Assembly: GCA_964620875.1 (NCBI GenBank)
Contig: CAZUKK010000010.1
Span: forward strand, 125 to 64,124
Source of the DNA: an uncultured Clostridium sp.
GTDB lineage: Bacteria > Cyanobacteriota > Vampirovibrionia > Gastranaerophilales > Gastranaerophilaceae
DNA: 64,000 bases
Direction: 5' to 3'
Shown: piece after piece, positions 1 to 64,000 of the stretch
How the letters are laid out: the number at the start of each line of letters is the position of its first letter
Numbering within the stretch: position 1 is the stretch's first letter
Program-made: the position numbers and the translations under genes
Notes under the pieces: generated by a model
What the model was told of the DNA's origin: nothing
The model's database searches: none
The model's input: only the letters and a program-made list of their open reading frames with translations

Positions 1-407
1 TCAGACAACAATCCTAAAGATGCACAACAATGAATACCTTCAATTGACGCAACTTCTTTTATCATTTCTAAAATTTTATTAAAATCATTATCACTTGGTT
101 TTCTTCCTGATGTTACAATACAGAATCTTGTTGCACCATTTTCCTTTGCACTTAACGCAGCTAGTTTTACGGTTTCAACATCTAAAAGCGGATGACAGTC
201 AATTTCAGCATGGTTGTGTTTACTTTGTGCACAGTATTTGCAGTTTTCTGAACATGCTCCAGTTTTAGCACTAATTATTGAACAAGCCTCGACCTCATTA
301 TTAAAATTATCGGCAGTAATTTTATTTGCAATTTCTAAAAGTTCAGCAAGAGGTCTATCATACAACTTTACAAAATCATCTTTTGTGTAATTATTAAAAT
401 TATTCAT
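1..407 (-). CDS. bioB: biotin synthase, N-terminal part (gene runs off the left edge of the window)
   Basis: Own translation of the minus strand from the ATG at 405-407 gives MNNFNNYTKDDFVKLYDRPLAELLEIANKITADNFNNEVEACSIISAKTGACSENCKYCAQSKHNH...ENGATRFCIVTSGRK. It has the radical-SAM CxxxCxxC motif and BioB-like layout. It is absent from the ORF track because it is truncated. Confidence 0.8.
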   Translation of the reverse strand, partial: MNNFNNYTKDDFVKLYDRPLAELLEIANKITADNFNNEVEACSIISAKTGACSENCKYCAQSKHNHAEIDCHPLLDVETVKLAALSAKENGATRFCIVTSGRKPSDNDFNKILEMIKEVASIEGIHCCASLGLLS

Positions 408-480
408 AATCTACTCCTTTATATATTTTATGGTATAGCGAATAAATTTATATTAACACAAACATGTTTTCGTAAATGGG

Positions 481-517
481 TAAAAAATAAAAAAAGTCGG
501 GATTGTCCCGACTTTTT
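481..517 (-). terminator. Rho-independent hairpin terminator (bidirectional); would lie directly 3' of tRNA-Asn in an island-free configuration
   Basis: GTCGGGA-TTG-TCCCGAC stem-loop at 496-512, flanked by an A-run (481-495) and a T-run (513-517). Confidence 0.6.
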
Positions 518-519
518 GC

Positions 520-531
520 AATAAAAAACTC
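520..531. repeat. left copy of the 12-bp direct repeat AATAAAAAACTC (candidate attL core)
   Basis: Identical 12-mer at 11764-11775, overlapping the tRNA-Asn 3' end. This copy sits next to the terminator hairpin. Confidence 0.55.
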
Positions 532-692
532 ACTTTAGTGGACGATTTCAGAACTTTTTTATTAAAAAGTGTTGCATAAAAACATATTAAAATAATGATA
601 TTTATTCTTTTTTGTGTTTCTATATTAACATTCAGATTTACGAAAATAGTTCATGAAATATTACTAATCAATATATTAAAGGATATATAAAA

Positions 693-1340
693 ATGCAAGA
701 CTGGCAAAAATATGAGCAACAAATTTATGAAAAGTTTTCATCCAAATATGATGATTGTAAATTTGAAAAAAATTATCGCATTAAAGGCATCTATAGTAAA
801 TCAGATAGGCAAATTGATGTTGCTATTATAGGTGAAATTGCTGGTTTTACGCAATTGGGTATAATTGAGTGCAAATGTTATAATAGTAAAATTGATGTTA
901 AAACAGTAGATAGCTTTATAGGTTTTATGCAAGATGTAAGTGCTAATTTTGGAGTTATAATAACAACTTTAGGTTTTTCTGAAGGTGCAAAAAATAGAGC
1001 ACAAAATCAAAACATTCACTTAGACATTGTTGAATTAGATAAGCTTGAATACTACGAATTTACCCCAGATACAGATATTTGCCACATGTGTGATGATAAA
1101 TACAGAAATATTGTACATTGGGATAGGCATGATGTTGAAAACGCTTTTGATATTGGACATTGTGCATATTGTAATGAAACTCATATAAGATGTAAAAATT
1201 GCGGAGGAATAACCTCAATATCTGAAACCAATCAAGATGGTATTATAGAATGTTTAGGTGGGTGTGGTTTAAAAATTAAACATTATTACGATGAATGCAA
1301 TGAAGAATATTTTGAAATAATTGAAAAAAGTAATTATTAA
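693..1340 (+). CDS. PD-(D/E)xK (Mrr/restriction-endonuclease-like) nuclease fused to a C-terminal zinc-ribbon cluster
   Basis: SDRQIDVAI...GIIECKCY fits a D...ExK nuclease core. The C-terminal half has Cys/His pairs: CHMCDDK, HCAYCNETHIRCKNCGG and ECLGGCG. Confidence 0.55.
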   Translation: MQDWQKYEQQIYEKFSSKYDDCKFEKNYRIKGIYSKSDRQIDVAIIGEIAGFTQLGIIECKCYNSKIDVKTVDSFIGFMQDVSANFGVIITTLGFSEGAKNRAQNQNIHLDIVELDKLEYYEFTPDTDICHMCDDKYRNIVHWDRHDVENAFDIGHCAYCNETHIRCKNCGGITSISETNQDGIIECLGGCGLKIKHYYDECNEEYFEIIEKSNY

Positions 1341-1341
1341 A

Positions 1342-2064
1342 TTACAATTTAACTAAAATTTTTTGATTAGTAATTTCCTTATCACCAATTTGAGCATTCA
1401 TTTCATAAAATTCTTTTTTGCTTTGTGGGGGATGTGCAATATCTTTTAGTGAACCCAATTTAATAGTTATTGGCTCTATAATATTATTTTGCTTGATAGC
1501 CAATCTCCACTCATTTTGATATGAGAATTTATCAAACTTTTTGAAACAACCCATATCACCATAATGATTAAACTCATCAATATATTCAATAAAACCTAAT
1601 TTAGCACCCCATTGATTTTCTTTCAACTTTTCAGTTAGTCGTATTATAAATTCATTTGAATTATGAATAATAACAACATAATCTTTGCCATCTGCAAAAT
1701 TTCTTTCATCTAATAGTAAGTCATTTTCTAATGCCCATACTGTATCAATGGAAGTCATACTATATAAATGGGAGTATTCAGGACAATTTATATTCATTGC
1801 AACAGATAATGTTCCACCCTCTCTTGTTAAGGTAAATTGTTCATCATCAGTACCTAGTGTTATTGTAATATTTTCCAATCCTTTTCCGGCATAATATTCT
1901 TCAGTTGCTTCAAATCTATCAGCACGACCATCACCATTATCTTCAAGTTTTATAAAATAATCGAAAGTATTTAAATACAATAATCCATCATTGTATAGCA
2001 TTTCCATATGTTCTTTTGTGCCAAATTTTAATAATCCAATATAGTTTTTACTTCCAATTTTCAT
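1342..2064 (-). CDS. hypothetical protein, downstream partner of the NDT-like gene (weak DUF2971-like resemblance only)
   Basis: 240-aa ORF. Its ATG overlaps (TAATG) the stop of the extended upstream reading frame. Motifs LLYLNTFDYF and YQNEWRL are present, but no confident family call can be made by eye. Confidence 0.5.
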   Translation of the reverse strand: MKIGSKNYIGLLKFGTKEHMEMLYNDGLLYLNTFDYFIKLEDNGDGRADRFEATEEYYAGKGLENITITLGTDDEQFTLTREGGTLSVAMNINCPEYSHLYSMTSIDTVWALENDLLLDERNFADGKDYVVIIHNSNEFIIRLTEKLKENQWGAKLGFIEYIDEFNHYGDMGCFKKFDKFSYQNEWRLAIKQNNIIEPITIKLGSLKDIAHPPQSKKEFYEMNAQIGDKEITNQKILVKL

Positions 2065-2157
2065 TATATTATAACTGCCTCAATTCTTTTTCTTAGAGCC
2101 TCTTTAAATTCATCAAGTTTATTATAATCCCACAAAATTATATTTCTATGGTTTAGG

Positions 2158-3204
2158 TCAAAATGCACCTTCTCTAATTATATTGCCTTTATCGTCTTTT
2201 TGAGTATTTAGCCATTCTTGATTACAGGTGTAAATAACAGGTAATCCTAAGCCATACGCAAAACCAGCTTCAAAATACACACCGCCTCTATAGCCAGTTA
2301 AATCTGCTACGACAAACTTACTTTTTCTGATTTCTGCAATCATTTCATCATTAATATCATTACAATGTTCTTTACAGTCTATTCTCATAGCGGTGTATTT
2401 GTCTTTTGATGTCGAAATTGCAGGCTCAATAGCATTTTCATAAGTTTTTTGCATATCATATTTGCATTCTTTTATGTTTTCATCTCTATTAAACCACATA
2501 GCAACAAATGCTTGCTTAGATAGGTTTGATGAATTATGCTTTTCCATATATTCAATGCCTTTACTTGTCACTGCAACATGGTATTGAGGATATGATATGT
2601 ATTCGCAATAGCAATCGTAAAAACTCTTGCCAACATTGAAATTATATTGATAATGTTTCTTATCATACCTACTACTTTGATTAGATGGCAAAACTTTCAA
2701 TTCTACACTAGTACAAAATTTGTTTTCGCATAAAAACATCAATATATTATACAGTTCTGTATTATTTTTACAATAAAATAAAGGAAAAATTGAATTTATA
2801 TCAATTTGAACTGTATCGCCAAAAAATCTTGTATTTTTGATTAAATACTCCAACACTATTTTAGTTTTATCTAAAAGACTTGGAATGTTGTATATATCAT
2901 CAATTTCTTTTAATCTTATTTCAGTTAGATTTTCAAAACCTAATCTTTGATTATTTACCAAATTTTGTAAATATCTTTTCTTGACTACATATCTAACTTT
3001 TAAGCGTTGATTATCGTCAAACTCATCAGGACAATTTGTTAGCAAATCATTAGCTGCTGCATCACAAATGAAACTCCCACAAAAAGGACATTCTACAACA
3101 CCTGCATTTCTTTTAACATTTTCCAAATTAAAACAAAGTGGACACATTTCTAATTGATTATCAACCATTTGCATATTCCTTATTTTGTATTTATCATAAC
3201 CCAA
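2158..3204 (-). CDS. zinc-ribbon + nucleoside 2-deoxyribosyltransferase-like (NDT/TIR-like Rossmann fold) protein; 3' end apparently frameshifted
   Basis: The N-terminus has a CPLC...CPFC zinc ribbon. The C-terminal FVAMWF...VVADLTGYRGGVYFEAGFAYGLGLPVIY resembles the NDT-type signature with an ExG acid. The ORF stops at 2158, but a 31-codon continuation runs to 2064 in the adjacent frame. Confidence 0.6.
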   Translation of the reverse strand: MGYDKYKIRNMQMVDNQLEMCPLCFNLENVKRNAGVVECPFCGSFICDAAANDLLTNCPDEFDDNQRLKVRYVVKKRYLQNLVNNQRLGFENLTEIRLKEIDDIYNIPSLLDKTKIVLEYLIKNTRFFGDTVQIDINSIFPLFYCKNNTELYNILMFLCENKFCTSVELKVLPSNQSSRYDKKHYQYNFNVGKSFYDCYCEYISYPQYHVAVTSKGIEYMEKHNSSNLSKQAFVAMWFNRDENIKECKYDMQKTYENAIEPAISTSKDKYTAMRIDCKEHCNDINDEMIAEIRKSKFVVADLTGYRGGVYFEAGFAYGLGLPVIYTCNQEWLNTQKDDKGNIIREGAF

Positions 3205-3319
3205 ATATTTCTTTCTAAAAATCTAGAAAGTGAAAAATTTTAAGTTTTCTTAAAAAAAATTTTTTGGCTAAAATCCAATAATATCTTAAAATTTAAAAAA
3301 TATTTAAAAATATTTTCCC

Positions 3320-3356
3320 AAAAAGTGAAATGGTTACATAAAACATCCCTTATAAT
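3320..3356 (+). promoter_or_regulatory. candidate promoter/operator of the island replication operon
   Basis: AAAAAGTGAAATGGT (3320-3334), then 16 nt, then TATAAT (3351-3356). The same 15-mer plus a -10 element recurs at 10176-10211. Confidence 0.35.
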
Positions 3357-3412
3357 AGAATTAAGGACGTCCGCACATTGAAACTAAAAATTTAAAGAAA
3401 GAGGTATCAATC

Positions 3413-3604
3413 ATGACTATTCCAAATGAAAGTATGATTAATGAAACTGTTGTGCATTTTAGCAAGTATAGGAAACTACCTATATCATCTAATGAAGCGA
3501 TGAAAACAATTGTTAATTTTAATGGCTTTATACACTTATTACTTCGATTAGATAAAAAGAGAAGTATTATGAATACAGGAAGGGAACTAAAAAATGTCGG
3601 ATAA
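3413..3604 (+). CDS. small hypothetical protein (first gene of the island plus-strand operon)
   Basis: 63-aa ORF with an AGAGG ribosome-binding site upstream. It overlaps the next gene's start by 11 nt. No recognisable motif. Confidence 0.3.
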   Translation: MTIPNESMINETVVHFSKYRKLPISSNEAMKTIVNFNGFIHLLLRLDKKRSIMNTGRELKNVG

Positions 3605-5078
3605 AATAATGGAATTACCTGAAATGCCGGATATTTTCAGAAAAATGGTAATATTACTTATGAAAAGACATAGAAAAGCTAGTATAGGCATGATTTTAAA
3701 TATGGTAATTTGTAAAACTGCTTTTGCACTATGCTCTAAAAGAATAAAATATCGTGAAATTAAAAATACAGGATTTCCAAATTGGTACACTATAATTTTT
3801 GCACCTTCAGGTTGTGGAAAAGATAGAATAAATGATGATTTAGATAAATATTTTTTCAAAAATTTTAGACTTTGGTTTGACCAAAAAGCAATGGATTGGT
3901 ACAATGAACAAGTTAGAAAAATTGAAAGTATAGCTGAAGATTTATTTCAAGATACTAAATCACATAGTGAAGCCAAGAAGAAAGCTTTTATTAAAGATGC
4001 TAAAGAAAAGATAAGACCATTAGTATTTGAAGTTTATAATGGAACAGCAGAAGGTATATTTGAAGAAGCTAAAGTTCGTTCTAAAAGTGATATCGGTGCT
4101 ATTTTAATTACAATTACCGAATTTTCAAAATATTTTCTTAATTCAAAAACCGAAGATAAACAATTCTTCTCGTTTTTACTTATTGCTTACGGTGGAAAAT
4201 TTCCTTCAAAATGTACCAAAGGTGATAAAAGAGAAAATGATGTTATTGGAGTTCCTTTAAATTGTTTGTTAATGTGTGATTATAGCTTATTTGAACACCC
4301 AAAAGCAAAACAAGATTTAATGTTAGAATTACAAACAGGATTTGCTAGAAGGGCGATAATAACTTTTATACCGCATATTGTATTTGAAAATGATTTTGAT
4401 GCAGAAACTTCTTTAAAAAATGACTATATATTTTTTGAACAAGCAAGTTTAATAAATGAGGAATTTATATCTATATTTAGTAGTATTCAAGACCATTTTG
4501 AATATAATATGCCAGATGATGTTTTACTCTTTTTAAAGAAGTATAAATACAAATTAGAACAAGAAGCTAATACTACTGAAAATGAGTTACTAAGAAAAGA
4601 AATTCTTGATAGAGAATTGAAAACGATTAAATTAGCAACCATCTTTGCACCGTTCAATCATTCTGAAAAAATAATTACATTAACAGATGTAAAACAAGCA
4701 ATTTCAGTAATTGAATATTTAAGTAAAGATTTCAGAATGTTTGTAGGATATAAACCTAAACGTATGGATAAGTATGATGAACTATTTAATTTCTTTTTAG
4801 AAAATTTAGACAAGAAATTCAATAGAATGCACATTAGAGAAAAAGCAAAACAGTTTGGATTTACTCTCAAAAATTTTAAAGAAGATTTAAATAATGCTCT
4901 TGTTTTTGTAAAAGAACTTGCCAATGAGTCTGGTTATAACTTATTTGAAGAACCATATAACAATAATACCGGCATGTATTATTGGCTATCTAAAAAAGTA
5001 AATGATGATGAGTTAGGACATTGTTCTTTAAATAAACTCGTAAACAATAATCTAAAAAATCCACAAAATGTAGCATAG
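3594..5078 (+). CDS. P-loop NTPase, putative replication/helicase-like protein of the element (DUF3987-like?)
   Basis: Walker A-like FAPSGCGKDR and Walker B-like LNCLLMCDYS. It sits immediately upstream of a primase gene, as in satellite/prophage replication modules. Confidence 0.45.
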   Translation: MSDKIMELPEMPDIFRKMVILLMKRHRKASIGMILNMVICKTAFALCSKRIKYREIKNTGFPNWYTIIFAPSGCGKDRINDDLDKYFFKNFRLWFDQKAMDWYNEQVRKIESIAEDLFQDTKSHSEAKKKAFIKDAKEKIRPLVFEVYNGTAEGIFEEAKVRSKSDIGAILITITEFSKYFLNSKTEDKQFFSFLLIAYGGKFPSKCTKGDKRENDVIGVPLNCLLMCDYSLFEHPKAKQDLMLELQTGFARRAIITFIPHIVFENDFDAETSLKNDYIFFEQASLINEEFISIFSSIQDHFEYNMPDDVLLFLKKYKYKLEQEANTTENELLRKEILDRELKTIKLATIFAPFNHSEKIITLTDVKQAISVIEYLSKDFRMFVGYKPKRMDKYDELFNFFLENLDKKFNRMHIREKAKQFGFTLKNFKEDLNNALVFVKELANESGYNLFEEPYNNNTGMYYWLSKKVNDDELGHCSLNKLVNNNLKNPQNVA

Positions 5079-5176
5079 TTATTGGATTGTAAGATTTTTT
5101 CAAAATATAAAATCTGAAAATCCATAACAAGTAAAGATTATATGGATTTTTCAGATTTATAAAAGGCAGTGTAAAA

Positions 5177-6064
5177 ATGAGTAAATTAACTTTAGAAAAC
5201 GTAATTACATATTTGGGGCAACCACACAAAAAATGCAATCATGAACTTATTTGGCAATGCCCTATTTGTAAAGATAGAGGTAAAGATAATTTAAAATACA
5301 ACATAGATAAAAATGTTTTATATTGTTTTGCAAATTCAGACCACTCAAAAACAATTTTAAAAGAAATAAATATAAATAACGGTAGATTTTATATAAAAGA
5401 CGAAACCAGTCTAATAAATAAGCCTGTAGAACCTGCAAATTTAACTTTAGAACAAACTTTAAAATATGAAGATTATATGTACCAATGTAATGAAATTTTG
5501 CTTCGTGATAAAAACTTGCTGAAATTTCTATATGATAAAAGAGGAATAACTCCTAATACTGTTTCGATGACTAAATTAGGCTATGATAAGAGAAAACAAA
5601 TATGGACTATTCCAACAATTAAATATAGTTGTAATTCAAACCACGTTATAGGATTTGAATTTAGACCTCATAATTTATCTAAAATCGGTTTATATCGTAC
5701 AAAAGGCTCTCCAAGTTGTTTAGCTATGATAAACGATTATTATACTGGTATTGATACACTATGCGTTATAGAAGGATATTTTGATGGTTATGCACTATTA
5801 CAATATCTTTCAGAATGCAAAGAAGATAAATATTATCATATAGTTACGCCTTCAAATGGCGTTCAATCATTAATGAAATTCATGCCGGATATTAATTACA
5901 ACAAATACAAAAAGTATTATCTTTTTATTGATAATGATGAAGTTTCAAACAAAATTAAATCACAAATTGTTGAAAAATATCCACAATTTGAGACAATAAA
6001 TATGATTTGTGATTGCAAGGATTTCAATGAACATTATCTAAAATGTATAAAAGGGAGGAAGTAA
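5177..6064 (+). CDS. DNA primase-like protein (zinc finger + TOPRIM)
   Basis: Zinc finger WQCPICKDRGKDNL...LYCFANSDH. TOPRIM-like CVIEGYFDGYAL (Glu) and LFIDNDEVSNK (DxD). Confidence 0.65.
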   Translation: MSKLTLENVITYLGQPHKKCNHELIWQCPICKDRGKDNLKYNIDKNVLYCFANSDHSKTILKEININNGRFYIKDETSLINKPVEPANLTLEQTLKYEDYMYQCNEILLRDKNLLKFLYDKRGITPNTVSMTKLGYDKRKQIWTIPTIKYSCNSNHVIGFEFRPHNLSKIGLYRTKGSPSCLAMINDYYTGIDTLCVIEGYFDGYALLQYLSECKEDKYYHIVTPSNGVQSLMKFMPDINYNKYKKYYLFIDNDEVSNKIKSQIVEKYPQFETINMICDCKDFNEHYLKCIKGRK

Positions 6065-6465
6065 TGCCAAAAGCAGATGGATACAAAAATTTAATTCCAG
6101 CTAATAAGCGAAGCAAGGAAGAAGCTAGGATGTTAGGACAAAAAGGCGGTATAAAATCTGGAGAAGCTCGCAGAATGCGTAAAACACTAAAGGAACATTT
6201 ATTACTATTACTTGAAGAAAATGATTTGCAAGAAAACCTTTGTTTAGCACTTATAGATAAAGCTTTAGAAGGCGACACAAAAGCATTTCAAATAATAAGA
6301 GATACTATTGGAGAAAAGCCGATTGATAAAGTTTGCATGACTACTGCTAATGTAAACTTGCAACAATCCTACAATGAAGTTAAAGCATTAATTGAGGCTC
6401 AAAAACAAAAACTTATTGAAGAAAACCGACGCGAGGTACTTCAAATCGAAGAACGGGAATATTAA
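6064..6465 (+). CDS. small basic protein, possibly terminase small-subunit-like/DNA-binding
   Basis: The start is moved to the ATG at 6064, which has a GGGAGGAAG ribosome-binding site and a TAATG overlap with the primase stop. The N-terminus KNLIPANKRSKEEARMLGQKGGIKSGEARR resembles small phage packaging/DNA-binding proteins, from memory only. Confidence 0.3.
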   Translation: MPKADGYKNLIPANKRSKEEARMLGQKGGIKSGEARRMRKTLKEHLLLLLEENDLQENLCLALIDKALEGDTKAFQIIRDTIGEKPIDKVCMTTANVNLQQSYNEVKALIEAQKQKLIEENRREVLQIEEREY

Positions 6466-6550
6466 CCCTCCCCCTACCCCTCAAAAAGTAGTAAAAATAA
6501 GCCTATAAACATGGATAGTACCCCTAGAAAAATTTTTCAAATTTCAAGGG

Positions 6551-7360
6551 TTATTCATATTTGCTTAATGTTTCAAGCATATCATAACCCAATTCGGTTA
6601 ATACGATACAAATGTCCCCACTATCATGAAACACCTTGATAAGATTTAATTGTTTTAACAAATCCAAACTTGTCTCATCGCATATATTATTATCAAAAAT
6701 ATATAATCTGTTATAAATATTTACATTTTCAGGATAAGGTACATTAATATGTATTTCAGGAATTGAATTTGACCTTATCATCTCATATTGTCCATCATAC
6801 TCTACAACATCACCAACTTCTAAATTTCCTGAAATTTCATCAGCAGTATCAGCAATTAAACATTTATTATTATAATTCTCTAATTCATCAGATATATCAT
6901 TAACTAAATATTTTTTACCTTTCTGAAAATCAAAAACAGCTTTTAGAAGTCTCGCTTCTTGTCCACCAATTTTAGATAAAATTTCTGCATATTGAATTTT
7001 TATTGGTGTATATTTAGAAGAAGTATCCAGTAACAATTTTGCCCATAAAGCAAACATAATTTCTTCATGTTCTACTGACAATTTTTCAAATAATGGTATT
7101 GCAGCTTTTGGTGGAATTGGATTTACTTCAATATTATATTTGTTTTTCAACTCTTGAGCCTTTTGAGCAATCAGTAATGTTGTTTCGGCTCTATATCTTT
7201 CAACTTGTGCATTTCTAACAGATGGAAAAAATAATGCTACTAAATTTTCTAAACCACTAAAAACTTTTTCAAAACTTACTAATGTATTATTTGAAAAATT
7301 ATCACTTGCGATATTATTATCAGAAAGCATACTATTTGAAACATTATTGTTGTCTATCAA
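6551..7360 (-). CDS. Abi-alpha / DUF4393-like protein, downstream partner of the reverse transcriptase
   Basis: IPPKAAIPLFEKLSVEHEEIMFALWAKLLLDTSSKYTPIKIQYAEILSKIGGQEARLLKAVF matches my recollection of the DUF4393/Abi_alpha core (..P..l.P.le.as.e.de.l...WA.LL......hp.f.eIL.ql...Ea.iL). It lies 24 nt after the RT stop. Confidence 0.5.
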   Translation of the reverse strand: MIDNNNVSNSMLSDNNIASDNFSNNTLVSFEKVFSGLENLVALFFPSVRNAQVERYRAETTLLIAQKAQELKNKYNIEVNPIPPKAAIPLFEKLSVEHEEIMFALWAKLLLDTSSKYTPIKIQYAEILSKIGGQEARLLKAVFDFQKGKKYLVNDISDELENYNNKCLIADTADEISGNLEVGDVVEYDGQYEMIRSNSIPEIHINVPYPENVNIYNRLYIFDNNICDETSLDLLKQLNLIKVFHDSGDICIVLTELGYDMLETLSKYE

Positions 7361-7384
7361 ATTATTCTCCTTAAATTTTCAAAT

Positions 7385-8908
7385 CTAATCGTCATAATAG
7401 AATATATCTATTTCATCATCTCTAATTTCCGCATCAAGATTACTTAATTCCTGATAATTAATAATTGGAGTGGTGTTTACTATATTTTTTAATCCATTGC
7501 TAACCCAATCTATGTTCCATACTGGAGGTAATGTTTTATCCATAACTAGATTACAAATACTTGAATTATAATTCTGGAAGAAGTCATCCTTATATATTAT
7601 TCTTTGTAACCATATTTCCATATATTCCGTATTTGGTTTTTCTTCAAGTTTTGTTTTTATTTTTTGTACAATATCAAATCTTTTATCAAAATCTGAAATA
7701 TATGATAATGATTTTCCTATTATTGCTGCTATTGTTGGGTAAACTCTAGGATTAGAGCAAGCAATAGTAAAAGCAATACTAATAACAGGAACTATATTTT
7801 TATCATCTTTTTTGAATTTTAAGTTCTTATTATATTCAGATAATAAAGCTTGTAAGCTCCCAGAATTAGGAAATTTTTTAGAAAAATCATAAATTCGTAT
7901 AATTTGTTTTTGCAAATTTCCTTTATTAGGACAGAATTTATTTAAATCCTCCAAGTGCGATATTCTATATAATTTATCTTTTTTTAATGAACCCTCAATA
8001 ATATCTTCTGTTTTTTGTGTTTTTGTCGCATTAAGTTTAAAACCTAATTCAATCATAACTTCTGTTAAAAATTTAACTATTTGACTTCCTGTTTGCGAAT
8101 TATTAACAAAAATACGATAATCATCTCTATATCTAATAATTTTATAATTGTCAACTTTTGCATCATCTAATTTTTTAGACAATAATAAATCAGCGTAGCC
8201 TAAAACAATTTCAGCTATAAAATCCATTAAAACTGAACCCTGAGGTATGCCATTCGTTTGATTATATGTCATACAACGAATTAAATCGTCAATGTCATTT
8301 CCCTCTAATTTAATTGTTTTATCTTTGATTGATTTTTTTGCATTATCTTTTCCATGCAACGCCCATGCGATAGTATGAGTGTAAATTGAACCATAGCAAT
8401 CAGTTATATCTGTTGAAAATAAATATGAATACTCCAATGCTTGTTCTATTGATAATTGCTCAACTTCATTCCACCAATTCGCGACTTGACTAGCTTGTTG
8501 CCTTTGTTTAGGTGATTGTAATACAGGGATGGCTTGACTCAAAATATTTTTATTATTTTGAAATTCTTTAAATCTTTTTTTTATTAAATCCCAAACGCTA
8601 TTCTGAGTTATATAATTTACTAAAGCTACATATATTATAGGATTTAATAGTTGGAAAGGTCGCCAAGCATAACACCCATCTTTATTATTATAAATAACAT
8701 AATTTACATCATCATAACTTGATGGAGGGATTTTATTGTTTACATAAAAAGTTTTTAATTCTTTGTTCTGCAACTTTTTATCTAATTTATCTAATAATTT
8801 CTGGAAGCTAAAATAAGTAGGCAATAAAATATTAGAATAATTTTCTTCTTTTAGAAAATAATTTTTTGCTTTACTTGCCGATAGACTTAAAACATTTTTT
8901 GCAGCCAA
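7385..8908 (-). CDS. reverse transcriptase, Abi/UG (defence-associated) type
   Basis: RT motifs FSTDITDCYGSIYTH (A), NGIPQGSVLMDFIAEIVL (B), IIRYRDDYRIFV (C, YxDD class) and LGFKLNATKTQ (D/E). There is a long helical C-terminal region and no maturase/endonuclease or Cas context. Start is TTG with AGGA upstream. Confidence 0.8.
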   Translation of the reverse strand: MAAKNVLSLSASKAKNYFLKEENYSNILLPTYFSFQKLLDKLDKKLQNKELKTFYVNNKIPPSSYDDVNYVIYNNKDGCYAWRPFQLLNPIIYVALVNYITQNSVWDLIKKRFKEFQNNKNILSQAIPVLQSPKQRQQASQVANWWNEVEQLSIEQALEYSYLFSTDITDCYGSIYTHTIAWALHGKDNAKKSIKDKTIKLEGNDIDDLIRCMTYNQTNGIPQGSVLMDFIAEIVLGYADLLLSKKLDDAKVDNYKIIRYRDDYRIFVNNSQTGSQIVKFLTEVMIELGFKLNATKTQKTEDIIEGSLKKDKLYRISHLEDLNKFCPNKGNLQKQIIRIYDFSKKFPNSGSLQALLSEYNKNLKFKKDDKNIVPVISIAFTIACSNPRVYPTIAAIIGKSLSYISDFDKRFDIVQKIKTKLEEKPNTEYMEIWLQRIIYKDDFFQNYNSSICNLVMDKTLPPVWNIDWVSNGLKNIVNTTPIINYQELSNLDAEIRDDEIDIFYYDD

Positions 8909-8957
8909 ATTTCATTCCTATATTGATTAAATTGATGTTGTAATAATAGCACAAAAA

Positions 8958-9290
8958 TCAGGACTTTAGATATTTTAAAGCTTCAACAACTTTATATAAA
9001 TACATCAATTCACTATCTGATGCATTGTTTATTGAGTTGTTGAGCAATTTTATCAATTCCTCTCTGCTTTTAATATGTCCAAAACTAAATAATTCTTTTT
9101 CTTCAACTTCCAAAGCATTAGCTAATTTTTCTAATGTTTCAGCTGTCATAAATCTTTTACCGCATTCAATATTACTTAAATTTGGTTTATCCATATCAAT
9201 TTTTTCAGCAAGCACTTCTTGAGTTAAATTCTTACTCTTTCTTATTTCTTGTATTCTTGCACCTAATTTTTGTTTCAACGATTTCATCAT
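8958..9290 (-). CDS. XRE-family helix-turn-helix transcriptional regulator
   Basis: LGARIQEIRKSKNLTQEVLAEKIDMDKPNLSNIECGKR is a classic HTH_3 (cI/Cro-like) motif. It is on the same strand as the RT and 49 nt upstream of it. Confidence 0.85.
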   Translation of the reverse strand: MMKSLKQKLGARIQEIRKSKNLTQEVLAEKIDMDKPNLSNIECGKRFMTAETLEKLANALEVEEKELFSFGHIKSREELIKLLNNSINNASDSELMYLYKVVEALKYLKS

Positions 9291-9460
9291 AAACCCTCCT
9301 ACACATGATATATGTAGGATTTGTAAAAAAGAACTTGCTTATTTGCTATCAAACGTATAATTTAGTAGCTGTTTATGCTATTATAATTTTGTAAAAATAA
9401 CATTTTATACTATTTTTATCATTAAAAGTTAGTAAAATGGCATTCAAAAAAGGAGTAAAA

Positions 9461-9682
9461 ATGAAAACGATTTTAAAAATTATTCCAATACTCTTAATCT
9501 GTGGCATAGCATTTGTAGCATTTATGTGCGTAAAAGCAGAAAGAAATTATGATACTAGACAAAAGCAGATTTTATATGGCGAAAAACGAGGCAAAGACAT
9601 GCAATATTGCAATACAAGAGCAAGTATTGGTATAGAAGATTATACAAGCTGCATGCATAGAATGAGTGAAAATTATAGATAA
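9461..9682 (+). CDS. small membrane protein
   Basis: The start is moved to the ATG at 9461, which has an AGGAG 5 nt upstream. The N-terminal TM segment is ILKIIPILLICGIAFVAFMCV. Confidence 0.45.
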   Translation: MKTILKIIPILLICGIAFVAFMCVKAERNYDTRQKQILYGEKRGKDMQYCNTRASIGIEDYTSCMHRMSENYR

Positions 9683-9700
9683 ATTTATAGAGGGTAAATT

Positions 9701-10174
9701 ATGAAAAAGATTATTATTACAATGTTTTTGTTATCACTAACAGTTAGTGCCTGTTATGCAGATAGCTTAGATAATGCATTAAATGCCCAATCAAGAGCTT
9801 TAAATGCCGGAACAATATATAGTGGAGTTAATACTGCCGCCGGAGTTGCCAATACTGTATCTAATGTTCAAACCAATACAAGCATAAGACGTAGAATTGA
9901 TGCTGAAACTGCATTAATAAAAAAACAAGCAGCATTAGAAGGAATTGATTTAAGAGATGCCAAAGATATACAAAACGAACACATGGCACTTTATTTTAAA
10001 TCTCGTTATTTTTTAATAAGAACTAAAAAACAAGCAAAATATGAAAAAGATGAAGAAATGCTTAAATTAATTAAAAAATATTGGAAACCATGGACAACCG
10101 AAGATGCTATTTATGCTGCTGAAAAAGTTATTGAATTACAAGAAAAACGTAAAAAAGAATCTTCAAAATTATAA
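9701..10174 (+). CDS. lipoprotein (island moron, function unknown)
   Basis: Signal peptide with lipobox LTVSAC (Cys18). The remainder is helical and Lys/Glu-rich. Confidence 0.55.
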   Translation: MKKIIITMFLLSLTVSACYADSLDNALNAQSRALNAGTIYSGVNTAAGVANTVSNVQTNTSIRRRIDAETALIKKQAALEGIDLRDAKDIQNEHMALYFKSRYFLIRTKKQAKYEKDEEMLKLIKKYWKPWTTEDAIYAAEKVIELQEKRKKESSKL

Positions 10175-10175
10175 T

Positions 10176-10211
10176 AAAAAGTGAAATGGTGGCTGAAAAA
10201 TATGCTATAAT
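10176..10211 (+). promoter_or_regulatory. candidate promoter/operator of the recombinase gene
   Basis: AAAAAGTGAAATGGT (10176-10190), then 15 nt, then TATAAT (10206-10211). This is a duplicate of the motif at 3320-3356. Confidence 0.35.
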
Positions 10212-10311
10212 AGATACATAAACTTAAGTTTAGACCAAATTATAGTATTAGATTAAATTACATGCTTTCATATATTAGAAAGTCCTTATTTGGAAAGGCT
10301 TAGGTGTTATT

Positions 10312-11811
10312 ATGACCAAAACTAATGTGTTAAAAGTTGTATTGTATGCTAGAGTATCAAGTAAAGAACAGGAAAGAGAAGGTTATTCTATTCCTGCTCA
10401 ACTTGAACTATTAAGGAATTATGCCGACAAAAACAATATGATGATAGTCAAAGAATTTGAAGATGTTGAAACCGCAAAATGTACTGGGAGAACTAATTTT
10501 AATGAAATGCTCAAATTTATTAAATCTTCAAAAGATTGTAAAACTATTTTAGTAGAAAAAACAGATAGATTATATCGAAATCTACCGGATTATGTAACAG
10601 TTGATAATTTAAATCTTAATATTCATTTTGTAAAAGAGGGGTGTATTTTATCTGAAAATTCTCACTCTAGCGAAAAATTTATACATGGAATAAAAGTCTT
10701 ACAAGCCAGACAGTATATTCAGAATTTAGGCGAAGAAGTTAAAAAGGGACTTACTCAAAAGGCTAAAGAGGGATATGTAACAGGAAAACCTCCTTATGGA
10801 TACAAAAAAATTGATAAAAAGCAAAGTGTTATTGATGAAGAAAAATCTTCTTTTGTTCTTAGAGCGTTTGAACTATATTCTAAAGGTAATTTATCATTAT
10901 CAAAACTTGCATGCCAGTTATATAAAGAAGGCTATATCTTTAAAGATAATTGTCCTAAAGCATATAAATCTCAATTAGAAAATATTTTAAAAAATCCATT
11001 TTACTATGGGATGATTGTATTTAAAGGTACGTTATATGAAGGTAAACATGAAGCGTTGATTACAAAAGAATTGTTTGACCTTACTCAATTGGCATTTCGC
11101 AAAGACAATAAACCTAAACATATAGTTGCAAAAGAATTTTTATTTTCCGGCATGGTAAAATGTGCGAATTGTGGCTGTAATTTATCTGGCGAAATTAAAA
11201 AAGGTAAATATATTTATTATTCTTGTACTGGAGGCAAAGGTGAATGCCCCCAACAACATATTTACATACCTGAAATAAAACTTGAAGATAAAATACTAGA
11301 AGCTTTAGGGCAAATATATATTACAGATGAACATAAAACTTGGATTTTAAAAGCTTTGAAAGAAAGTTTTAAAGATGAACAAAAATATATGCTAGAACAA
11401 TTAAATAGTTTAAATGCTAAGAAACAAAAATTAAGAGCAAGAATAGATGGTTTATATCTTGATAAAATTGATGGTAAAATTTCAGAAGAATTTTGGCAAG
11501 AGAGACATAATAATTGGACACAATCATTAATAACTATTCAGAATAATATAAATGCTTATGAAATGGCAAATATAGACTTTATTAGCAAAGGTTCAAGATT
11601 TTTAAAAATCTGCAGAGAAATTAAAGAACTATACTTATATGGAAATAACAAAGAAAGAAAAGAATTAATCAATTATGTACTTCAGAACTTTTCTATGGAT
11701 GGCGAAAACCTAAGCTATGAGTACAAAAAACCCTTTGACATATTCGTCAAAGGATTAAATCGTAATAAAAAACTCCCCAGGCTGGACTCGAACCAGCAAC
11801 CCTTCGATTAA
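10312..11811 (+). CDS. large serine recombinase (integrase of the element)
   Basis: N-terminal resolvase domain VVLYARVSSKEQEREGYSIPAQ with the catalytic Ser. A recombinase domain (GKPPYGYK) follows, then the zinc ribbon CANCGC...YYSCTGGKGECPQQH and a coiled-coil tail. The last 12 codons read into tRNA-Asn. Confidence 0.9.
   Translation: MTKTNVLKVVLYARVSSKEQEREGYSIPAQLELLRNYADKNNMMIVKEFEDVETAKCTGRTNFNEMLKFIKSSKDCKTILVEKTDRLYRNLPDYVTVDNLNLNIHFVKEGCILSENSHSSEKFIHGIKVLQARQYIQNLGEEVKKGLTQKAKEGYVTGKPPYGYKKIDKKQSVIDEEKSSFVLRAFELYSKGNLSLSKLACQLYKEGYIFKDNCPKAYKSQLENILKNPFYYGMIVFKGTLYEGKHEALITKELFDLTQLAFRKDNKPKHIVAKEFLFSGMVKCANCGCNLSGEIKKGKYIYYSCTGGKGECPQQHIYIPEIKLEDKILEALGQIYITDEHKTWILKALKESFKDEQKYMLEQLNSLNAKKQKLRARIDGLYLDKIDGKISEEFWQERHNNWTQSLITIQNNINAYEMANIDFISKGSRFLKICREIKELYLYGNNKERKELINYVLQNFSMDGENLSYEYKKPFDIFVKGLNRNKKLPRLDSNQQPFD
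11764..11775. repeat. right copy of the 12-bp direct repeat AATAAAAAACTC (candidate attR core)
   Basis: Identical to 520-531. It overlaps the discriminator and 3' end of tRNA-Asn and the codons NKKL of the recombinase. Confidence 0.55.
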
Positions 11812-11844
11812 CAGTCGAATGCTCCGCCATTGAGCTACTGAGGA
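11773..11844 (-). tRNA. tRNA-Asn (anticodon GTT)
   Basis: The reverse complement folds as a cloverleaf. The acceptor is TCCTCAG/CTGGGGA, the anticodon stem is TTCGA/TCGAA with loop CTGTTAA, and the T-arm is GCTGG-TTCGAGT-CCAGC. No CCA is encoded. Confidence 0.9.
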
Positions 11845-11978
11845 TTATGCCTTTAGTTTATAACAAAAAAAAATTATTGTAAAGTACTTTTTTAAAATTT
11901 TTCATTCAGGCAATTGAGATTTCTCGTTTATATGCTATTATATCATTGTTTTAGTTGATATTTTGAAAGGAGTTTTAT

Positions 11979-12722
11979 ATGTCTAATCCTGCTTTAAATG
12001 AAAAAATATTAAAATCAGCTTTTGATTTAAACCTTGGAAATAATTCCATGACAATAAACGGCACAATCCTAAAAACATGTTTTTTAGGTTTGCTTATGGC
12101 AATTACTTTTGCCTATAATTGGAGTTTAATACTTTCAGGATTCGCTGATAAAGCTATTCTACTATCAAAATTCGGATTGGTTGGGGGAATTATACTCATT
12201 CTTTTTATCTGCTTTGCACCTAAAAACAAATCACTAATCTTAACAACTCCGCTTTATGCAATGTGCGAAGGTTTAGTTCTGGGATTTATCTCAGCCATTG
12301 CTAATACTGCCTACCCGGGAGTGGCATCCCAAGCCGCAATTGGAACATTTTTTGCACTGTTTGGAATGTTTATTCTATACAAAACTAACCTCGTTAGAGC
12401 AACTCAAAAATTCAAAATGATTGTTTTTAATTCAACTTTTGCTATTTTTGGAATTTATTTACTACAATTTATATTGCAATTCTTCCATATCCAAATTCCG
12501 GCAATATTTTCAAATAGCCCGATTGGAATTGGATTTAGCGCAGTCGTTGTTGCAATTGCAACATTCAACTTAATTATTGATTTTGATAATATTGAGAGAT
12601 TTTCAGGACAAGCCGATAAAAATTATGAATGGTACTTCGGATTTTCTCTTATGGTTACAATAATCTGGATGTACATAGAAATCCTTAATCTTTTAATGAA
12701 ATTACAAAGTCGAAATAATTAA
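11979..12722 (+). CDS. Bax-inhibitor-1/YccA family membrane protein
   Basis: 247 aa with about 7 TM segments. The N-terminus MSNPALNEKILK, overall layout and charged C-terminus are typical of BI-1/YccA proteins. Confidence 0.7.
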   Translation: MSNPALNEKILKSAFDLNLGNNSMTINGTILKTCFLGLLMAITFAYNWSLILSGFADKAILLSKFGLVGGIILILFICFAPKNKSLILTTPLYAMCEGLVLGFISAIANTAYPGVASQAAIGTFFALFGMFILYKTNLVRATQKFKMIVFNSTFAIFGIYLLQFILQFFHIQIPAIFSNSPIGIGFSAVVVAIATFNLIIDFDNIERFSGQADKNYEWYFGFSLMVTIIWMYIEILNLLMKLQSRNN

Positions 12723-12743
12723 ATTTTCAATACATATTGAAAA

Positions 12744-12771
12744 GACCTGCAAATTTTGCAGGTCTTTTTTT
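12744..12771 (+). terminator. Rho-independent terminator
   Basis: Palindrome GACCTGCAAA/TTTGCAGGTC followed by T7. Confidence 0.75.
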
Positions 12772-12884
12772 ATATTTATCCAAATTTCTAATACAAATAT
12801 ATGAGATTTTAGCTCATGTATTAAAGTTGAGAGATTTACCCACGACATGACATGTAAATCTATATATTTTATTGGAGCTTCAAA

Positions 12885-14552
12885 ATGTCAGAACAAGTTT
12901 TAATGCCAATGATAGGCACAGACAATATTGAAAATAAGGAAAAGGCAAGAACATCACTTGAAAAAGCAAGACTTGCTCACGAAAAATACCTTCTTGGGCA
13001 ACGCAACATTGACCTTGAAGAAGCAGTAGAACACTATGTCGATGCTGTAAAATATGATCCTACAATACCTGAAACATACTACAGGCTGGCATCATTGATG
13101 TGGGAGCAGGGACAAATCAGCATTGATACAGCTATTGAACAATGTAAAACTGCAGTAAGCTTATCCCCGAACAATAAAGATGCTCGTCTTTATACCGGAT
13201 ATTTTATGCAACTCGCACAAGATTACAATTCTGCAGAAAAAGAATTCAAATCCGCAATATCTATGAATCCGTTTACATCTGGCAGACCTAGAATGATTCT
13301 ATCTCAATCTCTGCTTCAAAAAATCAATTCTCAAAACGGAACATACAAAGACTACATTGGATTTTTATATTATTTCTTAACAGGAAGTATCATGCTTGCA
13401 TGGGACAGACCTACAATGAAAATGTTTTATAAAAACATGAAAAATGATGTTTCAATATTCTCGTACAACACTGTTGGGAAATTCTATGAAAAATTCAAAA
13501 TGTACGATTCTGCTCGTGATTTGTATACACAAGCAATTAACCAAACAACTCACAGCGAATATTTCTACAACAAAATCGGAGACTTAGCTCTTAGGAATAA
13601 AGATATTGAAACAACAGCAAACTGCTACAGAAAAGTCCTTGAAGCTAACCCTTATAATCGTGAAATTTTAGTTAAACTTGCTACTATTTTACAAACATAT
13701 TTCCCTGATAACTCAGAAGAAGCAATTGACTGTTATGAAAAGCTTCTTGAATTTAATATTGATACTGCTCAAATTTATTATGAACTCGGACATCTTTATA
13801 TGGCAAAAGAAGATAAATTAAATTCAATAAGTGCATTTAAACTTGCAGTTGATAAAGACCCTGAAAATCCGTTCTTCAACAATTCTTTGGGCTACGCATT
13901 TGCCAAAGCAGAATTATACGATGATGCAATTGAGCATTATCAAAAAGCAATTTCATTAAATCCGGATTCTGAATGGACTTCAATTGTATGTCAGGCTTTA
14001 GGTTCAATTTATGCTGAACACAAAGGTAATATTGAAGCGGCAGTATCAACATATCAAGCCGGAATAATACTTGACCCTAAAAATTACGATTTATATATCG
14101 CACTTGGTGATATTTATATGGCTGATTACGATTTAGATAAAGCTATCAGAGCATACTGCGATGCAATAACCCTTAATCCTGAAGAATATCAAGCATACTC
14201 GAAAGTCGGAATTGCTCTATGGGAAAAAGATTATCTTGAAGAAGCTTTAGTAGCATACCATAAAGCAGTAGAACTCAAACCGGAAAATGAATATGCACAA
14301 AACAATTTAGGCATTTTGTATCTAGATGGTTTGATGAATGCAGAAGAAGCTCTCGAATATTTTGAAGAAGCTATTGCACTAAATCCAAACTATACTCTTG
14401 CATACTTTAATGCAGGACGTGCAAGTCAGGAAATGGGCTTTACAAACGATGCCGCAAACTATTACCAAATGGCAATCGACTTAAACAGATTAACAGATGA
14501 ACTTGATGAAGAAGATATTCAAGCAAGACTTCACAGTTTATTTGAAATATAA
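12885..14552 (+). CDS. tetratricopeptide (TPR) repeat protein
   Basis: Many 34-aa units of the type A..Y.kAl.l.P....a...lg..y along the whole 555 aa. Confidence 0.8.
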   Translation: MSEQVLMPMIGTDNIENKEKARTSLEKARLAHEKYLLGQRNIDLEEAVEHYVDAVKYDPTIPETYYRLASLMWEQGQISIDTAIEQCKTAVSLSPNNKDARLYTGYFMQLAQDYNSAEKEFKSAISMNPFTSGRPRMILSQSLLQKINSQNGTYKDYIGFLYYFLTGSIMLAWDRPTMKMFYKNMKNDVSIFSYNTVGKFYEKFKMYDSARDLYTQAINQTTHSEYFYNKIGDLALRNKDIETTANCYRKVLEANPYNREILVKLATILQTYFPDNSEEAIDCYEKLLEFNIDTAQIYYELGHLYMAKEDKLNSISAFKLAVDKDPENPFFNNSLGYAFAKAELYDDAIEHYQKAISLNPDSEWTSIVCQALGSIYAEHKGNIEAAVSTYQAGIILDPKNYDLYIALGDIYMADYDLDKAIRAYCDAITLNPEEYQAYSKVGIALWEKDYLEEALVAYHKAVELKPENEYAQNNLGILYLDGLMNAEEALEYFEEAIALNPNYTLAYFNAGRASQEMGFTNDAANYYQMAIDLNRLTDELDEEDIQARLHSLFEI

Positions 14553-14586
14553 GGATATATTTATACATTATATTAAAGAGGTAATT

Positions 14587-14616
14587 ATGCTTGATATTTT
14601 CAAGCATTTTTTTTGA
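14587..14616 (+). terminator. Rho-independent terminator
   Basis: ATGCTTGA-TATTT-TCAAGCAT followed by a T-run. Confidence 0.7.
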
Positions 14617-14653
14617 AATAAATATACCAACAAAATTTACGGATTATAATTTT

Positions 14654-14905
14654 CTACATCATAGGCGGCATACCCATATTCATCGTAGCCATATTATTTA
14701 TAGCCATTTGATTCATATGGTCATTTACCATCTGCATATGCATCTGTTGATCTCTTAGCACTTGATCGTTAAACAAACGATTTTGTTCTTGCACCATAAA
14801 ATCTTGTTGCATTTGATTTTGAAGATTATTTAATGCAAAAACATTTTGACTTCTACGATTTGATGCCTGTAGCGCAAACATTTTTAAAGTATCAATAAAT
14901 CCCAT
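14654..14905 (-). CDS. hypothetical Gln/Asn/Met-rich small protein
   Basis: 83-aa ORF of low complexity (QNQMQQDFMVQEQNRLFNDQ...MNMGMPPMM) in an otherwise empty intergenic space. Confidence 0.35.
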   Translation of the reverse strand: MGFIDTLKMFALQASNRRSQNVFALNNLQNQMQQDFMVQEQNRLFNDQVLRDQQMHMQMVNDHMNQMAINNMATMNMGMPPMM

Positions 14906-15010
14906 TAAACACTAACCTTTCAATGCTTATAAAACTGTACTAATAATAAAACACATTATTAAATATTATTGCTACATTAAGGTTGAGATTTATTATAAAA
15001 TTTACATTAA

Positions 15011-16003
15011 TTAAAGATTTTCAATAACTTTAGACGTAAAATCCGTTGTTGATAAATTTCCGCCTAAATCGGCTGTTTTATCGCCATTTGCAAGAGTTTT
15101 AAACAATGCTTTTTCGATTTTATCAGCATGTGAAACCTCTCCGATATACTTCAACATTTCAACAGCAGAAAGTAACAATGCAGTTGGGTTTGCTTTATTT
15201 TGCCCCTTAATATCCGGAGCTGAACCATGAACAGGTTCAAATACGGCATAATCAATTCCTATATTTGCCCCCTGAGCAACACCTAAACCACCAATTAAAC
15301 CTGCAGTTAAGTCTGATACAATATCACCGTACAAATTAGGTAAAACTAATACATCAAATCTTGATGGATCTTGAACAAGTTGCATACAAAGGTTATCCAC
15401 CAAAATTTCACGAGTTTTTACTTGCGGAAACTCTTTTGCTACCGTCCTGAAAGCTTCTAAAAACAGCCCGTCTGACAGTTTCATAATATTTGCTTTTGAT
15501 ACAGCACAAACTTCATGCCTGTTATTTTTTAAAGCATACTCAAATGCAAAACGACAAATTCGCTCAGAGGCTTTCCTTGTAATAATTTTAATACTATGAG
15601 CTGTATCCGCATCAATTTGTTCTTCGACACCGGCATATAAGTCTTCGGTATTTTCTCTAACAACTATTAAATCGACATTATCAAATCGAGTTTCGACCCC
15701 GGGAAGATTTTTACAAGGGCGAATATTTGCATACAAGTCCAAATCTTTTCTCAATTGAACATTAACAGACCTAAATCCCTTACCAATCGGAGTTGTAACC
15801 GGAGCTTTCAATGCAATTTTATTTTTCTTTACCGATTCTAATACTCTATTTGGCAACGGAGATCCTTCAGTTTCTATCACATCAGCACCTGCAGTTTGGA
15901 TATCCCAATCTATTTCAAGCCCGCTTGCTTTTATTATTTCCATTACACTGTTTGAAATCTCAGGTCCAATCCCATCACCATTTATTAACGTAATTTTTTG
16001 CAT
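15011..16003 (-). CDS. icd: isocitrate/homoisocitrate dehydrogenase family enzyme (NAD-IDH-like, ~330 aa type)
   Basis: INGDGIGPE, KAPVTTPIGKGFRSVNVQLRKDLDLYANIRPC, VVRENTEDLYAG and LPNLYGDIVSDL are signatures of the beta-decarboxylating dehydrogenase family and are closest to the short IDH type. Confidence 0.7.
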   Translation of the reverse strand: MQKITLINGDGIGPEISNSVMEIIKASGLEIDWDIQTAGADVIETEGSPLPNRVLESVKKNKIALKAPVTTPIGKGFRSVNVQLRKDLDLYANIRPCKNLPGVETRFDNVDLIVVRENTEDLYAGVEEQIDADTAHSIKIITRKASERICRFAFEYALKNNRHEVCAVSKANIMKLSDGLFLEAFRTVAKEFPQVKTREILVDNLCMQLVQDPSRFDVLVLPNLYGDIVSDLTAGLIGGLGVAQGANIGIDYAVFEPVHGSAPDIKGQNKANPTALLLSAVEMLKYIGEVSHADKIEKALFKTLANGDKTADLGGNLSTTDFTSKVIENL

Positions 16004-16029
16004 AAAAAAAACCTCCAGTCGATAGAAAA

Positions 16030-16058
16030 ATTATACTATAAATTGGAGGGGTTGTAAA
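16030..16058 (-). promoter_or_regulatory. sigma-70-type promoter for the dehydrogenase gene
   Basis: Minus strand reads TTTACA, 17 nt, TATAAT, followed by a GGAGG ribosome-binding site. Confidence 0.5.
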
Positions 16059-16080
16059 AATGTTAGGGGAAATATAAATC

Positions 16081-24400: not shown

Positions 24401-26112
24401 TCATAGATACAAAGTAAACATGCCAAAGTATCTTTTCTCAACCTAAATTCTGATATATCAGCTAAACTACTATTAAATTGTTCACCATCAGAAGAAAATC
24501 CCTCAAAATAACCAAACTTAACTTCATCTTCTGATAGTAATGGACATCCTTGTTCTTCAAACGCCATGAACACTTGATCTAATGTTATATTATTTGGATC
24601 ACCTAGTTTTTTCAATTCATTATAAACTTTACCTAAATCAATTTTATCAAGATAATCTTGAGGTAAATATGGAAATCTTTTAGTTATTACATACCCAAAC
24701 ATTGGCATATGCATATCCATACCATAAGTTTCAGCAATAAACTCAACAGGTACTTTTTTACCGTTATTCATAACAGTTTTGCCTGAATCAAATACAGAAA
24801 TTCCTGTTTTCTCAAAAACCCGTTTTTTAATTTCTGTTAAATTAGTTATATTTTGTTTTTTACATGCCTGAATTTCCTCTATAACTTTAGCCCTATCCTC
24901 TTTTGATAACCCGTTAAGAATCTGATAAAATGCGTTATTCGCTTGAGTAGGGACAAATCCCGCAGATTTTGCAATATCTCTTGCATTGTTATCACCTTCA
25001 ATAGCTATTTTTATCTTTTGATTTGGTTTTAAATTATTTATAATGTCAGGATTTAACATTTGAATTCTCAATGCTAATGTCCTGATTTGTTCTTTTGAGC
25101 CATTTGGAAGAATTTCTTTAGCTAAACTTTCTACTGAAGTGTGTTTCTTTTTAATAGTATATTCTGAAAGTGAACAGGCAAATAAATTATCACGTTCATG
25201 CTTTACACTCCAATTAAAAAATGCTTGCTTAGCTTCAACTGAAGATTTTCTATCCCTTACAGATATATCATCAGCAGCAATCTCTCCGGGAACACGAACG
25301 ATTCCACCAACCTGCATTTTATTGTAATCAAAATTCTTATCATTTAAGTTATCTAATTCTTTTCTTGGTACATGAAAATTGTCTTTTAACCTTTCAAAAC
25401 TATCACCATTCTGCAAAACTACATAAGAATTACCCTCTCCATCATATCTAATCTCATACACCTTATCAGGAGTTTCAATCCGTTGATATAGCTTATGCAC
25501 CTCTTGATTATCATACTCCGATATACTTGCAGTATTATAAAAATTTGTTGTAATTTTATCATCTTTAATTATTACTTCTTGAATTGCACCATTTAAAGAG
25601 GGTTCGGTAGAAACATAAATCTTTGTACCATCAGGTTTTGTAATAGTTTTTGATATAAAATCTGAATCTTCCACATCTCCGGTTTCTGGGTTGACATTTA
25701 ATGCGGTTGAGGTAATTTTTGTACCATCAGAGAGCCTAGTTTCAAGAACAACATACGCAATTCCTTCTTCATTTTTAAGATAAGTATAAATTGTTTCTTC
25801 TTTATTATCCCTCGATTTTCTTGATTTTATTCTCTCATTATCATATTTAAATACATATTCATCTGTAACATCAAGATTACTATTGACAATATCAGCTTCA
25901 ACAGAATGTTCCACAGAAAGCCCCATATTATCATTAGCAAGCGAAAAACCAGTACCAAAAGTAGAATTTTGACAAGCCTGCTCGTATTCTGCACGTGAAA
26001 TGACACCACCATCTACCATTGCAGACAAAACAACCCGTTCAGGCTTGCCTTTCAACTCTGTGTGAGAATTCACAAAACTATTCATCTTTTCTTGAATATA
26101 CCAGTTATCCAT
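21454..26112 (-). CDS. giant (1552 aa) uncharacterised protein with LysM-like domains and a central Gly/Ala-rich hydrophobic region
   Basis: LysM-like YVVLQNGDSFERLKDNFHVPRKELDNLN...VGGIVRVPG, with a second LysM-like segment at EYTIKKKHTSVESLAKEIL...NQKIKI. The hydrophobic block is GLGGSLGATAVANGVTMGLTTAAVEGIDLV...GFGVFAGGM. Confidence 0.65.
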   Translation of the reverse strand: MDNWYIQEKMNSFVNSHTELKGKPERVVLSAMVDGGVISRAEYEQACQNSTFGTGFSLANDNMGLSVEHSVEADIVNSNLDVTDEYVFKYDNERIKSRKSRDNKEETIYTYLKNEEGIAYVVLETRLSDGTKITSTALNVNPETGDVEDSDFISKTITKPDGTKIYVSTEPSLNGAIQEVIIKDDKITTNFYNTASISEYDNQEVHKLYQRIETPDKVYEIRYDGEGNSYVVLQNGDSFERLKDNFHVPRKELDNLNDKNFDYNKMQVGGIVRVPGEIAADDISVRDRKSSVEAKQAFFNWSVKHERDNLFACSLSEYTIKKKHTSVESLAKEILPNGSKEQIRTLALRIQMLNPDIINNLKPNQKIKIAIEGDNNARDIAKSAGFVPTQANNAFYQILNGLSKEDRAKVIEEIQACKKQNITNLTEIKKRVFEKTGISVFDSGKTVMNNGKKVPVEFIAETYGMDMHMPMFGYVITKRFPYLPQDYLDKIDLGKVYNELKKLGDPNNITLDQVFMAFEEQGCPLLSEDEVKFGYFEGFSSDGEQFNSSLADISEFRLRKDTLACLLCIYESGMSNLTDYRDNQGLFGQLSEGLCKAFNNGSSIESYITQLQNDKDAVSGYFDSIKVYSNCPEQFNDIFKQMTGLDYNQSKDNIQSFLTLATSGSDPKSKEYQDAFKKAFGSKLFDEISTYCEQKSFFINLANLSTQVCLMLSPVGRGLTGFVSKGLGGSLGATAVANGVTMGLTTAAVEGIDLVVKDASISSQDISNYAQSVMVSTGFGVFAGGMSPVFSKVCSSVSSGAARICPKLFKAPNVSKLESVTKALESGKTVSGTELMSTYLSKSGANFVGKGIEFATEIIAFSLYSISTGPIAAKLAEKLAASLFNKDGTLKSEYDDEKSLGEKIMTELGNQFQGLLTCQGLTKIIMAFCSKKNVNAVTTQERLSGFETLKNVEFKYTKINGKDVIVAKTPRGNIKINSVADAVKFCEVGMSVEAATIVNAPKFESVRAELESSNSAKETTDANGNKILIVHRNIANLGDYTFYKFDKNGNFVETGSVKKSNLKQQFGKSIDEFSRLKTQESVNVYSFVEPFSPAVIATWRGVIDPLFKSAKINVQHAKFKNVTDTMTKLAMGLGIDVNNPKELNEFRAKIKDIKVEGKSPDQLVSELRDLNLVQPDFIKNLKETSPNFESELNYMMRKYNISVSEFNEYFSDKRFERFSANDVLTEVYKINETLKLDGRFELFNLSFAEKAKIYKALKSCDANAIGDVLLDRNFELADRNVNMESLWSQNNIAILRSKSEKLSYNSTISGYTEYNINGQITRVYGAGKGSYNKKVEGNTFETVLKSNMVTKEAVEAILNDVDSFPTIKNMLDLEVSNLKVGTAEGQVLSEGIKYIKPDGTAYTYRDLLQKAKTDFGSLNTQEIHKITELLSKTLSITEIGLLSKNSAVQAQAKQAMSLVQQMRNSTTNKQCKVDDHFYMRMIDRNMTSGFITNGNEIIPADMNTIINSVYEKAVATNKTGQFEVNIIINNKNVKCKVENNKGKITLVTIVGD

Positions 26113-26150
26113 ATTCTACCGTTATTTAAACATGATTAAACCAGTATATT

Positions 26151-26178
26151 CTATCGGCATTTTTTAAATATTTCTTTA
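26151..26178 (-). promoter_or_regulatory. sigma-28 (FliA)-type promoter
   Basis: Minus strand reads TAAAGAAA, 12 nt, GCCGATAG. The -10 element ends 38 nt upstream of the ATG at 26112. Confidence 0.6.
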
Positions 26179-26205
26179 ATTTATATTAAATTTTATTAAA
26201 ACAAG

Positions 26206-27789
26206 TTACCAGTTGAATGGATTCAATTTGCTAAGAGCTTTACCAACAGCCTTACCTGCACTTGCAACAGCTTTTCCAACCGCTTTGCCCGCTTTTGCAA
26301 CAGTCTTAACTGCTGCTCCTGCAGCTTTGCCGACTGCTTTACCGACAGTTTTTACTGCTTTACCAACGGCTTTTCCTGCCTTAGCAACAGTCTTAACTGC
26401 AGCTCCTGCAGCTTTACCAACCGCTTTCGCAGCTTTGCCGACTGTCTTAACCGCAGTGCCCACAGCTTTTCCAACGGCTTTCGCAGCTTTACCGACTGTC
26501 TTAACTGCAGTTCCCACAGCTTTCCCTACGGCTTTCGTAGCTTTACCAACTGTCTTAACCGCAGTGCCCACAGCTTTTCCTACGGTTTTTACAGCATTGC
26601 CGACACCTTTTACCAGCTTAGCTCCATTATCTCTAATATAATTATATGCTTTTACACAGCCTTTACCAACAGCCTCACAAATCATTCCACCGTATTTACT
26701 ACCGAGGATAGCACCACCAACAGCACCTATAGCGCCACCAATTGCAGTACCTATCCCTGGACAAATCATTGTACCAATAGCAGCCCCTGCCCAAGCTCCG
26801 GCTTTACCTCCCGCCCAAGCTCCAGCAACAGAACCCGCAGATTTACAAATTTGTACTGCACCTTTTTTTGCTTGAGTATCAATTCCCTCTGCTCGTTCTT
26901 TAGATGTAACGGGTTCAGAAAATGCCCTCCCAACGTTAAAACCTTCTATTGCTGCAGTAACAAATACAGTTGCTCTTCCAAGACCTTTCATAAATTTTGA
27001 ATTAGTAAACTTACCCACATTATTCATAACTTTGTCAAACTTACTAACCCGAACTTCTTTAGTGGTTCTTGCAATAGACGAAGCAGAGGCTGCATTACCT
27101 GATGGCTTAATGAGTTCATCCAAGAAATTTTTAGTATTATCTATAGTATCATTAACATTACTGGCAATCTCAACTCCCTGATTCACAGCATCTAACATAT
27201 TTTTACCGGAATTTGCGACATGAGAAGATGCACCCGAACCTCGTACTAACAGAGCAGCTCCACCAAATGCCGTTGCATATTTCGATGTTTTCGAAATATT
27301 AGCCCCAGTTGAACTACCTTGGGATTGAGTTCCTTGGGTCGGAGTATGTGTTACCGTATTATTACGTGATTTAGTTTTTGGTTTACTTTTTGGCTTATTT
27401 GCCGTTGAAGTATAAAAATCTCGTTTTGTATCAGGTTTGTCCCTTAAATTTTCAACAAGTTCTTGAAAGTTTTGCATTGTCGAAGTAGTCTCAGGTTGAG
27501 ATTTGTCAGAAGGATTATGAACAGGATTTTGCTCAGGTAATCTCTCTGTCTGCACCTCTGGAGTATTTTGCTTCGGTTGAGATACTGTTGGCTCATGACT
27601 TATTTGCACGCCTGGGAAACCAATATTCTCAGACTTTGTTTCTTGGGCTGCACCAAAGTTATTTTTCATAGCCTCAGCAATATTATTAGTATTTTGCAAT
27701 ACAGTCTTTCTTGTTTGGGCGTTTGGAGCGTTCTTTCTAATAAAAGTTTGGGACGTATTTATCCCAGCATTTAAACCTGGAATACTCAT
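26206..27789 (-). CDS. uncharacterised protein: disordered N-terminus, glycine-zipper membrane segment, Lys/Gly/Ala/Val tandem-repeat tail
   Basis: The glycine zipper is AGAWAGGKAGAWAGAAIGTMICPGIGTAIGGAIGAVGGAILG. It is followed by about 125 aa of AVGKAVGTAVKTVGKAAK-type repeats. Confidence 0.65.
   Translation of the reverse strand: MSIPGLNAGINTSQTFIRKNAPNAQTRKTVLQNTNNIAEAMKNNFGAAQETKSENIGFPGVQISHEPTVSQPKQNTPEVQTERLPEQNPVHNPSDKSQPETTSTMQNFQELVENLRDKPDTKRDFYTSTANKPKSKPKTKSRNNTVTHTPTQGTQSQGSSTGANISKTSKYATAFGGAALLVRGSGASSHVANSGKNMLDAVNQGVEIASNVNDTIDNTKNFLDELIKPSGNAASASSIARTTKEVRVSKFDKVMNNVGKFTNSKFMKGLGRATVFVTAAIEGFNVGRAFSEPVTSKERAEGIDTQAKKGAVQICKSAGSVAGAWAGGKAGAWAGAAIGTMICPGIGTAIGGAIGAVGGAILGSKYGGMICEAVGKGCVKAYNYIRDNGAKLVKGVGNAVKTVGKAVGTAVKTVGKATKAVGKAVGTAVKTVGKAAKAVGKAVGTAVKTVGKAAKAVGKAAGAAVKTVAKAGKAVGKAVKTVGKAVGKAAGAAVKTVAKAGKAVGKAVASAGKAVGKALSKLNPFNW
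26225..26610. repeat. in-frame tandem DNA repeats (three 54-bp units plus longer ~87-bp units) encoding the K/G/A/V repeat tail
   Basis: Near-identical 54-bp units at about 26422-26583 (..GCTTTCGCAGCTTTGCCGACTGTCTTAACCGCAGTGCCCACAGC..). The boundaries are approximate. Confidence 0.7.
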
Positions 27790-27987
27790 GTTTAATACTC
27801 TCTCTATACTATACTCTTGTATATATTAAGTACATATAGAGAGAGGATATTGCCCCATAAAGAAAAATATTTACAAATATTCACAATAACCCGTAAAGTC
27901 TACGAGGAACACAAACTTGCTAAATAAAATCACATACAAAATTCTTGCACCCCAAAAAAGTCTCTTGTAAAAAAGAAGTGTTTTAAA

Positions 27988-28016
27988 TGGCGGGGCTGAC
28001 ACTCACAGGTTCGAAC
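27988..28016 (-). other. tRNA-like 3'-end fragment (T-loop + acceptor-like + CCA), probable integration scar
   Basis: The reverse complement is GTTCGAACCTGTGAGTGTCAGCCCCGCCA. It shares TTTTAAATGGCGGG with the 3' flank and end of tRNA-Asp at 28624-28637. No 5' half is present. Confidence 0.4.
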
Positions 28017-28048
28017 TTTTAGTTCAGAATTATTATAAGCATGTCAAC

Positions 28049-28582
28049 TCAGATTGCACCCATAAGATATGTAATCTTATATCTTTGGTAAGCAATTATA
28101 AAAAATATGATTAAAACAATTATTATTCCATAAGCTATAAAGTATTCTTGTAGTTCAGAATTTATAAAATCCAATTCATATCCTGATTTGTCTGAAGGAT
28201 TAATTTTCAAGATTTTCTTTATTATTGAGCGTTTTTTTATATATAAAAACACCAGCTCATTCTTGTCCCTTCTTGTATACATATCGATAAGTTTACCATA
28301 CATTTGAAGTTGTATTTTCAGAAATTTAATGTTATTTTTATCGAATTTGAGTTTTTGCTCACATAATTTAATAACTTTACGTGCAGTTTTTCTACCTTGA
28401 CTGTCTCTATTCAAATGGTCTAATATATGAATTTTTTTCAAATAAAGATTGTAATTTTCAGGTTCTAAGATTAATTTATCATCTATGATTTTTAAAACTT
28501 TTTGAGCAATCTCTTTTGCATGTGCTATATCAACTGCATGTTTATATTCACAAAATAATTTATCAATATCTTTTTCTTGCAT
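28049..28582 (-). CDS. hypothetical helical-repeat protein with a C-terminal TM anchor
   Basis: The start is trimmed to M29 (MQEKDIDK...) because the upstream extension overlaps tRNA-Asp and its terminator. The C-terminal TM segment is YGIIIVLIIFFIIAY. Confidence 0.5.
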   Translation of the reverse strand: MQEKDIDKLFCEYKHAVDIAHAKEIAQKVLKIIDDKLILEPENYNLYLKKIHILDHLNRDSQGRKTARKVIKLCEQKLKFDKNNIKFLKIQLQMYGKLIDMYTRRDKNELVFLYIKKRSIIKKILKINPSDKSGYELDFINSELQEYFIAYGIIIVLIIFFIIAYQRYKITYLMGAI

Positions 28583-28599
28583 AATATTAAAATTCCTAA

Positions 28600-28623
28600 T
28601 AAAAAAGACCCTATAAAGGGTCT
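28600..28623 (-). terminator. Rho-independent terminator after tRNA-Asp
   Basis: Minus strand reads AGACCCT-TTAT-AGGGTCT followed by T6. Confidence 0.65.
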
Positions 28624-28630
28624 TTTTAAA

Positions 28631-28708
28631 TGGCGGGAACGACGAGGCTCGAACTCGCGACCTCATGCGTGACAGGCATGCGCTCTAACCAAACTGAGCT
28701 ACGCTCCC
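28631..28708 (-). tRNA. tRNA-Asp (anticodon GTC), CCA encoded
   Basis: The reverse complement is GGGAGCGTAGCTCAGTTTGGTTAGAGCGCATGCCTGTCACGCATGAGGTCGCGAGTTCGAGCCTCGTCGTTCCCGCCA. The anticodon stem is CATGC/GCATG with loop CTGTCAC. Confidence 0.9.
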
Positions 28709-28804
28709 ATTTATCTTGGCTATGTTTTTATTATATTTGCTAAAAATTAAAATGCAACATTTTTTTCAAAATATATGAAAATTATTATTTTTATATATTA
28801 TTTG

Positions 28805-28831
28805 AAAAAGTCTCGGTTATAAAACCGAGAC
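28805..28831 (-). terminator. Rho-independent terminator
   Basis: GTCTCGGTT-ATAA-AACCGAGAC, with a T-run on the minus strand. Confidence 0.65.
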
Positions 28832-28851
28832 TTTCTGCATAAAACTTATTC

Positions 28852-29301
28852 CTAGTAATACCAAAAATTATTATAATATGGTCTAGATCTAAGATATTTG
28901 TCAGTACATACAAACATAAATGATTCATATGCTCTTGAACCCGGATTATCAATATTATACCAGTGCTTTCCTATATTTTTTCCGGTATTAACAACTCGAC
29001 CTTTTGCATCATATGCAGTATATGAAAGTGTTTTTGCATAATTAGAAGCACAATTCATATATGACGTAGTATTGATAGTTGCAACAGCTTTTCCGTTAAC
29101 CACTTCTAATGATCTGCCAGGTTCTGCAACATATTTAGTAACATATGTAAATGCACCATAATCTCTTGTTGGTTGAAGACTATGAGCATCAATATAATGC
29201 CCTGGTCCAATACCAATCCACTCTTGAGCAAACGAAGGTATTATAGTACCTGAAAGTACAAATAATCCTAACATTGCTTTCACTAAAATCTTTTTCACCA
29301 T
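28852..29301 (-). CDS. secreted hypothetical protein
   Basis: Signal peptide MVKKILVKAMLGLFVLSGTIIPSFAQE. A TTGACA-17-TATATT promoter lies upstream. Confidence 0.55.
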   Translation of the reverse strand: MVKKILVKAMLGLFVLSGTIIPSFAQEWIGIGPGHYIDAHSLQPTRDYGAFTYVTKYVAEPGRSLEVVNGKAVATINTTSYMNCASNYAKTLSYTAYDAKGRVVNTGKNIGKHWYNIDNPGSRAYESFMFVCTDKYLRSRPYYNNFWYY

Positions 29302-29463
29302 TCAACCCTCTCTTAATTTATCTAAATTTGTACCACAAGACAAATATATCAAAATTTTAATAACCTGTCAAAATACTAATAAAAATAAAAAGCCTCAGTT
29401 CAAAAACCAAGGCTTATAAAATGAATTGTAAAAATTATATTAAAATTGTTATTCCGTCAATCT

Positions 29464-31185
29464 TTAATCGGCATACAACGGTGCTAATTTTTTAGATTGC
29501 TGAGGAATTACACCTTCTTCAATTGACATATAAACTCGATAATCAATTTCTGCAAAACAATTATCAATACTTTCAATCTTTTGAAGCTCAACTTCATTGA
29601 TATTACCACTTTCAATCATATCTGCGATAAATTCAAATCGGTCTACATGTTCTCTAAATCTGTCGGTTGCATAATCTTTAGCCTGCCATGTTGTAATCAA
29701 AAACGGCCAATCTGAACTTTGCAACAACAAATTTTCTCTAGCCAATTGATTTAGAGCTCTGTGCAATAATTTATCTTCCGGAATATCTTGATATTTATCA
29801 GCAATTGACGTAATTCTTTTTTCACAAGAGTGAATAATTGGCCACATCCATTCTGTTAAATGGTTGTTCCAAACATAGAAGTGTCCACCTTGCCCCCAAG
29901 AAGATTCAGGAATTTGAATAGCTTCCACAGGAGGATGTGCATGCAAGTATTCACCTGCTGTCATTCTTTCAACTTGCGGAACATAATTATGGAACTTTTT
30001 AATTACTTGTTTAATAAATTCAATACCTTCAAACCACCAGTGTCCGAACAACTCTGTATCAAAGGATACCATTATTAAACCTTCTTTTCCGTTTGCATTT
30101 TTATAATCATTCAACAAGTGATAAAGCATTGTTGTGTAATGATCAGAATTTTCATTAATTTTATTCAAAGCCAACACCGGATCATAAAGCATTTTATCAC
30201 CCAAATCAGTTTTAGAAGAAGTAATTCTCCAATAATTCATACCTGATTTATCGTCTTTTTTGTGGAATTCTCTAAACACGCCATCCCCAGGATAACCGTC
30301 TGCTGCTGACCAAACCTGATAACCTGCTCTGTCATTTCTTCCCATAACAGCAACTTGAGCATCAGGAAGCCAGTATGCAGAATATGTATCATATCCTGTA
30401 GGCTCTCTATCAGGAAGAGGAATGTATTCGATATTTCCGTATACACCAACAACACGTCTGCATCCGATAGAATTTCCACCTTCAATTACATGCGATTCAG
30501 TAAAGAAGTATTCGATATCATTATTTTGCAAAGTCAATTCAATAGCAGGTCTCCAGTGTTTTTGACCGTCTTTTCCAACATATTCGTAACCTTGACGATA
30601 TGCACATTCAGGTAGCCAACAACCCTTTGCTTTTTTTCCAAAAAATCTTTTTGTAGTATCTGAACCAACTTTGAACTGGGCATTCAAATTATTATCAGTT
30701 GCCAAAAGCGGAGAAAATCCGTGAGTAGCACCTGATGTTGTAATTTCAATACATCCTAAATCTTGATATTTTTTGAAAGCACTGATTAAATCCATTCCGT
30801 ATTTATTAACAAAAGATGATTTAATATTATTAAACCAATCAAAATAATATTTAGCTAAGTATTTTAAGTGTTGAGAATGAGGAACTTCAGGATCAGGATA
30901 TCTTTCCAAATCTTCAGAAACACTTTTAATTCTTGAATCTAAATACTCTACAAACCCATGTTTTAAGTGCTCATCATTTAATTGTTCAGCCAAAATCGGA
31001 GTAATACCGACAGTTAACTTAGCTTTAATACCTTCATCATACAATTCTGAAATTGCATTAAGAAGTGGAACATATGTTTCTGCCATACATTCATAAAGGT
31101 TTTCTTCACCGAACGGCCACATCCCTGCTTTTCTGTAGTAAGGAAGATGACTATGTAACATAAATACGAATTGTCCTACTGCCAT
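29464..31185 (-). CDS. glycoside hydrolase family 57 enzyme (GH57 1,4-alpha-glucan branching enzyme type)
   Basis: FMLHSHLPYY, TSGATHGFSPLL, WLPECAY and FDTELFGHWWFEG are GH57 motifs. The start is set at the ATG (MAVGQ...), preceded by GGAGG. Confidence 0.8.
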   Translation of the reverse strand: MAVGQFVFMLHSHLPYYRKAGMWPFGEENLYECMAETYVPLLNAISELYDEGIKAKLTVGITPILAEQLNDEHLKHGFVEYLDSRIKSVSEDLERYPDPEVPHSQHLKYLAKYYFDWFNNIKSSFVNKYGMDLISAFKKYQDLGCIEITTSGATHGFSPLLATDNNLNAQFKVGSDTTKRFFGKKAKGCWLPECAYRQGYEYVGKDGQKHWRPAIELTLQNNDIEYFFTESHVIEGGNSIGCRRVVGVYGNIEYIPLPDREPTGYDTYSAYWLPDAQVAVMGRNDRAGYQVWSAADGYPGDGVFREFHKKDDKSGMNYWRITSSKTDLGDKMLYDPVLALNKINENSDHYTTMLYHLLNDYKNANGKEGLIMVSFDTELFGHWWFEGIEFIKQVIKKFHNYVPQVERMTAGEYLHAHPPVEAIQIPESSWGQGGHFYVWNNHLTEWMWPIIHSCEKRITSIADKYQDIPEDKLLHRALNQLARENLLLQSSDWPFLITTWQAKDYATDRFREHVDRFEFIADMIESGNINEVELQKIESIDNCFAEIDYRVYMSIEEGVIPQQSKKLAPLYAD

Positions 31186-31400
31186 TTTTGCCTCCAATCT
31201 GCTGAACTATACTTTAATATAATCCACTTATGTATAAATTATATATACCACAAACGGGTAAAAAATATAATCCTTTTTAACTAGTTCTTATGAATAACGT
31301 TACAAATATTAACAGGAAGCTGCGTACAGTTAAACCAAAAGTTCCATACTATTATTGAATCCCACTCATTTTAAACTCGCATTTACAATCTGTTACAGTA

Positions 31401-31440
31401 AAAAAGGTACAAATCAAATTATTGATTTGTACCTTTTTTT
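31401..31440. terminator. bidirectional hairpin terminator
   Basis: A5-GGTACAAATCAA..TTGATTTGTACC-T7. Confidence 0.7.
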
Positions 31441-31457
31441 ATTTTCATAACCAAAAA

Positions 31458-32093
31458 CTAAATCGCAACTGATTGAGATTTAACCTCGACTTCCATCGGA
31501 ATTTCTTTTATAACTTCCGCATTAAGCTTTCTTGCCTGCTCAATCTTAGCCATAGGCGGATTGCCAGATGTTTGTGCCAAAACCTTTGCTCCGGATACTG
31601 ATGTCGGAACTCCGTTTTTCGCAGCAACCATTGCAGGATCAGGATGAGCTTTATAATGATTATAGTCAGTCATAATCTTAGCAACAAATCTCTTTGTTTC
31701 ACTAAACGGAGGTACTGCTCTATATTTTTTTACATTACCAGGACCTGCGTTATATGCTGCAAGCGCTAATTCTACTGAACCAAACATTTTATACATAGAT
31801 TTGTAATACATAATTCCACCCTTGATATTATCATCAAGAGAATATGCATTTAAGCCCATTCTTCTTGCAGTTGAAGGCATTAACTGAAACACACCTACTG
31901 CACCATGAGCACTTCTCGCTTCCTGTCTGAATCCTGATTCTGTTTTTGCAATACTCAATGCTATTGCCGGGTCTACTCCCATTTCGATAGAATGTTTTAC
32001 TATCGCCGCCTTAATTGTATTGACGTTGGCTGCCTGCACAGGTGCAACACACATGCACACAAATGCAATTGTGAATAGTAATAATTTTTTCAA
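31458..32093 (-). CDS. lytic transglycosylase (SLT domain), secreted
   Basis: Signal peptide present. ALSIAKTESGFRQEA has the catalytic Glu. GVFQLMPSTA and AYNAGPGNV are also present. Confidence 0.8.
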   Translation of the reverse strand: MKKLLLFTIAFVCMCVAPVQAANVNTIKAAIVKHSIEMGVDPAIALSIAKTESGFRQEARSAHGAVGVFQLMPSTARRMGLNAYSLDDNIKGGIMYYKSMYKMFGSVELALAAYNAGPGNVKKYRAVPPFSETKRFVAKIMTDYNHYKAHPDPAMVAAKNGVPTSVSGAKVLAQTSGNPPMAKIEQARKLNAEVIKEIPMEVEVKSQSVAI

Positions 32094-32349
32094 AATGTAA
32101 TCCTCTAGTTGTAAATTGAAAATTCTCCAAAGACTACTTTTTTTCTCCTACTTTTTTATAAGATTTCGTCTTTTTTGAATGTGATTATGTAACTATAATA
32201 TTGCAAAAATTTAAAATTTCAACCCCCAACGAGGATAATCCTAAAATTTCAACCGCCACAATCCGCTCATAGAGCCAACTTTACATTCTTAACAATTAGT
32301 GTAAAAAATACGATAATTTTGTCAAGTTTTTTATTTTTAAGCAGAAATT

Positions 32350-34746
32350 TTAGTTTGAATTTAAGATATTTTTAATTTCATATTTTTTTATTTGGGGTTC
32401 ATAAGAATAAATTTTATATTTATTACCATCAGTAGAAATTTTTATGGAATTTAAGATATCAGTTCTTAGAATTTCTGTATTACGTAATATATCAAGCGTT
32501 CCCTTATTTGGATGACCGTAATAATTTATACCCGTTGAAATCAACGAAACTTTATTTCCCAAATAATTTATCATATTTTCATCCACAACATGCGGTCCGC
32601 CATGATGCCCAACTTTCAACACCTCAATATTTTTTGGGACATTACTTTTAAGTCTGTTAAAGGTTTCAACACCTGCATCACCCATAAAAAGCATGTCAAA
32701 ATCTTTGTATGAAACCAAAGTAATAACAGATGAAGCATTATCAGAATCTTTCCCTCCGACACTTGCTATATATGTTTTTATTCTAAAATCAGGTTCTTCA
32801 TATATTGCATAATTATTTTTGACTAACTCAGTATGTTGATGTTTTTTATGCACAGTCTTCCAAATATTATACGAAGTTTGAGTATCAGCTTTTTTAGAAT
32901 TCACATAGAGGGTTTTAACTTTTGAACCTGTTATAACATCAACAGTTCCGCCAGAATGATCATTATCAAAATGCGTAACAATAACACCTTCAAGATTTTT
33001 TATACCTCTGTCTTTCATATATTTAAGCATTATAATTTTAGCTTGCGAGTTGCCACTCTCAAATGGGGCTTTTCCGGTATCTATCATAAAATACTTATTC
33101 TGTGGAGTTTTTATTAAAAACGAATCCGCATTCTGAACATCAAACGCTATAATCTCCAAATTATTTGAAACAGGTTTTACATTAGAAATAAGAAGAACTA
33201 TTGATATTAAGCCAATCGTAAGAGCCATTTCTTTATATTTACTGAATTTCAAAAAGCAACTTGATACAATCAACATAATGTAATACAAAATTAACTGAAT
33301 TATATCAGGATGAGTCGTCTGCAAAAGACAGTACTTCAAATTTGAGAAAAAATCTGAAATATACACCAGAAAATTCAATAAATAATTCAAAAAGAAATCA
33401 AAAATTCTGCAAGTAACATCAGCAACCGGAGGAAATATCGAGATTACGGAACTGACAAATCCGCAAAAACTTATTACACTTAATAAACTCACGGTTGCAA
33501 TATTAGCTAACACCGAATAAAGACTAAAAGTATTAAAATAAAACATCTGAATAGGTGCAACCCAAAGCTGAGCAACCACAGGAATTAAAACAGGTATTTT
33601 AATCCAGTTTGGAATTTTTTCTAATTTTTGTGCCAAGATATTGGCTGTTGTAAGAAGTCCAAAAGTAACTAAAAATGATAACTGAAAACTTACATCATTT
33701 ATATATGCAGGATTATAAATAAGCATAATCACTGCAACCAAAGACAATAGAGAAACACTATGAGTATCTCTGTCAATCAACTTTCCGGCAAGAACAAACA
33801 ACAGCATTAAAGCCGCACGGATTACAGAAGGACCTAAACCTGTCATAAGAGTGTACAAAATTACGACAAGCATGCCTGAAAATACACGAGGCTTAAACGG
33901 AACACCAAGAAATCTTAAAATAAAAAACCAAAAAGTATAAATAAAAGCCACATTCATGCCGGATGCTGCCAAAATATGTAACAATCCAGAATTTATAAAC
34001 GAATTCTTAATATAATCCGGAGTTGCAACAGCATCATCTCCAAAAACAATTCCACCCAATATTTCCAAATTAGGAGATTTTAAATATTTTGAATGTACCT
34101 TTAGAATTCTGAGTCTTGTATCGTTTAGAGACTGCATAAATCTCCACTTAAACCCTAATTTATCATGAAAAACTTCAACATTTTCAATATCTGAATATAC
34201 AACAGTAAACACATTAAAATTTTTCAAATAAGCGCTGTAATCAAACTGCGAAGGATTTGTCGATGAAAAAGGTCTTCTGATTTTTCCATCAATTGAAATT
34301 TTATCGCCTACATTTAAAGTTTTTAACTTACTATTTGCCCCAGAAACCGATACAAAAGTTTTAGCATTAACATGTTCCTCATCTAATTTTTCAACTTTCA
34401 CAAAAAACTTAGCTTTATTAACTGCAGAAATATCCGGTATTGTAATAATTCTACCCTCAATTTTTGCCTCCGACGGAGCATTTTCAAACAATTCATCAGA
34501 ATTCTTTATCTTAAAAAATGTTAAGAAAAATCCACAATAAAAAATCAAACATAAAATTAAAATCTTTTTTATCTCAAGCAACCTTAATCCCAAAAGAATC
34601 GCAAGAAAAATTGTAAGCAATGCAGAATAAATCAAAGCATGCCCGTAAAAACAAGCCATAATACCGAGCATAAAAAACATTGACAACAAAAACATCATCA
34701 AATTTTTATTTTGAAAAATATCCCTAAACTTTTCTTTTGTAATCAT
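32350..34746 (-). CDS. comEC: DNA internalisation competence protein ComEC/Rec2 (with metallo-beta-lactamase domain)
   Basis: Polytopic membrane core with LHILAASGMNV. The C-terminal MBL motifs are THFDNDHSGG and VGHHG. Confidence 0.85.
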   Translation of the reverse strand: MITKEKFRDIFQNKNLMMFLLSMFFMLGIMACFYGHALIYSALLTIFLAILLGLRLLEIKKILILCLIFYCGFFLTFFKIKNSDELFENAPSEAKIEGRIITIPDISAVNKAKFFVKVEKLDEEHVNAKTFVSVSGANSKLKTLNVGDKISIDGKIRRPFSSTNPSQFDYSAYLKNFNVFTVVYSDIENVEVFHDKLGFKWRFMQSLNDTRLRILKVHSKYLKSPNLEILGGIVFGDDAVATPDYIKNSFINSGLLHILAASGMNVAFIYTFWFFILRFLGVPFKPRVFSGMLVVILYTLMTGLGPSVIRAALMLLFVLAGKLIDRDTHSVSLLSLVAVIMLIYNPAYINDVSFQLSFLVTFGLLTTANILAQKLEKIPNWIKIPVLIPVVAQLWVAPIQMFYFNTFSLYSVLANIATVSLLSVISFCGFVSSVISIFPPVADVTCRIFDFFLNYLLNFLVYISDFFSNLKYCLLQTTHPDIIQLILYYIMLIVSSCFLKFSKYKEMALTIGLISIVLLISNVKPVSNNLEIIAFDVQNADSFLIKTPQNKYFMIDTGKAPFESGNSQAKIIMLKYMKDRGIKNLEGVIVTHFDNDHSGGTVDVITGSKVKTLYVNSKKADTQTSYNIWKTVHKKHQHTELVKNNYAIYEEPDFRIKTYIASVGGKDSDNASSVITLVSYKDFDMLFMGDAGVETFNRLKSNVPKNIEVLKVGHHGGPHVVDENMINYLGNKVSLISTGINYYGHPNKGTLDILRNTEILRTDILNSIKISTDGNKYKIYSYEPQIKKYEIKNILNSN

Positions 34747-34831
34747 AATTCCAACAATATCATCATAACATATGAAAATAGTTGTGCAAAATAAAAAAAA
34801 ATGTTATAATACTGTAGGAATAAGAGGAATT

Positions 34832-35932
34832 ATGGGCAGTAACGATTTTTACATAGAAGATTTTTTAAGACAGGCAGTATCAGTAGGGGCTTCAGACGCT
34901 CACATTTGTGAAGGTGAAAGACCTGCAATAAGAGTTTCCGGACAAATCATGAGAATTAATCTTCCGCCTTTAACAAGCGAAGATATTGAATTCGTCATCA
35001 GGACGGTAGCTCCGACACACTTAAAAGACCGGATTACGAGATTTTTTGATATAGACTTTTCTTACGAAATCCCCGGTTGCTCAAGATTTCGTATCAACAT
35101 GAGTCGTCAACTCGGGAAAACTGCAATGGTTATTCGTGCAATTCCTTATTATATCAAAAATTTTGAAGAATTAGGTTTACCTAGTACGCTGGAAGAATTT
35201 GCAACATGGAACAACGGATTAGTTCTGGTTACAGGTCCGACAGGTTCGGGTAAATCTACAACCATCGCATCTTTGATTGATTATATCAATGCTACAACAT
35301 CAAAACACATTGTTACAATTGAAGATCCGGTTGAGTTCATTTTTACAAACAAAAAATCTATCGTTTCACAACGTCAATTATTAATTGATACACCGTCATT
35401 TTCAGATGGGGTTAAATATGCATTAAGACAAGACCCTGATGTTATATTCATCGGTGAAATCAGAGACAGAGAAACTATTGAATCTGCACTAAAAGCTGCA
35501 GAAACAGGACACCTTGTTGTATCAACAATCCACACAAACGATTCCGTACAAACAGTTGCCAGAATTATCAACTTGTTTGAACCGGGAGAACGTCCGTTTA
35601 TCAGAAGCCAGATTGCAAATACGTTGCGTGGTACTATTTCCCAAAAACTTGTACCGGCAGCAGAAGGCGGTTCTAGATTCCCGGCTGCGGAAATTCTTGT
35701 TGTTACTCCAACTGTTAAAGACTTTATTCAAAAAGATGAACTTGAACAAATTTATGAACTTGTTAAAAAAGGTTCGTTCAACAACATGACAACTATGAAT
35801 ATGTCTATTTACAAATTGTATAAAGAAGGCAAAATTTCTCAAGAAACTGCTATCACATACTCTGATAATAAATCTGAACTTGAACAGTTAATGAGAGGTA
35901 TTTACCACGGTACAACCGCACAAAACAGTTAA
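34832..35932 (+). CDS. pilT: PilT-family type IV pilus retraction ATPase
   Basis: Walker A GPTGSGKSTT, Asp box, Walker B VIFIGEIRD and His box GHLVVSTIHTN. The start is moved to the ATG at 34832, which has an AAGAGGA ribosome-binding site and TATAAT at 34805. Confidence 0.8.
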   Translation: MGSNDFYIEDFLRQAVSVGASDAHICEGERPAIRVSGQIMRINLPPLTSEDIEFVIRTVAPTHLKDRITRFFDIDFSYEIPGCSRFRINMSRQLGKTAMVIRAIPYYIKNFEELGLPSTLEEFATWNNGLVLVTGPTGSGKSTTIASLIDYINATTSKHIVTIEDPVEFIFTNKKSIVSQRQLLIDTPSFSDGVKYALRQDPDVIFIGEIRDRETIESALKAAETGHLVVSTIHTNDSVQTVARIINLFEPGERPFIRSQIANTLRGTISQKLVPAAEGGSRFPAAEILVVTPTVKDFIQKDELEQIYELVKKGSFNNMTTMNMSIYKLYKEGKISQETAITYSDNKSELEQLMRGIYHGTTAQNS

Positions 35933-35934
35933 CC

Positions 35935-36705
35935 ATGCAAAACACTTTTGTAACAGATGCAATTAATTTAAAATCCTACAATCTTAGCGAAGCAGACAAA
36001 ATTATTGTAATGTATTCAAAAGAAAAAGGATTAATCAGGGGGGTAGCTAAAGGGGTTAAAAAACCTAAGAGTAAGCTGGGCGCTCGTATGGATTTGCTTG
36101 TGGCAAACACTCTTATGTTGCACAAGGGCAAAAATCTTGATACGATTTGTCAGGCTGAAGTCGTAAATACATTCTACAAAACCCGACAAGACATGGATAA
36201 AATTTTCTACTCAATGTATGTAACAGAAGTCGTACATAATTTTGGAATAGAAGAAGACCCATGCTCAGAAACAATTTATAACCTTTTATACAAAACCCTG
36301 ACTGCAATTTCCACAGCTCAAAACAAAGTTGAAATACTTATTGCAGTTATCAAGTTCCAATTAAAAATGATGATAGAATCGGGTTTTGCTATAGAATTTG
36401 ACAAGTGTCTGTGTTGTCATAAAACAGTAAAACAAGAAACCATGTACCTTGTTCCAATACTTGGCGGAATTATTTGTGAGGATTGCGCTGCCAAAATTTA
36501 CCACAACAAAAAACAAATTCCGCACAGACTAAGAGACTTTTTCAAACAAATGACAATAAATGATTTTGAAGAAAAAGGAGAATTTGAACTTAAAGCAAAC
36601 GAGAAAGTATGCAGTGTTACATTTGAAGTATTAAAAGAATACATAACACTAAAATCCCCAAAAAAGTTTAAATCCACTGAACTTTTACAAGAGATACCAA
36701 GTTAA
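35935..36705 (+). CDS. recO: DNA repair protein RecO
   Basis: N-terminal OB-fold region (NLKSYNLSEADKIIVMYSKEKGLIRGVAKGVKK) and a CxxC...CxxC zinc motif (CLCCHK...CEDC). Confidence 0.8.
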   Translation: MQNTFVTDAINLKSYNLSEADKIIVMYSKEKGLIRGVAKGVKKPKSKLGARMDLLVANTLMLHKGKNLDTICQAEVVNTFYKTRQDMDKIFYSMYVTEVVHNFGIEEDPCSETIYNLLYKTLTAISTAQNKVEILIAVIKFQLKMMIESGFAIEFDKCLCCHKTVKQETMYLVPILGGIICEDCAAKIYHNKKQIPHRLRDFFKQMTINDFEEKGEFELKANEKVCSVTFEVLKEYITLKSPKKFKSTELLQEIPS

Positions 36706-36782
36706 ACATGCTAAAACATATTCCCCTATAGACTTATCCATTTTCATAATATTTAATATATAATTATAAAAAAGAGGGTATT

Positions 36783-39365
36783 ATGAAAAAATATATATTA
36801 ATAGCAGCAATCTTAATTTGCGCAAATACAGCATTTGCATCAGATGCTAAAATGTTCAAACTTAATAACGGTCAAACCGTTGTAATTCAAGAAGTAAAAA
36901 GTAATCCTATAGTTACAATTGATACTTGGATTAAAACAGGTTCTATAGATGAAGATGACACCAATAATGGTGTTGCGCATTTTCTTGAACATTTGTTTTT
37001 TAAAGGAACTCAAAACCACGAACCCGGAGAATTTGATAAAATTTTAGAAACAAAAGGAGCAATAACAAATGCTGCAACAAGTAAAGATTTTACCCATTAT
37101 TACGTAACTATTCCGTCAAAAGATTTTGATTTGGCTATGGAATTACATGCCGATATGATGATGCACCCTCTTATTCCAAGAAACGAAATGGAAAAAGAAC
37201 GAAAGGTTGTTTTAGAAGAAATAAATAAAGATTTGAAATCACCTAAAAAAATTCTGCACGAAAATCTTAACTCCATGATGTATACGGAACATCCTTACAA
37301 AAGGAAAGTTATAGGTAAAAGTGAAATCATTGAAACCATTACCAGAGACCAAATATTGAACTTCTATAATGAGCACTACTCTCCTGCAAATATGATTACC
37401 ATTGTAATAGGAGATGTTGATACAAACCATGTTTTGGAAAGAATTAAAGAAACATTTAACTCTGAACCTAAAAAACAAATGAAAAATATTTACCCAAAAG
37501 AACTTCCGCTTTCAAAACAACTAAAAAAAGTTGAATACCTCCAAACAAACAGCGGATACATGCTCGTAGGATTTCGAGGAGTATCAATTGATGATAAAGA
37601 TGCTTACGCACTTGACGTGCTTGCAACAATTCTTGGAGAAGGTCGTTCATCTGTTTTAAACCAAGTTCTTAAAGAAAAGAAAAGACTTGCTTATTCAATT
37701 GATGCTGGAAATTCAACATCAAAAGATGACGGGATTTTTTATATAAGCGCAAATTTTGAACCTGATAAATGCAAACAAGTTCAAACAGCAATTTTTGACG
37801 AAATTCAAAAAATCCAAAAAGATGGAGTAACAGAGGAACAACTGACTTTAGCAAAAAATATTATTGAGCGCAGTACATATTACTCAAGAGAGTCAATAAC
37901 AAATATCGCAACGGAAATCGGCTATACCATAGCTCTGACAAATGATATAAAATTCTATGATAACTATTTAAACAACATAAAATGTGTAACAAAAGACTCC
38001 GTAAAAAGAGTTGCGAACAAGTATTTAGGACTTGAAAAAAGTGCACTATCAATAATCATGCCGGAAGCTTCAAAAGATATTCCTGTTACAAATATTACCC
38101 AAAACTCAAATTCAGCAGAACTTATCAGCGAGCAAAACGGTACTAAAAAATACCAATTAACAAATGGTGCAACACTTTTATATACCCAAAACACAACCAA
38201 CGATATAATTGCAATGAGTATCAACGCAAAAGGCGGACAGTTATTAGACAAAATCCCGGGAACTGCAAACCTTACAGCCTCAACAATTATGAAAGGTACA
38301 CAAAACTATACCTCTCTTGAACTTTCGCAAATTCTGGAAGATAACGGAATTAAAATAACTCCGTCAAGCGGAGCTGATGCGTTTTCAATATCAGTCCTGA
38401 CAACAAAAGATGAATATAACAAAACATTAGAACTTCTTAATGAAGTTGTAAATAACGCAACTTTTGAAGAATATGAAATCCAAAAAGTTAAATCCGATAA
38501 ATTAAGTTCAATCAAACAGCAAAAAGATATTGCACTTCAACAAGCAGTTGAAGAATATCGAGATTTAATTTACAAAGATACACCATACTCAATCTCATCA
38601 AAAGTTTTAGAAAAAAATATTCCGAACATAAAAAAAGAAGACATAACAGAATACTATAACTCAATATTTACTCCTGAAAATATCGTTATTTCCATCAATG
38701 GAAATGTTGATATTGATAAAACAATTCAGGAATTAAATAAAATATTTACAAGCAAAGGAAACTGCCAAATTTTTGATTATAATAACAATTCATCAAGAAT
38801 TACAACAATTTCTTCACCAAGAACAAATACAATAAAAATGCCGACCGAAACAGCATGGATACTTCTTGGCTGGCAGGTAAACGGAGTATTAAATCAAAAA
38901 GATTACGCAACTTTGCAAGTTATAGATTCAATACTTGGAACAGGTATGAGTTCCAGACTTTTTAAAGATTTGAGAGAACAAGAAGGATTAGCATATCAAC
39001 TTGGCTCAGGATATTCTCCAAATATTTTAAAAGGAAGTTTTATGCTTTACATCGGAACAAATCCTAATACATTAGATAAAGCAAAACAAGGTTTATTTAA
39101 CGAAATTAAAAGATTAAAAACAGAATACGTCGGAGATAAAGAATTAAAAGATGCAAAAGAAAAATTACTCGGAAATCATATAATAGGACTTGAAACAAAC
39201 CTTGATAAAGCAATCAATGTAGGCTGGTACGAAACAACCGGCAGAGGTTATGAATTCAAAGATAAATACGAGGAATTAATAAACAGCGTAACAGATGCAG
39301 ACATTATCGATGTCGCAAACAAATATTTTACAGGTAATTACATTTTATCAGTTGTTACAAAATAA
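36783..39365 (+). CDS. M16 family (pitrilysin-like) zinc peptidase, double-length, secreted
   Basis: Signal peptide present. The inverted zinc motif is HFLEHLFFKGT, with EKERKVVLEEI downstream. The second half repeats the M16 inactive-domain pattern. Confidence 0.8.
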   Translation: MKKYILIAAILICANTAFASDAKMFKLNNGQTVVIQEVKSNPIVTIDTWIKTGSIDEDDTNNGVAHFLEHLFFKGTQNHEPGEFDKILETKGAITNAATSKDFTHYYVTIPSKDFDLAMELHADMMMHPLIPRNEMEKERKVVLEEINKDLKSPKKILHENLNSMMYTEHPYKRKVIGKSEIIETITRDQILNFYNEHYSPANMITIVIGDVDTNHVLERIKETFNSEPKKQMKNIYPKELPLSKQLKKVEYLQTNSGYMLVGFRGVSIDDKDAYALDVLATILGEGRSSVLNQVLKEKKRLAYSIDAGNSTSKDDGIFYISANFEPDKCKQVQTAIFDEIQKIQKDGVTEEQLTLAKNIIERSTYYSRESITNIATEIGYTIALTNDIKFYDNYLNNIKCVTKDSVKRVANKYLGLEKSALSIIMPEASKDIPVTNITQNSNSAELISEQNGTKKYQLTNGATLLYTQNTTNDIIAMSINAKGGQLLDKIPGTANLTASTIMKGTQNYTSLELSQILEDNGIKITPSSGADAFSISVLTTKDEYNKTLELLNEVVNNATFEEYEIQKVKSDKLSSIKQQKDIALQQAVEEYRDLIYKDTPYSISSKVLEKNIPNIKKEDITEYYNSIFTPENIVISINGNVDIDKTIQELNKIFTSKGNCQIFDYNNNSSRITTISSPRTNTIKMPTETAWILLGWQVNGVLNQKDYATLQVIDSILGTGMSSRLFKDLREQEGLAYQLGSGYSPNILKGSFMLYIGTNPNTLDKAKQGLFNEIKRLKTEYVGDKELKDAKEKLLGNHIIGLETNLDKAINVGWYETTGRGYEFKDKYEELINSVTDADIIDVANKYFTGNYILSVVTK

Positions 39366-39374
39366 TAGAATTTG

Positions 39375-39398
39375 AGGTTGGGCAAGTATGCCCAACCT
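39375..39398. terminator. 10-bp GC-rich hairpin between convergent genes (no clear T-run)
   Basis: AGGTTGGGCA-AGTA-TGCCCAACCT. It shares TTGGGC..GCCCAACCT with the hairpin at 50278-50297. Confidence 0.4.
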
Positions 39399-39427
39399 GC
39401 AAAACGTGTACGTCATCTTAAATTTGG

Positions 39428-40027
39428 TTATTTAATTTCCTTAAAAAATTCATTTGAAATAAGTTGAGAATATCGGTCTTTTTCATTCACAGAAACCAGA
39501 ACTTTATCGTTACCTTTTTCGTCTTTTACAACAGAAATTATTCCTGAAATTTCACCAATAGGAACTTTTTTCAATCTGGCTCTAAATTTCGCATATGGAA
39601 TATCTTTGCCGTAAGAATGCATTGAACCCTTTTCGATTACGTGAAATTCCTCAACCGCAGCAGATTGGTATTTGATTTTTTTAATTACCGACAAAATTCT
39701 ATCTTCAGTATCTGAAGCTATTATATCTTCTTGAGTTAGGAGAACTTTTTTACCGGAATCTACAACAAGCATCTTTTGTCCCGAAGCTTTATGTTCAGCT
39801 AAAACTGCACTATAACCCAAAACTGCAGCCGCTTTTTCTATTTCAAACTCCTTATTTATTTTAGAAAAATCACCTATTTTTTGAGCTCGTTCGATTACAA
39901 CATCTTTACTAGGGTTTAAATAGTCTTTAACCTTATTCCACAGCATATCCTTACCACCAAGGGCAATAAAACCTGCAATCAATACGGTCAAAAACACAGC
40001 TCTTGTAACATTTTTTAAACAACCCAT
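39428..40027 (-). CDS. membrane-anchored hypothetical protein
   Basis: The N-terminal TM segment is AVFLTVLIAGFIALGG. No motif is recognised. Confidence 0.5.
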   Translation of the reverse strand: MGCLKNVTRAVFLTVLIAGFIALGGKDMLWNKVKDYLNPSKDVVIERAQKIGDFSKINKEFEIEKAAAVLGYSAVLAEHKASGQKMLVVDSGKKVLLTQEDIIASDTEDRILSVIKKIKYQSAAVEEFHVIEKGSMHSYGKDIPYAKFRARLKKVPIGEISGIISVVKDEKGNDKVLVSVNEKDRYSQLISNEFFKEIK

Positions 40028-40066
40028 GTTGAAATCCTCACACTTTTGATATAAAAATATTATAAT

Positions 40067-42655
40067 ATGAGCAAATCTGAAATCAAATATATAAACAGTT
40101 GGGAAGTTAATCCGGAAGATACAACGCCCGTTATGCGTCAGTATCTTAATATAAAAAAAGAAAATCCTAATACTCTTTTATGGTACAGGCTTGGCGACTT
40201 TTACGAAACATTCTTTGAAGATGCTATTGTTATGTCTAAAGAATTAGAATTAACTCTCACAGGAAGGGATGCCGGTTCAGCAATAGGCAGAGTACCTTTA
40301 GCCGGAATTCCTGCTAAGGCTGCCGATAATTATTTAGAAAAACTTGTTCAAAAGAACTACAAGGTTGCAATATGCGACCAATTGGAAGACCCGAAATTAA
40401 CCAAAGACCTTGTAAAAAGAGGTGTAACAAGGGTTATTACCGCAGGAACACTAACAGAAAGTAATCTGCTTAATCAAAATTCAAACAACTATATTTGTGC
40501 AATTTATAAAGATGAAAAAAGTGATACATTTGGATTTTCATACACAGATATTTCGACAGGAGAATTCAAAACAACTCAAGCTAATTTGAATATGATTTTG
40601 GCAGAACTTGCAAGATTAAATCCATCTGAAATTGTTGCACCAAGCATCAGACAAGAAATTAAACCTTTTCAAATTGTACCTGATGAAATAATAGACTTAC
40701 CGGACGTAATCGTTCAAAAATATAATTGTTCAAAAATTCCTATGTCTGTTTTTGAACCTAATTTTGCTGAAACAAATTTAAAAGCAGTATTCAAAACAAA
40801 AAGTTTGGAAAGTTTCGGATATTCAAAATATAGGCTTGGATTTAGGGCTGCAGGAGCACTGCTTGCTTATGTATGGGAAACCCTGAAAGGTAACATGCCT
40901 GAATTTGACAGGATTGAACCTTATGAATTATCAGAATACATGATTCTTGATGCTTCAACCAGAAAAAATCTTGAATTAACAGAAACATTAAGAGAAAAGA
41001 ACAAATATGGTTCTTTGCTATGGGCAATTGATCAAACCAAAACAAACATGGGGGCAAGACTTCTAAAAAATTGGATTTGCCAACCGTTAAAAAATGTTGA
41101 AGATATTACTTCAAGACAAGATTCCGTATCCGAACTTGTACAAAAAGAAAACATTCGATATGCATTAACAGAAACTCTTGAAAAAATTTATGATATTCAA
41201 AGACTTGCAACTCGTATGAGCAACGGTTCTGCAAGTCCGAAAGACTTTATCGGTTTGAAGATTTCACTTTCAATTTTACCTGAATTGCTTGATATAACAG
41301 AAACCCTTGACCACGATATGTTTGCAAAAATCAGACAATATAGTGAAGAAATTTCCGATTATACTAAACTTATTGAAAATACCATAGTTGATAACCCGCC
41401 AATACAGATAAAAGAAGGCGGAATCATTAAAGAAGGTGTTAGCGGAGAACTTGATTATTTCAGAGAACTTCTGACTGGTGGTGAAAATTGGATAAATGAA
41501 TTTGAAGAACGAGAAAAAGAAACTACCGGAATCAGAAATTTAAAAGTCGGATACAACAAAGTTTTCGGGTACTTTATTGAGGTTACAAATTCAAACACAA
41601 ACCTTGTTCCTCAGCATTATATCAGACGACAAACTCTTGTAAATGCGGAAAGATTTATCACCCCTGAACTCAAAAAACATGAAGATGATGTTTTATCTGC
41701 AAAATTCAAATCAACAGAACTTGAATACAAAATGTTCAGTGATTTCAGAGAATACTCAAAAGAATTTGTTATAAAAATAAGAGAAATTGCTGACTGCATT
41801 GCACAAGCAGATGTTATAAATTCTTTGGCAGTTATTGCGGTTGAAAATCATTACTGCAAACCGGAAATTGATAATTCTGACGACTTTATAATCAAGAACG
41901 GACGTCATGCTGTTTTAGAAAAGATTTTACCTCTTGGTGAATATGTTGCAAATGATTTGGAACTAAAATCTAACTCAATTGACACTACTCAATTTATGAT
42001 ACTTACAGGTCCAAACATGGCAGGTAAATCAACATATATGAGACAAAATGCATTAATTGCAATCTTAGCTCAAATTGGTTCTTGGGTACCTGCGGATTAT
42101 GCAAAAATCGGTCTTGTCGATAAAGTATTCACAAGAGTCGGAGCTAGCGATGATTTAACACTTGGTCAGTCAACATTTATGGTTGAAATGATTGAGACTT
42201 CGTATATCTTGAACTCTGCAACCGACAGAAGTTTCATCCTTCTTGATGAAATTGGCAGAGGAACAAGCACATATGACGGTGTTGCAATAGCTTGGTCCGT
42301 TGCAGAATATATCGCAACAAAATTAAAAACCAGATGTATTTTTGCAACCCACTATCACGAACTAAACGTAATGACAAAAACATATCCGCAAATTAAAAAT
42401 TACAGAATTACGGTTGCCGAACAAAACGGCGAAATTGAATTCTTGAGAAAAATTGTACAAGGCGGAACAAGTAAAAGTTACGGTATTCAAGTAGCTAAAA
42501 TGGCAGGTTTACCAAAATCTGTTATCAGGCGTTCTGAAGATTTAATGTTAAAAATGCAGAAAGATTTTTCAAATAACCTTGCATCTCGAAAGAAAATGGT
42601 AAATAATAATAATGATGAAGGTAATGTTCCGCAATTGTCGTTATTCGGAATGTAA
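40067..42655 (+). CDS. mutS: DNA mismatch repair protein MutS
   Basis: TPVMRQY, GDFYETF, Walker A GPNMAGKSTYMRQ, LLDEIGRGTSTYDG and FATHYHEL. Confidence 0.95.
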   Translation: MSKSEIKYINSWEVNPEDTTPVMRQYLNIKKENPNTLLWYRLGDFYETFFEDAIVMSKELELTLTGRDAGSAIGRVPLAGIPAKAADNYLEKLVQKNYKVAICDQLEDPKLTKDLVKRGVTRVITAGTLTESNLLNQNSNNYICAIYKDEKSDTFGFSYTDISTGEFKTTQANLNMILAELARLNPSEIVAPSIRQEIKPFQIVPDEIIDLPDVIVQKYNCSKIPMSVFEPNFAETNLKAVFKTKSLESFGYSKYRLGFRAAGALLAYVWETLKGNMPEFDRIEPYELSEYMILDASTRKNLELTETLREKNKYGSLLWAIDQTKTNMGARLLKNWICQPLKNVEDITSRQDSVSELVQKENIRYALTETLEKIYDIQRLATRMSNGSASPKDFIGLKISLSILPELLDITETLDHDMFAKIRQYSEEISDYTKLIENTIVDNPPIQIKEGGIIKEGVSGELDYFRELLTGGENWINEFEEREKETTGIRNLKVGYNKVFGYFIEVTNSNTNLVPQHYIRRQTLVNAERFITPELKKHEDDVLSAKFKSTELEYKMFSDFREYSKEFVIKIREIADCIAQADVINSLAVIAVENHYCKPEIDNSDDFIIKNGRHAVLEKILPLGEYVANDLELKSNSIDTTQFMILTGPNMAGKSTYMRQNALIAILAQIGSWVPADYAKIGLVDKVFTRVGASDDLTLGQSTFMVEMIETSYILNSATDRSFILLDEIGRGTSTYDGVAIAWSVAEYIATKLKTRCIFATHYHELNVMTKTYPQIKNYRITVAEQNGEIEFLRKIVQGGTSKSYGIQVAKMAGLPKSVIRRSEDLMLKMQKDFSNNLASRKKMVNNNNDEGNVPQLSLFGM

Positions 42656-42720
42656 AGATTTATGTACTCTATGGCAAAAAAACTCAGATTAAGTTTTTTA
42701 TAAATAATAAGGAGTGTGTC

Positions 42721-43257
42721 ATGATGGTAGGAATAGAACAAGTTAATTCAAATACTAATTTAATACAAGCAGCAGTTCAAAGAAATGCGGCAAAACCTCA
42801 ACAGAGCTTTTCTGCAAGCACTGCACCTGTGATTGAAGAAAACAAACAACCAAACGTTGACACATTTGAATCTTCATCAAAAGCTCCCAAACAAGGAGAG
42901 AAAAAGTCCAGATCAATAAAAGGTGGAATTGCTAACATTTGGAAATTCTTCACTACTACAGGACAAATGATTGGAGCAACCGCTAAAGGTATAGTATATG
43001 GAGCAGCGACAGGAGTTTCTTTACTTGCAGGCTCTTGGTTATTTAAATCATTACCAAAAGCATTCACTAAAGAAGGTCCAACTCTTTGGAACACAATTCG
43101 CCATCCGTTAATGAATATGAGTAAATCCGGAAAAATTATTGCAGGGGTCGGCAGTGCAATTGTTTTAGCTTATCACCTAATTAAAGGTAAACTTGAAGCA
43201 AACCACAAAACAGCCGATATTGACCATAGATTAAAAACCGGACATAGAGATAAGTAA
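42721..43257 (+). CDS. hypothetical membrane protein (disordered N-terminus + two Gly-rich TM segments)
   Basis: IGATAKGIVYGAATGVSLLAGSWLF and IIAGVGSAIVLAYHLI. It is convergent with the 678-aa paralogue. Confidence 0.5.
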   Translation: MMVGIEQVNSNTNLIQAAVQRNAAKPQQSFSASTAPVIEENKQPNVDTFESSSKAPKQGEKKSRSIKGGIANIWKFFTTTGQMIGATAKGIVYGAATGVSLLAGSWLFKSLPKAFTKEGPTLWNTIRHPLMNMSKSGKIIAGVGSAIVLAYHLIKGKLEANHKTADIDHRLKTGHRDK

Positions 43258-43263
43258 CAAAAA

Positions 43264-45300
43264 CTATTGATACAATTTAAATGCAATATCAATGCCTTTT
43301 TGTATTAAGCTTTTAACTGAATCATATTCAGCATTCAGTGCTGCAATTTCTGCATCCAAATTCTTAGATTTAATATCGATTGAATCTTCTTTATAAGTCA
43401 ATTCAGCTTTTTTTGCAGTAAATTCAGCCTCTGCTCTTGCAATAGCGTCTGTATCTGTAACTTCAACCAGATATTTAACCTGGTTATAACGAGTTTGGTA
43501 ATAATAACCGTCTTCATTTAACGAGCTTAATGAATATCTGCCATCTTTTAATGCACTTTCAAGATATTCGCTATCAGTGATTGAAACATCTTCTCTCCAA
43601 CCGTGAGCAAGGATATTATTATATAATTGGTCGTAGAAATCAGCATTTCTGTCAACGTTAGTAATTTTTGCTAAATCTTCATCGTCTTGAGCAATATAAT
43701 AATAATCAGGATTTTGAGTTACAAATATAGATTCCTCAACAGATTTAACAACCAAATAAGAGGAATTCAATCCGCTCAAATAGTTATCATAATAGGTTAA
43801 GAATGAAGATAACATATTAGATAAGTTAACTGCAGCATATTTTCCGTCAGTATCTGTACAAATTGTATTATATTGACTTGAATATAAGAACGCACTATTT
43901 GAAGTTAAAGATTTATCTGTGTTTGAACCTAAGCTTGTAACTTTAGAAAACTGTCTTATTGTCATATAATAAGCAAAGTTCAACGCTTCTTTTGAAGCCT
44001 CGTCAAGATTTAAACCACGACCTGACAAATCTTCATCTGGAGAATATCCGAAAACTTTTGCAATTGTTTTGAATATGTCTTCTATATTTTTCGCAAAAGC
44101 TTTTGTATCTTCTACATCACCCTTGTTACAAACAAGAGTAATATCCTGAGCAAGTAAATCACCTATGGTAAGTTCTTTTAAATTACCTGCAGATGAAACT
44201 TTAAGGTCATTCACCATGATATTATAATTTGATTCAATTTTAGTACCACTGGTGTTAAACAAACTTGCTACAATAAAATCTTTATGTTTATTGCTGTATT
44301 CATTTTTATATTTTTCTCTATCAAAAATAATTTGCTCTGAAATCTTTTTTGCATAGTCATCAGCTGTAGCACCGTCAGGCAACACCCCATTACGAGCATA
44401 TGAAATCAAAGCTTGAAATTCTGTAACTTTATCTTTGTATTCTTGCTTGTCTTTATTTGCTTGATTTGCATTTTCATAATTTCTTAAATCTGACTGCAAT
44501 TGACCTACAACGTAGGTATTACCAACAATATTATTTTTAGCAACAGAAGAAATTAAATTATTTAATCTTTTCAATTCATTTTCATATTCCATTGTAGAGA
44601 TAGTACCAGCCGGAATTTTTTCATTGTCGGCTTTACCATTATTATAATTTTCTATATCTTTATCAGTAACAAGAGCATTCCAATCAATTTGCATTTGACC
44701 AAAATTTTCACTCATGATTAAATCAGTTAATTGCATAGCATTAACTGTTGATTTATCCATTGGTTCACCGCCGACACCTGCAAACGGATTCCAAGTTTTT
44801 ACACCTGTAGGACCGTTAACACCTGTTCCAAGCTCGATAGCACCATTTACATATTTAACATTATCATAATCTGTCTGCGTAATAGCTTGAGCTGTTTCTT
44901 TTGTTATTACTCCTGCACCTGATAATGCTGCTATAAATTTATCTCTTTGTTCTTGAGAACCGAAACCGCCACATTTTGAGATTCCTGCAGCTTTAGCTGC
45001 TGCTGCGTATTCGTTATTCAAAACAACTGATCCTGATTTAGTTGTAATTAAATAAGGGTTATAATCATTAGCCGCAGAAGGCATCATAAGCAAGTTATAA
45101 TTCATATCAATATCTGCAACAGTTTCATTTGACCAAATTAGTTTTGTTGCATTCATAGCATTAGAATAGTCATTAGAAATAGCCGCCAACTGATTTGTAA
45201 TATTCAGCTTTTGCTGAGCCAAATCTGTTGATTTGTATTCACAGTTAGCTTTTCTAGCTGTTAATCCTAAAAATCTAGCTTGTGAAGCTGCCAATCCCAT
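43264..45300 (-). CDS. uncharacterised protein with conserved coiled-coil N- and C-termini and a variable core (paralogue of 16081-17526)
   Basis: The N-terminus MGLAASQARFLGLTARKANCEYKSTDLAQQKLNI and the C-terminus AIARAEAEFTAKKAEL...YDSVKSLIQKGIDIAFKLY align with the 481-aa protein. Confidence 0.7.
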   Translation of the reverse strand: MGLAASQARFLGLTARKANCEYKSTDLAQQKLNITNQLAAISNDYSNAMNATKLIWSNETVADIDMNYNLLMMPSAANDYNPYLITTKSGSVVLNNEYAAAAKAAGISKCGGFGSQEQRDKFIAALSGAGVITKETAQAITQTDYDNVKYVNGAIELGTGVNGPTGVKTWNPFAGVGGEPMDKSTVNAMQLTDLIMSENFGQMQIDWNALVTDKDIENYNNGKADNEKIPAGTISTMEYENELKRLNNLISSVAKNNIVGNTYVVGQLQSDLRNYENANQANKDKQEYKDKVTEFQALISYARNGVLPDGATADDYAKKISEQIIFDREKYKNEYSNKHKDFIVASLFNTSGTKIESNYNIMVNDLKVSSAGNLKELTIGDLLAQDITLVCNKGDVEDTKAFAKNIEDIFKTIAKVFGYSPDEDLSGRGLNLDEASKEALNFAYYMTIRQFSKVTSLGSNTDKSLTSNSAFLYSSQYNTICTDTDGKYAAVNLSNMLSSFLTYYDNYLSGLNSSYLVVKSVEESIFVTQNPDYYYIAQDDEDLAKITNVDRNADFYDQLYNNILAHGWREDVSITDSEYLESALKDGRYSLSSLNEDGYYYQTRYNQVKYLVEVTDTDAIARAEAEFTAKKAELTYKEDSIDIKSKNLDAEIAALNAEYDSVKSLIQKGIDIAFKLYQ

Positions 45301-45348
45301 AAGTTTTCGTAATCCTTTCGACTTTAGTCATTCCTTGCTTTACTCATG

Positions 45349-45375
45349 ATTACGACATTTTTCTTTAATTCTTTA
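45349..45375 (-). promoter_or_regulatory. weak sigma-28-like promoter candidate
   Basis: Minus strand reads TAAAGAAT, 11 nt, GTCGTAAT. There are two mismatches in the -10 element, which ends 48 nt from the ATG. Confidence 0.25.
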
Positions 45376-45495
45376 GGATTTTAAAAGAAATATTAAGTTT
45401 TTGTTACAATAATTTTTACTTTAAATTACCGAATTAAGTATTAACAATTTATCCTAATATGAAATTTATGTTATGATAGTATCAAAGGTAGGAAA

Positions 45496-46566
45496 ATGAG
45501 TATTATAGCAGATGATAATGATTTTAACTCAATAACTCCGGTTCAGAAAAAAAATCCTGTAGTAAAACCGGAAGCTATTGAATTGGATAAAAACTTTGAA
45601 AACTGTATCCGACCAAAATCATTTGATACATATATCGGACAATCTGCCCTAAAAGATACTTTAAAAATAACCATTCAAGCAGCAAAGAAAAGAGAATTAC
45701 CGCTTGACCATTTATTATTCTACGGTCCGCCGGGACTTGGAAAAACCACATTGGCAGGTGTAATTGCGCAGGAAATGGGTGTTGATATAAAAATTACCTC
45801 TGCTCCTGCACTTGAAAGACCTCGTGATATCATCGGAATTTTGATGTCATTACAAGGAGGCGAAATTCTTTTTATTGATGAAATTCACAGACTCAACAAG
45901 GTTGCTGAAGAAATTTTGTATCCGGCAATGGAAGATTTTTACCTTGATATGACAACTGGAAAAAGCCAAACTGTTAAAACTTTACGAGTACCATTACCGA
46001 AATTTACATTAATTGGTGCAACAACCAAAGCCGGAGAACTTTCAGGTCCTTTAAGAGACAGATTTGGAATTATTCACAGACTTGAATTTTATACCAATTC
46101 AGAACTTTCTCAAGTTATCAAACGAACAGCGAATATTTTAGATATTGATATTGACGAAGCAGGTGCATACGCAATTGCACAACGTTCCAGAGGAACTCCT
46201 CGTATTGCCAACAGACTTATCAAAAGAGTCAGCGATTACGCCATCGTTAAACATAACGGAAAAATTAATGAAAGAATTGCAAATGAGTCTCTTGATATTC
46301 TAAAAATTGATGAATTCGGACTGGATACAACAGACAGAAATCTTTTACAATTAATCATAGAAAAATACGACGGAGGTCCGGTCGGAATTGAAACAATAGC
46401 CGCAGCGATAGGAGAAGATTCAAGAACTTTGGAAGATGTTTGCGAACCGTTTTTATTACAAGCAGGCTTGTTACAAAGAACACCTCGAGGCAGAAAGGTT
46501 TCACCTGAGGGCTATAGACATCTTGGATACAAAACCCAAAATTCTTCACAACAATCTTTATTTTAA
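45496..46566 (+). CDS. ruvB: Holliday junction branch migration ATPase RuvB
   Basis: LRPKSFDTYIGQ, GPPGLGKTTLA, LFIDEIHRL and RGTPRIANRLIKRV. Confidence 0.95.
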   Translation: MSIIADDNDFNSITPVQKKNPVVKPEAIELDKNFENCIRPKSFDTYIGQSALKDTLKITIQAAKKRELPLDHLLFYGPPGLGKTTLAGVIAQEMGVDIKITSAPALERPRDIIGILMSLQGGEILFIDEIHRLNKVAEEILYPAMEDFYLDMTTGKSQTVKTLRVPLPKFTLIGATTKAGELSGPLRDRFGIIHRLEFYTNSELSQVIKRTANILDIDIDEAGAYAIAQRSRGTPRIANRLIKRVSDYAIVKHNGKINERIANESLDILKIDEFGLDTTDRNLLQLIIEKYDGGPVGIETIAAAIGEDSRTLEDVCEPFLLQAGLLQRTPRGRKVSPEGYRHLGYKTQNSSQQSLF

Positions 46567-46639
46567 ATTTTTATACACTAGCAAAAAATATTTTATTTCT
46601 TTTTCTAATAAATAGTAAAACTTCACAGGTAAAATTTAT

Positions 46640-47044
46640 ATGGAAATCAGAAATAATATCTCAAACAACCGCACTGCATTTGGTGCGAAATTTGTACACA
46701 CAGAAGACTTAAAACAAATCGTTGACTATGCTGTCGCTCATGACAAATTTGAAAAACTAAATACAGCAAGAAAAAATATTGATAGTTCATACTTAAAAGT
46801 AAGACTTAAGGTTGAACTCACAACAAATGAAAAAGGGTTTCCTACTCTAAAAATCACCAGATATGTACCAAAACATGATCTTGTTGCCAGAACATTTGAT
46901 GATTATGAAGCAGCAAAAGTCATAGAATATCGAGCTGAAAAACGAACCAATCCACTAAAATTTGCATTAGAAAGAATTATAAAACTCGGCAATAGTGCAC
47001 CTCATGGCAATATGTATAAAAGGGTAGTTGCAAAACCTAACTAA
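46640..47044 (+). CDS. hypothetical protein
   Basis: 134-aa ORF. The N-terminus MEIRNNISNNRTAFGAKF resembles the leaders of neighbouring unknown proteins. Confidence 0.45.
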   Translation: MEIRNNISNNRTAFGAKFVHTEDLKQIVDYAVAHDKFEKLNTARKNIDSSYLKVRLKVELTTNEKGFPTLKITRYVPKHDLVARTFDDYEAAKVIEYRAEKRTNPLKFALERIIKLGNSAPHGNMYKRVVAKPN

Positions 47045-47692
47045 TTACTCTTTTACAAGAACCACATCGCCTCTTTTAACCTGTGAAGCTAATTCTACAA
47101 TAACCTCGTTATCCATACGAATACAACCGCCTGAAGCATGAGTTCCTAAGCTTGAAGGTTTGTTATTTCCGTGAATAAATTCTCCGTTAGACCAAGTTTC
47201 TCCGGTTTTTGTATTAAGCATTTCAAGCATAATTATTTTCGGACCATAATCTTTCGGATGTTTTCGTCTTTTTGTTGAAGCAGGAGCACTTCGATAAGGA
47301 TAAGTTTCAACATGTGTTACAACCCTTGCGCCAAGAGTTGTCGGAGTTGAAGCCTTACCGCTTGCAACAGAATATGCAATTTCCGCTTCGCCATCCTTAT
47401 TATATTTGTACAAAATATTATTAGTAATATCTACAACAATAACAGCTTTTCGTTTTTTCCCCTGAACAACAACTTCAGGACTTGGAGCGTTTGCTAATAC
47501 CGCTTCATCAACTGTTCCCTTTGGTGAAACCTTTTGTGTTTGTTGAGTTTGAGTATATTCAAAAGTATCACCCTGAACAGAATTACTGTTAGATGCCAAA
47601 AGCGGAGCAGCCGCAATTGAACTGCCTGCAACAAGTGCAAGCGTAAAATTTCTTGTTATTCGAGGTAAATTCATTATTTTTCCAATACTCAC
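47045..47692 (-). CDS. L,D-transpeptidase (YkuD domain), secreted
   Basis: FIHGNNKPSSLGTHASGGCIRMDNE carries the catalytic His...Cys motif. An N-terminal signal/anchor is present. Confidence 0.8.
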   Translation of the reverse strand: MSIGKIMNLPRITRNFTLALVAGSSIAAAPLLASNSNSVQGDTFEYTQTQQTQKVSPKGTVDEAVLANAPSPEVVVQGKKRKAVIVVDITNNILYKYNKDGEAEIAYSVASGKASTPTTLGARVVTHVETYPYRSAPASTKRRKHPKDYGPKIIMLEMLNTKTGETWSNGEFIHGNNKPSSLGTHASGGCIRMDNEVIVELASQVKRGDVVLVKE

Positions 47693-47732
47693 ATTTCTAT
47701 AAAACCACAGACAAATTATTTTTTGATATTTT

Positions 47733-50201
47733 TTGAGAATAAATTTACCTAAATTTACTAAAATACCACTTTATGATAAACTTTTATGGGGAGAAACAAG
47801 CTTAAATATGGTTGACAATCTTGATAAAATAAAAGCCGCAATAGATATTGAAATTAAATACCGCTATATTGACATCCATGGGAAAACTCAAAAATTTTCA
47901 AGCTTTATCAAAAATGAGGCAAAAAAAAACTATAAAAATTCAAACAAAAATCCTCGCTGGGCAGTAGTAATGGAAGCGTTCGAGGTTTATCCATATTCAT
48001 CTGTTCCTGACAGACGTAAAGCCATTGAACACCTGATTAAAGTAATAAAAGCCGATTTACAACAAGAACGTAATGCAAAACAAGAAGAAGAAACAATGCA
48101 ACTTCAAAGACTCAAACATCCATCTGAAGTTGATGTAATGTATATAAAAGGTGTCGGTCCAAAAGTTGCATATAAATTTAACAAACTCGGAATATTTACT
48201 GCTCAGGATTTAATGATGTATTTCCCCAAAAAACATATTGATTACTCCTCAAGAACACTGATTAAAAATTTAAAAGAAGGACAAACTACAACCGTTTTCG
48301 GCTACATAAAATCCGTTTCAACATTTAATACCAGAAATAATCTTGCAGTTACAAAAGTTGTAATTGCCGATGAAAGCGGGAAATTTGAACTGAGTTTTTT
48401 TAATGCAAAAGGAAATAAATATGTCCTGCAGCGAATGAAATCACAATTTCCGCAAAATGCAGGAATTATAGTCTCAGGTGTTGTAAAATATAACTCTTAC
48501 GACAATAAGTTAACCATGGATAAACCGACATATTCAATTATGAGCGGGGAATTTTTGGAAGAAAAACAAAACAACTTAAATCTTGCAAGAATTGTCCCAA
48601 TTTATACGGTTTGCGAAGGTTTAAGTATTAAAACTCTGAGAAAAGCTATCTTCAATGCAATTGAACTTTACAAAAATGATATTAAAAATATCATCCCTGA
48701 TAACATTCGTGAACGGCTCGGAATAATGGATAAAAAAACTGCAGTTGAACAAATCCATTTCCCGAAATCTATCAATAATCTTGAGCATGCAAGATTTTCA
48801 TTAATCTTTGAAGAATTATTTTTAGTACAATTAAAACTTGTCCGCCTCAGAGAAAATACAGCAAAAAACACCTCCTCTTATGCACTAAAAGTTCATAAAG
48901 ACGGACTTGTACAAAAATTTATAAAAAGTCTGCCTTTTGAATTGACAACAGGACAGAAAAACGCAATTAACGAAATCTTAAACGACATGAATTCAGAAAC
49001 CCCAATGCAAAGACTCCTGCAAGGAGATGTCGGAAGCGGAAAAACTGTCGTTGCAACAATCATGCTTCTTGCCGGCATTGAAAATGGTTACCAAGGTGCA
49101 CTTATGTCGCCAACCGAAATTCTTGCCCAGCAACATTATAACAATTTAGTCCAATGGTTAACTCCGATGGGACTTAGTGTCGGATTATTTTTGGGAAGCC
49201 ACGGGAAAAAAGTTCGTCAAAAATTTGAAACCGATTTGAAAAACGGACAAACTCATATTGCTGTCGGTACACATGCACTTATTCAGGAAAACGTTGAATT
49301 TAACAATCTTGGAGCAATTGTTGTAGATGAACAACACAGATTTGGGGTAAAACAAAGAAATGTTCTCAAAAAGAAATCCCATAATCCCCAAATACTCACA
49401 ATGACAGCAACACCAATACCACGAACATTAGCCATGACAGTCCACGGAGATTTGGATTTAACAATAATAGATGAACTACCAAAAGGCAGAAAGCCTATAA
49501 TTACAACACTGACAGGCTCTCATAAACAAGTTTGGGATTTAATACGTCAAGAAGTTAACCAAGGAAGACAAGCCTACATTGTATATCCACTAATTGATGA
49601 AAGCGAAACTCTGTCTGCAAAAGCCGCAACTCAAGAAGCTGAACGACTTCAAAATGAAGTATTTCCGGAATATAAAATAGGACTGCTACATGGTAAACTC
49701 AAAAACGACGAAAAAGATAAAGTAATGAAAGAATTTAAAGACGGGAAATACAATATTTTGGTCTCAACAACAGTTGTAGAAGTCGGGGTTGATGTTCCAA
49801 ATGCAACAGTTATGGTAATTGAGAATGCCGAAAGATTTGGGCTTTCGCAACTACACCAATTAAGAGGTCGTGTCGGCAGAAATTCACTACAATCATACTG
49901 CATATTGATAACATCTTCCAAAACTCAAGAAACCCGTGAACGTTTGAGTATTATGACCCAAACTAACGACGGATTTGTCATAGCTGAAAAAGATCTTCAA
50001 TTAAGAGGTCCTGGAGAATTTCTTGGAACTCGCCAAAGCGGATTACCTGATTTAATAATCTCAGACATTGTTCGAGATGCAAAAATCCTTGAAATTGCAA
50101 GAAATGAAGCCCTTGATTTTGTAAAAAATAACAATATAGAAGATTTTCCACTTCTGCAAAACGTAACTTCTCTTGAAATGTTCACAGGACTGGACATTTA
50201 G
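47733..50201 (+). CDS. recG: ATP-dependent DNA helicase RecG
   Basis: Wedge/OB region followed by GDVGSGKT, VVDEQHRFGV, MTATPIPRT and LHQLRGRVGR. The track start is TTG. The true start is uncertain and may be the ATG at 47808. Confidence 0.9.
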   Translation: MRINLPKFTKIPLYDKLLWGETSLNMVDNLDKIKAAIDIEIKYRYIDIHGKTQKFSSFIKNEAKKNYKNSNKNPRWAVVMEAFEVYPYSSVPDRRKAIEHLIKVIKADLQQERNAKQEEETMQLQRLKHPSEVDVMYIKGVGPKVAYKFNKLGIFTAQDLMMYFPKKHIDYSSRTLIKNLKEGQTTTVFGYIKSVSTFNTRNNLAVTKVVIADESGKFELSFFNAKGNKYVLQRMKSQFPQNAGIIVSGVVKYNSYDNKLTMDKPTYSIMSGEFLEEKQNNLNLARIVPIYTVCEGLSIKTLRKAIFNAIELYKNDIKNIIPDNIRERLGIMDKKTAVEQIHFPKSINNLEHARFSLIFEELFLVQLKLVRLRENTAKNTSSYALKVHKDGLVQKFIKSLPFELTTGQKNAINEILNDMNSETPMQRLLQGDVGSGKTVVATIMLLAGIENGYQGALMSPTEILAQQHYNNLVQWLTPMGLSVGLFLGSHGKKVRQKFETDLKNGQTHIAVGTHALIQENVEFNNLGAIVVDEQHRFGVKQRNVLKKKSHNPQILTMTATPIPRTLAMTVHGDLDLTIIDELPKGRKPIITTLTGSHKQVWDLIRQEVNQGRQAYIVYPLIDESETLSAKAATQEAERLQNEVFPEYKIGLLHGKLKNDEKDKVMKEFKDGKYNILVSTTVVEVGVDVPNATVMVIENAERFGLSQLHQLRGRVGRNSLQSYCILITSSKTQETRERLSIMTQTNDGFVIAEKDLQLRGPGEFLGTRQSGLPDLIISDIVRDAKILEIARNEALDFVKNNNIEDFPLLQNVTSLEMFTGLDI

Positions 50202-50251
50202 TGTGTGGTGGGGGTAAATATTTATCACTAACCCTTAAATCTGCCTGTATC

Positions 50252-50330
50252 ATCCTGAACATGTTTCAGACTATTTATTGGGCTGAAAGCCCAACCTCCC
50301 CCCTGATTCCGAAACAAGTTCGGAATGACA
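50252..50330. repeat. cluster of REP-like hairpins in a convergent intergenic region
   Basis: GATTCCGAAACAAGTTCGGAATGACA (50305-50330) has an 8-bp stem. TTGGGC-TGAAA-GCCCAA lies at 50278-50294 and a degenerate copy at 50252-50271. A related copy is at 61673-61698. Confidence 0.55.
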
Positions 50331-50334
50331 TTAA

Positions 50335-50751
50335 TTAATAAATTATTTGAACATTAACTTTTCTTGCTCTTGCCTTGTTATCAAAATCAACAAGAACAAC
50401 CTGCTGCCATTGCCCAAGCTGTAAAACTCCGTCAATCAAAGGAACATGAGTTGAGTTTCCGACAATAGAAGCCCTAACGTGTGCATATCCGTTACCGTCA
50501 TGCCACATCTCATCATGGTGATAATTTTTATCAACAGGTGCAATTCTTTCTAATGCTTCGGGCAAATCTACCAACAATCCAGGTTCAAATTCAATATTTG
50601 TAACAGAAACCGTACTTCCTTGAGCATAAACAAATACCACGGCATTTTGCAGTCCATGATTGTACACAACATTTCTAATTTGCGGCGTAATATCTATTAT
50701 ATCGGTATTCCCCTTTGTATGAACAGTAAAAATATCATTTATTATAGTCAT
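50335..50751 (-). CDS. yjbQ: YjbQ/UPF0047 family protein (secondary thiamine-phosphate synthase-like)
   Basis: ITPQIRNVV...VFVYAQGSTVSVTNIEFEPGL..DL...ERIAP....YHHD......NGYAHVRASIVG fits the UPF0047 pattern. The start is trimmed to MTIIND. Confidence 0.75.
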   Translation of the reverse strand: MTIINDIFTVHTKGNTDIIDITPQIRNVVYNHGLQNAVVFVYAQGSTVSVTNIEFEPGLLVDLPEALERIAPVDKNYHHDEMWHDGNGYAHVRASIVGNSTHVPLIDGVLQLGQWQQVVLVDFDNKARARKVNVQIIY

Positions 50752-50830
50752 AATTAAACATATACCCCTTTTTATGCAATTGTAGAAAGAACAACCTAAG
50801 ATTGCAAGCATATTTAAATATTATTAAATA

Positions 50831-50858
50831 AAAAAAGCCCCGCTTTTGCGGGGAAAAA
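50831..50858 (-). terminator. Rho-independent terminator
   Basis: CCCCGC-TTTT-GCGGGG, with a T-run on the minus strand (A-run at 50831-50837 on plus). Confidence 0.7.
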
Positions 50859-51021
50859 TCTTTTTAGGAATTAGGAATAGGAAATTGTCTCTCTTTATTT
50901 AAACGGTATTAAAAATCTCTCTCTTAGTATCTCTCGTGTTTATTTAATGTTTACATATATATAAAGTATATAATAAAGTATATATTTCAATAGCTTGATT
51001 TTTTGTTACATTTCGTAATGT

Positions 51022-53763
51022 TTATGTTGCAGTTCGTCTCATCCAAGATGCAAATTTATCAATTCCATTCGCCGTAGCATCCTCTGCCAAGAACTTATCT
51101 GCACCATTAAATCCAAGAGCATTAGCTCCTGCGGAAAGTGATTCATCAACTGCAGTTTCAGAAAGCTGCTCACCCGCAGCATTAACAGTTGAAGTAGTAA
51201 CTCTACCTGCAGTTTGATTTCCGGTAAACTTAGTTACCCGACTACCGATAGAATTTGCAGCTGAATTATATCCACCAGTAACCTTTCCAACACCTCTAAT
51301 CATTGGAGCACCTTTGACTACACCAAAAGTTAATCCGGCAACTGCACCGTCAACTGCATTTTCACCCATAATTCCTTTAAATTCATCCATACTCAAACCA
51401 TTTTTACTAGATGCTCTGTCTGAAGCATCAACCGCAGTTCCCACAAGAAATGTCGTACCTCCGGTAACAGCCATACCGGTAAGAATTGCCGCTGCGCCTG
51501 TTCCACCGGTACAAGCCCCAACCGCAATCGCAGCACCAACTTTCACTGTTGTTTTAACAACTGCAGCACCTGTTTCTTGAGATTGATTATATTTTGCAAC
51601 TCGAGTACCAATATCATTTTTAGTACCAAATGCTTTTTTATAATTTGCAGGTGTCGGATTTTTATAATATAGTGCTATAGCCTGTTGATTGTACTCTACA
51701 CCATATATTTCTTTGAACTTAGCTTTAAATTGAGCTTCACCTTGACTTGCAGCTGTTTTTAGAGCATTTATATTTTGACGATATGCTTTTAAATCCTCTC
51801 TGACACGACTTGCGGTATTTCCTGTACTTATACCTAAAGCGTCTCCAATAGGATTATTCCATATTTTTGAAACTCCATCTGCAGTATCTCCAGCCCAACC
51901 ATCTCTAGCCATTTGCGCATCAAAAGCTGCCTGCGCACTGTTCAACTCATTTTCAATCAAGGCTACGGTAGTTGTTTGAGCCATTTTAACATCAGTTGAA
52001 ATTGCATAATATTCTTGATCAATACAAACACCATTTTTAGATAAAATATGAGTTTTACCTTTGCTATCTATAACAGAAGAAGAACCATCCGGCAAATCAC
52101 CTACTTTTACAAACTTCCAAGTTTCAGTTTTTAAAGAACCGTCAGGTTGTCGAACGTTTATTTTACCATTTATTTTTTCACCATTATCATATAAATTAGT
52201 TAAGGAAACATATTCTTGTTTTAAAACATGACCATCATGAGAAATAGTAACAATTTCACCATTTGCTGATTTTGCAAGTTGTCGTTCTCTGCCGCATTGT
52301 CCTATTACAGTGTAAGTATTACCGTCAGATGCCGTAATTTTTGTACCTCTGCCTTGAGTATTTACCATACCCATAGCTTTATATTGAGCTTCTCTAGCTG
52401 TTGCTTCGGCATATTTTTGCTGTTCTTCTAAAGCAGAACCTCTTTTTATCAAGTTTTTATTATCTGCTTCAAGATGTTTTCCAGGAACAGTAATTTCTTC
52501 ACCTACCAAAAAGTACTGATTAGGTGCTTTACCTTTAACTTTATCTGAATTCGCTGCAAGCAAATCTTGAACCGAACATCCGAATTTTTGAGCAATCGCT
52601 GCCGGAGCTTCATTATTTTGGACAATAACTTTTGTACCATCACCATCATATTCTACTGAATATTCTTTACCATTAATAGTTTTTACCTGTGCTAAAGGTG
52701 TACCGTCATTTGAATATAGATTTTGAACTTCATTACCGTTAGCATCAGTTGTTTTATCTAAATATCCGTTTTCATAATATTGACGGTGAATTGCAGGTTT
52801 ACCATCCTCTTGAATTTCTTCTGACATCGGCACACCGCCAGAACTCAAAGTTCTAACGGTAGTTTTACCATTCTCTGTTATTGTTTGAGTAATCGTGCCA
52901 CTTTCATTATATGTAAATTCGGATTTTTTCTCTTTTGCAGGTATACCTTCATTTTCAACTTGTGATTTTAGAACCGGTTGACCATTTTCGTCGTATTCAA
53001 AATGTTGACTTACAATACCTTTTTTAGTATCCATTGCAACTTGATTACCGCTTTCGTCATAAGTTATGGTTGCTGTACTATTATCCGTTGTATCTGTAAT
53101 AACAGTTTTTACAGGCGTACTTCCATCAGAACCAAATTCCGTAACCGAATTTTGATTTCCGACAGTCTCAGTCATTTTTGCCGGAGTTTTTCCATCTGCG
53201 GCAAACTCAATAGTTGCTGAACGTTCCTCAGATTTAAAACTCGAAGAAACAAGTGTACCATCACTTGTTTTTACTTCCGTTTCTGCAACACCCTCGGCAT
53301 CCGTTTTTGTTGTTGTAACATTACCTGTTTTTGAATCAACAGCAACAGATTCTGTTGTATTATCTTTATATTTTACCGTTACAGTTTTTACACCATTTTC
53401 TTCTGTTGTTTCAGAAGATGCTATATTTTCTGTATTTGCACCATATTCTTGTAAAAACTGCAACATCTCAGCTTGGTTTTGTTTTTTATCAACTTTTCCA
53501 CCATTTGGATTGAAAAATGACGACATTTTTTCAAAATATTTATCTACTTCTTTTTTCTCTACGCTACCATCCCCATTCTCATCCAAATTCTTTTGGAATG
53601 CTTCTAATTCGGATTTGTCTAACACTCCATTTTTATCGGAGTCAATTGAATCAAAAATAGATTTTTGCGCATCAGTTTTTAATGCATCACGCTTCAAGCC
53701 TGCACCAAAACTATTAAAATCTATTTGCGATTTTTTACCAAAATTAATCCCGTTTGTTGACAT
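51022..53763 (-). CDS. large (913 aa) uncharacterised protein: two EF-hand loops, beta-rich YD-like repeats, LysM-like domain, C-terminal Gly/Ala-rich hydrophobic region
   Basis: EF loops are DSDKNGVLDKSE and DENGDGSVEKKE. Repeats include ITYDESGNQV, FEYDENGQPV, FTYNESGTI and DANGNEV. The LysM-like segment is VIVQNNEAPAAIAQKFGCSVQDLLAAN...VGEEITVPG. The hydrophobic region is VGAAIAVGACTGGTGAAAILTGMAVTGG. Confidence 0.65.
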   Translation of the reverse strand: MSTNGINFGKKSQIDFNSFGAGLKRDALKTDAQKSIFDSIDSDKNGVLDKSELEAFQKNLDENGDGSVEKKEVDKYFEKMSSFFNPNGGKVDKKQNQAEMLQFLQEYGANTENIASSETTEENGVKTVTVKYKDNTTESVAVDSKTGNVTTTKTDAEGVAETEVKTSDGTLVSSSFKSEERSATIEFAADGKTPAKMTETVGNQNSVTEFGSDGSTPVKTVITDTTDNSTATITYDESGNQVAMDTKKGIVSQHFEYDENGQPVLKSQVENEGIPAKEKKSEFTYNESGTITQTITENGKTTVRTLSSGGVPMSEEIQEDGKPAIHRQYYENGYLDKTTDANGNEVQNLYSNDGTPLAQVKTINGKEYSVEYDGDGTKVIVQNNEAPAAIAQKFGCSVQDLLAANSDKVKGKAPNQYFLVGEEITVPGKHLEADNKNLIKRGSALEEQQKYAEATAREAQYKAMGMVNTQGRGTKITASDGNTYTVIGQCGRERQLAKSANGEIVTISHDGHVLKQEYVSLTNLYDNGEKINGKINVRQPDGSLKTETWKFVKVGDLPDGSSSVIDSKGKTHILSKNGVCIDQEYYAISTDVKMAQTTTVALIENELNSAQAAFDAQMARDGWAGDTADGVSKIWNNPIGDALGISTGNTASRVREDLKAYRQNINALKTAASQGEAQFKAKFKEIYGVEYNQQAIALYYKNPTPANYKKAFGTKNDIGTRVAKYNQSQETGAAVVKTTVKVGAAIAVGACTGGTGAAAILTGMAVTGGTTFLVGTAVDASDRASSKNGLSMDEFKGIMGENAVDGAVAGLTFGVVKGAPMIRGVGKVTGGYNSAANSIGSRVTKFTGNQTAGRVTTSTVNAAGEQLSETAVDESLSAGANALGFNGADKFLAEDATANGIDKFASWMRRTAT

Positions 53764-53798
53764 TCTTACTCCGAATTAAATATTTTTCGCTATATCTT

Positions 53799-53826
53799 CT
53801 TTCGGAATATTTTTTATTAATCTTTA
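53799..53826 (-). promoter_or_regulatory. sigma-28-like promoter candidate (weaker -10)
   Basis: Minus strand reads TAAAGATT, 12 nt, TCCGAAAG. The -10 element ends 35 nt from the ATG at 53763, the same spacing as the three strong copies. Confidence 0.35.
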
Positions 53827-53840
53827 GTATAATTTCTTCT

Positions 53841-53866
53841 TATTTAAGGATAAATATCCTTAAATA
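53841..53866. promoter_or_regulatory. perfect 26-bp palindrome upstream of the 913-aa gene (candidate regulator site)
   Basis: TATTTAAGGATA-AA-TATCCTTAAATA. Confidence 0.3.
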
Positions 53867-53942
53867 ACTGGCTATAAGTGATTTTTAACCATTTAAATTT
53901 GAGTTTACATTTTGTTACAACCAATATATTGCACACTCACAA

Positions 53943-53976
53943 CAAAAAATGCTTTTGCAAAATTGCAAAAGCATTT
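53943..53976 (-). terminator. Rho-independent terminator after fabZ
   Basis: ATGCTTTTGCA-AAA-TGCAAAAGCAT, with flanking A- and T-runs. Confidence 0.75.
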
Positions 53977-53998
53977 TCTTTATATTAGTTTTAAAAAT

Positions 53999-54451
53999 TT
54001 ATTTCAACGCAAAAATCATATCAGCTTCTACGCAAACTTTACCGTCAACTCTGCCGATACCGTGAGCTTTGCAGATAGGGCCTTTTATTTTTGTCATTTC
54101 AATTTCCATTTCAAATCTATCACCCGGTCTTACAATATTTTTAAATCTAACACCGTCAACACCTGCATATAAAGCCAATTTACCTTTGTATTCAGGCATT
54201 GTCATAATGATAGGTGCAGAACATTGTGCCATAGCTTCTAATTGTAATACCCCAGGCATAATAGGATTATTAGGGAAATGACCTTGGAAAAATCCTTCAT
54301 TCATAGTCATATTTTTATAACCTTTAGCCATTTTTCCCGGAACGCATTCTGTAATTCTATCAACAAGTAAAAACGGATATCTGTGAGGAATCATATTCAT
54401 AATATCCATAATATCAAAACTTAAAACTTCTGTATTTAATTCTTCTGACAT
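53999..54451 (-). CDS. fabZ: 3-hydroxyacyl-ACP dehydratase FabZ
   Basis: IPHRYPFLLVDRI, GHFPNNPIMPGVLQLEAMAQ and a hot-dog-fold length of 150 aa. Confidence 0.9.
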   Translation of the reverse strand: MSEELNTEVLSFDIMDIMNMIPHRYPFLLVDRITECVPGKMAKGYKNMTMNEGFFQGHFPNNPIMPGVLQLEAMAQCSAPIIMTMPEYKGKLALYAGVDGVRFKNIVRPGDRFEMEIEMTKIKGPICKAHGIGRVDGKVCVEADMIFALK

Positions 54452-54461
54452 TTTTCTCTCC

Positions 54462-55280
54462 TTATATTTCTATCAACTTATCTTTTAACATCTTTGCAGT
54501 TTTAACATGAACAGCATGTCCTGCTTCTTTTGCAAGAATCTGACATCTTAGGTTAAGCGGATTTACACCTGTTAAATATAAATCACCAATCAAATCCAAT
54601 ATTTTATGTTTAATTTGCTCATTTTCAGAACGAAGATTTGTAGTATAACCGCCATCATCAGTTAAACCAACTGTATTTTCTTGAGTTACACCTTGCGCAA
54701 ACCCAAGCATCTGATATTTTTTCAAATCTCTGAAAAATCCAAATGTTCTTGCTTCAATAATTTCATATTTGTTTTTTGGATTATAATTGACAAATTTTCT
54801 TGTCAAATCCGGATGGTCGTAATTCACTGCATATGAAATAAACAGCTTATCACTTGGCAAAATTACAAGACTTGTTTTACCATTCAAATAATAAACCGGC
54901 TCTGATACGGTATAATATTTTTCTTTCGTGAAGAAAGGTCTGTTTATACCAGCTTCTTTTATCGCTTCAACCCACGCTAAAGAACTACCGTCCAAAATCG
55001 GAACTTCTTCTTCTGTCATACAGATATCAACAGAATCAATATGACAAAATGCCAAAGCCGCAGATAAATGCTCAGTTAACATTGCACGAGCCCTATTTGT
55101 TCCCATAACAACACAATGGTCGGTTGACACAACATGATCAACATCTGCAACAAAAGAATCTTTGTCTTTCACAAAATATCTTATCTTTCCGGACTTTGAA
55201 GGAAACAAAGTAATATCGCACGGTTTATTTTTCATTAAACCGTTACCTGAAAGTCTAACCTCTTTTTTTAATGTAACCAT
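54462..55280 (-). CDS. lpxC: UDP-3-O-acyl-N-acetylglucosamine deacetylase LpxC
   Basis: TEHLSAALAFCHIDSVDI...EVPILDGSSLAWVEAIKEAGI and HKILDLIGDLYL..., with the His/Asp pattern of LpxC. Confidence 0.85.
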   Translation of the reverse strand: MVTLKKEVRLSGNGLMKNKPCDITLFPSKSGKIRYFVKDKDSFVADVDHVVSTDHCVVMGTNRARAMLTEHLSAALAFCHIDSVDICMTEEEVPILDGSSLAWVEAIKEAGINRPFFTKEKYYTVSEPVYYLNGKTSLVILPSDKLFISYAVNYDHPDLTRKFVNYNPKNKYEIIEARTFGFFRDLKKYQMLGFAQGVTQENTVGLTDDGGYTTNLRSENEQIKHKILDLIGDLYLTGVNPLNLRCQILAKEAGHAVHVKTAKMLKDKLIEI

Positions 55281-56386
55281 TAATTAACTCCGGCCTCTTC
55301 TTGATGAGCTTCCTCGAATGCTTTTAACATCGGTTCAAACTTTCTAAATCTTGCAAAAATATCTTGAGCATCTTTCATTATTTTCAATTGTTTAATAAAT
55401 TCTTTTCTTGGAACAGCCGGAGCACCAACAACAATTGATTTTGCAGGGAAGCTTTTTGTAACACCTGATTGAGCAGCAATAAGTGAATCTTCACCAATTG
55501 AAATATGGTCAGCTAAACCTGCTTGACCTGCAATTACAACTCTATCTCCGATTACACAACTGCCGGCAATACCAACTTGTGAAACAATTAAACATCCTTT
55601 TCCAATTCTACAATTATGTCCAATCATTACAAGGTCATCTATTTTAGTATTATCTCCAACTATAGTATTCTCAATTGTACCTCTGTCAATTGCAGTATTT
55701 GCACCAATTTCGACATTATTACCGATTACAACAGAACCGATTGAAGGAATTTTGAAAATAACTTGTTCAACATCATTTTCTTTAACTTCACCATCTTGTC
55801 TTGCTTTTTCAATATTGTTCGGATTTTCTGTAACAAAGCTGAATCCGTCAGCTCCAAGAGATACTCCATGATGCAAAATTACATCATTTCCAACCTGTAC
55901 TCTATCACCAATATTTACAGATGGGTGGAAGAAACAGTTATTACCGATTTTTGCACCGCCACCAATATAAGAATTAGCTAAAATTTTTGTATTATCACCG
56001 ATTACAACATCTTGTGAAATAACAACATTTGGTCCGATGCAAACATTTTGACCAAGTTTTGCACTAGGGTCAACCACTGCTGTAGGGTGAATATCTTTAT
56101 TCACAACAGGCGGAACATAAAATAAGTTCAAAAGTTTCATCATTGCAAGACGAGGTCTTTCAACTTCTATAGTAGTAAATCCGTCAATTTGAACTCCAAG
56201 CGGAACTAAAGCTGCTTTTGCTTTTGAATTTGCCAAATTAGCAATTTCTTCTTCACCCAAAGCTAAAGCCAATGTATTTTCATCACTCAACAAAGGTGGT
56301 GCTATACGTGTAATTTCAGGGCTTTGAACCTTTGTTAACATTCCGCCTACAATTTGCGTAATTTCATCTACTGTAAAAGATTTCAT
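55280..56386 (-). CDS. lpxD: UDP-3-O-acylglucosamine N-acyltransferase LpxD
   Basis: The N-terminal uridine-binding region is followed by a long left-handed beta-helix of hexapeptide repeats (IGDNTKI, IGNNCFF, VGNDVIL...). The start is set at MKSFTV, which has an AAGGAG ribosome-binding site. Confidence 0.85.
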
Positions 56387-56500
56387 TTTATACTCCTTAT
56401 ATTCCCTACTCATCTCTTATGCACATTCTATCAAAAAAACTCGGTTTTGTCGTGTTGTTTTAACAAAAAGTAATACTATAGCAATAAATTTTGAACCTAA

Positions 56501-56971
56501 TTATGATTGTTTCATTTTTTCTATAGTATTTGTGGTAGATTTACCTTCAACAAAAGTTATAAATTCAACTTTTGTACCATTTTTTTTCATAATATCAGCT
56601 TCGGGTAATGTTTCCATTGTATAATCCGCACCTTTTGTATAAACATCCGGCTTAATTTCATCCAGCAAATCCCTCGGTGAATCTTCATCAAACAAAACGA
56701 CATAATCAACACAGGACAAAGCACAAAGGACCTCAGCTCTATCTAACTCCGTATTCACTGGGCGAGTCGGACCTTTGATTGAACGTACAGATTTATCAGA
56801 ATTTAATAACACAACGCTATAATCCCCGAAAGACTTAGTTTTTTGTAAATACCTGACATGTCCGACATGTAAAATATCAAAACATCCGTTTGTTGTTACC
56901 ACGGTTTTGCCGCTTTTTTGCAGATTGCGAACAAACTCTGCTATGTTTTCTCTCCTTAAAATTTGACCCAT
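56501..56971 (-). CDS. cytidylyltransferase-fold enzyme, D-beta-D-heptose-1-phosphate adenylyltransferase (RfaE/HldE domain II)-like
   Basis: VVTTNGCFDILHVGHVRYLQ carries the HxGH motif. VLLNSDKSVRSIKGPTRPV and YTKGADY are also present. The start is trimmed to MGQIL. Confidence 0.7.
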   Translation of the reverse strand: MGQILRRENIAEFVRNLQKSGKTVVTTNGCFDILHVGHVRYLQKTKSFGDYSVVLLNSDKSVRSIKGPTRPVNTELDRAEVLCALSCVDYVVLFDEDSPRDLLDEIKPDVYTKGADYTMETLPEADIMKKNGTKVEFITFVEGKSTTNTIEKMKQS

Positions 56972-57073
56972 AAATATCCCCTTTTTCTCAATTATATAAT
57001 AAATAAAAAATATTCCTAACATTCTAAAAAACCGCAGACAAAATCCACGGTTTTTATACGTAAATTTGAAAAA

Positions 57074-57262
57074 TTATACACCAAAAAAAGTATCCAAGTA
57101 ATCAAGCTGAAGTAAGAAACTTTCCTCATCAAAAGTATGATACTCTTTAGCATACTTGTTCAAAAATTCGTTCACTGTACTAACATCAGCAAATTCCATA
57201 ATAGATTCCTCCGACACATTATTTGTTATTAAATCATTAATTTCTAATTGGGGCATATTCAT
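57074..57262 (-). CDS. small acidic hypothetical protein
   Basis: 62 aa from the ATG, which is preceded by AAAGGAGA. No motif is recognised. Confidence 0.35.
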   Translation of the reverse strand: MNMPQLEINDLITNNVSEESIMEFADVSTVNEFLNKYAKEYHTFDEESFLLQLDYLDTFFGV

Positions 57263-57340
57263 TGTATTTCTCCTTTTTCCGAAGATATAAAGATACCTCA
57301 AAAAAATAATTGCCTGAATCTATCTATTTTTTAAGTTTTA

Positions 57341-57646
57341 TTAAGCTTTATTTTTGCGAAATAAAATTATCTGCTTAAAGGGTCTAAACATAGGATTCCA
57401 AGGCGCAAAAACCTTATATTTGGCAGACGATAAATCATTTCTGTATTCTGAAATAATCCTGTCTGCACTCTTTTCTCCAACACCGGAATTAACTCTATAT
57501 GAACTGTTTAAATTAGAATTTGCCTTGCAGTATTTCGTATATTTAATTTCTTTTTTTAATTTATGTGTAGTATTCCACCATTCAGGATTTTTAAATTTCT
57601 TTTTTCCAACCTGAATAGAACTTATCAAATTTCCAATTTTTGCCAC
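57341..57646 (-). CDS. small basic hypothetical protein (possible helix-hairpin-helix)
   Basis: GTG start with an AAGAGG ribosome-binding site directly after the asd stop. VNSGVGEKSADRIISEYR is HhH-like. Confidence 0.35.
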   Translation of the reverse strand: MAKIGNLISSIQVGKKKFKNPEWWNTTHKLKKEIKYTKYCKANSNLNSSYRVNSGVGEKSADRIISEYRNDLSSAKYKVFAPWNPMFRPFKQIILFRKNKA

Positions 57647-57659
57647 AGATACCTCTTGA

Positions 57660-58682
57660 TTAATACAATCCCATCTCAATAACTTTTTGGCAAATTCTTA
57701 CAGTATTCAATGCTGCACCAATTCTTAAATTATCAGCAACGCACCATAATGAAATTCCGTTTTCAAACGCTAAATTTTTTCTAATTCTACCGACAAATAC
57801 AGGGTCAACACCCGAAGCATCATATGTTGTCGGATATTCAAAATTATCCGGATTATCTATAACTTTTAACCCGAATGAATCTTTTAAAATTTCACGAACT
57901 TCATCAGGAGTTACCGCTTTTTCAAACTCAATATCAACAGCTTCTGAGTGTCCGTTATAAACAGGAACTCTCGCTGCAGTACAAGATATAGGTAAATTTT
58001 GCGGAAGATGCAGAATTTTTTTTGTTTCATTAACAACTTTCATTTCTTCCTTTGTATAACCGTTTTCACAGAAAACATCAATCTGCGGTAATACATTGAA
58101 AGCAATAGGTTTTTTGAATGCATCAGGAGTATAATCTTCACCTGATAATTTTGCTTTTGTATTTTCAGTCAATTCGTTAATAGCTTTCAATCCTGCACCT
58201 GAAACAGCTTGGTAGGTTGAAACAATAAGTTTTTTAATCCCAAATTTTTCATGTAACGGTTTCAAAACAAGCATCAACTGAGAAGTAGAACAATTCGGGT
58301 TAGCAATAATACCTTTATGTTTTCTCAAATCTTCATCATTAACATAAGCAATAACAAGAGGAACATCTTCTTCCATTCTAAAAGCAGAAGAATTATCAAT
58401 CAAAACTCCGCCACGTTTCACAATTTCAGGCGCAAATTTTTGAGAAGTAGACCCACCCGCAGAAGCTAAAACAATATTTACACCGTCAAAACTTTCCGGT
58501 GTTGCTTCTTCTACAGTGTATTCACGACCTTGAAATTCAAGTTTTGTACCGGCACTTTTAGCACTTGATAAAAATTTTATAGAATTAAATTCAACATTTA
58601 ATTCATCAACAATTTTAGTAATTTCTCGTCCTACAACACCTGTAGCCCCTAATATTGCTATATTTGCTTTAGCTTTTGACAT
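57660..58682 (-). CDS. asd: aspartate-semialdehyde dehydrogenase
   Basis: ILGATGVVG, IANPNCSTSQ with the active-site Cys, SGAG and the GHS..V pattern. Length is 340 aa. Confidence 0.9.
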   Translation of the reverse strand: MSKAKANIAILGATGVVGREITKIVDELNVEFNSIKFLSSAKSAGTKLEFQGREYTVEEATPESFDGVNIVLASAGGSTSQKFAPEIVKRGGVLIDNSSAFRMEEDVPLVIAYVNDEDLRKHKGIIANPNCSTSQLMLVLKPLHEKFGIKKLIVSTYQAVSGAGLKAINELTENTKAKLSGEDYTPDAFKKPIAFNVLPQIDVFCENGYTKEEMKVVNETKKILHLPQNLPISCTAARVPVYNGHSEAVDIEFEKAVTPDEVREILKDSFGLKVIDNPDNFEYPTTYDASGVDPVFVGRIRKNLAFENGISLWCVADNLRIGAALNTVRICQKVIEMGLY

Positions 58683-58869
58683 ATTTTCTCTCCTTTTGCT
58701 GTGTAAAATAAATTATACTACAACGTTAACATTAATTGTATTCATTACAATTAAAAATTAATAACTGTTTACAATCAACAACTATTTGTAGAGCTAAAAA
58801 TCCGCAAAAATTCATATAAGAAAAAGCTTCTGTATTAAACAGAAGCTTTTTACTTATTGTATTTATCTA

Positions 58870-59238
58870 TTAAAAGAATGATTTTGTACCTTTACCACCT
58901 GCATTCCAATAAGAATTACCTTGACTTCTTTGTTTTGTTTGTATTCTTACTCTCGGTTGACGTTTTGCAGGAACTGGTTTTCCTTCTGCTGCAGCATTCT
59001 GAGGTATCATATTTTCGCCTAACACCGGAGTGTACACAGCATTGGTAACTCCACTATTATTATTTACATAAACTTGAGTTCCGTTTTGAGCCGGTGCAAC
59101 TGTATATGTATACGCTTGACCTGATGGTGTTGTTGATAATACATACGGGCTCAACGGTTCTAATAATAACGGTTCTGTCGCATTTGCAGCTACTATCGAA
59201 AATGATATCATTGTTAATAGTAATAATGTTTTTTTCAT
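58870..59238 (-). CDS. secreted hypothetical protein
   Basis: Signal peptide MKKTLLLLTMISFSIVAANA. The C-terminus is basic. Confidence 0.5.
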   Translation of the reverse strand: MKKTLLLLTMISFSIVAANATEPLLLEPLSPYVLSTTPSGQAYTYTVAPAQNGTQVYVNNNSGVTNAVYTPVLGENMIPQNAAAEGKPVPAKRQPRVRIQTKQRSQGNSYWNAGGKGTKSFF

Positions 59239-59350
59239 TTAAATTACTCCTGTTATTTTCTGTTCATAATATACTTATATAACGTAATTACATAAAAAGC
59301 AAACATGAAAAAATTTGTTATATAATAATAAAACAAAAGAAAGAAAGAAA

Positions 59351-60193
59351 ATGCGCGAAAGATTACCCGAATTTTTAAAAAGACCGATAATTGATACTGA
59401 TAAAACAAGAACAGTAAGAAAAATCCTTAAAACAAACTGTCTTAACACCGTTTGCGAAAATGCAAGATGCCCTAACAAAAATGAATGTTATACAAAAAAT
59501 ACCGCAACTTTTCTTATTATGGGAAGTATATGTACAAGAAATTGCAGATATTGCAACATAACCTGCCAAAAGCCAGAACCACTTGATATAAATGAACCTA
59601 AACACATTGCAAATGCTGTAAAAGATTTAGGACTAAAATATGCTGTTATAACATCCGTTACAAGAGATGACCTGCCTGATGGCGGAGCTGAACATTTTGC
59701 AAACTGTATTTATCAAATTAGAGAACTTTGCCCTGACACAAAAATTGAAATTCTAACCCCTGATTTTAAAAACAATAAAAAATCACTTGATACTATCATT
59801 AAAGCCCATCCTGATGTATTTAACCATAATATTGAAACTGTAAGAGCAGTATTTAAAACAGCCCGTCCGCAAGGAAATTATGACAACTCACTAAAGGTTT
59901 TAAAATACATAAAGGAAAACAGCGATATTATAACAAAGTCAGGGATGATGATAGGATTAGGCGAAACTTACGAACAAATTCAAGAAACGTTATCTGATTT
60001 ACACGATGTTGACTGTAATATGGTTACAATAGGACAATATATCCAGCCATCTAAAGAACATCTTCCTGTCATAAAATATTACAAACCCGAAGAATATGAA
60101 ACATTAAAAGAACTTGCTGCATCAATCGGAATAACCCGTTATCAAATAGGACCACTTGTCAGAAGTTCATACAATGCAGCAAGCCTTGTTTAA
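59351..60193 (+). CDS. lipA: lipoyl synthase
   Basis: CENARCPNKNEC (auxiliary cluster), CTRNCRYC (radical SAM) and the C-terminal RSSY motif. The start is set at the ATG MRERLPEF. Confidence 0.9.
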   Translation: MRERLPEFLKRPIIDTDKTRTVRKILKTNCLNTVCENARCPNKNECYTKNTATFLIMGSICTRNCRYCNITCQKPEPLDINEPKHIANAVKDLGLKYAVITSVTRDDLPDGGAEHFANCIYQIRELCPDTKIEILTPDFKNNKKSLDTIIKAHPDVFNHNIETVRAVFKTARPQGNYDNSLKVLKYIKENSDIITKSGMMIGLGETYEQIQETLSDLHDVDCNMVTIGQYIQPSKEHLPVIKYYKPEEYETLKELAASIGITRYQIGPLVRSSYNAASLV

Positions 60194-60197
60194 TATA

Positions 60198-60659
60198 TTA
60201 TTTCATTTTTTGCACAATATTTTCTGTAATATCATCCCCGCCGGAAATTACCATGCCTGTGGGTAGCACAAGATTGTAATTAGATTTTTTTGCTTCTTTG
60301 GAAATAATAACCTTAATATCATCATTAATTTTTGCAATTTTTGAAGAATATTCTTTATCTATGCTTTCTCTTTTAGCAGAAATTTCTTTGCGATATTGAG
60401 CCTCTTTTTGCAATAATTTTGACCTGTCGTGTTCATTTAATAATTCATTTTGTGCCTTGGAAATAAGAGTATTCAATTCCGTTAACTCTTTTTCCTGATT
60501 ACGTTTTAAAGTTTGAACTTCTTCGGAATGTGCCAAAACTTCCGGAACATCAATCACTGCAACTTTGTATTTTGGCAAAGATACCGCCGCATCATTCATA
60601 TGATACCCTGCAAAAAACACTAATACACACGCTACCACAAACCAAAAATTATTCTTCAT
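60198..60659 (-). CDS. OmpH/Skp-like periplasmic chaperone
   Basis: Signal/anchor, then KVAVIDVPEVL, a long Lys/Glu-rich coiled region and the C-terminal YNLVL......DDIT pattern typical of Skp. Confidence 0.6.
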   Translation of the reverse strand: MKNNFWFVVACVLVFFAGYHMNDAAVSLPKYKVAVIDVPEVLAHSEEVQTLKRNQEKELTELNTLISKAQNELLNEHDRSKLLQKEAQYRKEISAKRESIDKEYSSKIAKINDDIKVIISKEAKKSNYNLVLPTGMVISGGDDITENIVQKMK

Positions 60660-60829
60660 TTAATCCTCACTTTTCTTTTTATTTATTCATAATCTATGCT
60701 AAAACTATTTTTCAAATTTATATATAAGCCAAGAGTCTATATTTACGGAGTAATAACAAAATAGAATGCCTCAGAATTACAACAAAAATTAAAACATTAT
60801 TTTTCCCCTCCAAAAAAAATTTACCCCAA

Positions 60830-60851
60830 TAAAAAATCTCCCGAAGGAGAT
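60830..60851 (-). terminator. Rho-independent terminator
   Basis: Minus strand reads ATCTCC-TTCG-GGAGAT followed by a T-run. Confidence 0.65.
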
Positions 60852-60911
60852 AAATTAAATAATAGGTAAGTAAACATAAGGAAAATTATAAAAATTTGAG
60901 AAATCTAATAT

Positions 60912-61442
60912 TTAACTAAAAATACTTCTTAAAGAGTCATTCTCTTGTGGATTTTCTTTTTTTGATTTGCCACCATTTAATAACTCGCCATTATAAAACG
61001 GATTTGAGCCTTCTTTATCTTTTGCAGTAGCTGCTGTAAAAATTTGGACAAACTGTGAAGCTGAATTAGTTTCACGAGTTTTTTGAGATTCTGTAACAAC
61101 TTCATTAACAGCAGGCATATATTTACCGTCAACCCTTTGAGTTATAGCGGCTTGAGAATTTAAATATTGAATTGATGCTAAAGTTGTTTGATTAAAATTA
61201 AATTGCAAAGAATTATTAATCGCAATCTGTCTTTGAACATTTGATTCAATTTTCCCTTGATATAAATCAATACCAAGTTCTACTGGTTTTGCAATTGAAT
61301 TAACTTGTTGAACAGATGCTGAATTAACATATTGGGAATTCTTTTGAGCCGCACGGCGTAAAATTTCATTAGATACATCTTTTAAAATTGAGGTATCAAT
61401 GCCGTTTTTGTATAATGAATTGTAATTTACATTAAGACTCAT
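60912..61442 (-). CDS. uncharacterised Gln/Asn/Ser-rich protein behind a sigma-28-type promoter
   Basis: 176-aa ORF, largely low complexity. A strong TAAAGTTT-N11-GCCGAATA promoter lies upstream. Confidence 0.55.
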   Translation of the reverse strand: MSLNVNYNSLYKNGIDTSILKDVSNEILRRAAQKNSQYVNSASVQQVNSIAKPVELGIDLYQGKIESNVQRQIAINNSLQFNFNQTTLASIQYLNSQAAITQRVDGKYMPAVNEVVTESQKTRETNSASQFVQIFTAATAKDKEGSNPFYNGELLNGGKSKKENPQENDSLRSIFS

Positions 61443-61477
61443 TAGATTTGTATCCCTTTAGTTTCCTTACAAATATA

Positions 61478-61504
61478 TATTCGGCATATATTTCTAAAAC
61501 TTTA
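61478..61504 (-). promoter_or_regulatory. sigma-28 (FliA)-type promoter
   Basis: Minus strand reads TAAAGTTT, 11 nt, GCCGAATA. The -10 element ends 35 nt upstream of the ATG at 61442. Confidence 0.6.
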
Positions 61505-61539
61505 GAAAAACAAAAGGATTTATTAACATATTGTTACAA

Positions 61540-61884
61540 ACATAATATATGTTATTTGGTTGATAATGTCTTTTTATTAATTTGCGGTAAAATTTCGACC
61601 TCCACGAAATGAGCAATAAATGTTATGCGAAACAGCAACAGAAACAAACTTGTTTGAGCGGACAAATATTTAGATTCTGAATCAAGTTCAGAATGACAGT
61701 TTAGCGAGTTGTTTGTTTTGAGTTGAGCATTACAATTTATTAGCGAATGAAGTGATGGGAGAGAGTTTCTTTCTGACCGCTTTCTTTGCGGTCAAAGAAA
61801 GCGGTCTATTAGAAGTCAAACAAATTCAACCACTTGTTTGGCAAGTGTAATCTTACATTATCAACCAAATAACATATATTATGT
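61540..61884. repeat. 345-bp element bounded by perfect 30-bp inverted repeats (MITE-like or invertible segment)
   Basis: ACATAATATATGTTATTTGGTTGATAATGT at 61540-61569 and its exact reverse complement at 61855-61884. The 285-bp interior is GC-richer and holds strong hairpins, including a 13-bp perfect stem at about 61775-61806. Confidence 0.8.
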
Positions 61885-61886
61885 AA

Positions 61887-62510
61887 CTACACCATTGATG
61901 CAATTTTTAGAGCTTGTTTTAAAATTTCTTCTGCTGATGCATCTGATGAAATTTTTGACAAAGCTTTTGTTACCGCATCATTTACTTCATCTTTACCATA
62001 TCCCAAGGACAGCATTACAAGCTGAGCATCTTCTATATTTTGAGAATTTGCTCCGCTACTAACTCTTGCAGAAGAAACCGGAGCAGAACCTTGATAGTTT
62101 GTTAATTTATCTTTTAATTCTAAAATAATCTTCTGAGCAAGCTTTGGTCCGACTCCTTTTGCCCTTGTAAGTTCCTTATAATCACCATCCAAAACAAATC
62201 CCACTAAATCAGATACTTCAAATGAATTCAAAAGAGTTAACGCCATCTTTGAACCAACTCCGGAAACAGACGTTAATATATTAAAAATATCTCTATCTTC
62301 ACGTCTCAAAAATCCACACAAACTCATTTTGTCTTCTCTGTGCAAAAGTACTGAATACATTTTAATTTCCGAATTCAATTCTGGCAAACTTGCAAAATCT
62401 CTGTCCATAATCTCAAATCTGTAGCCTACACCACCAGCTTCTACCGTTGCAAAAAGCCCTTTTGCCCCTGATGTTTTGTAAGAAAAAATCCCTTTTATAT
62501 AATCGTACAT
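61887..62510 (-). CDS. ruvA: Holliday junction DNA helicase subunit RuvA
   Basis: MYDYIKGIF...GVGYRFEI, HhH motifs LTSVSGVGSKMAL and LTRAKGVGPKLAQKI, and C-terminal domain III. Confidence 0.9.
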   Translation of the reverse strand: MYDYIKGIFSYKTSGAKGLFATVEAGGVGYRFEIMDRDFASLPELNSEIKMYSVLLHREDKMSLCGFLRREDRDIFNILTSVSGVGSKMALTLLNSFEVSDLVGFVLDGDYKELTRAKGVGPKLAQKIILELKDKLTNYQGSAPVSSARVSSGANSQNIEDAQLVMLSLGYGKDEVNDAVTKALSKISSDASAEEILKQALKIASMV

Positions 62511-62512
62511 AA

Positions 62513-63937
62513 TTAACCTTTCAAATTCGATTTAATATCATTAAGTTCGTTTGCCAAATTTGTATCAGTTTTAACCTTATTAGAAACCATATCACATGAA
62601 TACATAATAGTTGTGTGTTTTTTATCAAAAAATTCACCAATTGCCTCATAACTCATTCCCAAAACTTCACGTGATAAATAAATTGCAACATGCCTTGCGT
62701 GAGCTATTTTTTGTTGACGTGCTGTGCTTTTCAATTCTTTTACAGTTAAGTCATAATAATCTGCAGTAACTTGAGCAATCTTATCAACCGTAATATCTTT
62801 TTTACGGACCTCGCAATTCAAAGCTTTGCATGCCAAATCAAAAGTTACTCCCAGTCCTGAAAATTCTGCATACGCACTAACCTTATTAAATGCACCTTTC
62901 AGTTCTCTAACATTATTTACAAAATTATCCGCAATATATTCAAACACCTCGTCTTCAGCTTCGACTTCCAATTCTTTTGCATAAGCCTTTACAATTTCAA
63001 ATCTTGTTTCAAAATCCGGCGGAACAATATCAACAACAAGCCCCATTTCAAAACGAGTTCGCAAACGATTATCCAAAGTCGGAATATCTTTTGGTAATCT
63101 GTCTGATGCTATTACAATCTGCTTGTTGTTTGTATATAAAGCTTCAAATGTGGAGAAAAAATCCTCCATCGTTTTCATTTTAGATTCAATAAATTGAATA
63201 TCGTCCATCAACAAAACATCAACATTTTGAAATTTTTGGTGAAATTTACGCATCAATGTATTATTACAAGTCTGCTTTTTCTTTGCATTAGGAGAATCAT
63301 TATATTGAAAACATTTGACCCATTCGTTAAAATATTCTTCCATTCTGATATAACGAACTTTTAAATTAGGCTTGTTAAAAATTATATAATGCCCGATTGC
63401 CTGCATCAAGTGAGTTTTACCAAGTCCTGATGCACCATATATAAATAACGGATTAAATTTTTTAGACGGATTATTCGCAACAGAAAATGCTGCATTATAA
63501 GCAAATTTTGAATTTTCTCCAACTACAAAATTCTCAAATTTCAAATTTAAATTCAAATTAGCATTGGACTGCATTTGAGCAAGCGACAATTTTGCATCTT
63601 GTTCTTTTTTTTCTTCTTCTGTTTGTCCGGCAATTTGTTTTGCCATCTCTTTTTTTCGGGCTTTAATGTATTTACCTGCGTAATCAGAATCAAAGCTTAA
63701 CGAATATGTAGCATCCTCACCCAAGATTGTTTTTACTGCAGATTTGATAGAATCTGCCCAACCTTTTTTTAAAATATCAACTGCCATTGGGTGAGGAGAT
63801 AAAATAACTAAAGTATTATTTTCAAAATCCACCGCTTCTAACGGTGTTATCCATGTCTGAAAAACATGTTCTGGAACATTAACCTCTAACTCGTCTTTAA
63901 CCCTATTCCATAATACATTAACTTCCGCAATATCCAT
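62513..63937 (-). CDS. dnaA: chromosomal replication initiator DnaA
   Basis: FENFVVGENSKFAYNAA, Walker A GASGLGKTHLMQAIG, LLMDDIQF, NVRELKGA and the domain IV pattern ARHVAIYLSRE..G.SY..IG..F....HTTI. Confidence 0.95.
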   Translation of the reverse strand: MDIAEVNVLWNRVKDELEVNVPEHVFQTWITPLEAVDFENNTLVILSPHPMAVDILKKGWADSIKSAVKTILGEDATYSLSFDSDYAGKYIKARKKEMAKQIAGQTEEEKKEQDAKLSLAQMQSNANLNLNLKFENFVVGENSKFAYNAAFSVANNPSKKFNPLFIYGASGLGKTHLMQAIGHYIIFNKPNLKVRYIRMEEYFNEWVKCFQYNDSPNAKKKQTCNNTLMRKFHQKFQNVDVLLMDDIQFIESKMKTMEDFFSTFEALYTNNKQIVIASDRLPKDIPTLDNRLRTRFEMGLVVDIVPPDFETRFEIVKAYAKELEVEAEDEVFEYIADNFVNNVRELKGAFNKVSAYAEFSGLGVTFDLACKALNCEVRKKDITVDKIAQVTADYYDLTVKELKSTARQQKIAHARHVAIYLSREVLGMSYEAIGEFFDKKHTTIMYSCDMVSNKVKTDTNLANELNDIKSNLKG

Positions 63938-64000
63938 ATTAAAAGTCTACAATAAAAACATTACTAAAAAAAGTTTAGCTAAGCTTTCGTAAAAATTTCT

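Follow-up and report, generated by a model that had tools for sequence, protein, structure and literature searches.

Two overlapping genes in the cargo slot of a Melainabacteria integrative element, probable independent candidates for abortive-infection-type defence

PrrC, encoded at the EcoprrI locus, is an accessory suicide gene embedded in a type I restriction-modification (RM) operon. The effectors of type II-A retrons contain nucleoside 2-deoxyribosyltransferase (NDT)-like and winged-helix domains, and they act by abortive infection in which adenine-containing nucleotides are depleted (PMC7736814; bioRxiv 10.1101/2023.08.16.553469). NDT domains fused to abortive-infection (Abi) N-terminal domains have been predicted to be Abi toxins (PMC3710099). 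In Swarozyc, which is built of DUF4062 and an HTH/winged AUX domain, the recognition domain binds a phage protein (bioRxiv 10.64898/2026.05.01.722283). DUF2971 has been classed as ADP-ribosyltransferase (ART)-like with a resemblance to DarT and AbiGi, the motifs of the ART type being a conserved Tyr in motif II and [E/Q]xE in motif III (PMC12522546). Antiphage activity has been validated for the single-gene DUF2971 system Aristaios, which is Abi-like (PMC11381338). AbiH (PF14253) was recently described as SIR2-like (PMC13064643).

Here we compare with these systems two minus-strand genes, A and B, in the window, i.e. the whole stretch of 64,000 nucleotides that was analysed. Their features are given below.

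2158..3174, minus strand: in-frame part of gene A, 336-338 codons from ATG 3174 or ATG 3168 to a premature TGA at 2158-2160 (ORF and translation)
about 3144-3079, minus strand: zinc ribbon of gene A
about 2886-2533, minus strand: winged-helix-like region of gene A
from about 2520, minus strand: NDT/TIR-like domain of gene A, in which FVAMWF begins at 2508
2271-2269, minus strand: presumed catalytic Glu of gene A (E300, orthologue numbering)
2165..2166, minus strand: 2-bp deletion that frameshifts gene A, one GT/TG unit of GGTGTGCAT being lost (DNA alignment, three-frame translations)
2064..2168, minus strand: out-of-frame 3' remnant of gene A, VHFDLNHRNIILWDYNKLDEFKEALRKRIEAVII followed by a stop (next-frame translation)
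2062..2066, minus strand: TAATG stop/start overlap of repaired gene A and gene B (sequence)
1342..2064, minus strand: gene B, 240 aa, of a large unnamed family (ORF, homologue search)

The open reading frame of gene A extends from TTG 3204 to the TGA at 2158-2160 and would encode 348 aa. This TTG is probably not the true start, which is likely to be ATG 3174, with AAGGA just before it, or ATG 3168, the start annotated in orthologues (MVDNQ…). An earlier reading made from the sequence only had described a zinc ribbon, several motifs, a frameshift, the TAATG overlap and a convergent PD-(D/E)xK gene, and all of these were present; the motifs CPLC…CPFC, FVAMWF, VVADLT and GVYFEAGFAYGLGLPVIY were found in the translation. 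From N- to C-terminus, the protein comprises a zinc ribbon (CxxC…CxxC), a winged-helix-like middle region and a domain of the NDT/TIR superfamily. Residues C9, C12, C27, C30, D289, R294 and E300 were invariant in an alignment of 45 family members, and the acid of the ExG that had been called conserved is E300, the Glu of YFEAG. The conserved Glu expected of an NDT, the acidic nucleophile in the D…G…E-x-G segment after strand 3, is present: both D289 and E300 lie inside the segment aligned to PF05014 positions 43-111, and E300 would, judged from alignment rather than superposition, be the equivalent of Glu98 of the Lactobacillus enzyme.

The assignment of the C-terminal domain to the NDT/TIR type was borne out by profile and fold searches. 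PF05014 was the only Pfam domain matched by gene A and was matched weakly by 45/45 family members (best E 1.3e-6), the scores of 27.5 bits for the repaired window gene and 27.8 bits for the orthologue P0002 being below the Pfam gathering cut-off of 28.8. The PADLOC model PDLC00733 (CBASS effector, TIR) matched residues 221-319 at E 1.7e-9, and when the 45 members were scanned at E<=1, neither Pfam TIR nor DUF4062 was one of the 25 families matched most often. When the AF2 model of an 85%-identical orthologue (pLDDT 87) was searched with Foldseek, the best matches were the NDTs 6qai, 2a0k, 9emw and 7o62 (E 5e-4 to 1.5e-2, probability 0.99-1.0, about 160 aligned columns), the SARM1 TIR domain was matched more weakly than the NDTs (E 6e-3) and DNPH1 was matched as well. 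As modelled, the C-terminal domain has an NDT-type flavodoxin-like fold. The middle region, previously regarded as of unknown fold, was confidently predicted to form three consecutive helices and a beta-hairpin, i.e. to be winged-helix-like. Sequence searches of solved structures with narrow and broad profiles gave no meaningful match for the NDT domain, and for the middle region the sole lead was a PadR-like winged-helix hint (1xma, E 0.1).

The deletion in gene A was called from a DNA alignment of the window with three orthologous loci (L001, L082 and L090), in which 2 bp are missing from the window at about 2165/2166 (AGAGAGGGTGTGCAT versus AGAGAAG--GTGCAT). It cuts off the last 34 residues, so that the product in the window (P0001) has 336 aa versus 366-371 aa in intact orthologues. 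The invariant H336-F337-D338, W347 and the helix at the C-terminus are encoded in the remnant and missing from the product, and in the secondary structure of the orthologue the lost part comprises a strand (E345-347) and a helix (H349-366). Programmed frameshifting was rejected because a single frame encodes the protein in the orthologues, compared with which the window has lost 2 bp; the deletion could be an assembly error. Gene A is independently broken in three island variants (those of the window, L081 and L191), with B intact in all three and AbiH intact in L081 and L191.

Gene B has the motifs K13-F-G15, L-Y30-x-N32-T and K176-x5-Y182-Q183-x-E185-W-R187. Among these residues Q183 and E185, the latter at the start of a strand, are invariant, and Y30 is nearly so. 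Its family, with 4,695 clusters at 50% identity, consists for the most part of proteins of 205-260 aa that stand alone. A Foldseek search of PDB and BFVD with the AF2 model (pLDDT 93) yielded nothing significant, an exotoxin A chain reaching E 0.6 only; for AbiGi, a review likewise reports no structural matches (PMC13064643). No meaningful match was obtained when solved structures were searched by sequence with narrow and broad profiles. DUF2971, one of the leads of the sequence-only reading, was a good one for gene B, where a weak remote relationship is indicated. PF11185 (DUF2971) matched 18/34 close family members below threshold (best E 0.009) and 2/89 distant members weakly (best E 0.0065), and gave no match to gene B of the window at E<=10. 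With hhalign the probability was 38-53% and E 1.3e-4 to 3.3e-4 over about 45 columns, situated around F.K…Y[QE]xEWR, and K-x5-Y-[EQ]-x-E-W-R has identical spacing in the gene B and DUF2971 alignments. These results are a weak but consistent indication that gene B may be a distant relative of the DUF2971/AbiGi ADP-ribosyltransferase-like proteins, in which case Y30 would be the Tyr of ART motif II, and Q183 and E185 would belong to the [E/Q]xE of motif III.

The sequence-only reading could not assign the genes to a named system, and neither could we: PADLOC and NCBIfam returned no match for gene B, and gene A had only the generic match to the CBASS TIR effector. Both families are unnamed and lack both a covering Pfam model and a PADLOC system.

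Both genes belong to an integrative element of about 11 kb, the other features of which are given below.

3413..11844, no strand: remainder of the ~11-kb integrative element beyond A-B (Pfam, PHROG, tRNA, synteny with L001, L082-85 and L187)
3413-3604, plus strand: 63-aa gene
3594-5078, plus strand: DUF3987/primase-like gene
5177-6064, plus strand: Toprim primase
6043-6465, plus strand: element gene
6551-7360, minus strand: Abi_alpha
7385-8908, minus strand: reverse transcriptase
10312-11811, plus strand: large serine recombinase, the 3' end of which overlaps tRNA-Asn
11773-11844, minus strand: tRNA-Asn
693..1340, plus strand: Mrr_cat PD-(D/E)xK nuclease with Cys/His-rich C-terminus (PF04471, E 1.2e-12)
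491..581, minus strand: conserved island-end block (blastn against relatives, terminator scan)

In the relatives the order of the cargo is A-B-AbiH, AbiH following B in L001, L081-85, L090-91 and L187-191, and gene A is the first gene of the operon throughout the island variants. In the window an Mrr-type nuclease gene stands in the AbiH slot; it is convergent with B and the two stop codons are 1 nt apart. Beyond it, positions 517-581 are 85-87% identical to the sequence immediately 3' of AbiH in relatives (blastn), and the terminator scan found an intrinsic-terminator-like hairpin at 491-517. The island relatives have no Mrr homologue, and AbiH has left no remnant in the window. A general partnership of AbiH with A or B was ruled out, since jackhmmer found AbiH beside A or B homologues in the island lineage only. 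A search for attachment-site repeats of the island gave no convincing direct repeat, as is expected of a serine recombinase. An Rfam scan near the genes detected tRNA-Asn only and no retron ncRNA, the island in the window contains no RM system, and a promoter scan gave no information, the DNA being AT-rich (24 sites versus 26 expected). In the intact ancestral A-B-AbiH operon, which all relatives show, three putatively NAD+-using folds (NDT/TIR-like, ART-like and SIR2-like) would be co-transcribed with overlapping codons.

The explanation that we favour, with moderate confidence, is that A and B are two independent single-gene candidates for Abi-type defence stacked in the cargo slot of the island. 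The two lie head to tail where the cargo of the element, which is about 11 kb long and encodes a serine recombinase, varies, the element being integrated at tRNA-Asn of a gut Melainabacteria/Gastranaerophilales genome. Gene A would be a sensor and effector in one protein, in which a Lar-like zinc ribbon and the winged-helix-like domain may recognise an infection cue, either nucleic acid or a phage protein, and the NDT/TIR N-glycosidase domain with its invariant Glu may cleave NAD+ or (deoxy)nucleotides and thereby starve phage replication, a cleavage activity that we infer from the retron type II-A NDT effectors and the TIR NADases. In the window gene A is a pseudogene: with the deletion it loses the invariant HFD motif together with the last strand and the helix at the C-terminus, and its translation is uncoupled from that of B. 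The intact gene B would most likely ADP-ribosylate a nucleic acid or protein target with NAD+.

How far the two genes belong together can be judged from the distribution of the pair. Neither is a chance ORF, each having hundreds to thousands of homologues. The 1-nt overlap (gap -1) is kept in every orthologous locus, down to about 59% identity of A, and the genes remain adjacent across island variants at about 59-85% (A) and 71-75% (B) identity. The conserved overlap would also suit a functional pair. B adjoins A at only one of the 80 gene A loci, namely L001, which is the same island at 83% identity, and 79/80 are without B. Among 105 gene B loci, many B contigs being too short to show neighbours, A was found upstream at 7, all of the same island and with B at least 71% identical, and at 0/98 of the others, one of which has A 4 kb away. 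A neighbour of gene A of about 240 aa that recurs in Dehalococcoidia loci was ruled out as B (hhalign probability 0.1%). The A-B pairing is confined to one ~11-kb island at tRNA-Asn in Melainabacteria. The operon that had been proposed holds as a real overlap kept in the island lineage, a dedicated two-gene system is not supported, and the co-occurrence elsewhere on which the proposal had been staked was found only in close variants of one island.

These counts make a single dedicated two-component defence system of A and B unlikely, in which A would be an enzyme that cleaves nucleotides or makes a signal and B, as its obligate partner expressed by translational coupling, an effector, sensor or immunity protein. 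The TAATG overlap conserved in all island variants, the adjacency kept over the identities given above and two folds that would both use NAD+ or nucleotides are compatible with such a system, but co-occurrence is restricted to one island lineage (0/79 other A loci, 0/98 other B loci), gene A was pseudogenised three separate times with B intact, and a third Abi gene, AbiH, lies in the same operon in relatives. Even at L093, where both families are present in one type I RM operon, hsdS and hsdR intervene between them.

The homologue search for gene A gave 2,439 matches, with relatives encoded at 561 loci in representative genomes. In a survey of 80 genome loci, as raw counts without a genome-wide background, the most frequent neighbours were DNA methylases, type I specificity and R subunits, integrase, transposase and PIN/HicB, and at least two type I RM subunits were present at 8/79 loci. 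The surroundings consist of variable RM, toxin-antitoxin and integrase genes, and at several type I RM loci gene A lies between hsdM/S and hsdR. Relatives of the C-terminal domain occur in the lysogeny module of Streptococcus prophages and match phrog_16139 (E 1e-30). No conserved partner emerged from all-against-all clustering of the neighbours, which yielded only RM subunits and lineage-specific genes. RVT_1 was absent among the 25 families listed, each with at least one match, for 130 neighbours of other gene A homologues, and no SMODS (CD-NTase) was found among the scanned island genes or the 25 listed neighbour families.

This setting, with A embedded in operons of other defence genes and always first in the operon of the island, together with the winged-helix-like domain, could also suit a ligand-sensing transcription factor, of which the zinc ribbon and winged helix bind DNA and the NDT-like domain senses a nucleotide, and which controls downstream toxins (B, AbiH) or host RM operons in the manner of CapW/BrxR-type regulators. 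We regard this as improbable given that the catalysis-defining NDT/TIR residues D289, R294, E300 and HFD are invariant in 45 diverse members, that its neighbours vary greatly and frequently lie on the other strand, and that A was lost three times but neither B nor AbiH with it, which speaks against an essential toxin repressor.

Homologues of gene B at 42-46% identity are found in the order hsdM-B-hsdS(-hsdR) with overlaps of 1-4 nt, and another lies directly after DpnII beside a SMODS+SLATT pair. Of 82 gene B loci 5 have a type I RM system, and the commonest neighbour families were RM, toxin-antitoxin and integrase, both being raw results without a genome-wide background. On the phage side, 16 IMG/VR viral contigs carry relatives at 21-28% identity, Phage_Mu_F head-protein matches are present among the neighbours and gene B itself matches phrog_26561 (E 5e-17). 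Such matches, and the carriage of the pair by a mobile element, would fit the idea that B, and perhaps A, serves the element or a phage rather than host defence, for instance as an ADP-ribosyltransferase that modifies host machinery or counters restriction as some phage ADP-ribosyltransferases do. We doubt this reading strongly: the closest homologues of B outside the island lie inside cellular type I RM operons and after DpnII, which is the pattern of host defence accessories, and there was no match in 50,697 sequenced phage genomes.

Finally, it is very improbable that gene A is an ordinary nucleoside-salvage 2-deoxyribosyltransferase in an arrangement that has no conflict-related meaning, an outcome that the sequence-only reading had named as fatal to its proposal, since for all that several database sources name its homologues 'nucleoside 2-deoxyribosyltransferase' and PF05014 is its sole Pfam match, that score is below the Pfam cut-off, the protein has about 215 extra and sensor-like N-terminal residues that salvage NDTs (about 150 aa) do not have, and it is patchy, repeatedly pseudogenised and located in islands, prophages and variable RM, toxin-antitoxin and integrase contexts.

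Two more far-reaching extensions seem to us improbable as well. The intact A-B-AbiH set might be one cooperative NAD+-centred immune module, in which one enzyme makes or removes an ADP-ribose-derived signal or mark and another writes or reads it, and the B family could be a widespread ADP-ribosylating effector that backs type I RM, acting from inside the RM operon in the fashion of PrrC.

If our preferred reading of two independent single-gene candidates is confirmed for A, NDT-type N-glycosidase effectors, hitherto tied to retrons, would also work as stand-alone sensor-effectors, and if it is confirmed for B, the Aristaios/DUF2971 ART-like class would extend to a much larger family of shorter proteins that are often encoded between hsdM/hsdS. 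Members of both large families turn up repeatedly in RM operons, in prophage lysogeny modules and on mobile islands. The island is a clear case of the swapping of defence cargo (AbiH for an Mrr nuclease) and of its decay (three independent lesions in A). In the annotation of the window gene A should be given as a pseudogene and A-B should not be labelled a two-gene system.

Among known systems, the type II-A retrons (Retron-Eco1/Ec86, Sen2) share with gene A an NDT-like domain fused to a winged-helix-type domain. The domain order is however reversed, gene A having an N-terminal sensor and a C-terminal NDT domain, an extra zinc ribbon is present, and gene A is usually stand-alone with no retron RT or msr-msd adjacent. 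The RT of the island is about 4 kb from gene A, past replication genes on the opposite strand, and is paired with Abi_alpha in a separate operon; with this distance, no retron ncRNA in the Rfam scan and no sequence-level PADLOC match of gene A to retron effectors, gene A was not placed in type II-A. The likeness to TIR NADases consists in the match to the PADLOC CBASS TIR effector model and a predicted fold like that of the SARM1 TIR domain, and Swarozyc resembles gene A in joining a TIR-like NADase and a winged-helix-type domain in one protein. Compared with TIR effectors, gene A is better matched by NDTs in both sequence and fold and differs in domain order, and unlike CBASS TIR effectors it has no CD-NTase or other signalling partner; with no SMODS gene adjacent, it was not assigned to CBASS.

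A C-terminal K-x5-Y-[EQ]-x-E-W-R motif and, N-terminally, the pattern hhK…Y/W…F are common to gene B and Aristaios/DUF2971. Unlike DUF2971 proper, gene B fails the PF11185 threshold and makes up a large family of its own; it is about 80 residues shorter, and the NDP and SILMWSHYA…H.GFC motifs that are invariant in DUF2971 are absent from it. AbiH, a classical single-gene lactococcal Abi of mobile elements, stands directly after B in every relative and is absent here. Neither A nor B has homology to PrrC, but their placement is PrrC-like, homologues of B lying between hsdM/hsdS with overlapping stop/start codons and homologues of A between hsdM/S and hsdR, and by analogy one may speculate that A or B stands in a guard relationship with RM.

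The upstream gene of the proposed pair (gene A, encoding a zinc-ribbon protein with a nucleoside 2-deoxyribosyltransferase (NDT)/TIR-like domain) is located on the minus strand, in a reading frame extending from 3204 to the TGA at 2158-2160. Its start is likely the ATG at 3174, with AAGGA just ahead, or the ATG at 3168, and MVDNQ… is the N-terminus of the gene A orthologues. All motifs claimed for this protein in the sequence-only reading were found, with CPLC…CPFC near the N-terminus followed by FVAMWF, VVADLT and GVYFEAGFAYGLGLPVIY. Past the TGA, translation of the other frames showed that coding goes on in another frame as VHFDLNHRNIILWDYNKLDEFKEALRKRIEAVII up to a stop, and DNA alignment using three orthologous loci placed the lesion, a 2-bp deletion, at about 2165/2166 (AGAGAGGGTGTGCAT in the relatives, AGAGAAG--GTGCAT in the window). 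Intact homologues are 366-371 aa as compared to 336 aa for the product called from the window, and the deletion costs the window product H336-F337-D338 and W347 along with the final strand and C-terminal helix. Gene A is a pseudogene in the window and its product there is very probably inactive. The stop of the repaired frame, TAA, shares one nucleotide with the start ATG of gene B (240 aa, 2064-1342), as the claimed TAATG implied, and this 1-nt stop-start overlap is kept in every orthologous locus. The A-B operon is physically real.

The observations made on the sequence were thus confirmed, and the interpretation placed on them was supported only in part, the part without support being that A and B form a dedicated pair. 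When one genome per species was scanned, 561 loci with an A relative were obtained, and among the best 80 of these 561 a B homologue was downstream of A only in L001, a Melainabacteria MAG (83% identical) with the same island as the window; flanking genes varied from locus to locus in the other 79. From the B side, A was upstream in 7 of 105 B-centred loci, which are all the same island and whose B has 71% identity or more to the copy in the window, and in 0 of the remaining 98. Most likely each operon member is a module in its own right, and the modules have been stacked side by side in a hot spot for cargo. That A and B constitute one true system is unlikely, and is given a small chance because their overlap is conserved throughout the island lineage.

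A and B are situated at one end of the island, which is ~11 kb in extent (about 517-11,811) and includes the following features:
10312-11811, large serine recombinase gene, far boundary of the island
6551-8908, minus strand, reverse transcriptase (507 aa; RVT_1, YRDD; phrog_12132 E 3e-94), then a 269-aa Abi_alpha protein
About 39 nt at the 3' end of the recombinase gene are shared with tRNA-Asn, which is encoded on the opposite strand (window 10312-11844), and this overlap shows which end of the island is the integration end; att direct repeats of the island were looked for and none were found. The reverse transcriptase and Abi_alpha pair was kept in all island relatives and looks like a second, separate abortive infection (Abi)/DRT-like defence candidate. 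The same element was found in human-gut metagenomes and a Melainabacteria MAG. A selfish or anti-defence role for this element, which also encodes DUF3987 and Toprim primase-like genes, is improbable.

In every island relative the operon is A-B-AbiH (PF14253). The slot after B, holding AbiH in L001, L082 and L187, is in the window filled by an Mrr gene in opposite orientation (window 582-1341), and comparison with the relatives gave no trace of an AbiH remnant in the window. The gene at 693-1340, previously described as a convergent PD-(D/E)xK nuclease, indeed matched Mrr_cat (PF04471, E 1.2e-12) and has a Cys/His-rich tail. The window still has the 60-bp island-end block along with its terminator hairpin (491-581). 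On the cargo side the island is flanked by a biotin synthase-like gene (window 1-435, minus strand) with a CxxxCxxC radical-SAM motif, identified by eye in translation.

With L187, the closest relative, identity is 97.6% over 2744-9054 as compared to only 82.7% over 1342-2520, which takes in B plus A's 3' half, and window 2521-2743 did not align to L187. This difference in identity indicates that the cargo end is mosaic and suggests recombination within gene A. Gene A was disrupted independently in three island variants, with B intact each time and AbiH too where present: by the 2-bp deletion in the window, by a homopolymer change from A8 to A9 at about codon 66 in L081:4885-6001, and in L191:3001-4115 by a break between the sensor and NDT parts that leaves pieces of 216 and 145 aa. 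The repeated disruption (L081, L191) could represent recurrent decay of a costly gene or, possibly, its phase variation.

The commonest Pfam families among 130 A-flanking proteins were DNA methylases, SWI2/SNF2 and ResIII, type I S subunits, HSDR_N, integrase, transposase and PIN/HicB/Polbeta, and PADLOC agreed with Pfam. At least two type I restriction-modification (RM) subunits were present in 8/79 A loci, and in several of these eight, A was placed between hsdM/S and hsdR. The C-terminal domain of gene A matched phrog_16139 (E 1e-30) as well as hypothetical genes between cro and the repressor/integrase in Streptococcus prophage lysogeny modules. The B neighbour census was also topped by type I RM families, DUF4391 and integrases. 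The order hsdM-B-hsdS(-hsdR) with 1-4 nt overlaps was found in L093, L095 and L103 (B 42-46% identical), and L093:4192-11858 is one type I RM operon, hsdM - B homologue - hsdS - hsdR - A-family gene, with codons overlapping or nearly so throughout and both families present but non-adjacent. One further B copy comes after DUF4391, and a B homologue (56% identical) is located 7 nt past a DpnII operon (two methylases and an endonuclease), beside a SMODS+SLATT pair, in L086:2067-6699, a compact defence island. Plasmid copies of B carry no annotation beyond hypothetical protein. Distant B relatives (21-28% identity) were seen on IMG/VR viral contigs (L172, L174-L176, L179, L184-L185) beside genes of ~460-490 aa, and Phage_Mu_F matches occurred among B neighbours. 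The viral-contig relatives may indicate phage-borne, perhaps packaged, ADP-ribosyltransferase (ART)-like proteins.

In an alignment of 45 diverse gene A homologues (36-83% identity), four Cys (C9, C12, C27, C30), F221, A223 and M224, the block D289-L-T-G-x-R294-G-G-x-Y-x-E300-A-G, F337-D338 and W347 were invariant and H336 nearly so (at least 90% of sequences). PF05014 (NDT) was matched by 45/45 members just under the cut-off (27.5-27.8 vs 28.8 bits, best E 1.3e-6) and a Lar-type zinc-ribbon model by the N-terminus of 15/45; the sole PADLOC match was the CBASS 'TIR effector' model (E 1.7e-9). The AlphaFold2 model of an intact orthologue (85% identical) was confident (pLDDT 87) and contained, in order, a beta zinc ribbon, a helical region with a beta-hairpin, and an alpha/beta domain. 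As modelled, the helical region with its hairpin looks winged-helix-like, and the only PDB sequence hint was a weak one to a PadR-like regulator (E 0.1). With Foldseek, the alpha/beta domain matched NDTs best (6qai 5e-4, 2a0k 1e-3), then SARM1 TIR, DNPH1 and BcmB. Together, alignment, profiles, model and Foldseek results indicate a zinc ribbon, a winged-helix-like region and an N-glycosidase-type domain of the NDT/TIR superfamily in which a Glu is invariant. A role of gene A as a regulator has a slight chance, and plain nucleoside salvage is highly improbable. Most likely gene A would encode a single-chain sensor-effector, in which sensing of an infection cue would fall to the zinc-ribbon/winged-helix part and the response, hydrolysis of NAD+ or nucleotides, to the NDT/TIR-like domain. 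This mechanism is proposed by analogy with retron type II-A effectors, which combine NDT and winged-helix (PMC7736814; bioRxiv 10.1101/2023.08.16.553469), with TIR-like NADases, Swarozyc among them (bioRxiv 10.64898/2026.05.01.722283), and with previously predicted fusions of NDT domains to Abi N-terminal domains (PMC3710099).

Gene B had no match in Pfam, NCBIfam or PADLOC. A word-indexed search gave 56 relatives. With an exhaustive profile search the family grew to 4,695 clusters (50% identity), of which 550 scored E<=1e-30, and the members, with few exceptions, stand alone as proteins of 205-260 aa. The AlphaFold2 model was very confident (pLDDT 93) and had no significant match in PDB or BFVD. 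Conserved residues were K13 and G15 (end of strand 1), Y30 and N32 (strand 2), D49, E52, and K176-x5-Y182-Q183-N-E185-W-R187, which runs into a strand. PF11185 (DUF2971) was matched weakly by 18/34 close family members (best E 0.009) and AbiGi by one of the 34. Compared profile to profile with DUF2971 (alignment of 55 sequences), the B family gave a probability of 38-53% (E 1.3e-4 to 3.3e-4), with the match centred on F.K…Y[QE]xEWR, and the K-x5-Y-[EQ]-x-E-W-R spacing is the same in both families. Given these matches, the profile alignment and the shared spacing, gene B is probably a shorter, distant relative of the DUF2971 superfamily with K/Y/QxE motifs. DUF2971, which has a conserved Tyr as well as an ExE motif, has been classed as ART-like, akin to DarT and AbiGi (PMC12522546). 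Aristaios, a lactococcal antiphage system made up of a single gene, encodes a DUF2971 protein (PMC11381338) that interferes with phage transcription (PMC13064643). As proposed for DUF2971/Aristaios, gene B would most likely perform NAD+-dependent ADP-ribosylation of nucleic acid or protein. As AbiH has recently been likened to SIR2 (PMC13064643), three NAD+-using folds come together in the ancestral A-B-AbiH operon, which we consider a coincidence.

What is chiefly of interest is how large the two unnamed families are and that they are placed inside RM operons, rather than the window locus. Compared with known systems, A is a variant of the sensor plus NDT/TIR effector and B a variant of the DUF2971-like ART, both being candidate defence genes that represent new forms of known kinds.

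What the first reader, a model, noticed from the sequence alone, without database searches (positions are those of the whole stretch)
6551..9290. XRE - reverse transcriptase - Abi-alpha(DUF4393)-like operon carried by the island: candidate uncharacterised RT-based anti-phage module
Three co-directional genes are separated by only 49 and 24 nt. The first is an XRE helix-turn-helix protein (8958-9290). The second is a 507-aa reverse transcriptase (7385-8908) with motifs TDITD, IPQGS and YRDD. It has a ~170-aa N-terminal extension and a ~190-aa helical C-terminus. The third is a 269-aa protein (6551-7360) whose core looks like the Abi_alpha/DUF4393 signature. The RT has no maturase or endonuclease domain, no intron RNA, no msr/msd-type inverted repeats and no cas neighbours. 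By exclusion this places it with the Abi/UG defence-associated RTs. I do not recognise an RT paired with an Abi-alpha-like protein as one of the named DRT or Abi types. The operon sits in a mobile island beside other defence-like genes, which is the usual context for new immunity systems.
Basis: partly seen in the sequence, partly recalled or inferred. Interest (0 to 1): 0.8.

Follow-up and report, generated by a model that had tools for sequence, protein, structure and literature searches.

The report
AbiP2 reverse transcriptase plus Abi-alpha cassette
The three genes are real, but the reverse transcriptase and its neighbour each belong to an already named single-gene anti-phage family (AbiP2 and Abi-alpha), and they travel together only in a narrow group of gut Melainabacteria, so this is most likely two stacked known defences rather than a new RT-based immune system.

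Summary
In detail: XRE (8958-9290), a 507-aa RT (7385-8908) and a 269-aa Abi_alpha protein (6551-7360) lie on the minus strand with gaps of 49 and 24 nt.

- The RT is a full-length AbiP2-class enzyme: PADLOC AbiP2 E=2e-186; PDB 7r08 Abi-P2 E=5e-89. The catalytic Asp residues and the priming Tyr (Tyr32) are conserved.
- The partner passes Pfam Abi_alpha, a validated stand-alone Abi family.
- RT+Abi_alpha recurs as a co-inherited cassette in three different contexts, all in Gastranaerophilales-type genomes. The RT and partner trees agree and their dS values match.
- The link is loose. Only 1 of 80 species-level AbiP2 loci has it. RTs 72-82% identical are instead followed by Mrr, AbiU/AIPR or PDC-S01, or sit alone or beside an R-M system. 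A partner 73-74% identical sits without any RT. One lineage keeps the RT intact with a frameshifted partner.
- Homology breakpoints fall at the gene boundaries, and XRE is outside the cassette.

Most likely these are two autonomous Abi genes stacked and co-transcribed on a tRNA-Asn island. A true two-gene AbiP2 variant is not excluded (about 0.25).

The parts
7385..8908 (-). AbiP2-class reverse transcriptase-like polymerase (507 aa): fingers/palm plus C-terminal helical domain
   Evidence: PADLOC AbiP2 E=2.4e-186, 618 bits, profile 3-486/489; next best RT_UG14 at 184 bits. PDB 7r08 Abi-P2 E=5e-89, residues 4-504 against 33-541. P2-EC30/P2-EC58 RTs 34-36% identity over 99% of the length. dN/dS 0.07-0.125.
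8813..8815 (-). Codon of Tyr32, the predicted DNA-priming tyrosine (equivalent to Abi-P2 Tyr61)
   Evidence: The alignment places query Y32 opposite chain Y61. A Y61F change abolishes polymerisation in Abi-P2 (PMC9508834). Y32 is invariant in the 17-sequence alignment A1. Codon checked.
8408..8410 (-). Codon of catalytic Asp167 (TDITD motif)
   Evidence: Invariant in A1; codon checked.
8120..8131 (-). YRDD catalytic motif (residues 260-263)
   Evidence: Y260, R261, D262 and D263 are invariant in A1; codons checked.
6551..7360 (-). Abi_alpha (DUF4393) family protein, 269 aa: disordered N-terminus (1-32), conserved helical core (~37-179), variable C-terminal beta-hairpin/helix region ending in a conserved LTxxGY motif
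   Evidence: Pfam PF14337 E=4.7e-10, 40.2 bits against GA 29. All 87 homologues carry PF14337. Alignments A2/A5. AF2 model pLDDT 80.9. No PDB fold match at E<=1e-3. dN/dS 0.08-0.185.
6551..8957 (-). The co-inherited RT + Abi_alpha cassette (RT leader, RT, 24-nt spacer with the partner's SD, partner)
   Evidence: blastn homology to context-B loci L143-145 spans exactly window 8957..6551, L137 spans 8936..6551 and context C (L016/L100) spans 8920..6552. dS of the RT and the partner match pair by pair. The trees are congruent.
8958..9290 (-). XRE-family HTH protein (110 aa). Probably the island's repressor or control protein. It lies upstream of the cassette only in this island type.
   Evidence: HTH_19 E=1.1e-13. 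PADLOC control protein E=8.9e-14; RstR-like E=1.8e-12, below cutoff. Present in L018/L098/L099 but absent upstream of the RT in contexts B and C.
9297..9319 (-). Palindrome TCCTACA-N9-TGTAGGA overlapping the XRE Shine-Dalgarno sequence; candidate operator or SD-sequestering hairpin
   Evidence: Read directly from the sequence; not tested further.
10312..11811 (+). Large serine recombinase of the island
   Evidence: Resolvase, Recombinase and Zn_ribbon_recom domains.
11773..11844 (-). tRNA-Asn(GTT) at the island edge, overlapped by the recombinase ORF end; likely the integration site
   Evidence: ARAGORN; Rfam tRNA 66 bits.
2396..11848 (.). Island block shared at ~79% nucleotide identity with Melainabacteria/Gastranaerophilales loci L018, L098 and L099. 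It includes the DUF3987 (3594-5078) and Toprim (5177-6064) replication genes.
   Evidence: blastn; Pfam.

Best explanation
The locus carries two autonomous, already named abortive-infection genes stacked in one transcription unit on a small integrative island at tRNA-Asn. The first is an AbiP2-class polymerase and the second is an Abi_alpha (DUF4393) protein.

Inferred mechanism:
- The island's XRE repressor gene is transcribed from its own promoter. Transcription probably reads through into the RT and Abi_alpha genes, in the way a prophage repressor is co-expressed with defence 'morons'.
- The RT acts like Abi-P2. As a trimer or hexamer it uses the hydroxyl of Tyr32 to prime template-independent synthesis of single-stranded DNA that stays covalently attached. 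This activity aborts infection by certain phages. The trigger and the lethal step are unknown even for the prototype.
- The Abi_alpha protein provides a second, independent layer, like E. faecalis Abi-alpha, which causes premature lysis of infected cells. Its conserved helical N-terminal core is probably the effector or scaffold, and its variable C-terminal region probably sets specificity.
- The two genes have been inherited together for a long time in Gastranaerophilales, but each can be lost, replaced or moved without the other.

Shown here: family membership, catalytic and priming residues, co-inheritance, separability, and the island context. Inferred: co-transcription, the biochemical activity, the anti-phage phenotype, and independence of function.
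For: RT is AbiP2: PADLOC E=2.4e-186 over the full length; 7r08 E=5e-89; P2-EC30/EC58 34-36% identity over 99% of the length; D167, YRDD and Tyr32 invariant.

AbiP2 is described as a stand-alone multi-domain defence protein (PMC9226505). Abi-alpha is a validated single-gene Abi (PMC6356687) and is reported as 'AbiAlpha' in defence-system surveys.

Separability:
- Only 1 of 80 species-level AbiP2 loci has an Abi_alpha neighbour.
- RTs 72-82% identical are followed by Mrr, AIPR/AbiU or PDC-S01, or sit alone or beside R-M genes.
- A partner homologue 73-74% identical (L136) has no RT and follows a Type I R-M plus RhuM.
- L137-139 keep an intact RT beside a partner with a 1-nt deletion, in three assemblies.
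- blastn breakpoints fall at the gene boundaries: RT-only loci match 8909..7385, and partner-only L136 matches 7425..6551.
- RT-only lineages nest among the pair-carrying ones.

Tight spacing is uninformative for this family. 27 of 72 distant AbiP2 RTs have a same-strand gene within 30 nt upstream, and 16 of those are HsdS; the tight downstream genes include HsdR, GmrSD and SLFN/AlbA_2. More distant Abi_alpha homologues are similarly embedded in Type III mod-res operons.
Against: The pair is more than a one-off adjacency. It recurs with 3-24 nt spacing in three otherwise unrelated contexts: island A, the serine recombinase/DUF2924 element B, and chromosomal context C. The RT and partner trees are congruent and their dS values are near identical. 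A conserved pair in variable contexts is the usual signature of a functional gene pair.

The dN/dS values for the 'solo' genes average over history that mostly predates the separation, so they do not prove that either gene works alone.
Confidence: 0.6

Rival explanations
1. This is a genuine two-gene AbiP2 variant. In this Gastranaerophilales clade the Abi_alpha-like protein would be a dedicated partner of the RT. It could act as the effector or sensor that responds to the RT's protein-linked ssDNA (its C-terminal winged-helix-like element could bind nucleic acid), or as a modulator that keeps the polymerase silent until infection.
For: The cassette is conserved in three different contexts with 3-24 nt spacing. 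The RT and partner phylogenies are congruent and their dS values match: 0.68/0.69, 1.06/1.00 and 1.94/1.90. Both genes are under purifying selection. The partner has its own strong SD 7 nt upstream of its start, right after the RT stop. Abi_alpha proteins are recurrently embedded inside other multi-gene defence operons such as Type III R-M, which hints at an accessory role. The lethal step of AbiP2 is unknown (PMC9508834).
Against: Close RT relatives lack the partner, and a close partner relative lacks the RT. A lineage with a frameshifted partner keeps an intact RT. 79 of 80 species-level AbiP2 loci have no Abi_alpha. Both prototypes work as single genes. The partner's C-terminal type is also found in RT-less loci L135 and L136.
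Confidence: 0.25
2. This is an addiction or regulatory module of the island rather than phage defence. XRE would control a toxic RT and/or Abi_alpha pair that stabilises the integrative element or takes part in its life cycle.
For: XRE is similar to the RstR/CI-type repressors, R-M control proteins and HipB/HigA-type antitoxins. A palindrome overlaps its SD. The cassette sits on mobile elements in contexts A and B. Mestre et al. raise addiction roles for some MGE-borne UG RTs.
Against: XRE is not part of the conserved cassette. The RT family occurs widely in chromosomal R-M and defence islands. Both families have experimentally shown anti-phage members.
Confidence: 0.08

Closest known systems
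Abi-P2 (RT of P2-like prophages P2-EC30/P2-EC58; structure PDB 7r08)
   Same: Full-length homology covers the fingers/palm and the C-terminal helical domain. The catalytic Asp residues and the priming tyrosine (Tyr61 in Abi-P2, Tyr32 here) are conserved. It is carried on a mobile element in a variable defence region.
   Different: Identity to the E. coli prototypes is only 34-36%. The host is a Gastranaerophilales/Melainabacteria-type genome rather than Enterobacteria. The carrier is a serine-recombinase island at tRNA-Asn rather than a P2 prophage. In this clade the RT is followed by a co-inherited Abi_alpha gene, which is not described for AbiP2.
Abi-alpha (EF2833, E. faecalis V583 prophage 6; Pfam PF14337/DUF4393)
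   Same: It passes the Pfam family threshold, has a similar size (269 against 272 aa), is MGE-borne, and lies downstream of a repressor-type gene.
   Different: It is a distant member (40 bits). It was not compared directly with EF2833. It comes from a different phylum. Here it is co-transcribed behind an RT. Its phenotype is unknown.
AbiK / AbiA (Lactococcus) and DRT4-type single-gene UG/Abi class 1 RTs
   Same: They share the same enzyme class: protein-primed, template-independent polymerases with helical C-terminal domains (one search gives AbiK E=2e-30 and Drt4 E=3e-40; PMC9508834).
   Different: The similarity is much weaker than to AbiP2, and the C-terminal domains and oligomeric details differ.
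Prophage repressor-linked Abi operons such as lambda cI-rexA-rexB (from general knowledge, not tested here)
   Same: The layout is the same: an HTH repressor gene followed in the same orientation by abortive-infection genes on an integrated element.
   Different: There is no homology to RexAB. Co-transcription here is inferred only from the 49-nt and 24-nt gaps and the absence of a predicted terminator.

Membership tests
AbiP2 (UG/Abi class 1 RT) | Best and full-length match to the AbiP2 profile, clearly above other UG/DRT/Abi classes | tested here: met
   PADLOC PDLC03744 AbiP2 E=2.4e-186, 618 bits, residues 2-506 against profile 3-486/489; next best RT_UG14 at 184 bits.
AbiP2 (UG/Abi class 1 RT) | Homology to the experimentally characterised Abi-P2 over both the RT-like domain and the C-terminal helical domain (no thumb, maturase or endonuclease domain) | tested here: met
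   7r08 E=5e-89, query 4-504 against chain 33-541. P2-EC30/EC58 34-36% identity over 99% of the length. No other Pfam domain found.
AbiP2 (UG/Abi class 1 RT) | Intact polymerase active site (Asp of motif A; YxDD motif C) | tested here: met
   D167 and Y260-R261-D262-D263 are present and invariant in A1.
AbiP2 (UG/Abi class 1 RT) | Priming tyrosine on the alpha2-alpha3 loop (Abi-P2 Tyr61) | tested here: met
   Tyr32 aligns with chain Tyr61, is invariant in A1, and its role in Abi-P2 comes from PMC9508834.
AbiP2 (UG/Abi class 1 RT) | Template-independent protein-primed DNA synthesis; trimer/hexamer assembly | not testable with these tools
   Needs biochemistry or structure determination.
AbiP2 (UG/Abi class 1 RT) | Acts as a stand-alone gene conferring abortive infection | not testable with these tools
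   Comparative data only. RT-only loci exist at 62-82% identity, and the RT stays intact beside a frameshifted partner.
Abi_alpha (PF14337 / DUF4393) | Pfam PF14337 match above the gathering score | tested here: met
   40.2 bits against GA 29, E=4.7e-10, residues 64-244. All 87 homologues are annotated PF14337.
Abi_alpha (PF14337 / DUF4393) | Direct similarity to the validated prototype EF2833 (272 aa) | not tested
Only size (269 aa) and family profile agree.
Abi_alpha (PF14337 / DUF4393) | Single-gene abortive-infection phenotype (premature lysis) | not testable with these tools
   Needs a phage challenge.
Multi-gene UG/Abi or DRT system (RT with a dedicated partner) | Partner gene conserved next to the RT across the RT clade and absent elsewhere | tested here: not met
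   1 of 80 AbiP2 loci has it. Within the >=72% identity clade the pair is in 3 lineages, against at least 5 RT-only lineages. Partner relatives at <=49% and one at 73-74% identity lack an RT.
Retron / group II intron / DGR / CRISPR-associated RT | Family-specific RT profile above cutoff plus the associated ncRNA, intron RNA, template repeats or cas genes | tested here: not met
   NCBIfam group II 48.7 bits against 300, and retron 31 bits against 235. Rfam finds only tRNA in 6000-12000. The intergenic spaces are 49 and 24 nt.

The most novel reading that the evidence does not exclude
In a Gastranaerophilales clade, an Abi_alpha-family protein has become a working partner of an AbiP2 polymerase. 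It could be the missing effector or sensor that converts protein-primed ssDNA synthesis into cell death. More broadly, Abi_alpha/DUF4393 proteins may be plug-in accessory modules for diverse defence systems (AbiP2 here, Type III R-M elsewhere) rather than stand-alone Abi genes.
Probability: 0.25. Interest if true: 0.6.

Novelty: new member of a known kind. Interest (0 to 1): 0.3.

Why it matters
As it stands, the locus extends two known single-gene abortive-infection families (AbiP2 and Abi-alpha) into gut Melainabacteria. It also gives a clean example of defence genes being shuffled at exact gene boundaries between mobile elements.

It would matter more if the pairing proved functional. How AbiP2/AbiK-type random ssDNA synthesis actually stops phages is unresolved, and the mechanism of Abi_alpha is unknown. 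The natural series found here (pair, RT-only, partner-only, frameshifted partner) is a ready-made design for testing synergy against independence.

Tried and rejected
- RT:partner complex prediction. The two ORFs are in the same frame, so I tried a read-through chain (window:6551-8908:-) with an unpaired block alignment.
- Fold search of the partner model against the PDB. No hit at E<=1e-3. There were only 35-45-residue winged-helix-like local matches, too weak to assign a function.
- Viral-contig scans. The RT gave no relatives and the partner alignment gave one distant locus. The annotated phage collection holds only three weak partial Abi_alpha hits, in Vibrio satellite-like elements.
- Direct-repeat search for att sites in 1-13000. 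Only AT-rich chance-level repeats were found, as expected for a serine recombinase. The island's left end was therefore defined only by homology to L018.
- Promoter and terminator scan of 6300-9800. Promoter-like hits were at the shuffled expectation (24 against 26) and there were no terminators. This is uninformative except that nothing separates the three genes.
- Considered and rejected: retron, group II intron, DGR and CRISPR RT, and XRE as an integral part of the cassette.
Full report
**1. Observation**

The three co-directional minus-strand ORFs exist exactly as described: XRE 8958-9290 (110 aa), RT 7385-8908 (507 aa) and partner 6551-7360 (269 aa). The gaps are 49 and 24 nt. TDITD, IPQGS and YRDD lie at residues 166, 221 and 260. 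Each start has a Shine-Dalgarno-like sequence. Pfam gives HTH_19/HTH_3 for the first protein, RVT_1 (residues 108-300) for the second, and Abi_alpha PF14337 above the gathering score (40.2 against 29 bits) for the third. No terminator-like site lies between the genes, and no Rfam family other than tRNA-Asn is found in 6000-12000.

**2. What the RT is**

In fact it is an unambiguous AbiP2-class enzyme.
- PADLOC's AbiP2 model matches end to end at E=2.4e-186 (618 bits); the next class, RT_UG14, scores 184 bits.
- The crystal-structure sequence of Abi-P2 (7r08) aligns over residues 4-504 at E=5e-89.
- The original P2-EC30/P2-EC58 RTs match at 34-36% identity over 99% of the length.
- Figiel et al. 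(PMC9508834) showed that Abi-P2 is a trimer (potentially a hexamer) that synthesises DNA without a template, primed by Tyr61.
- In the alignment Tyr61 corresponds to Tyr32 here. Tyr32 is invariant across a 17-sequence alignment spanning 44-90% identity, as are D167 and Y260-D263.
- Mestre et al. (PMC9226505) list AbiP2 among the stand-alone multi-domain UG/Abi proteins with experimentally shown defence.

**3. What the partner is**

All 87 detectable homologues carry PF14337. The family prototype, Abi-alpha of E. faecalis prophage 6 (272 aa), is a validated single-gene Abi that causes premature lysis (PMC6356687). 'AbiAlpha' is a routine category in defence-system surveys.

Alignments show a conserved N-terminal core of ~145 residues and a C-terminal ~120 residues that differ between subgroups, ending in a conserved LTxxGY motif. 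An AF2 model (pLDDT 80.9) has a disordered N-terminus, a helical core and a C-terminal beta-hairpin/helix region. It has no significant PDB fold match, only weak winged-helix-like local hits. DUF4393 genes are reported as strongly enriched targets of programmed inversions (PMC9881135). That fits a variable specificity region, but I did not test this.

**4. Does the synteny recur? The RT side**

A scan of one genome per species returned more than 570 AbiP2-like loci. The best 80 (42-90% identity, many phyla) were analysed with an HMM of the partner family. Only L018, the 90%-identical RT in the same island type, has an Abi_alpha neighbour.

Close relatives in other Gastranaerophilales MAGs have other neighbours:

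| Locus | RT identity to window | What follows or flanks the RT |
|---|---|---|
| L021 | 81% | Mrr type IV REase |
| L024 | 81-82% | AIPR/AbiU |
| L022 | 80% | PDC-S01 (AAA_14-DUF4143) |
| L023 | 72% | an 81-aa ORF |
| L141 | 72-73% | opposite-strand PDDEXK_4-like gene; the RT directly follows a DpnII R-M |
| L142 | 75% | nothing on the same strand |
| L011 | 62% | a 74-aa ORF; the RT directly follows a DpnII R-M |

**5. Does the synteny recur? The partner side**

A metagenome scan (37 loci) and contig look-ups gave these results.
- An RT is adjacent only for partner homologues at >=70% identity (L098, L099, L100).
- Homologues at 40-60% identity sit between a Type III methyltransferase and a Type III restriction subunit, or in other islands.
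- A full-length homologue 73-74% identical (P0129, L136) follows a Type I R-M plus RhuM with no RT.
- A 48% homologue lies in a phage-like contig with no RT.

**6. The pair is nevertheless a real cassette**

It occurs in three otherwise unrelated contexts:
- (A) this island (window, L018, L098, L099);
- (B) an element with a 526-aa serine recombinase and DUF2924 (L143-146 have an intact partner; L137-139 have a partner with a 1-nt deletion, seen in three assemblies);
- (C) a chromosomal site (L016/L017/L100).

The spacing is always 3-24 nt. The RT and partner trees both give ((A,B),C). Synonymous divergences match gene for gene: window-L018 0.68/0.69, window-L143 1.06/1.00, window-L016 1.94/1.90. 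So the two genes have been co-inherited through ~28-30% protein divergence. Both are under purifying selection (dN/dS 0.07-0.19).

**7. The link is still separable**

- RT-only lineages (L021/22/24, L142, L023) nest between pair-carrying lineages in the RT tree.
- The RT-less partner L136 groups with the context-C partner.
- blastn blocks against the window end at gene boundaries. Context B matches 8957..6551, starting right after the XRE stop. Context C matches 8920..6552. RT-only loci match ~8909..7385.
- L142 keeps the spacer up to the partner's start codon (8920..7357). Partner-only L136 keeps the last ~40 nt of the RT plus the spacer (7425..6551).
- So XRE is not part of the cassette, and the RT and the partner each behave as an exchangeable module.

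**8. Tight spacing is not diagnostic here**

Of 72 more distant AbiP2 loci, 27 have a same-strand gene within 30 nt upstream, often overlapping by 4 nt. 16 of those are HsdS. The tight downstream neighbours include HsdR (3 loci), GmrSD, Schlafen/AlbA_2 and AAA_15. AbiP2 genes are thus habitually wedged into other systems' operons, as Abi_alpha genes are into Type III R-M operons.

**9. Context**

The cassette lies on an island shared with Melainabacteria/Gastranaerophilales MAGs (window 2396-11848). The island has:
- a large serine recombinase whose ORF end overlaps tRNA-Asn;
- DUF3987 and Toprim replication genes;
- further to the left, Mrr-like and TIR-effector-like genes.

XRE resembles RstR/CI-type repressors and R-M control proteins. 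A 7+7 palindrome overlaps its SD.

**10. Verdict**

The most likely reading (0.6) is two autonomous, known-type Abi genes stacked in a co-inherited, probably co-transcribed cassette expressed behind an island repressor. A true two-gene AbiP2 variant with Abi_alpha as a dedicated partner is not excluded (about 0.25), because a conserved pair in variable contexts with matching divergence is the classical signature of functional linkage. It is weakened by solo occurrences of both genes at close distance and by an intact RT beside a broken partner. An addiction or regulatory role for the island is a minor alternative (about 0.08).

I found no publication describing the pairing. Novelty is modest: new members of known kinds in an under-sampled phylum. 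Interest 0.3.

Noticed in passing
L002-L010, L103-L106 (e.g. L002: 4501-5997, 6001-6900, 6875-9475): Homologues of the Abi_alpha partner at 40-60% identity are wedged between a Type III methyltransferase (PADLOC MTase_III E=2.6e-151) and a Type III restriction subunit (REase_III E=2.1e-178), with a 3-nt gap on one side and overlapping ends on the other. One such protein cluster is indexed in 294 blocks of the collection. This suggests that Abi_alpha-like proteins are recurrent inserts or accessory genes of Type III R-M operons.
   Followed up: partly
L025-L097 (e.g. L026, L040, L044, L045, L047, L052, L058, L089): Distant AbiP2-class RTs are often embedded in Type I R-M operons. 27 of 72 loci have a same-strand gene within 30 nt upstream, often overlapping by 4 nt. 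16 of these are HsdS, and HsdR follows directly downstream in three loci. GmrSD, Schlafen/AlbA_2 and AAA_15 genes also abut the RT.
   Followed up: partly
window 9297-9319 (- strand): Palindrome TCCTACA-N9-TGTAGGA overlaps the Shine-Dalgarno sequence of the XRE gene. It could be an autoregulatory operator or an SD-sequestering hairpin.
   Followed up: no
window 10312-11844: The 3' end of the large serine recombinase ORF (10312-11811, +) overlaps tRNA-Asn(GTT) (11773-11844, -). The island seems to be integrated at this tRNA. No att direct repeat was found within 1-13000.
   Followed up: partly
window 693-3204: Other defence-like cargo lies left of the replication genes: a 215-aa Mrr_cat nuclease-like protein (693-1340, +), and a 348-aa protein (2158-3204, -) whose C-terminus hits a PADLOC TIR effector model (E=1.7e-9) and Pfam Nuc_deoxyrib_tr (just below threshold). 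Between them is an unannotated 240-aa ORF (1342-2064, -). The island block shared with L018 starts only at 2396, so the leftmost genes may be variable cargo or lie outside the island.
   Followed up: partly
L137-L139 (L137: 5735-6543): The Abi_alpha gene carries a 1-nt deletion (AAATATAATATT to AAATAT-ATATT) that splits it into 78-aa and 180-aa ORFs, next to an intact 506-aa RT. It is seen in three assemblies. It is either a pseudogene or a phase-variable state.
   Followed up: partly
window 6047-6547 and L100 4060-4565: The 140-aa ORF convergent with the partner (window 6043-6465, +; no family hit) also has a 73%-identical copy in context C, about 1.2 kb from the cassette. It may be a further loosely linked gene of unknown function.
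   Followed up: no
window 11979-12722 and L011 927-1658: The BaxI-family membrane protein next to tRNA-Asn has a 40%-identical homologue that flanks the R-M + RT defence cluster of L011 (RT 62% identical). This hints that the neighbourhood is a recurrent defence-island hotspot in these genomes.
   Followed up: no
partner family alignment A2/A5 (window residues ~150-269): The Abi_alpha family has a conserved N-terminal core but at least three unrelated C-terminal region types. The literature reports DUF4393 genes as strongly enriched targets of programmed inversions (PMC9881135). The variable C-terminus may be a swappable specificity module.
   Followed up: no
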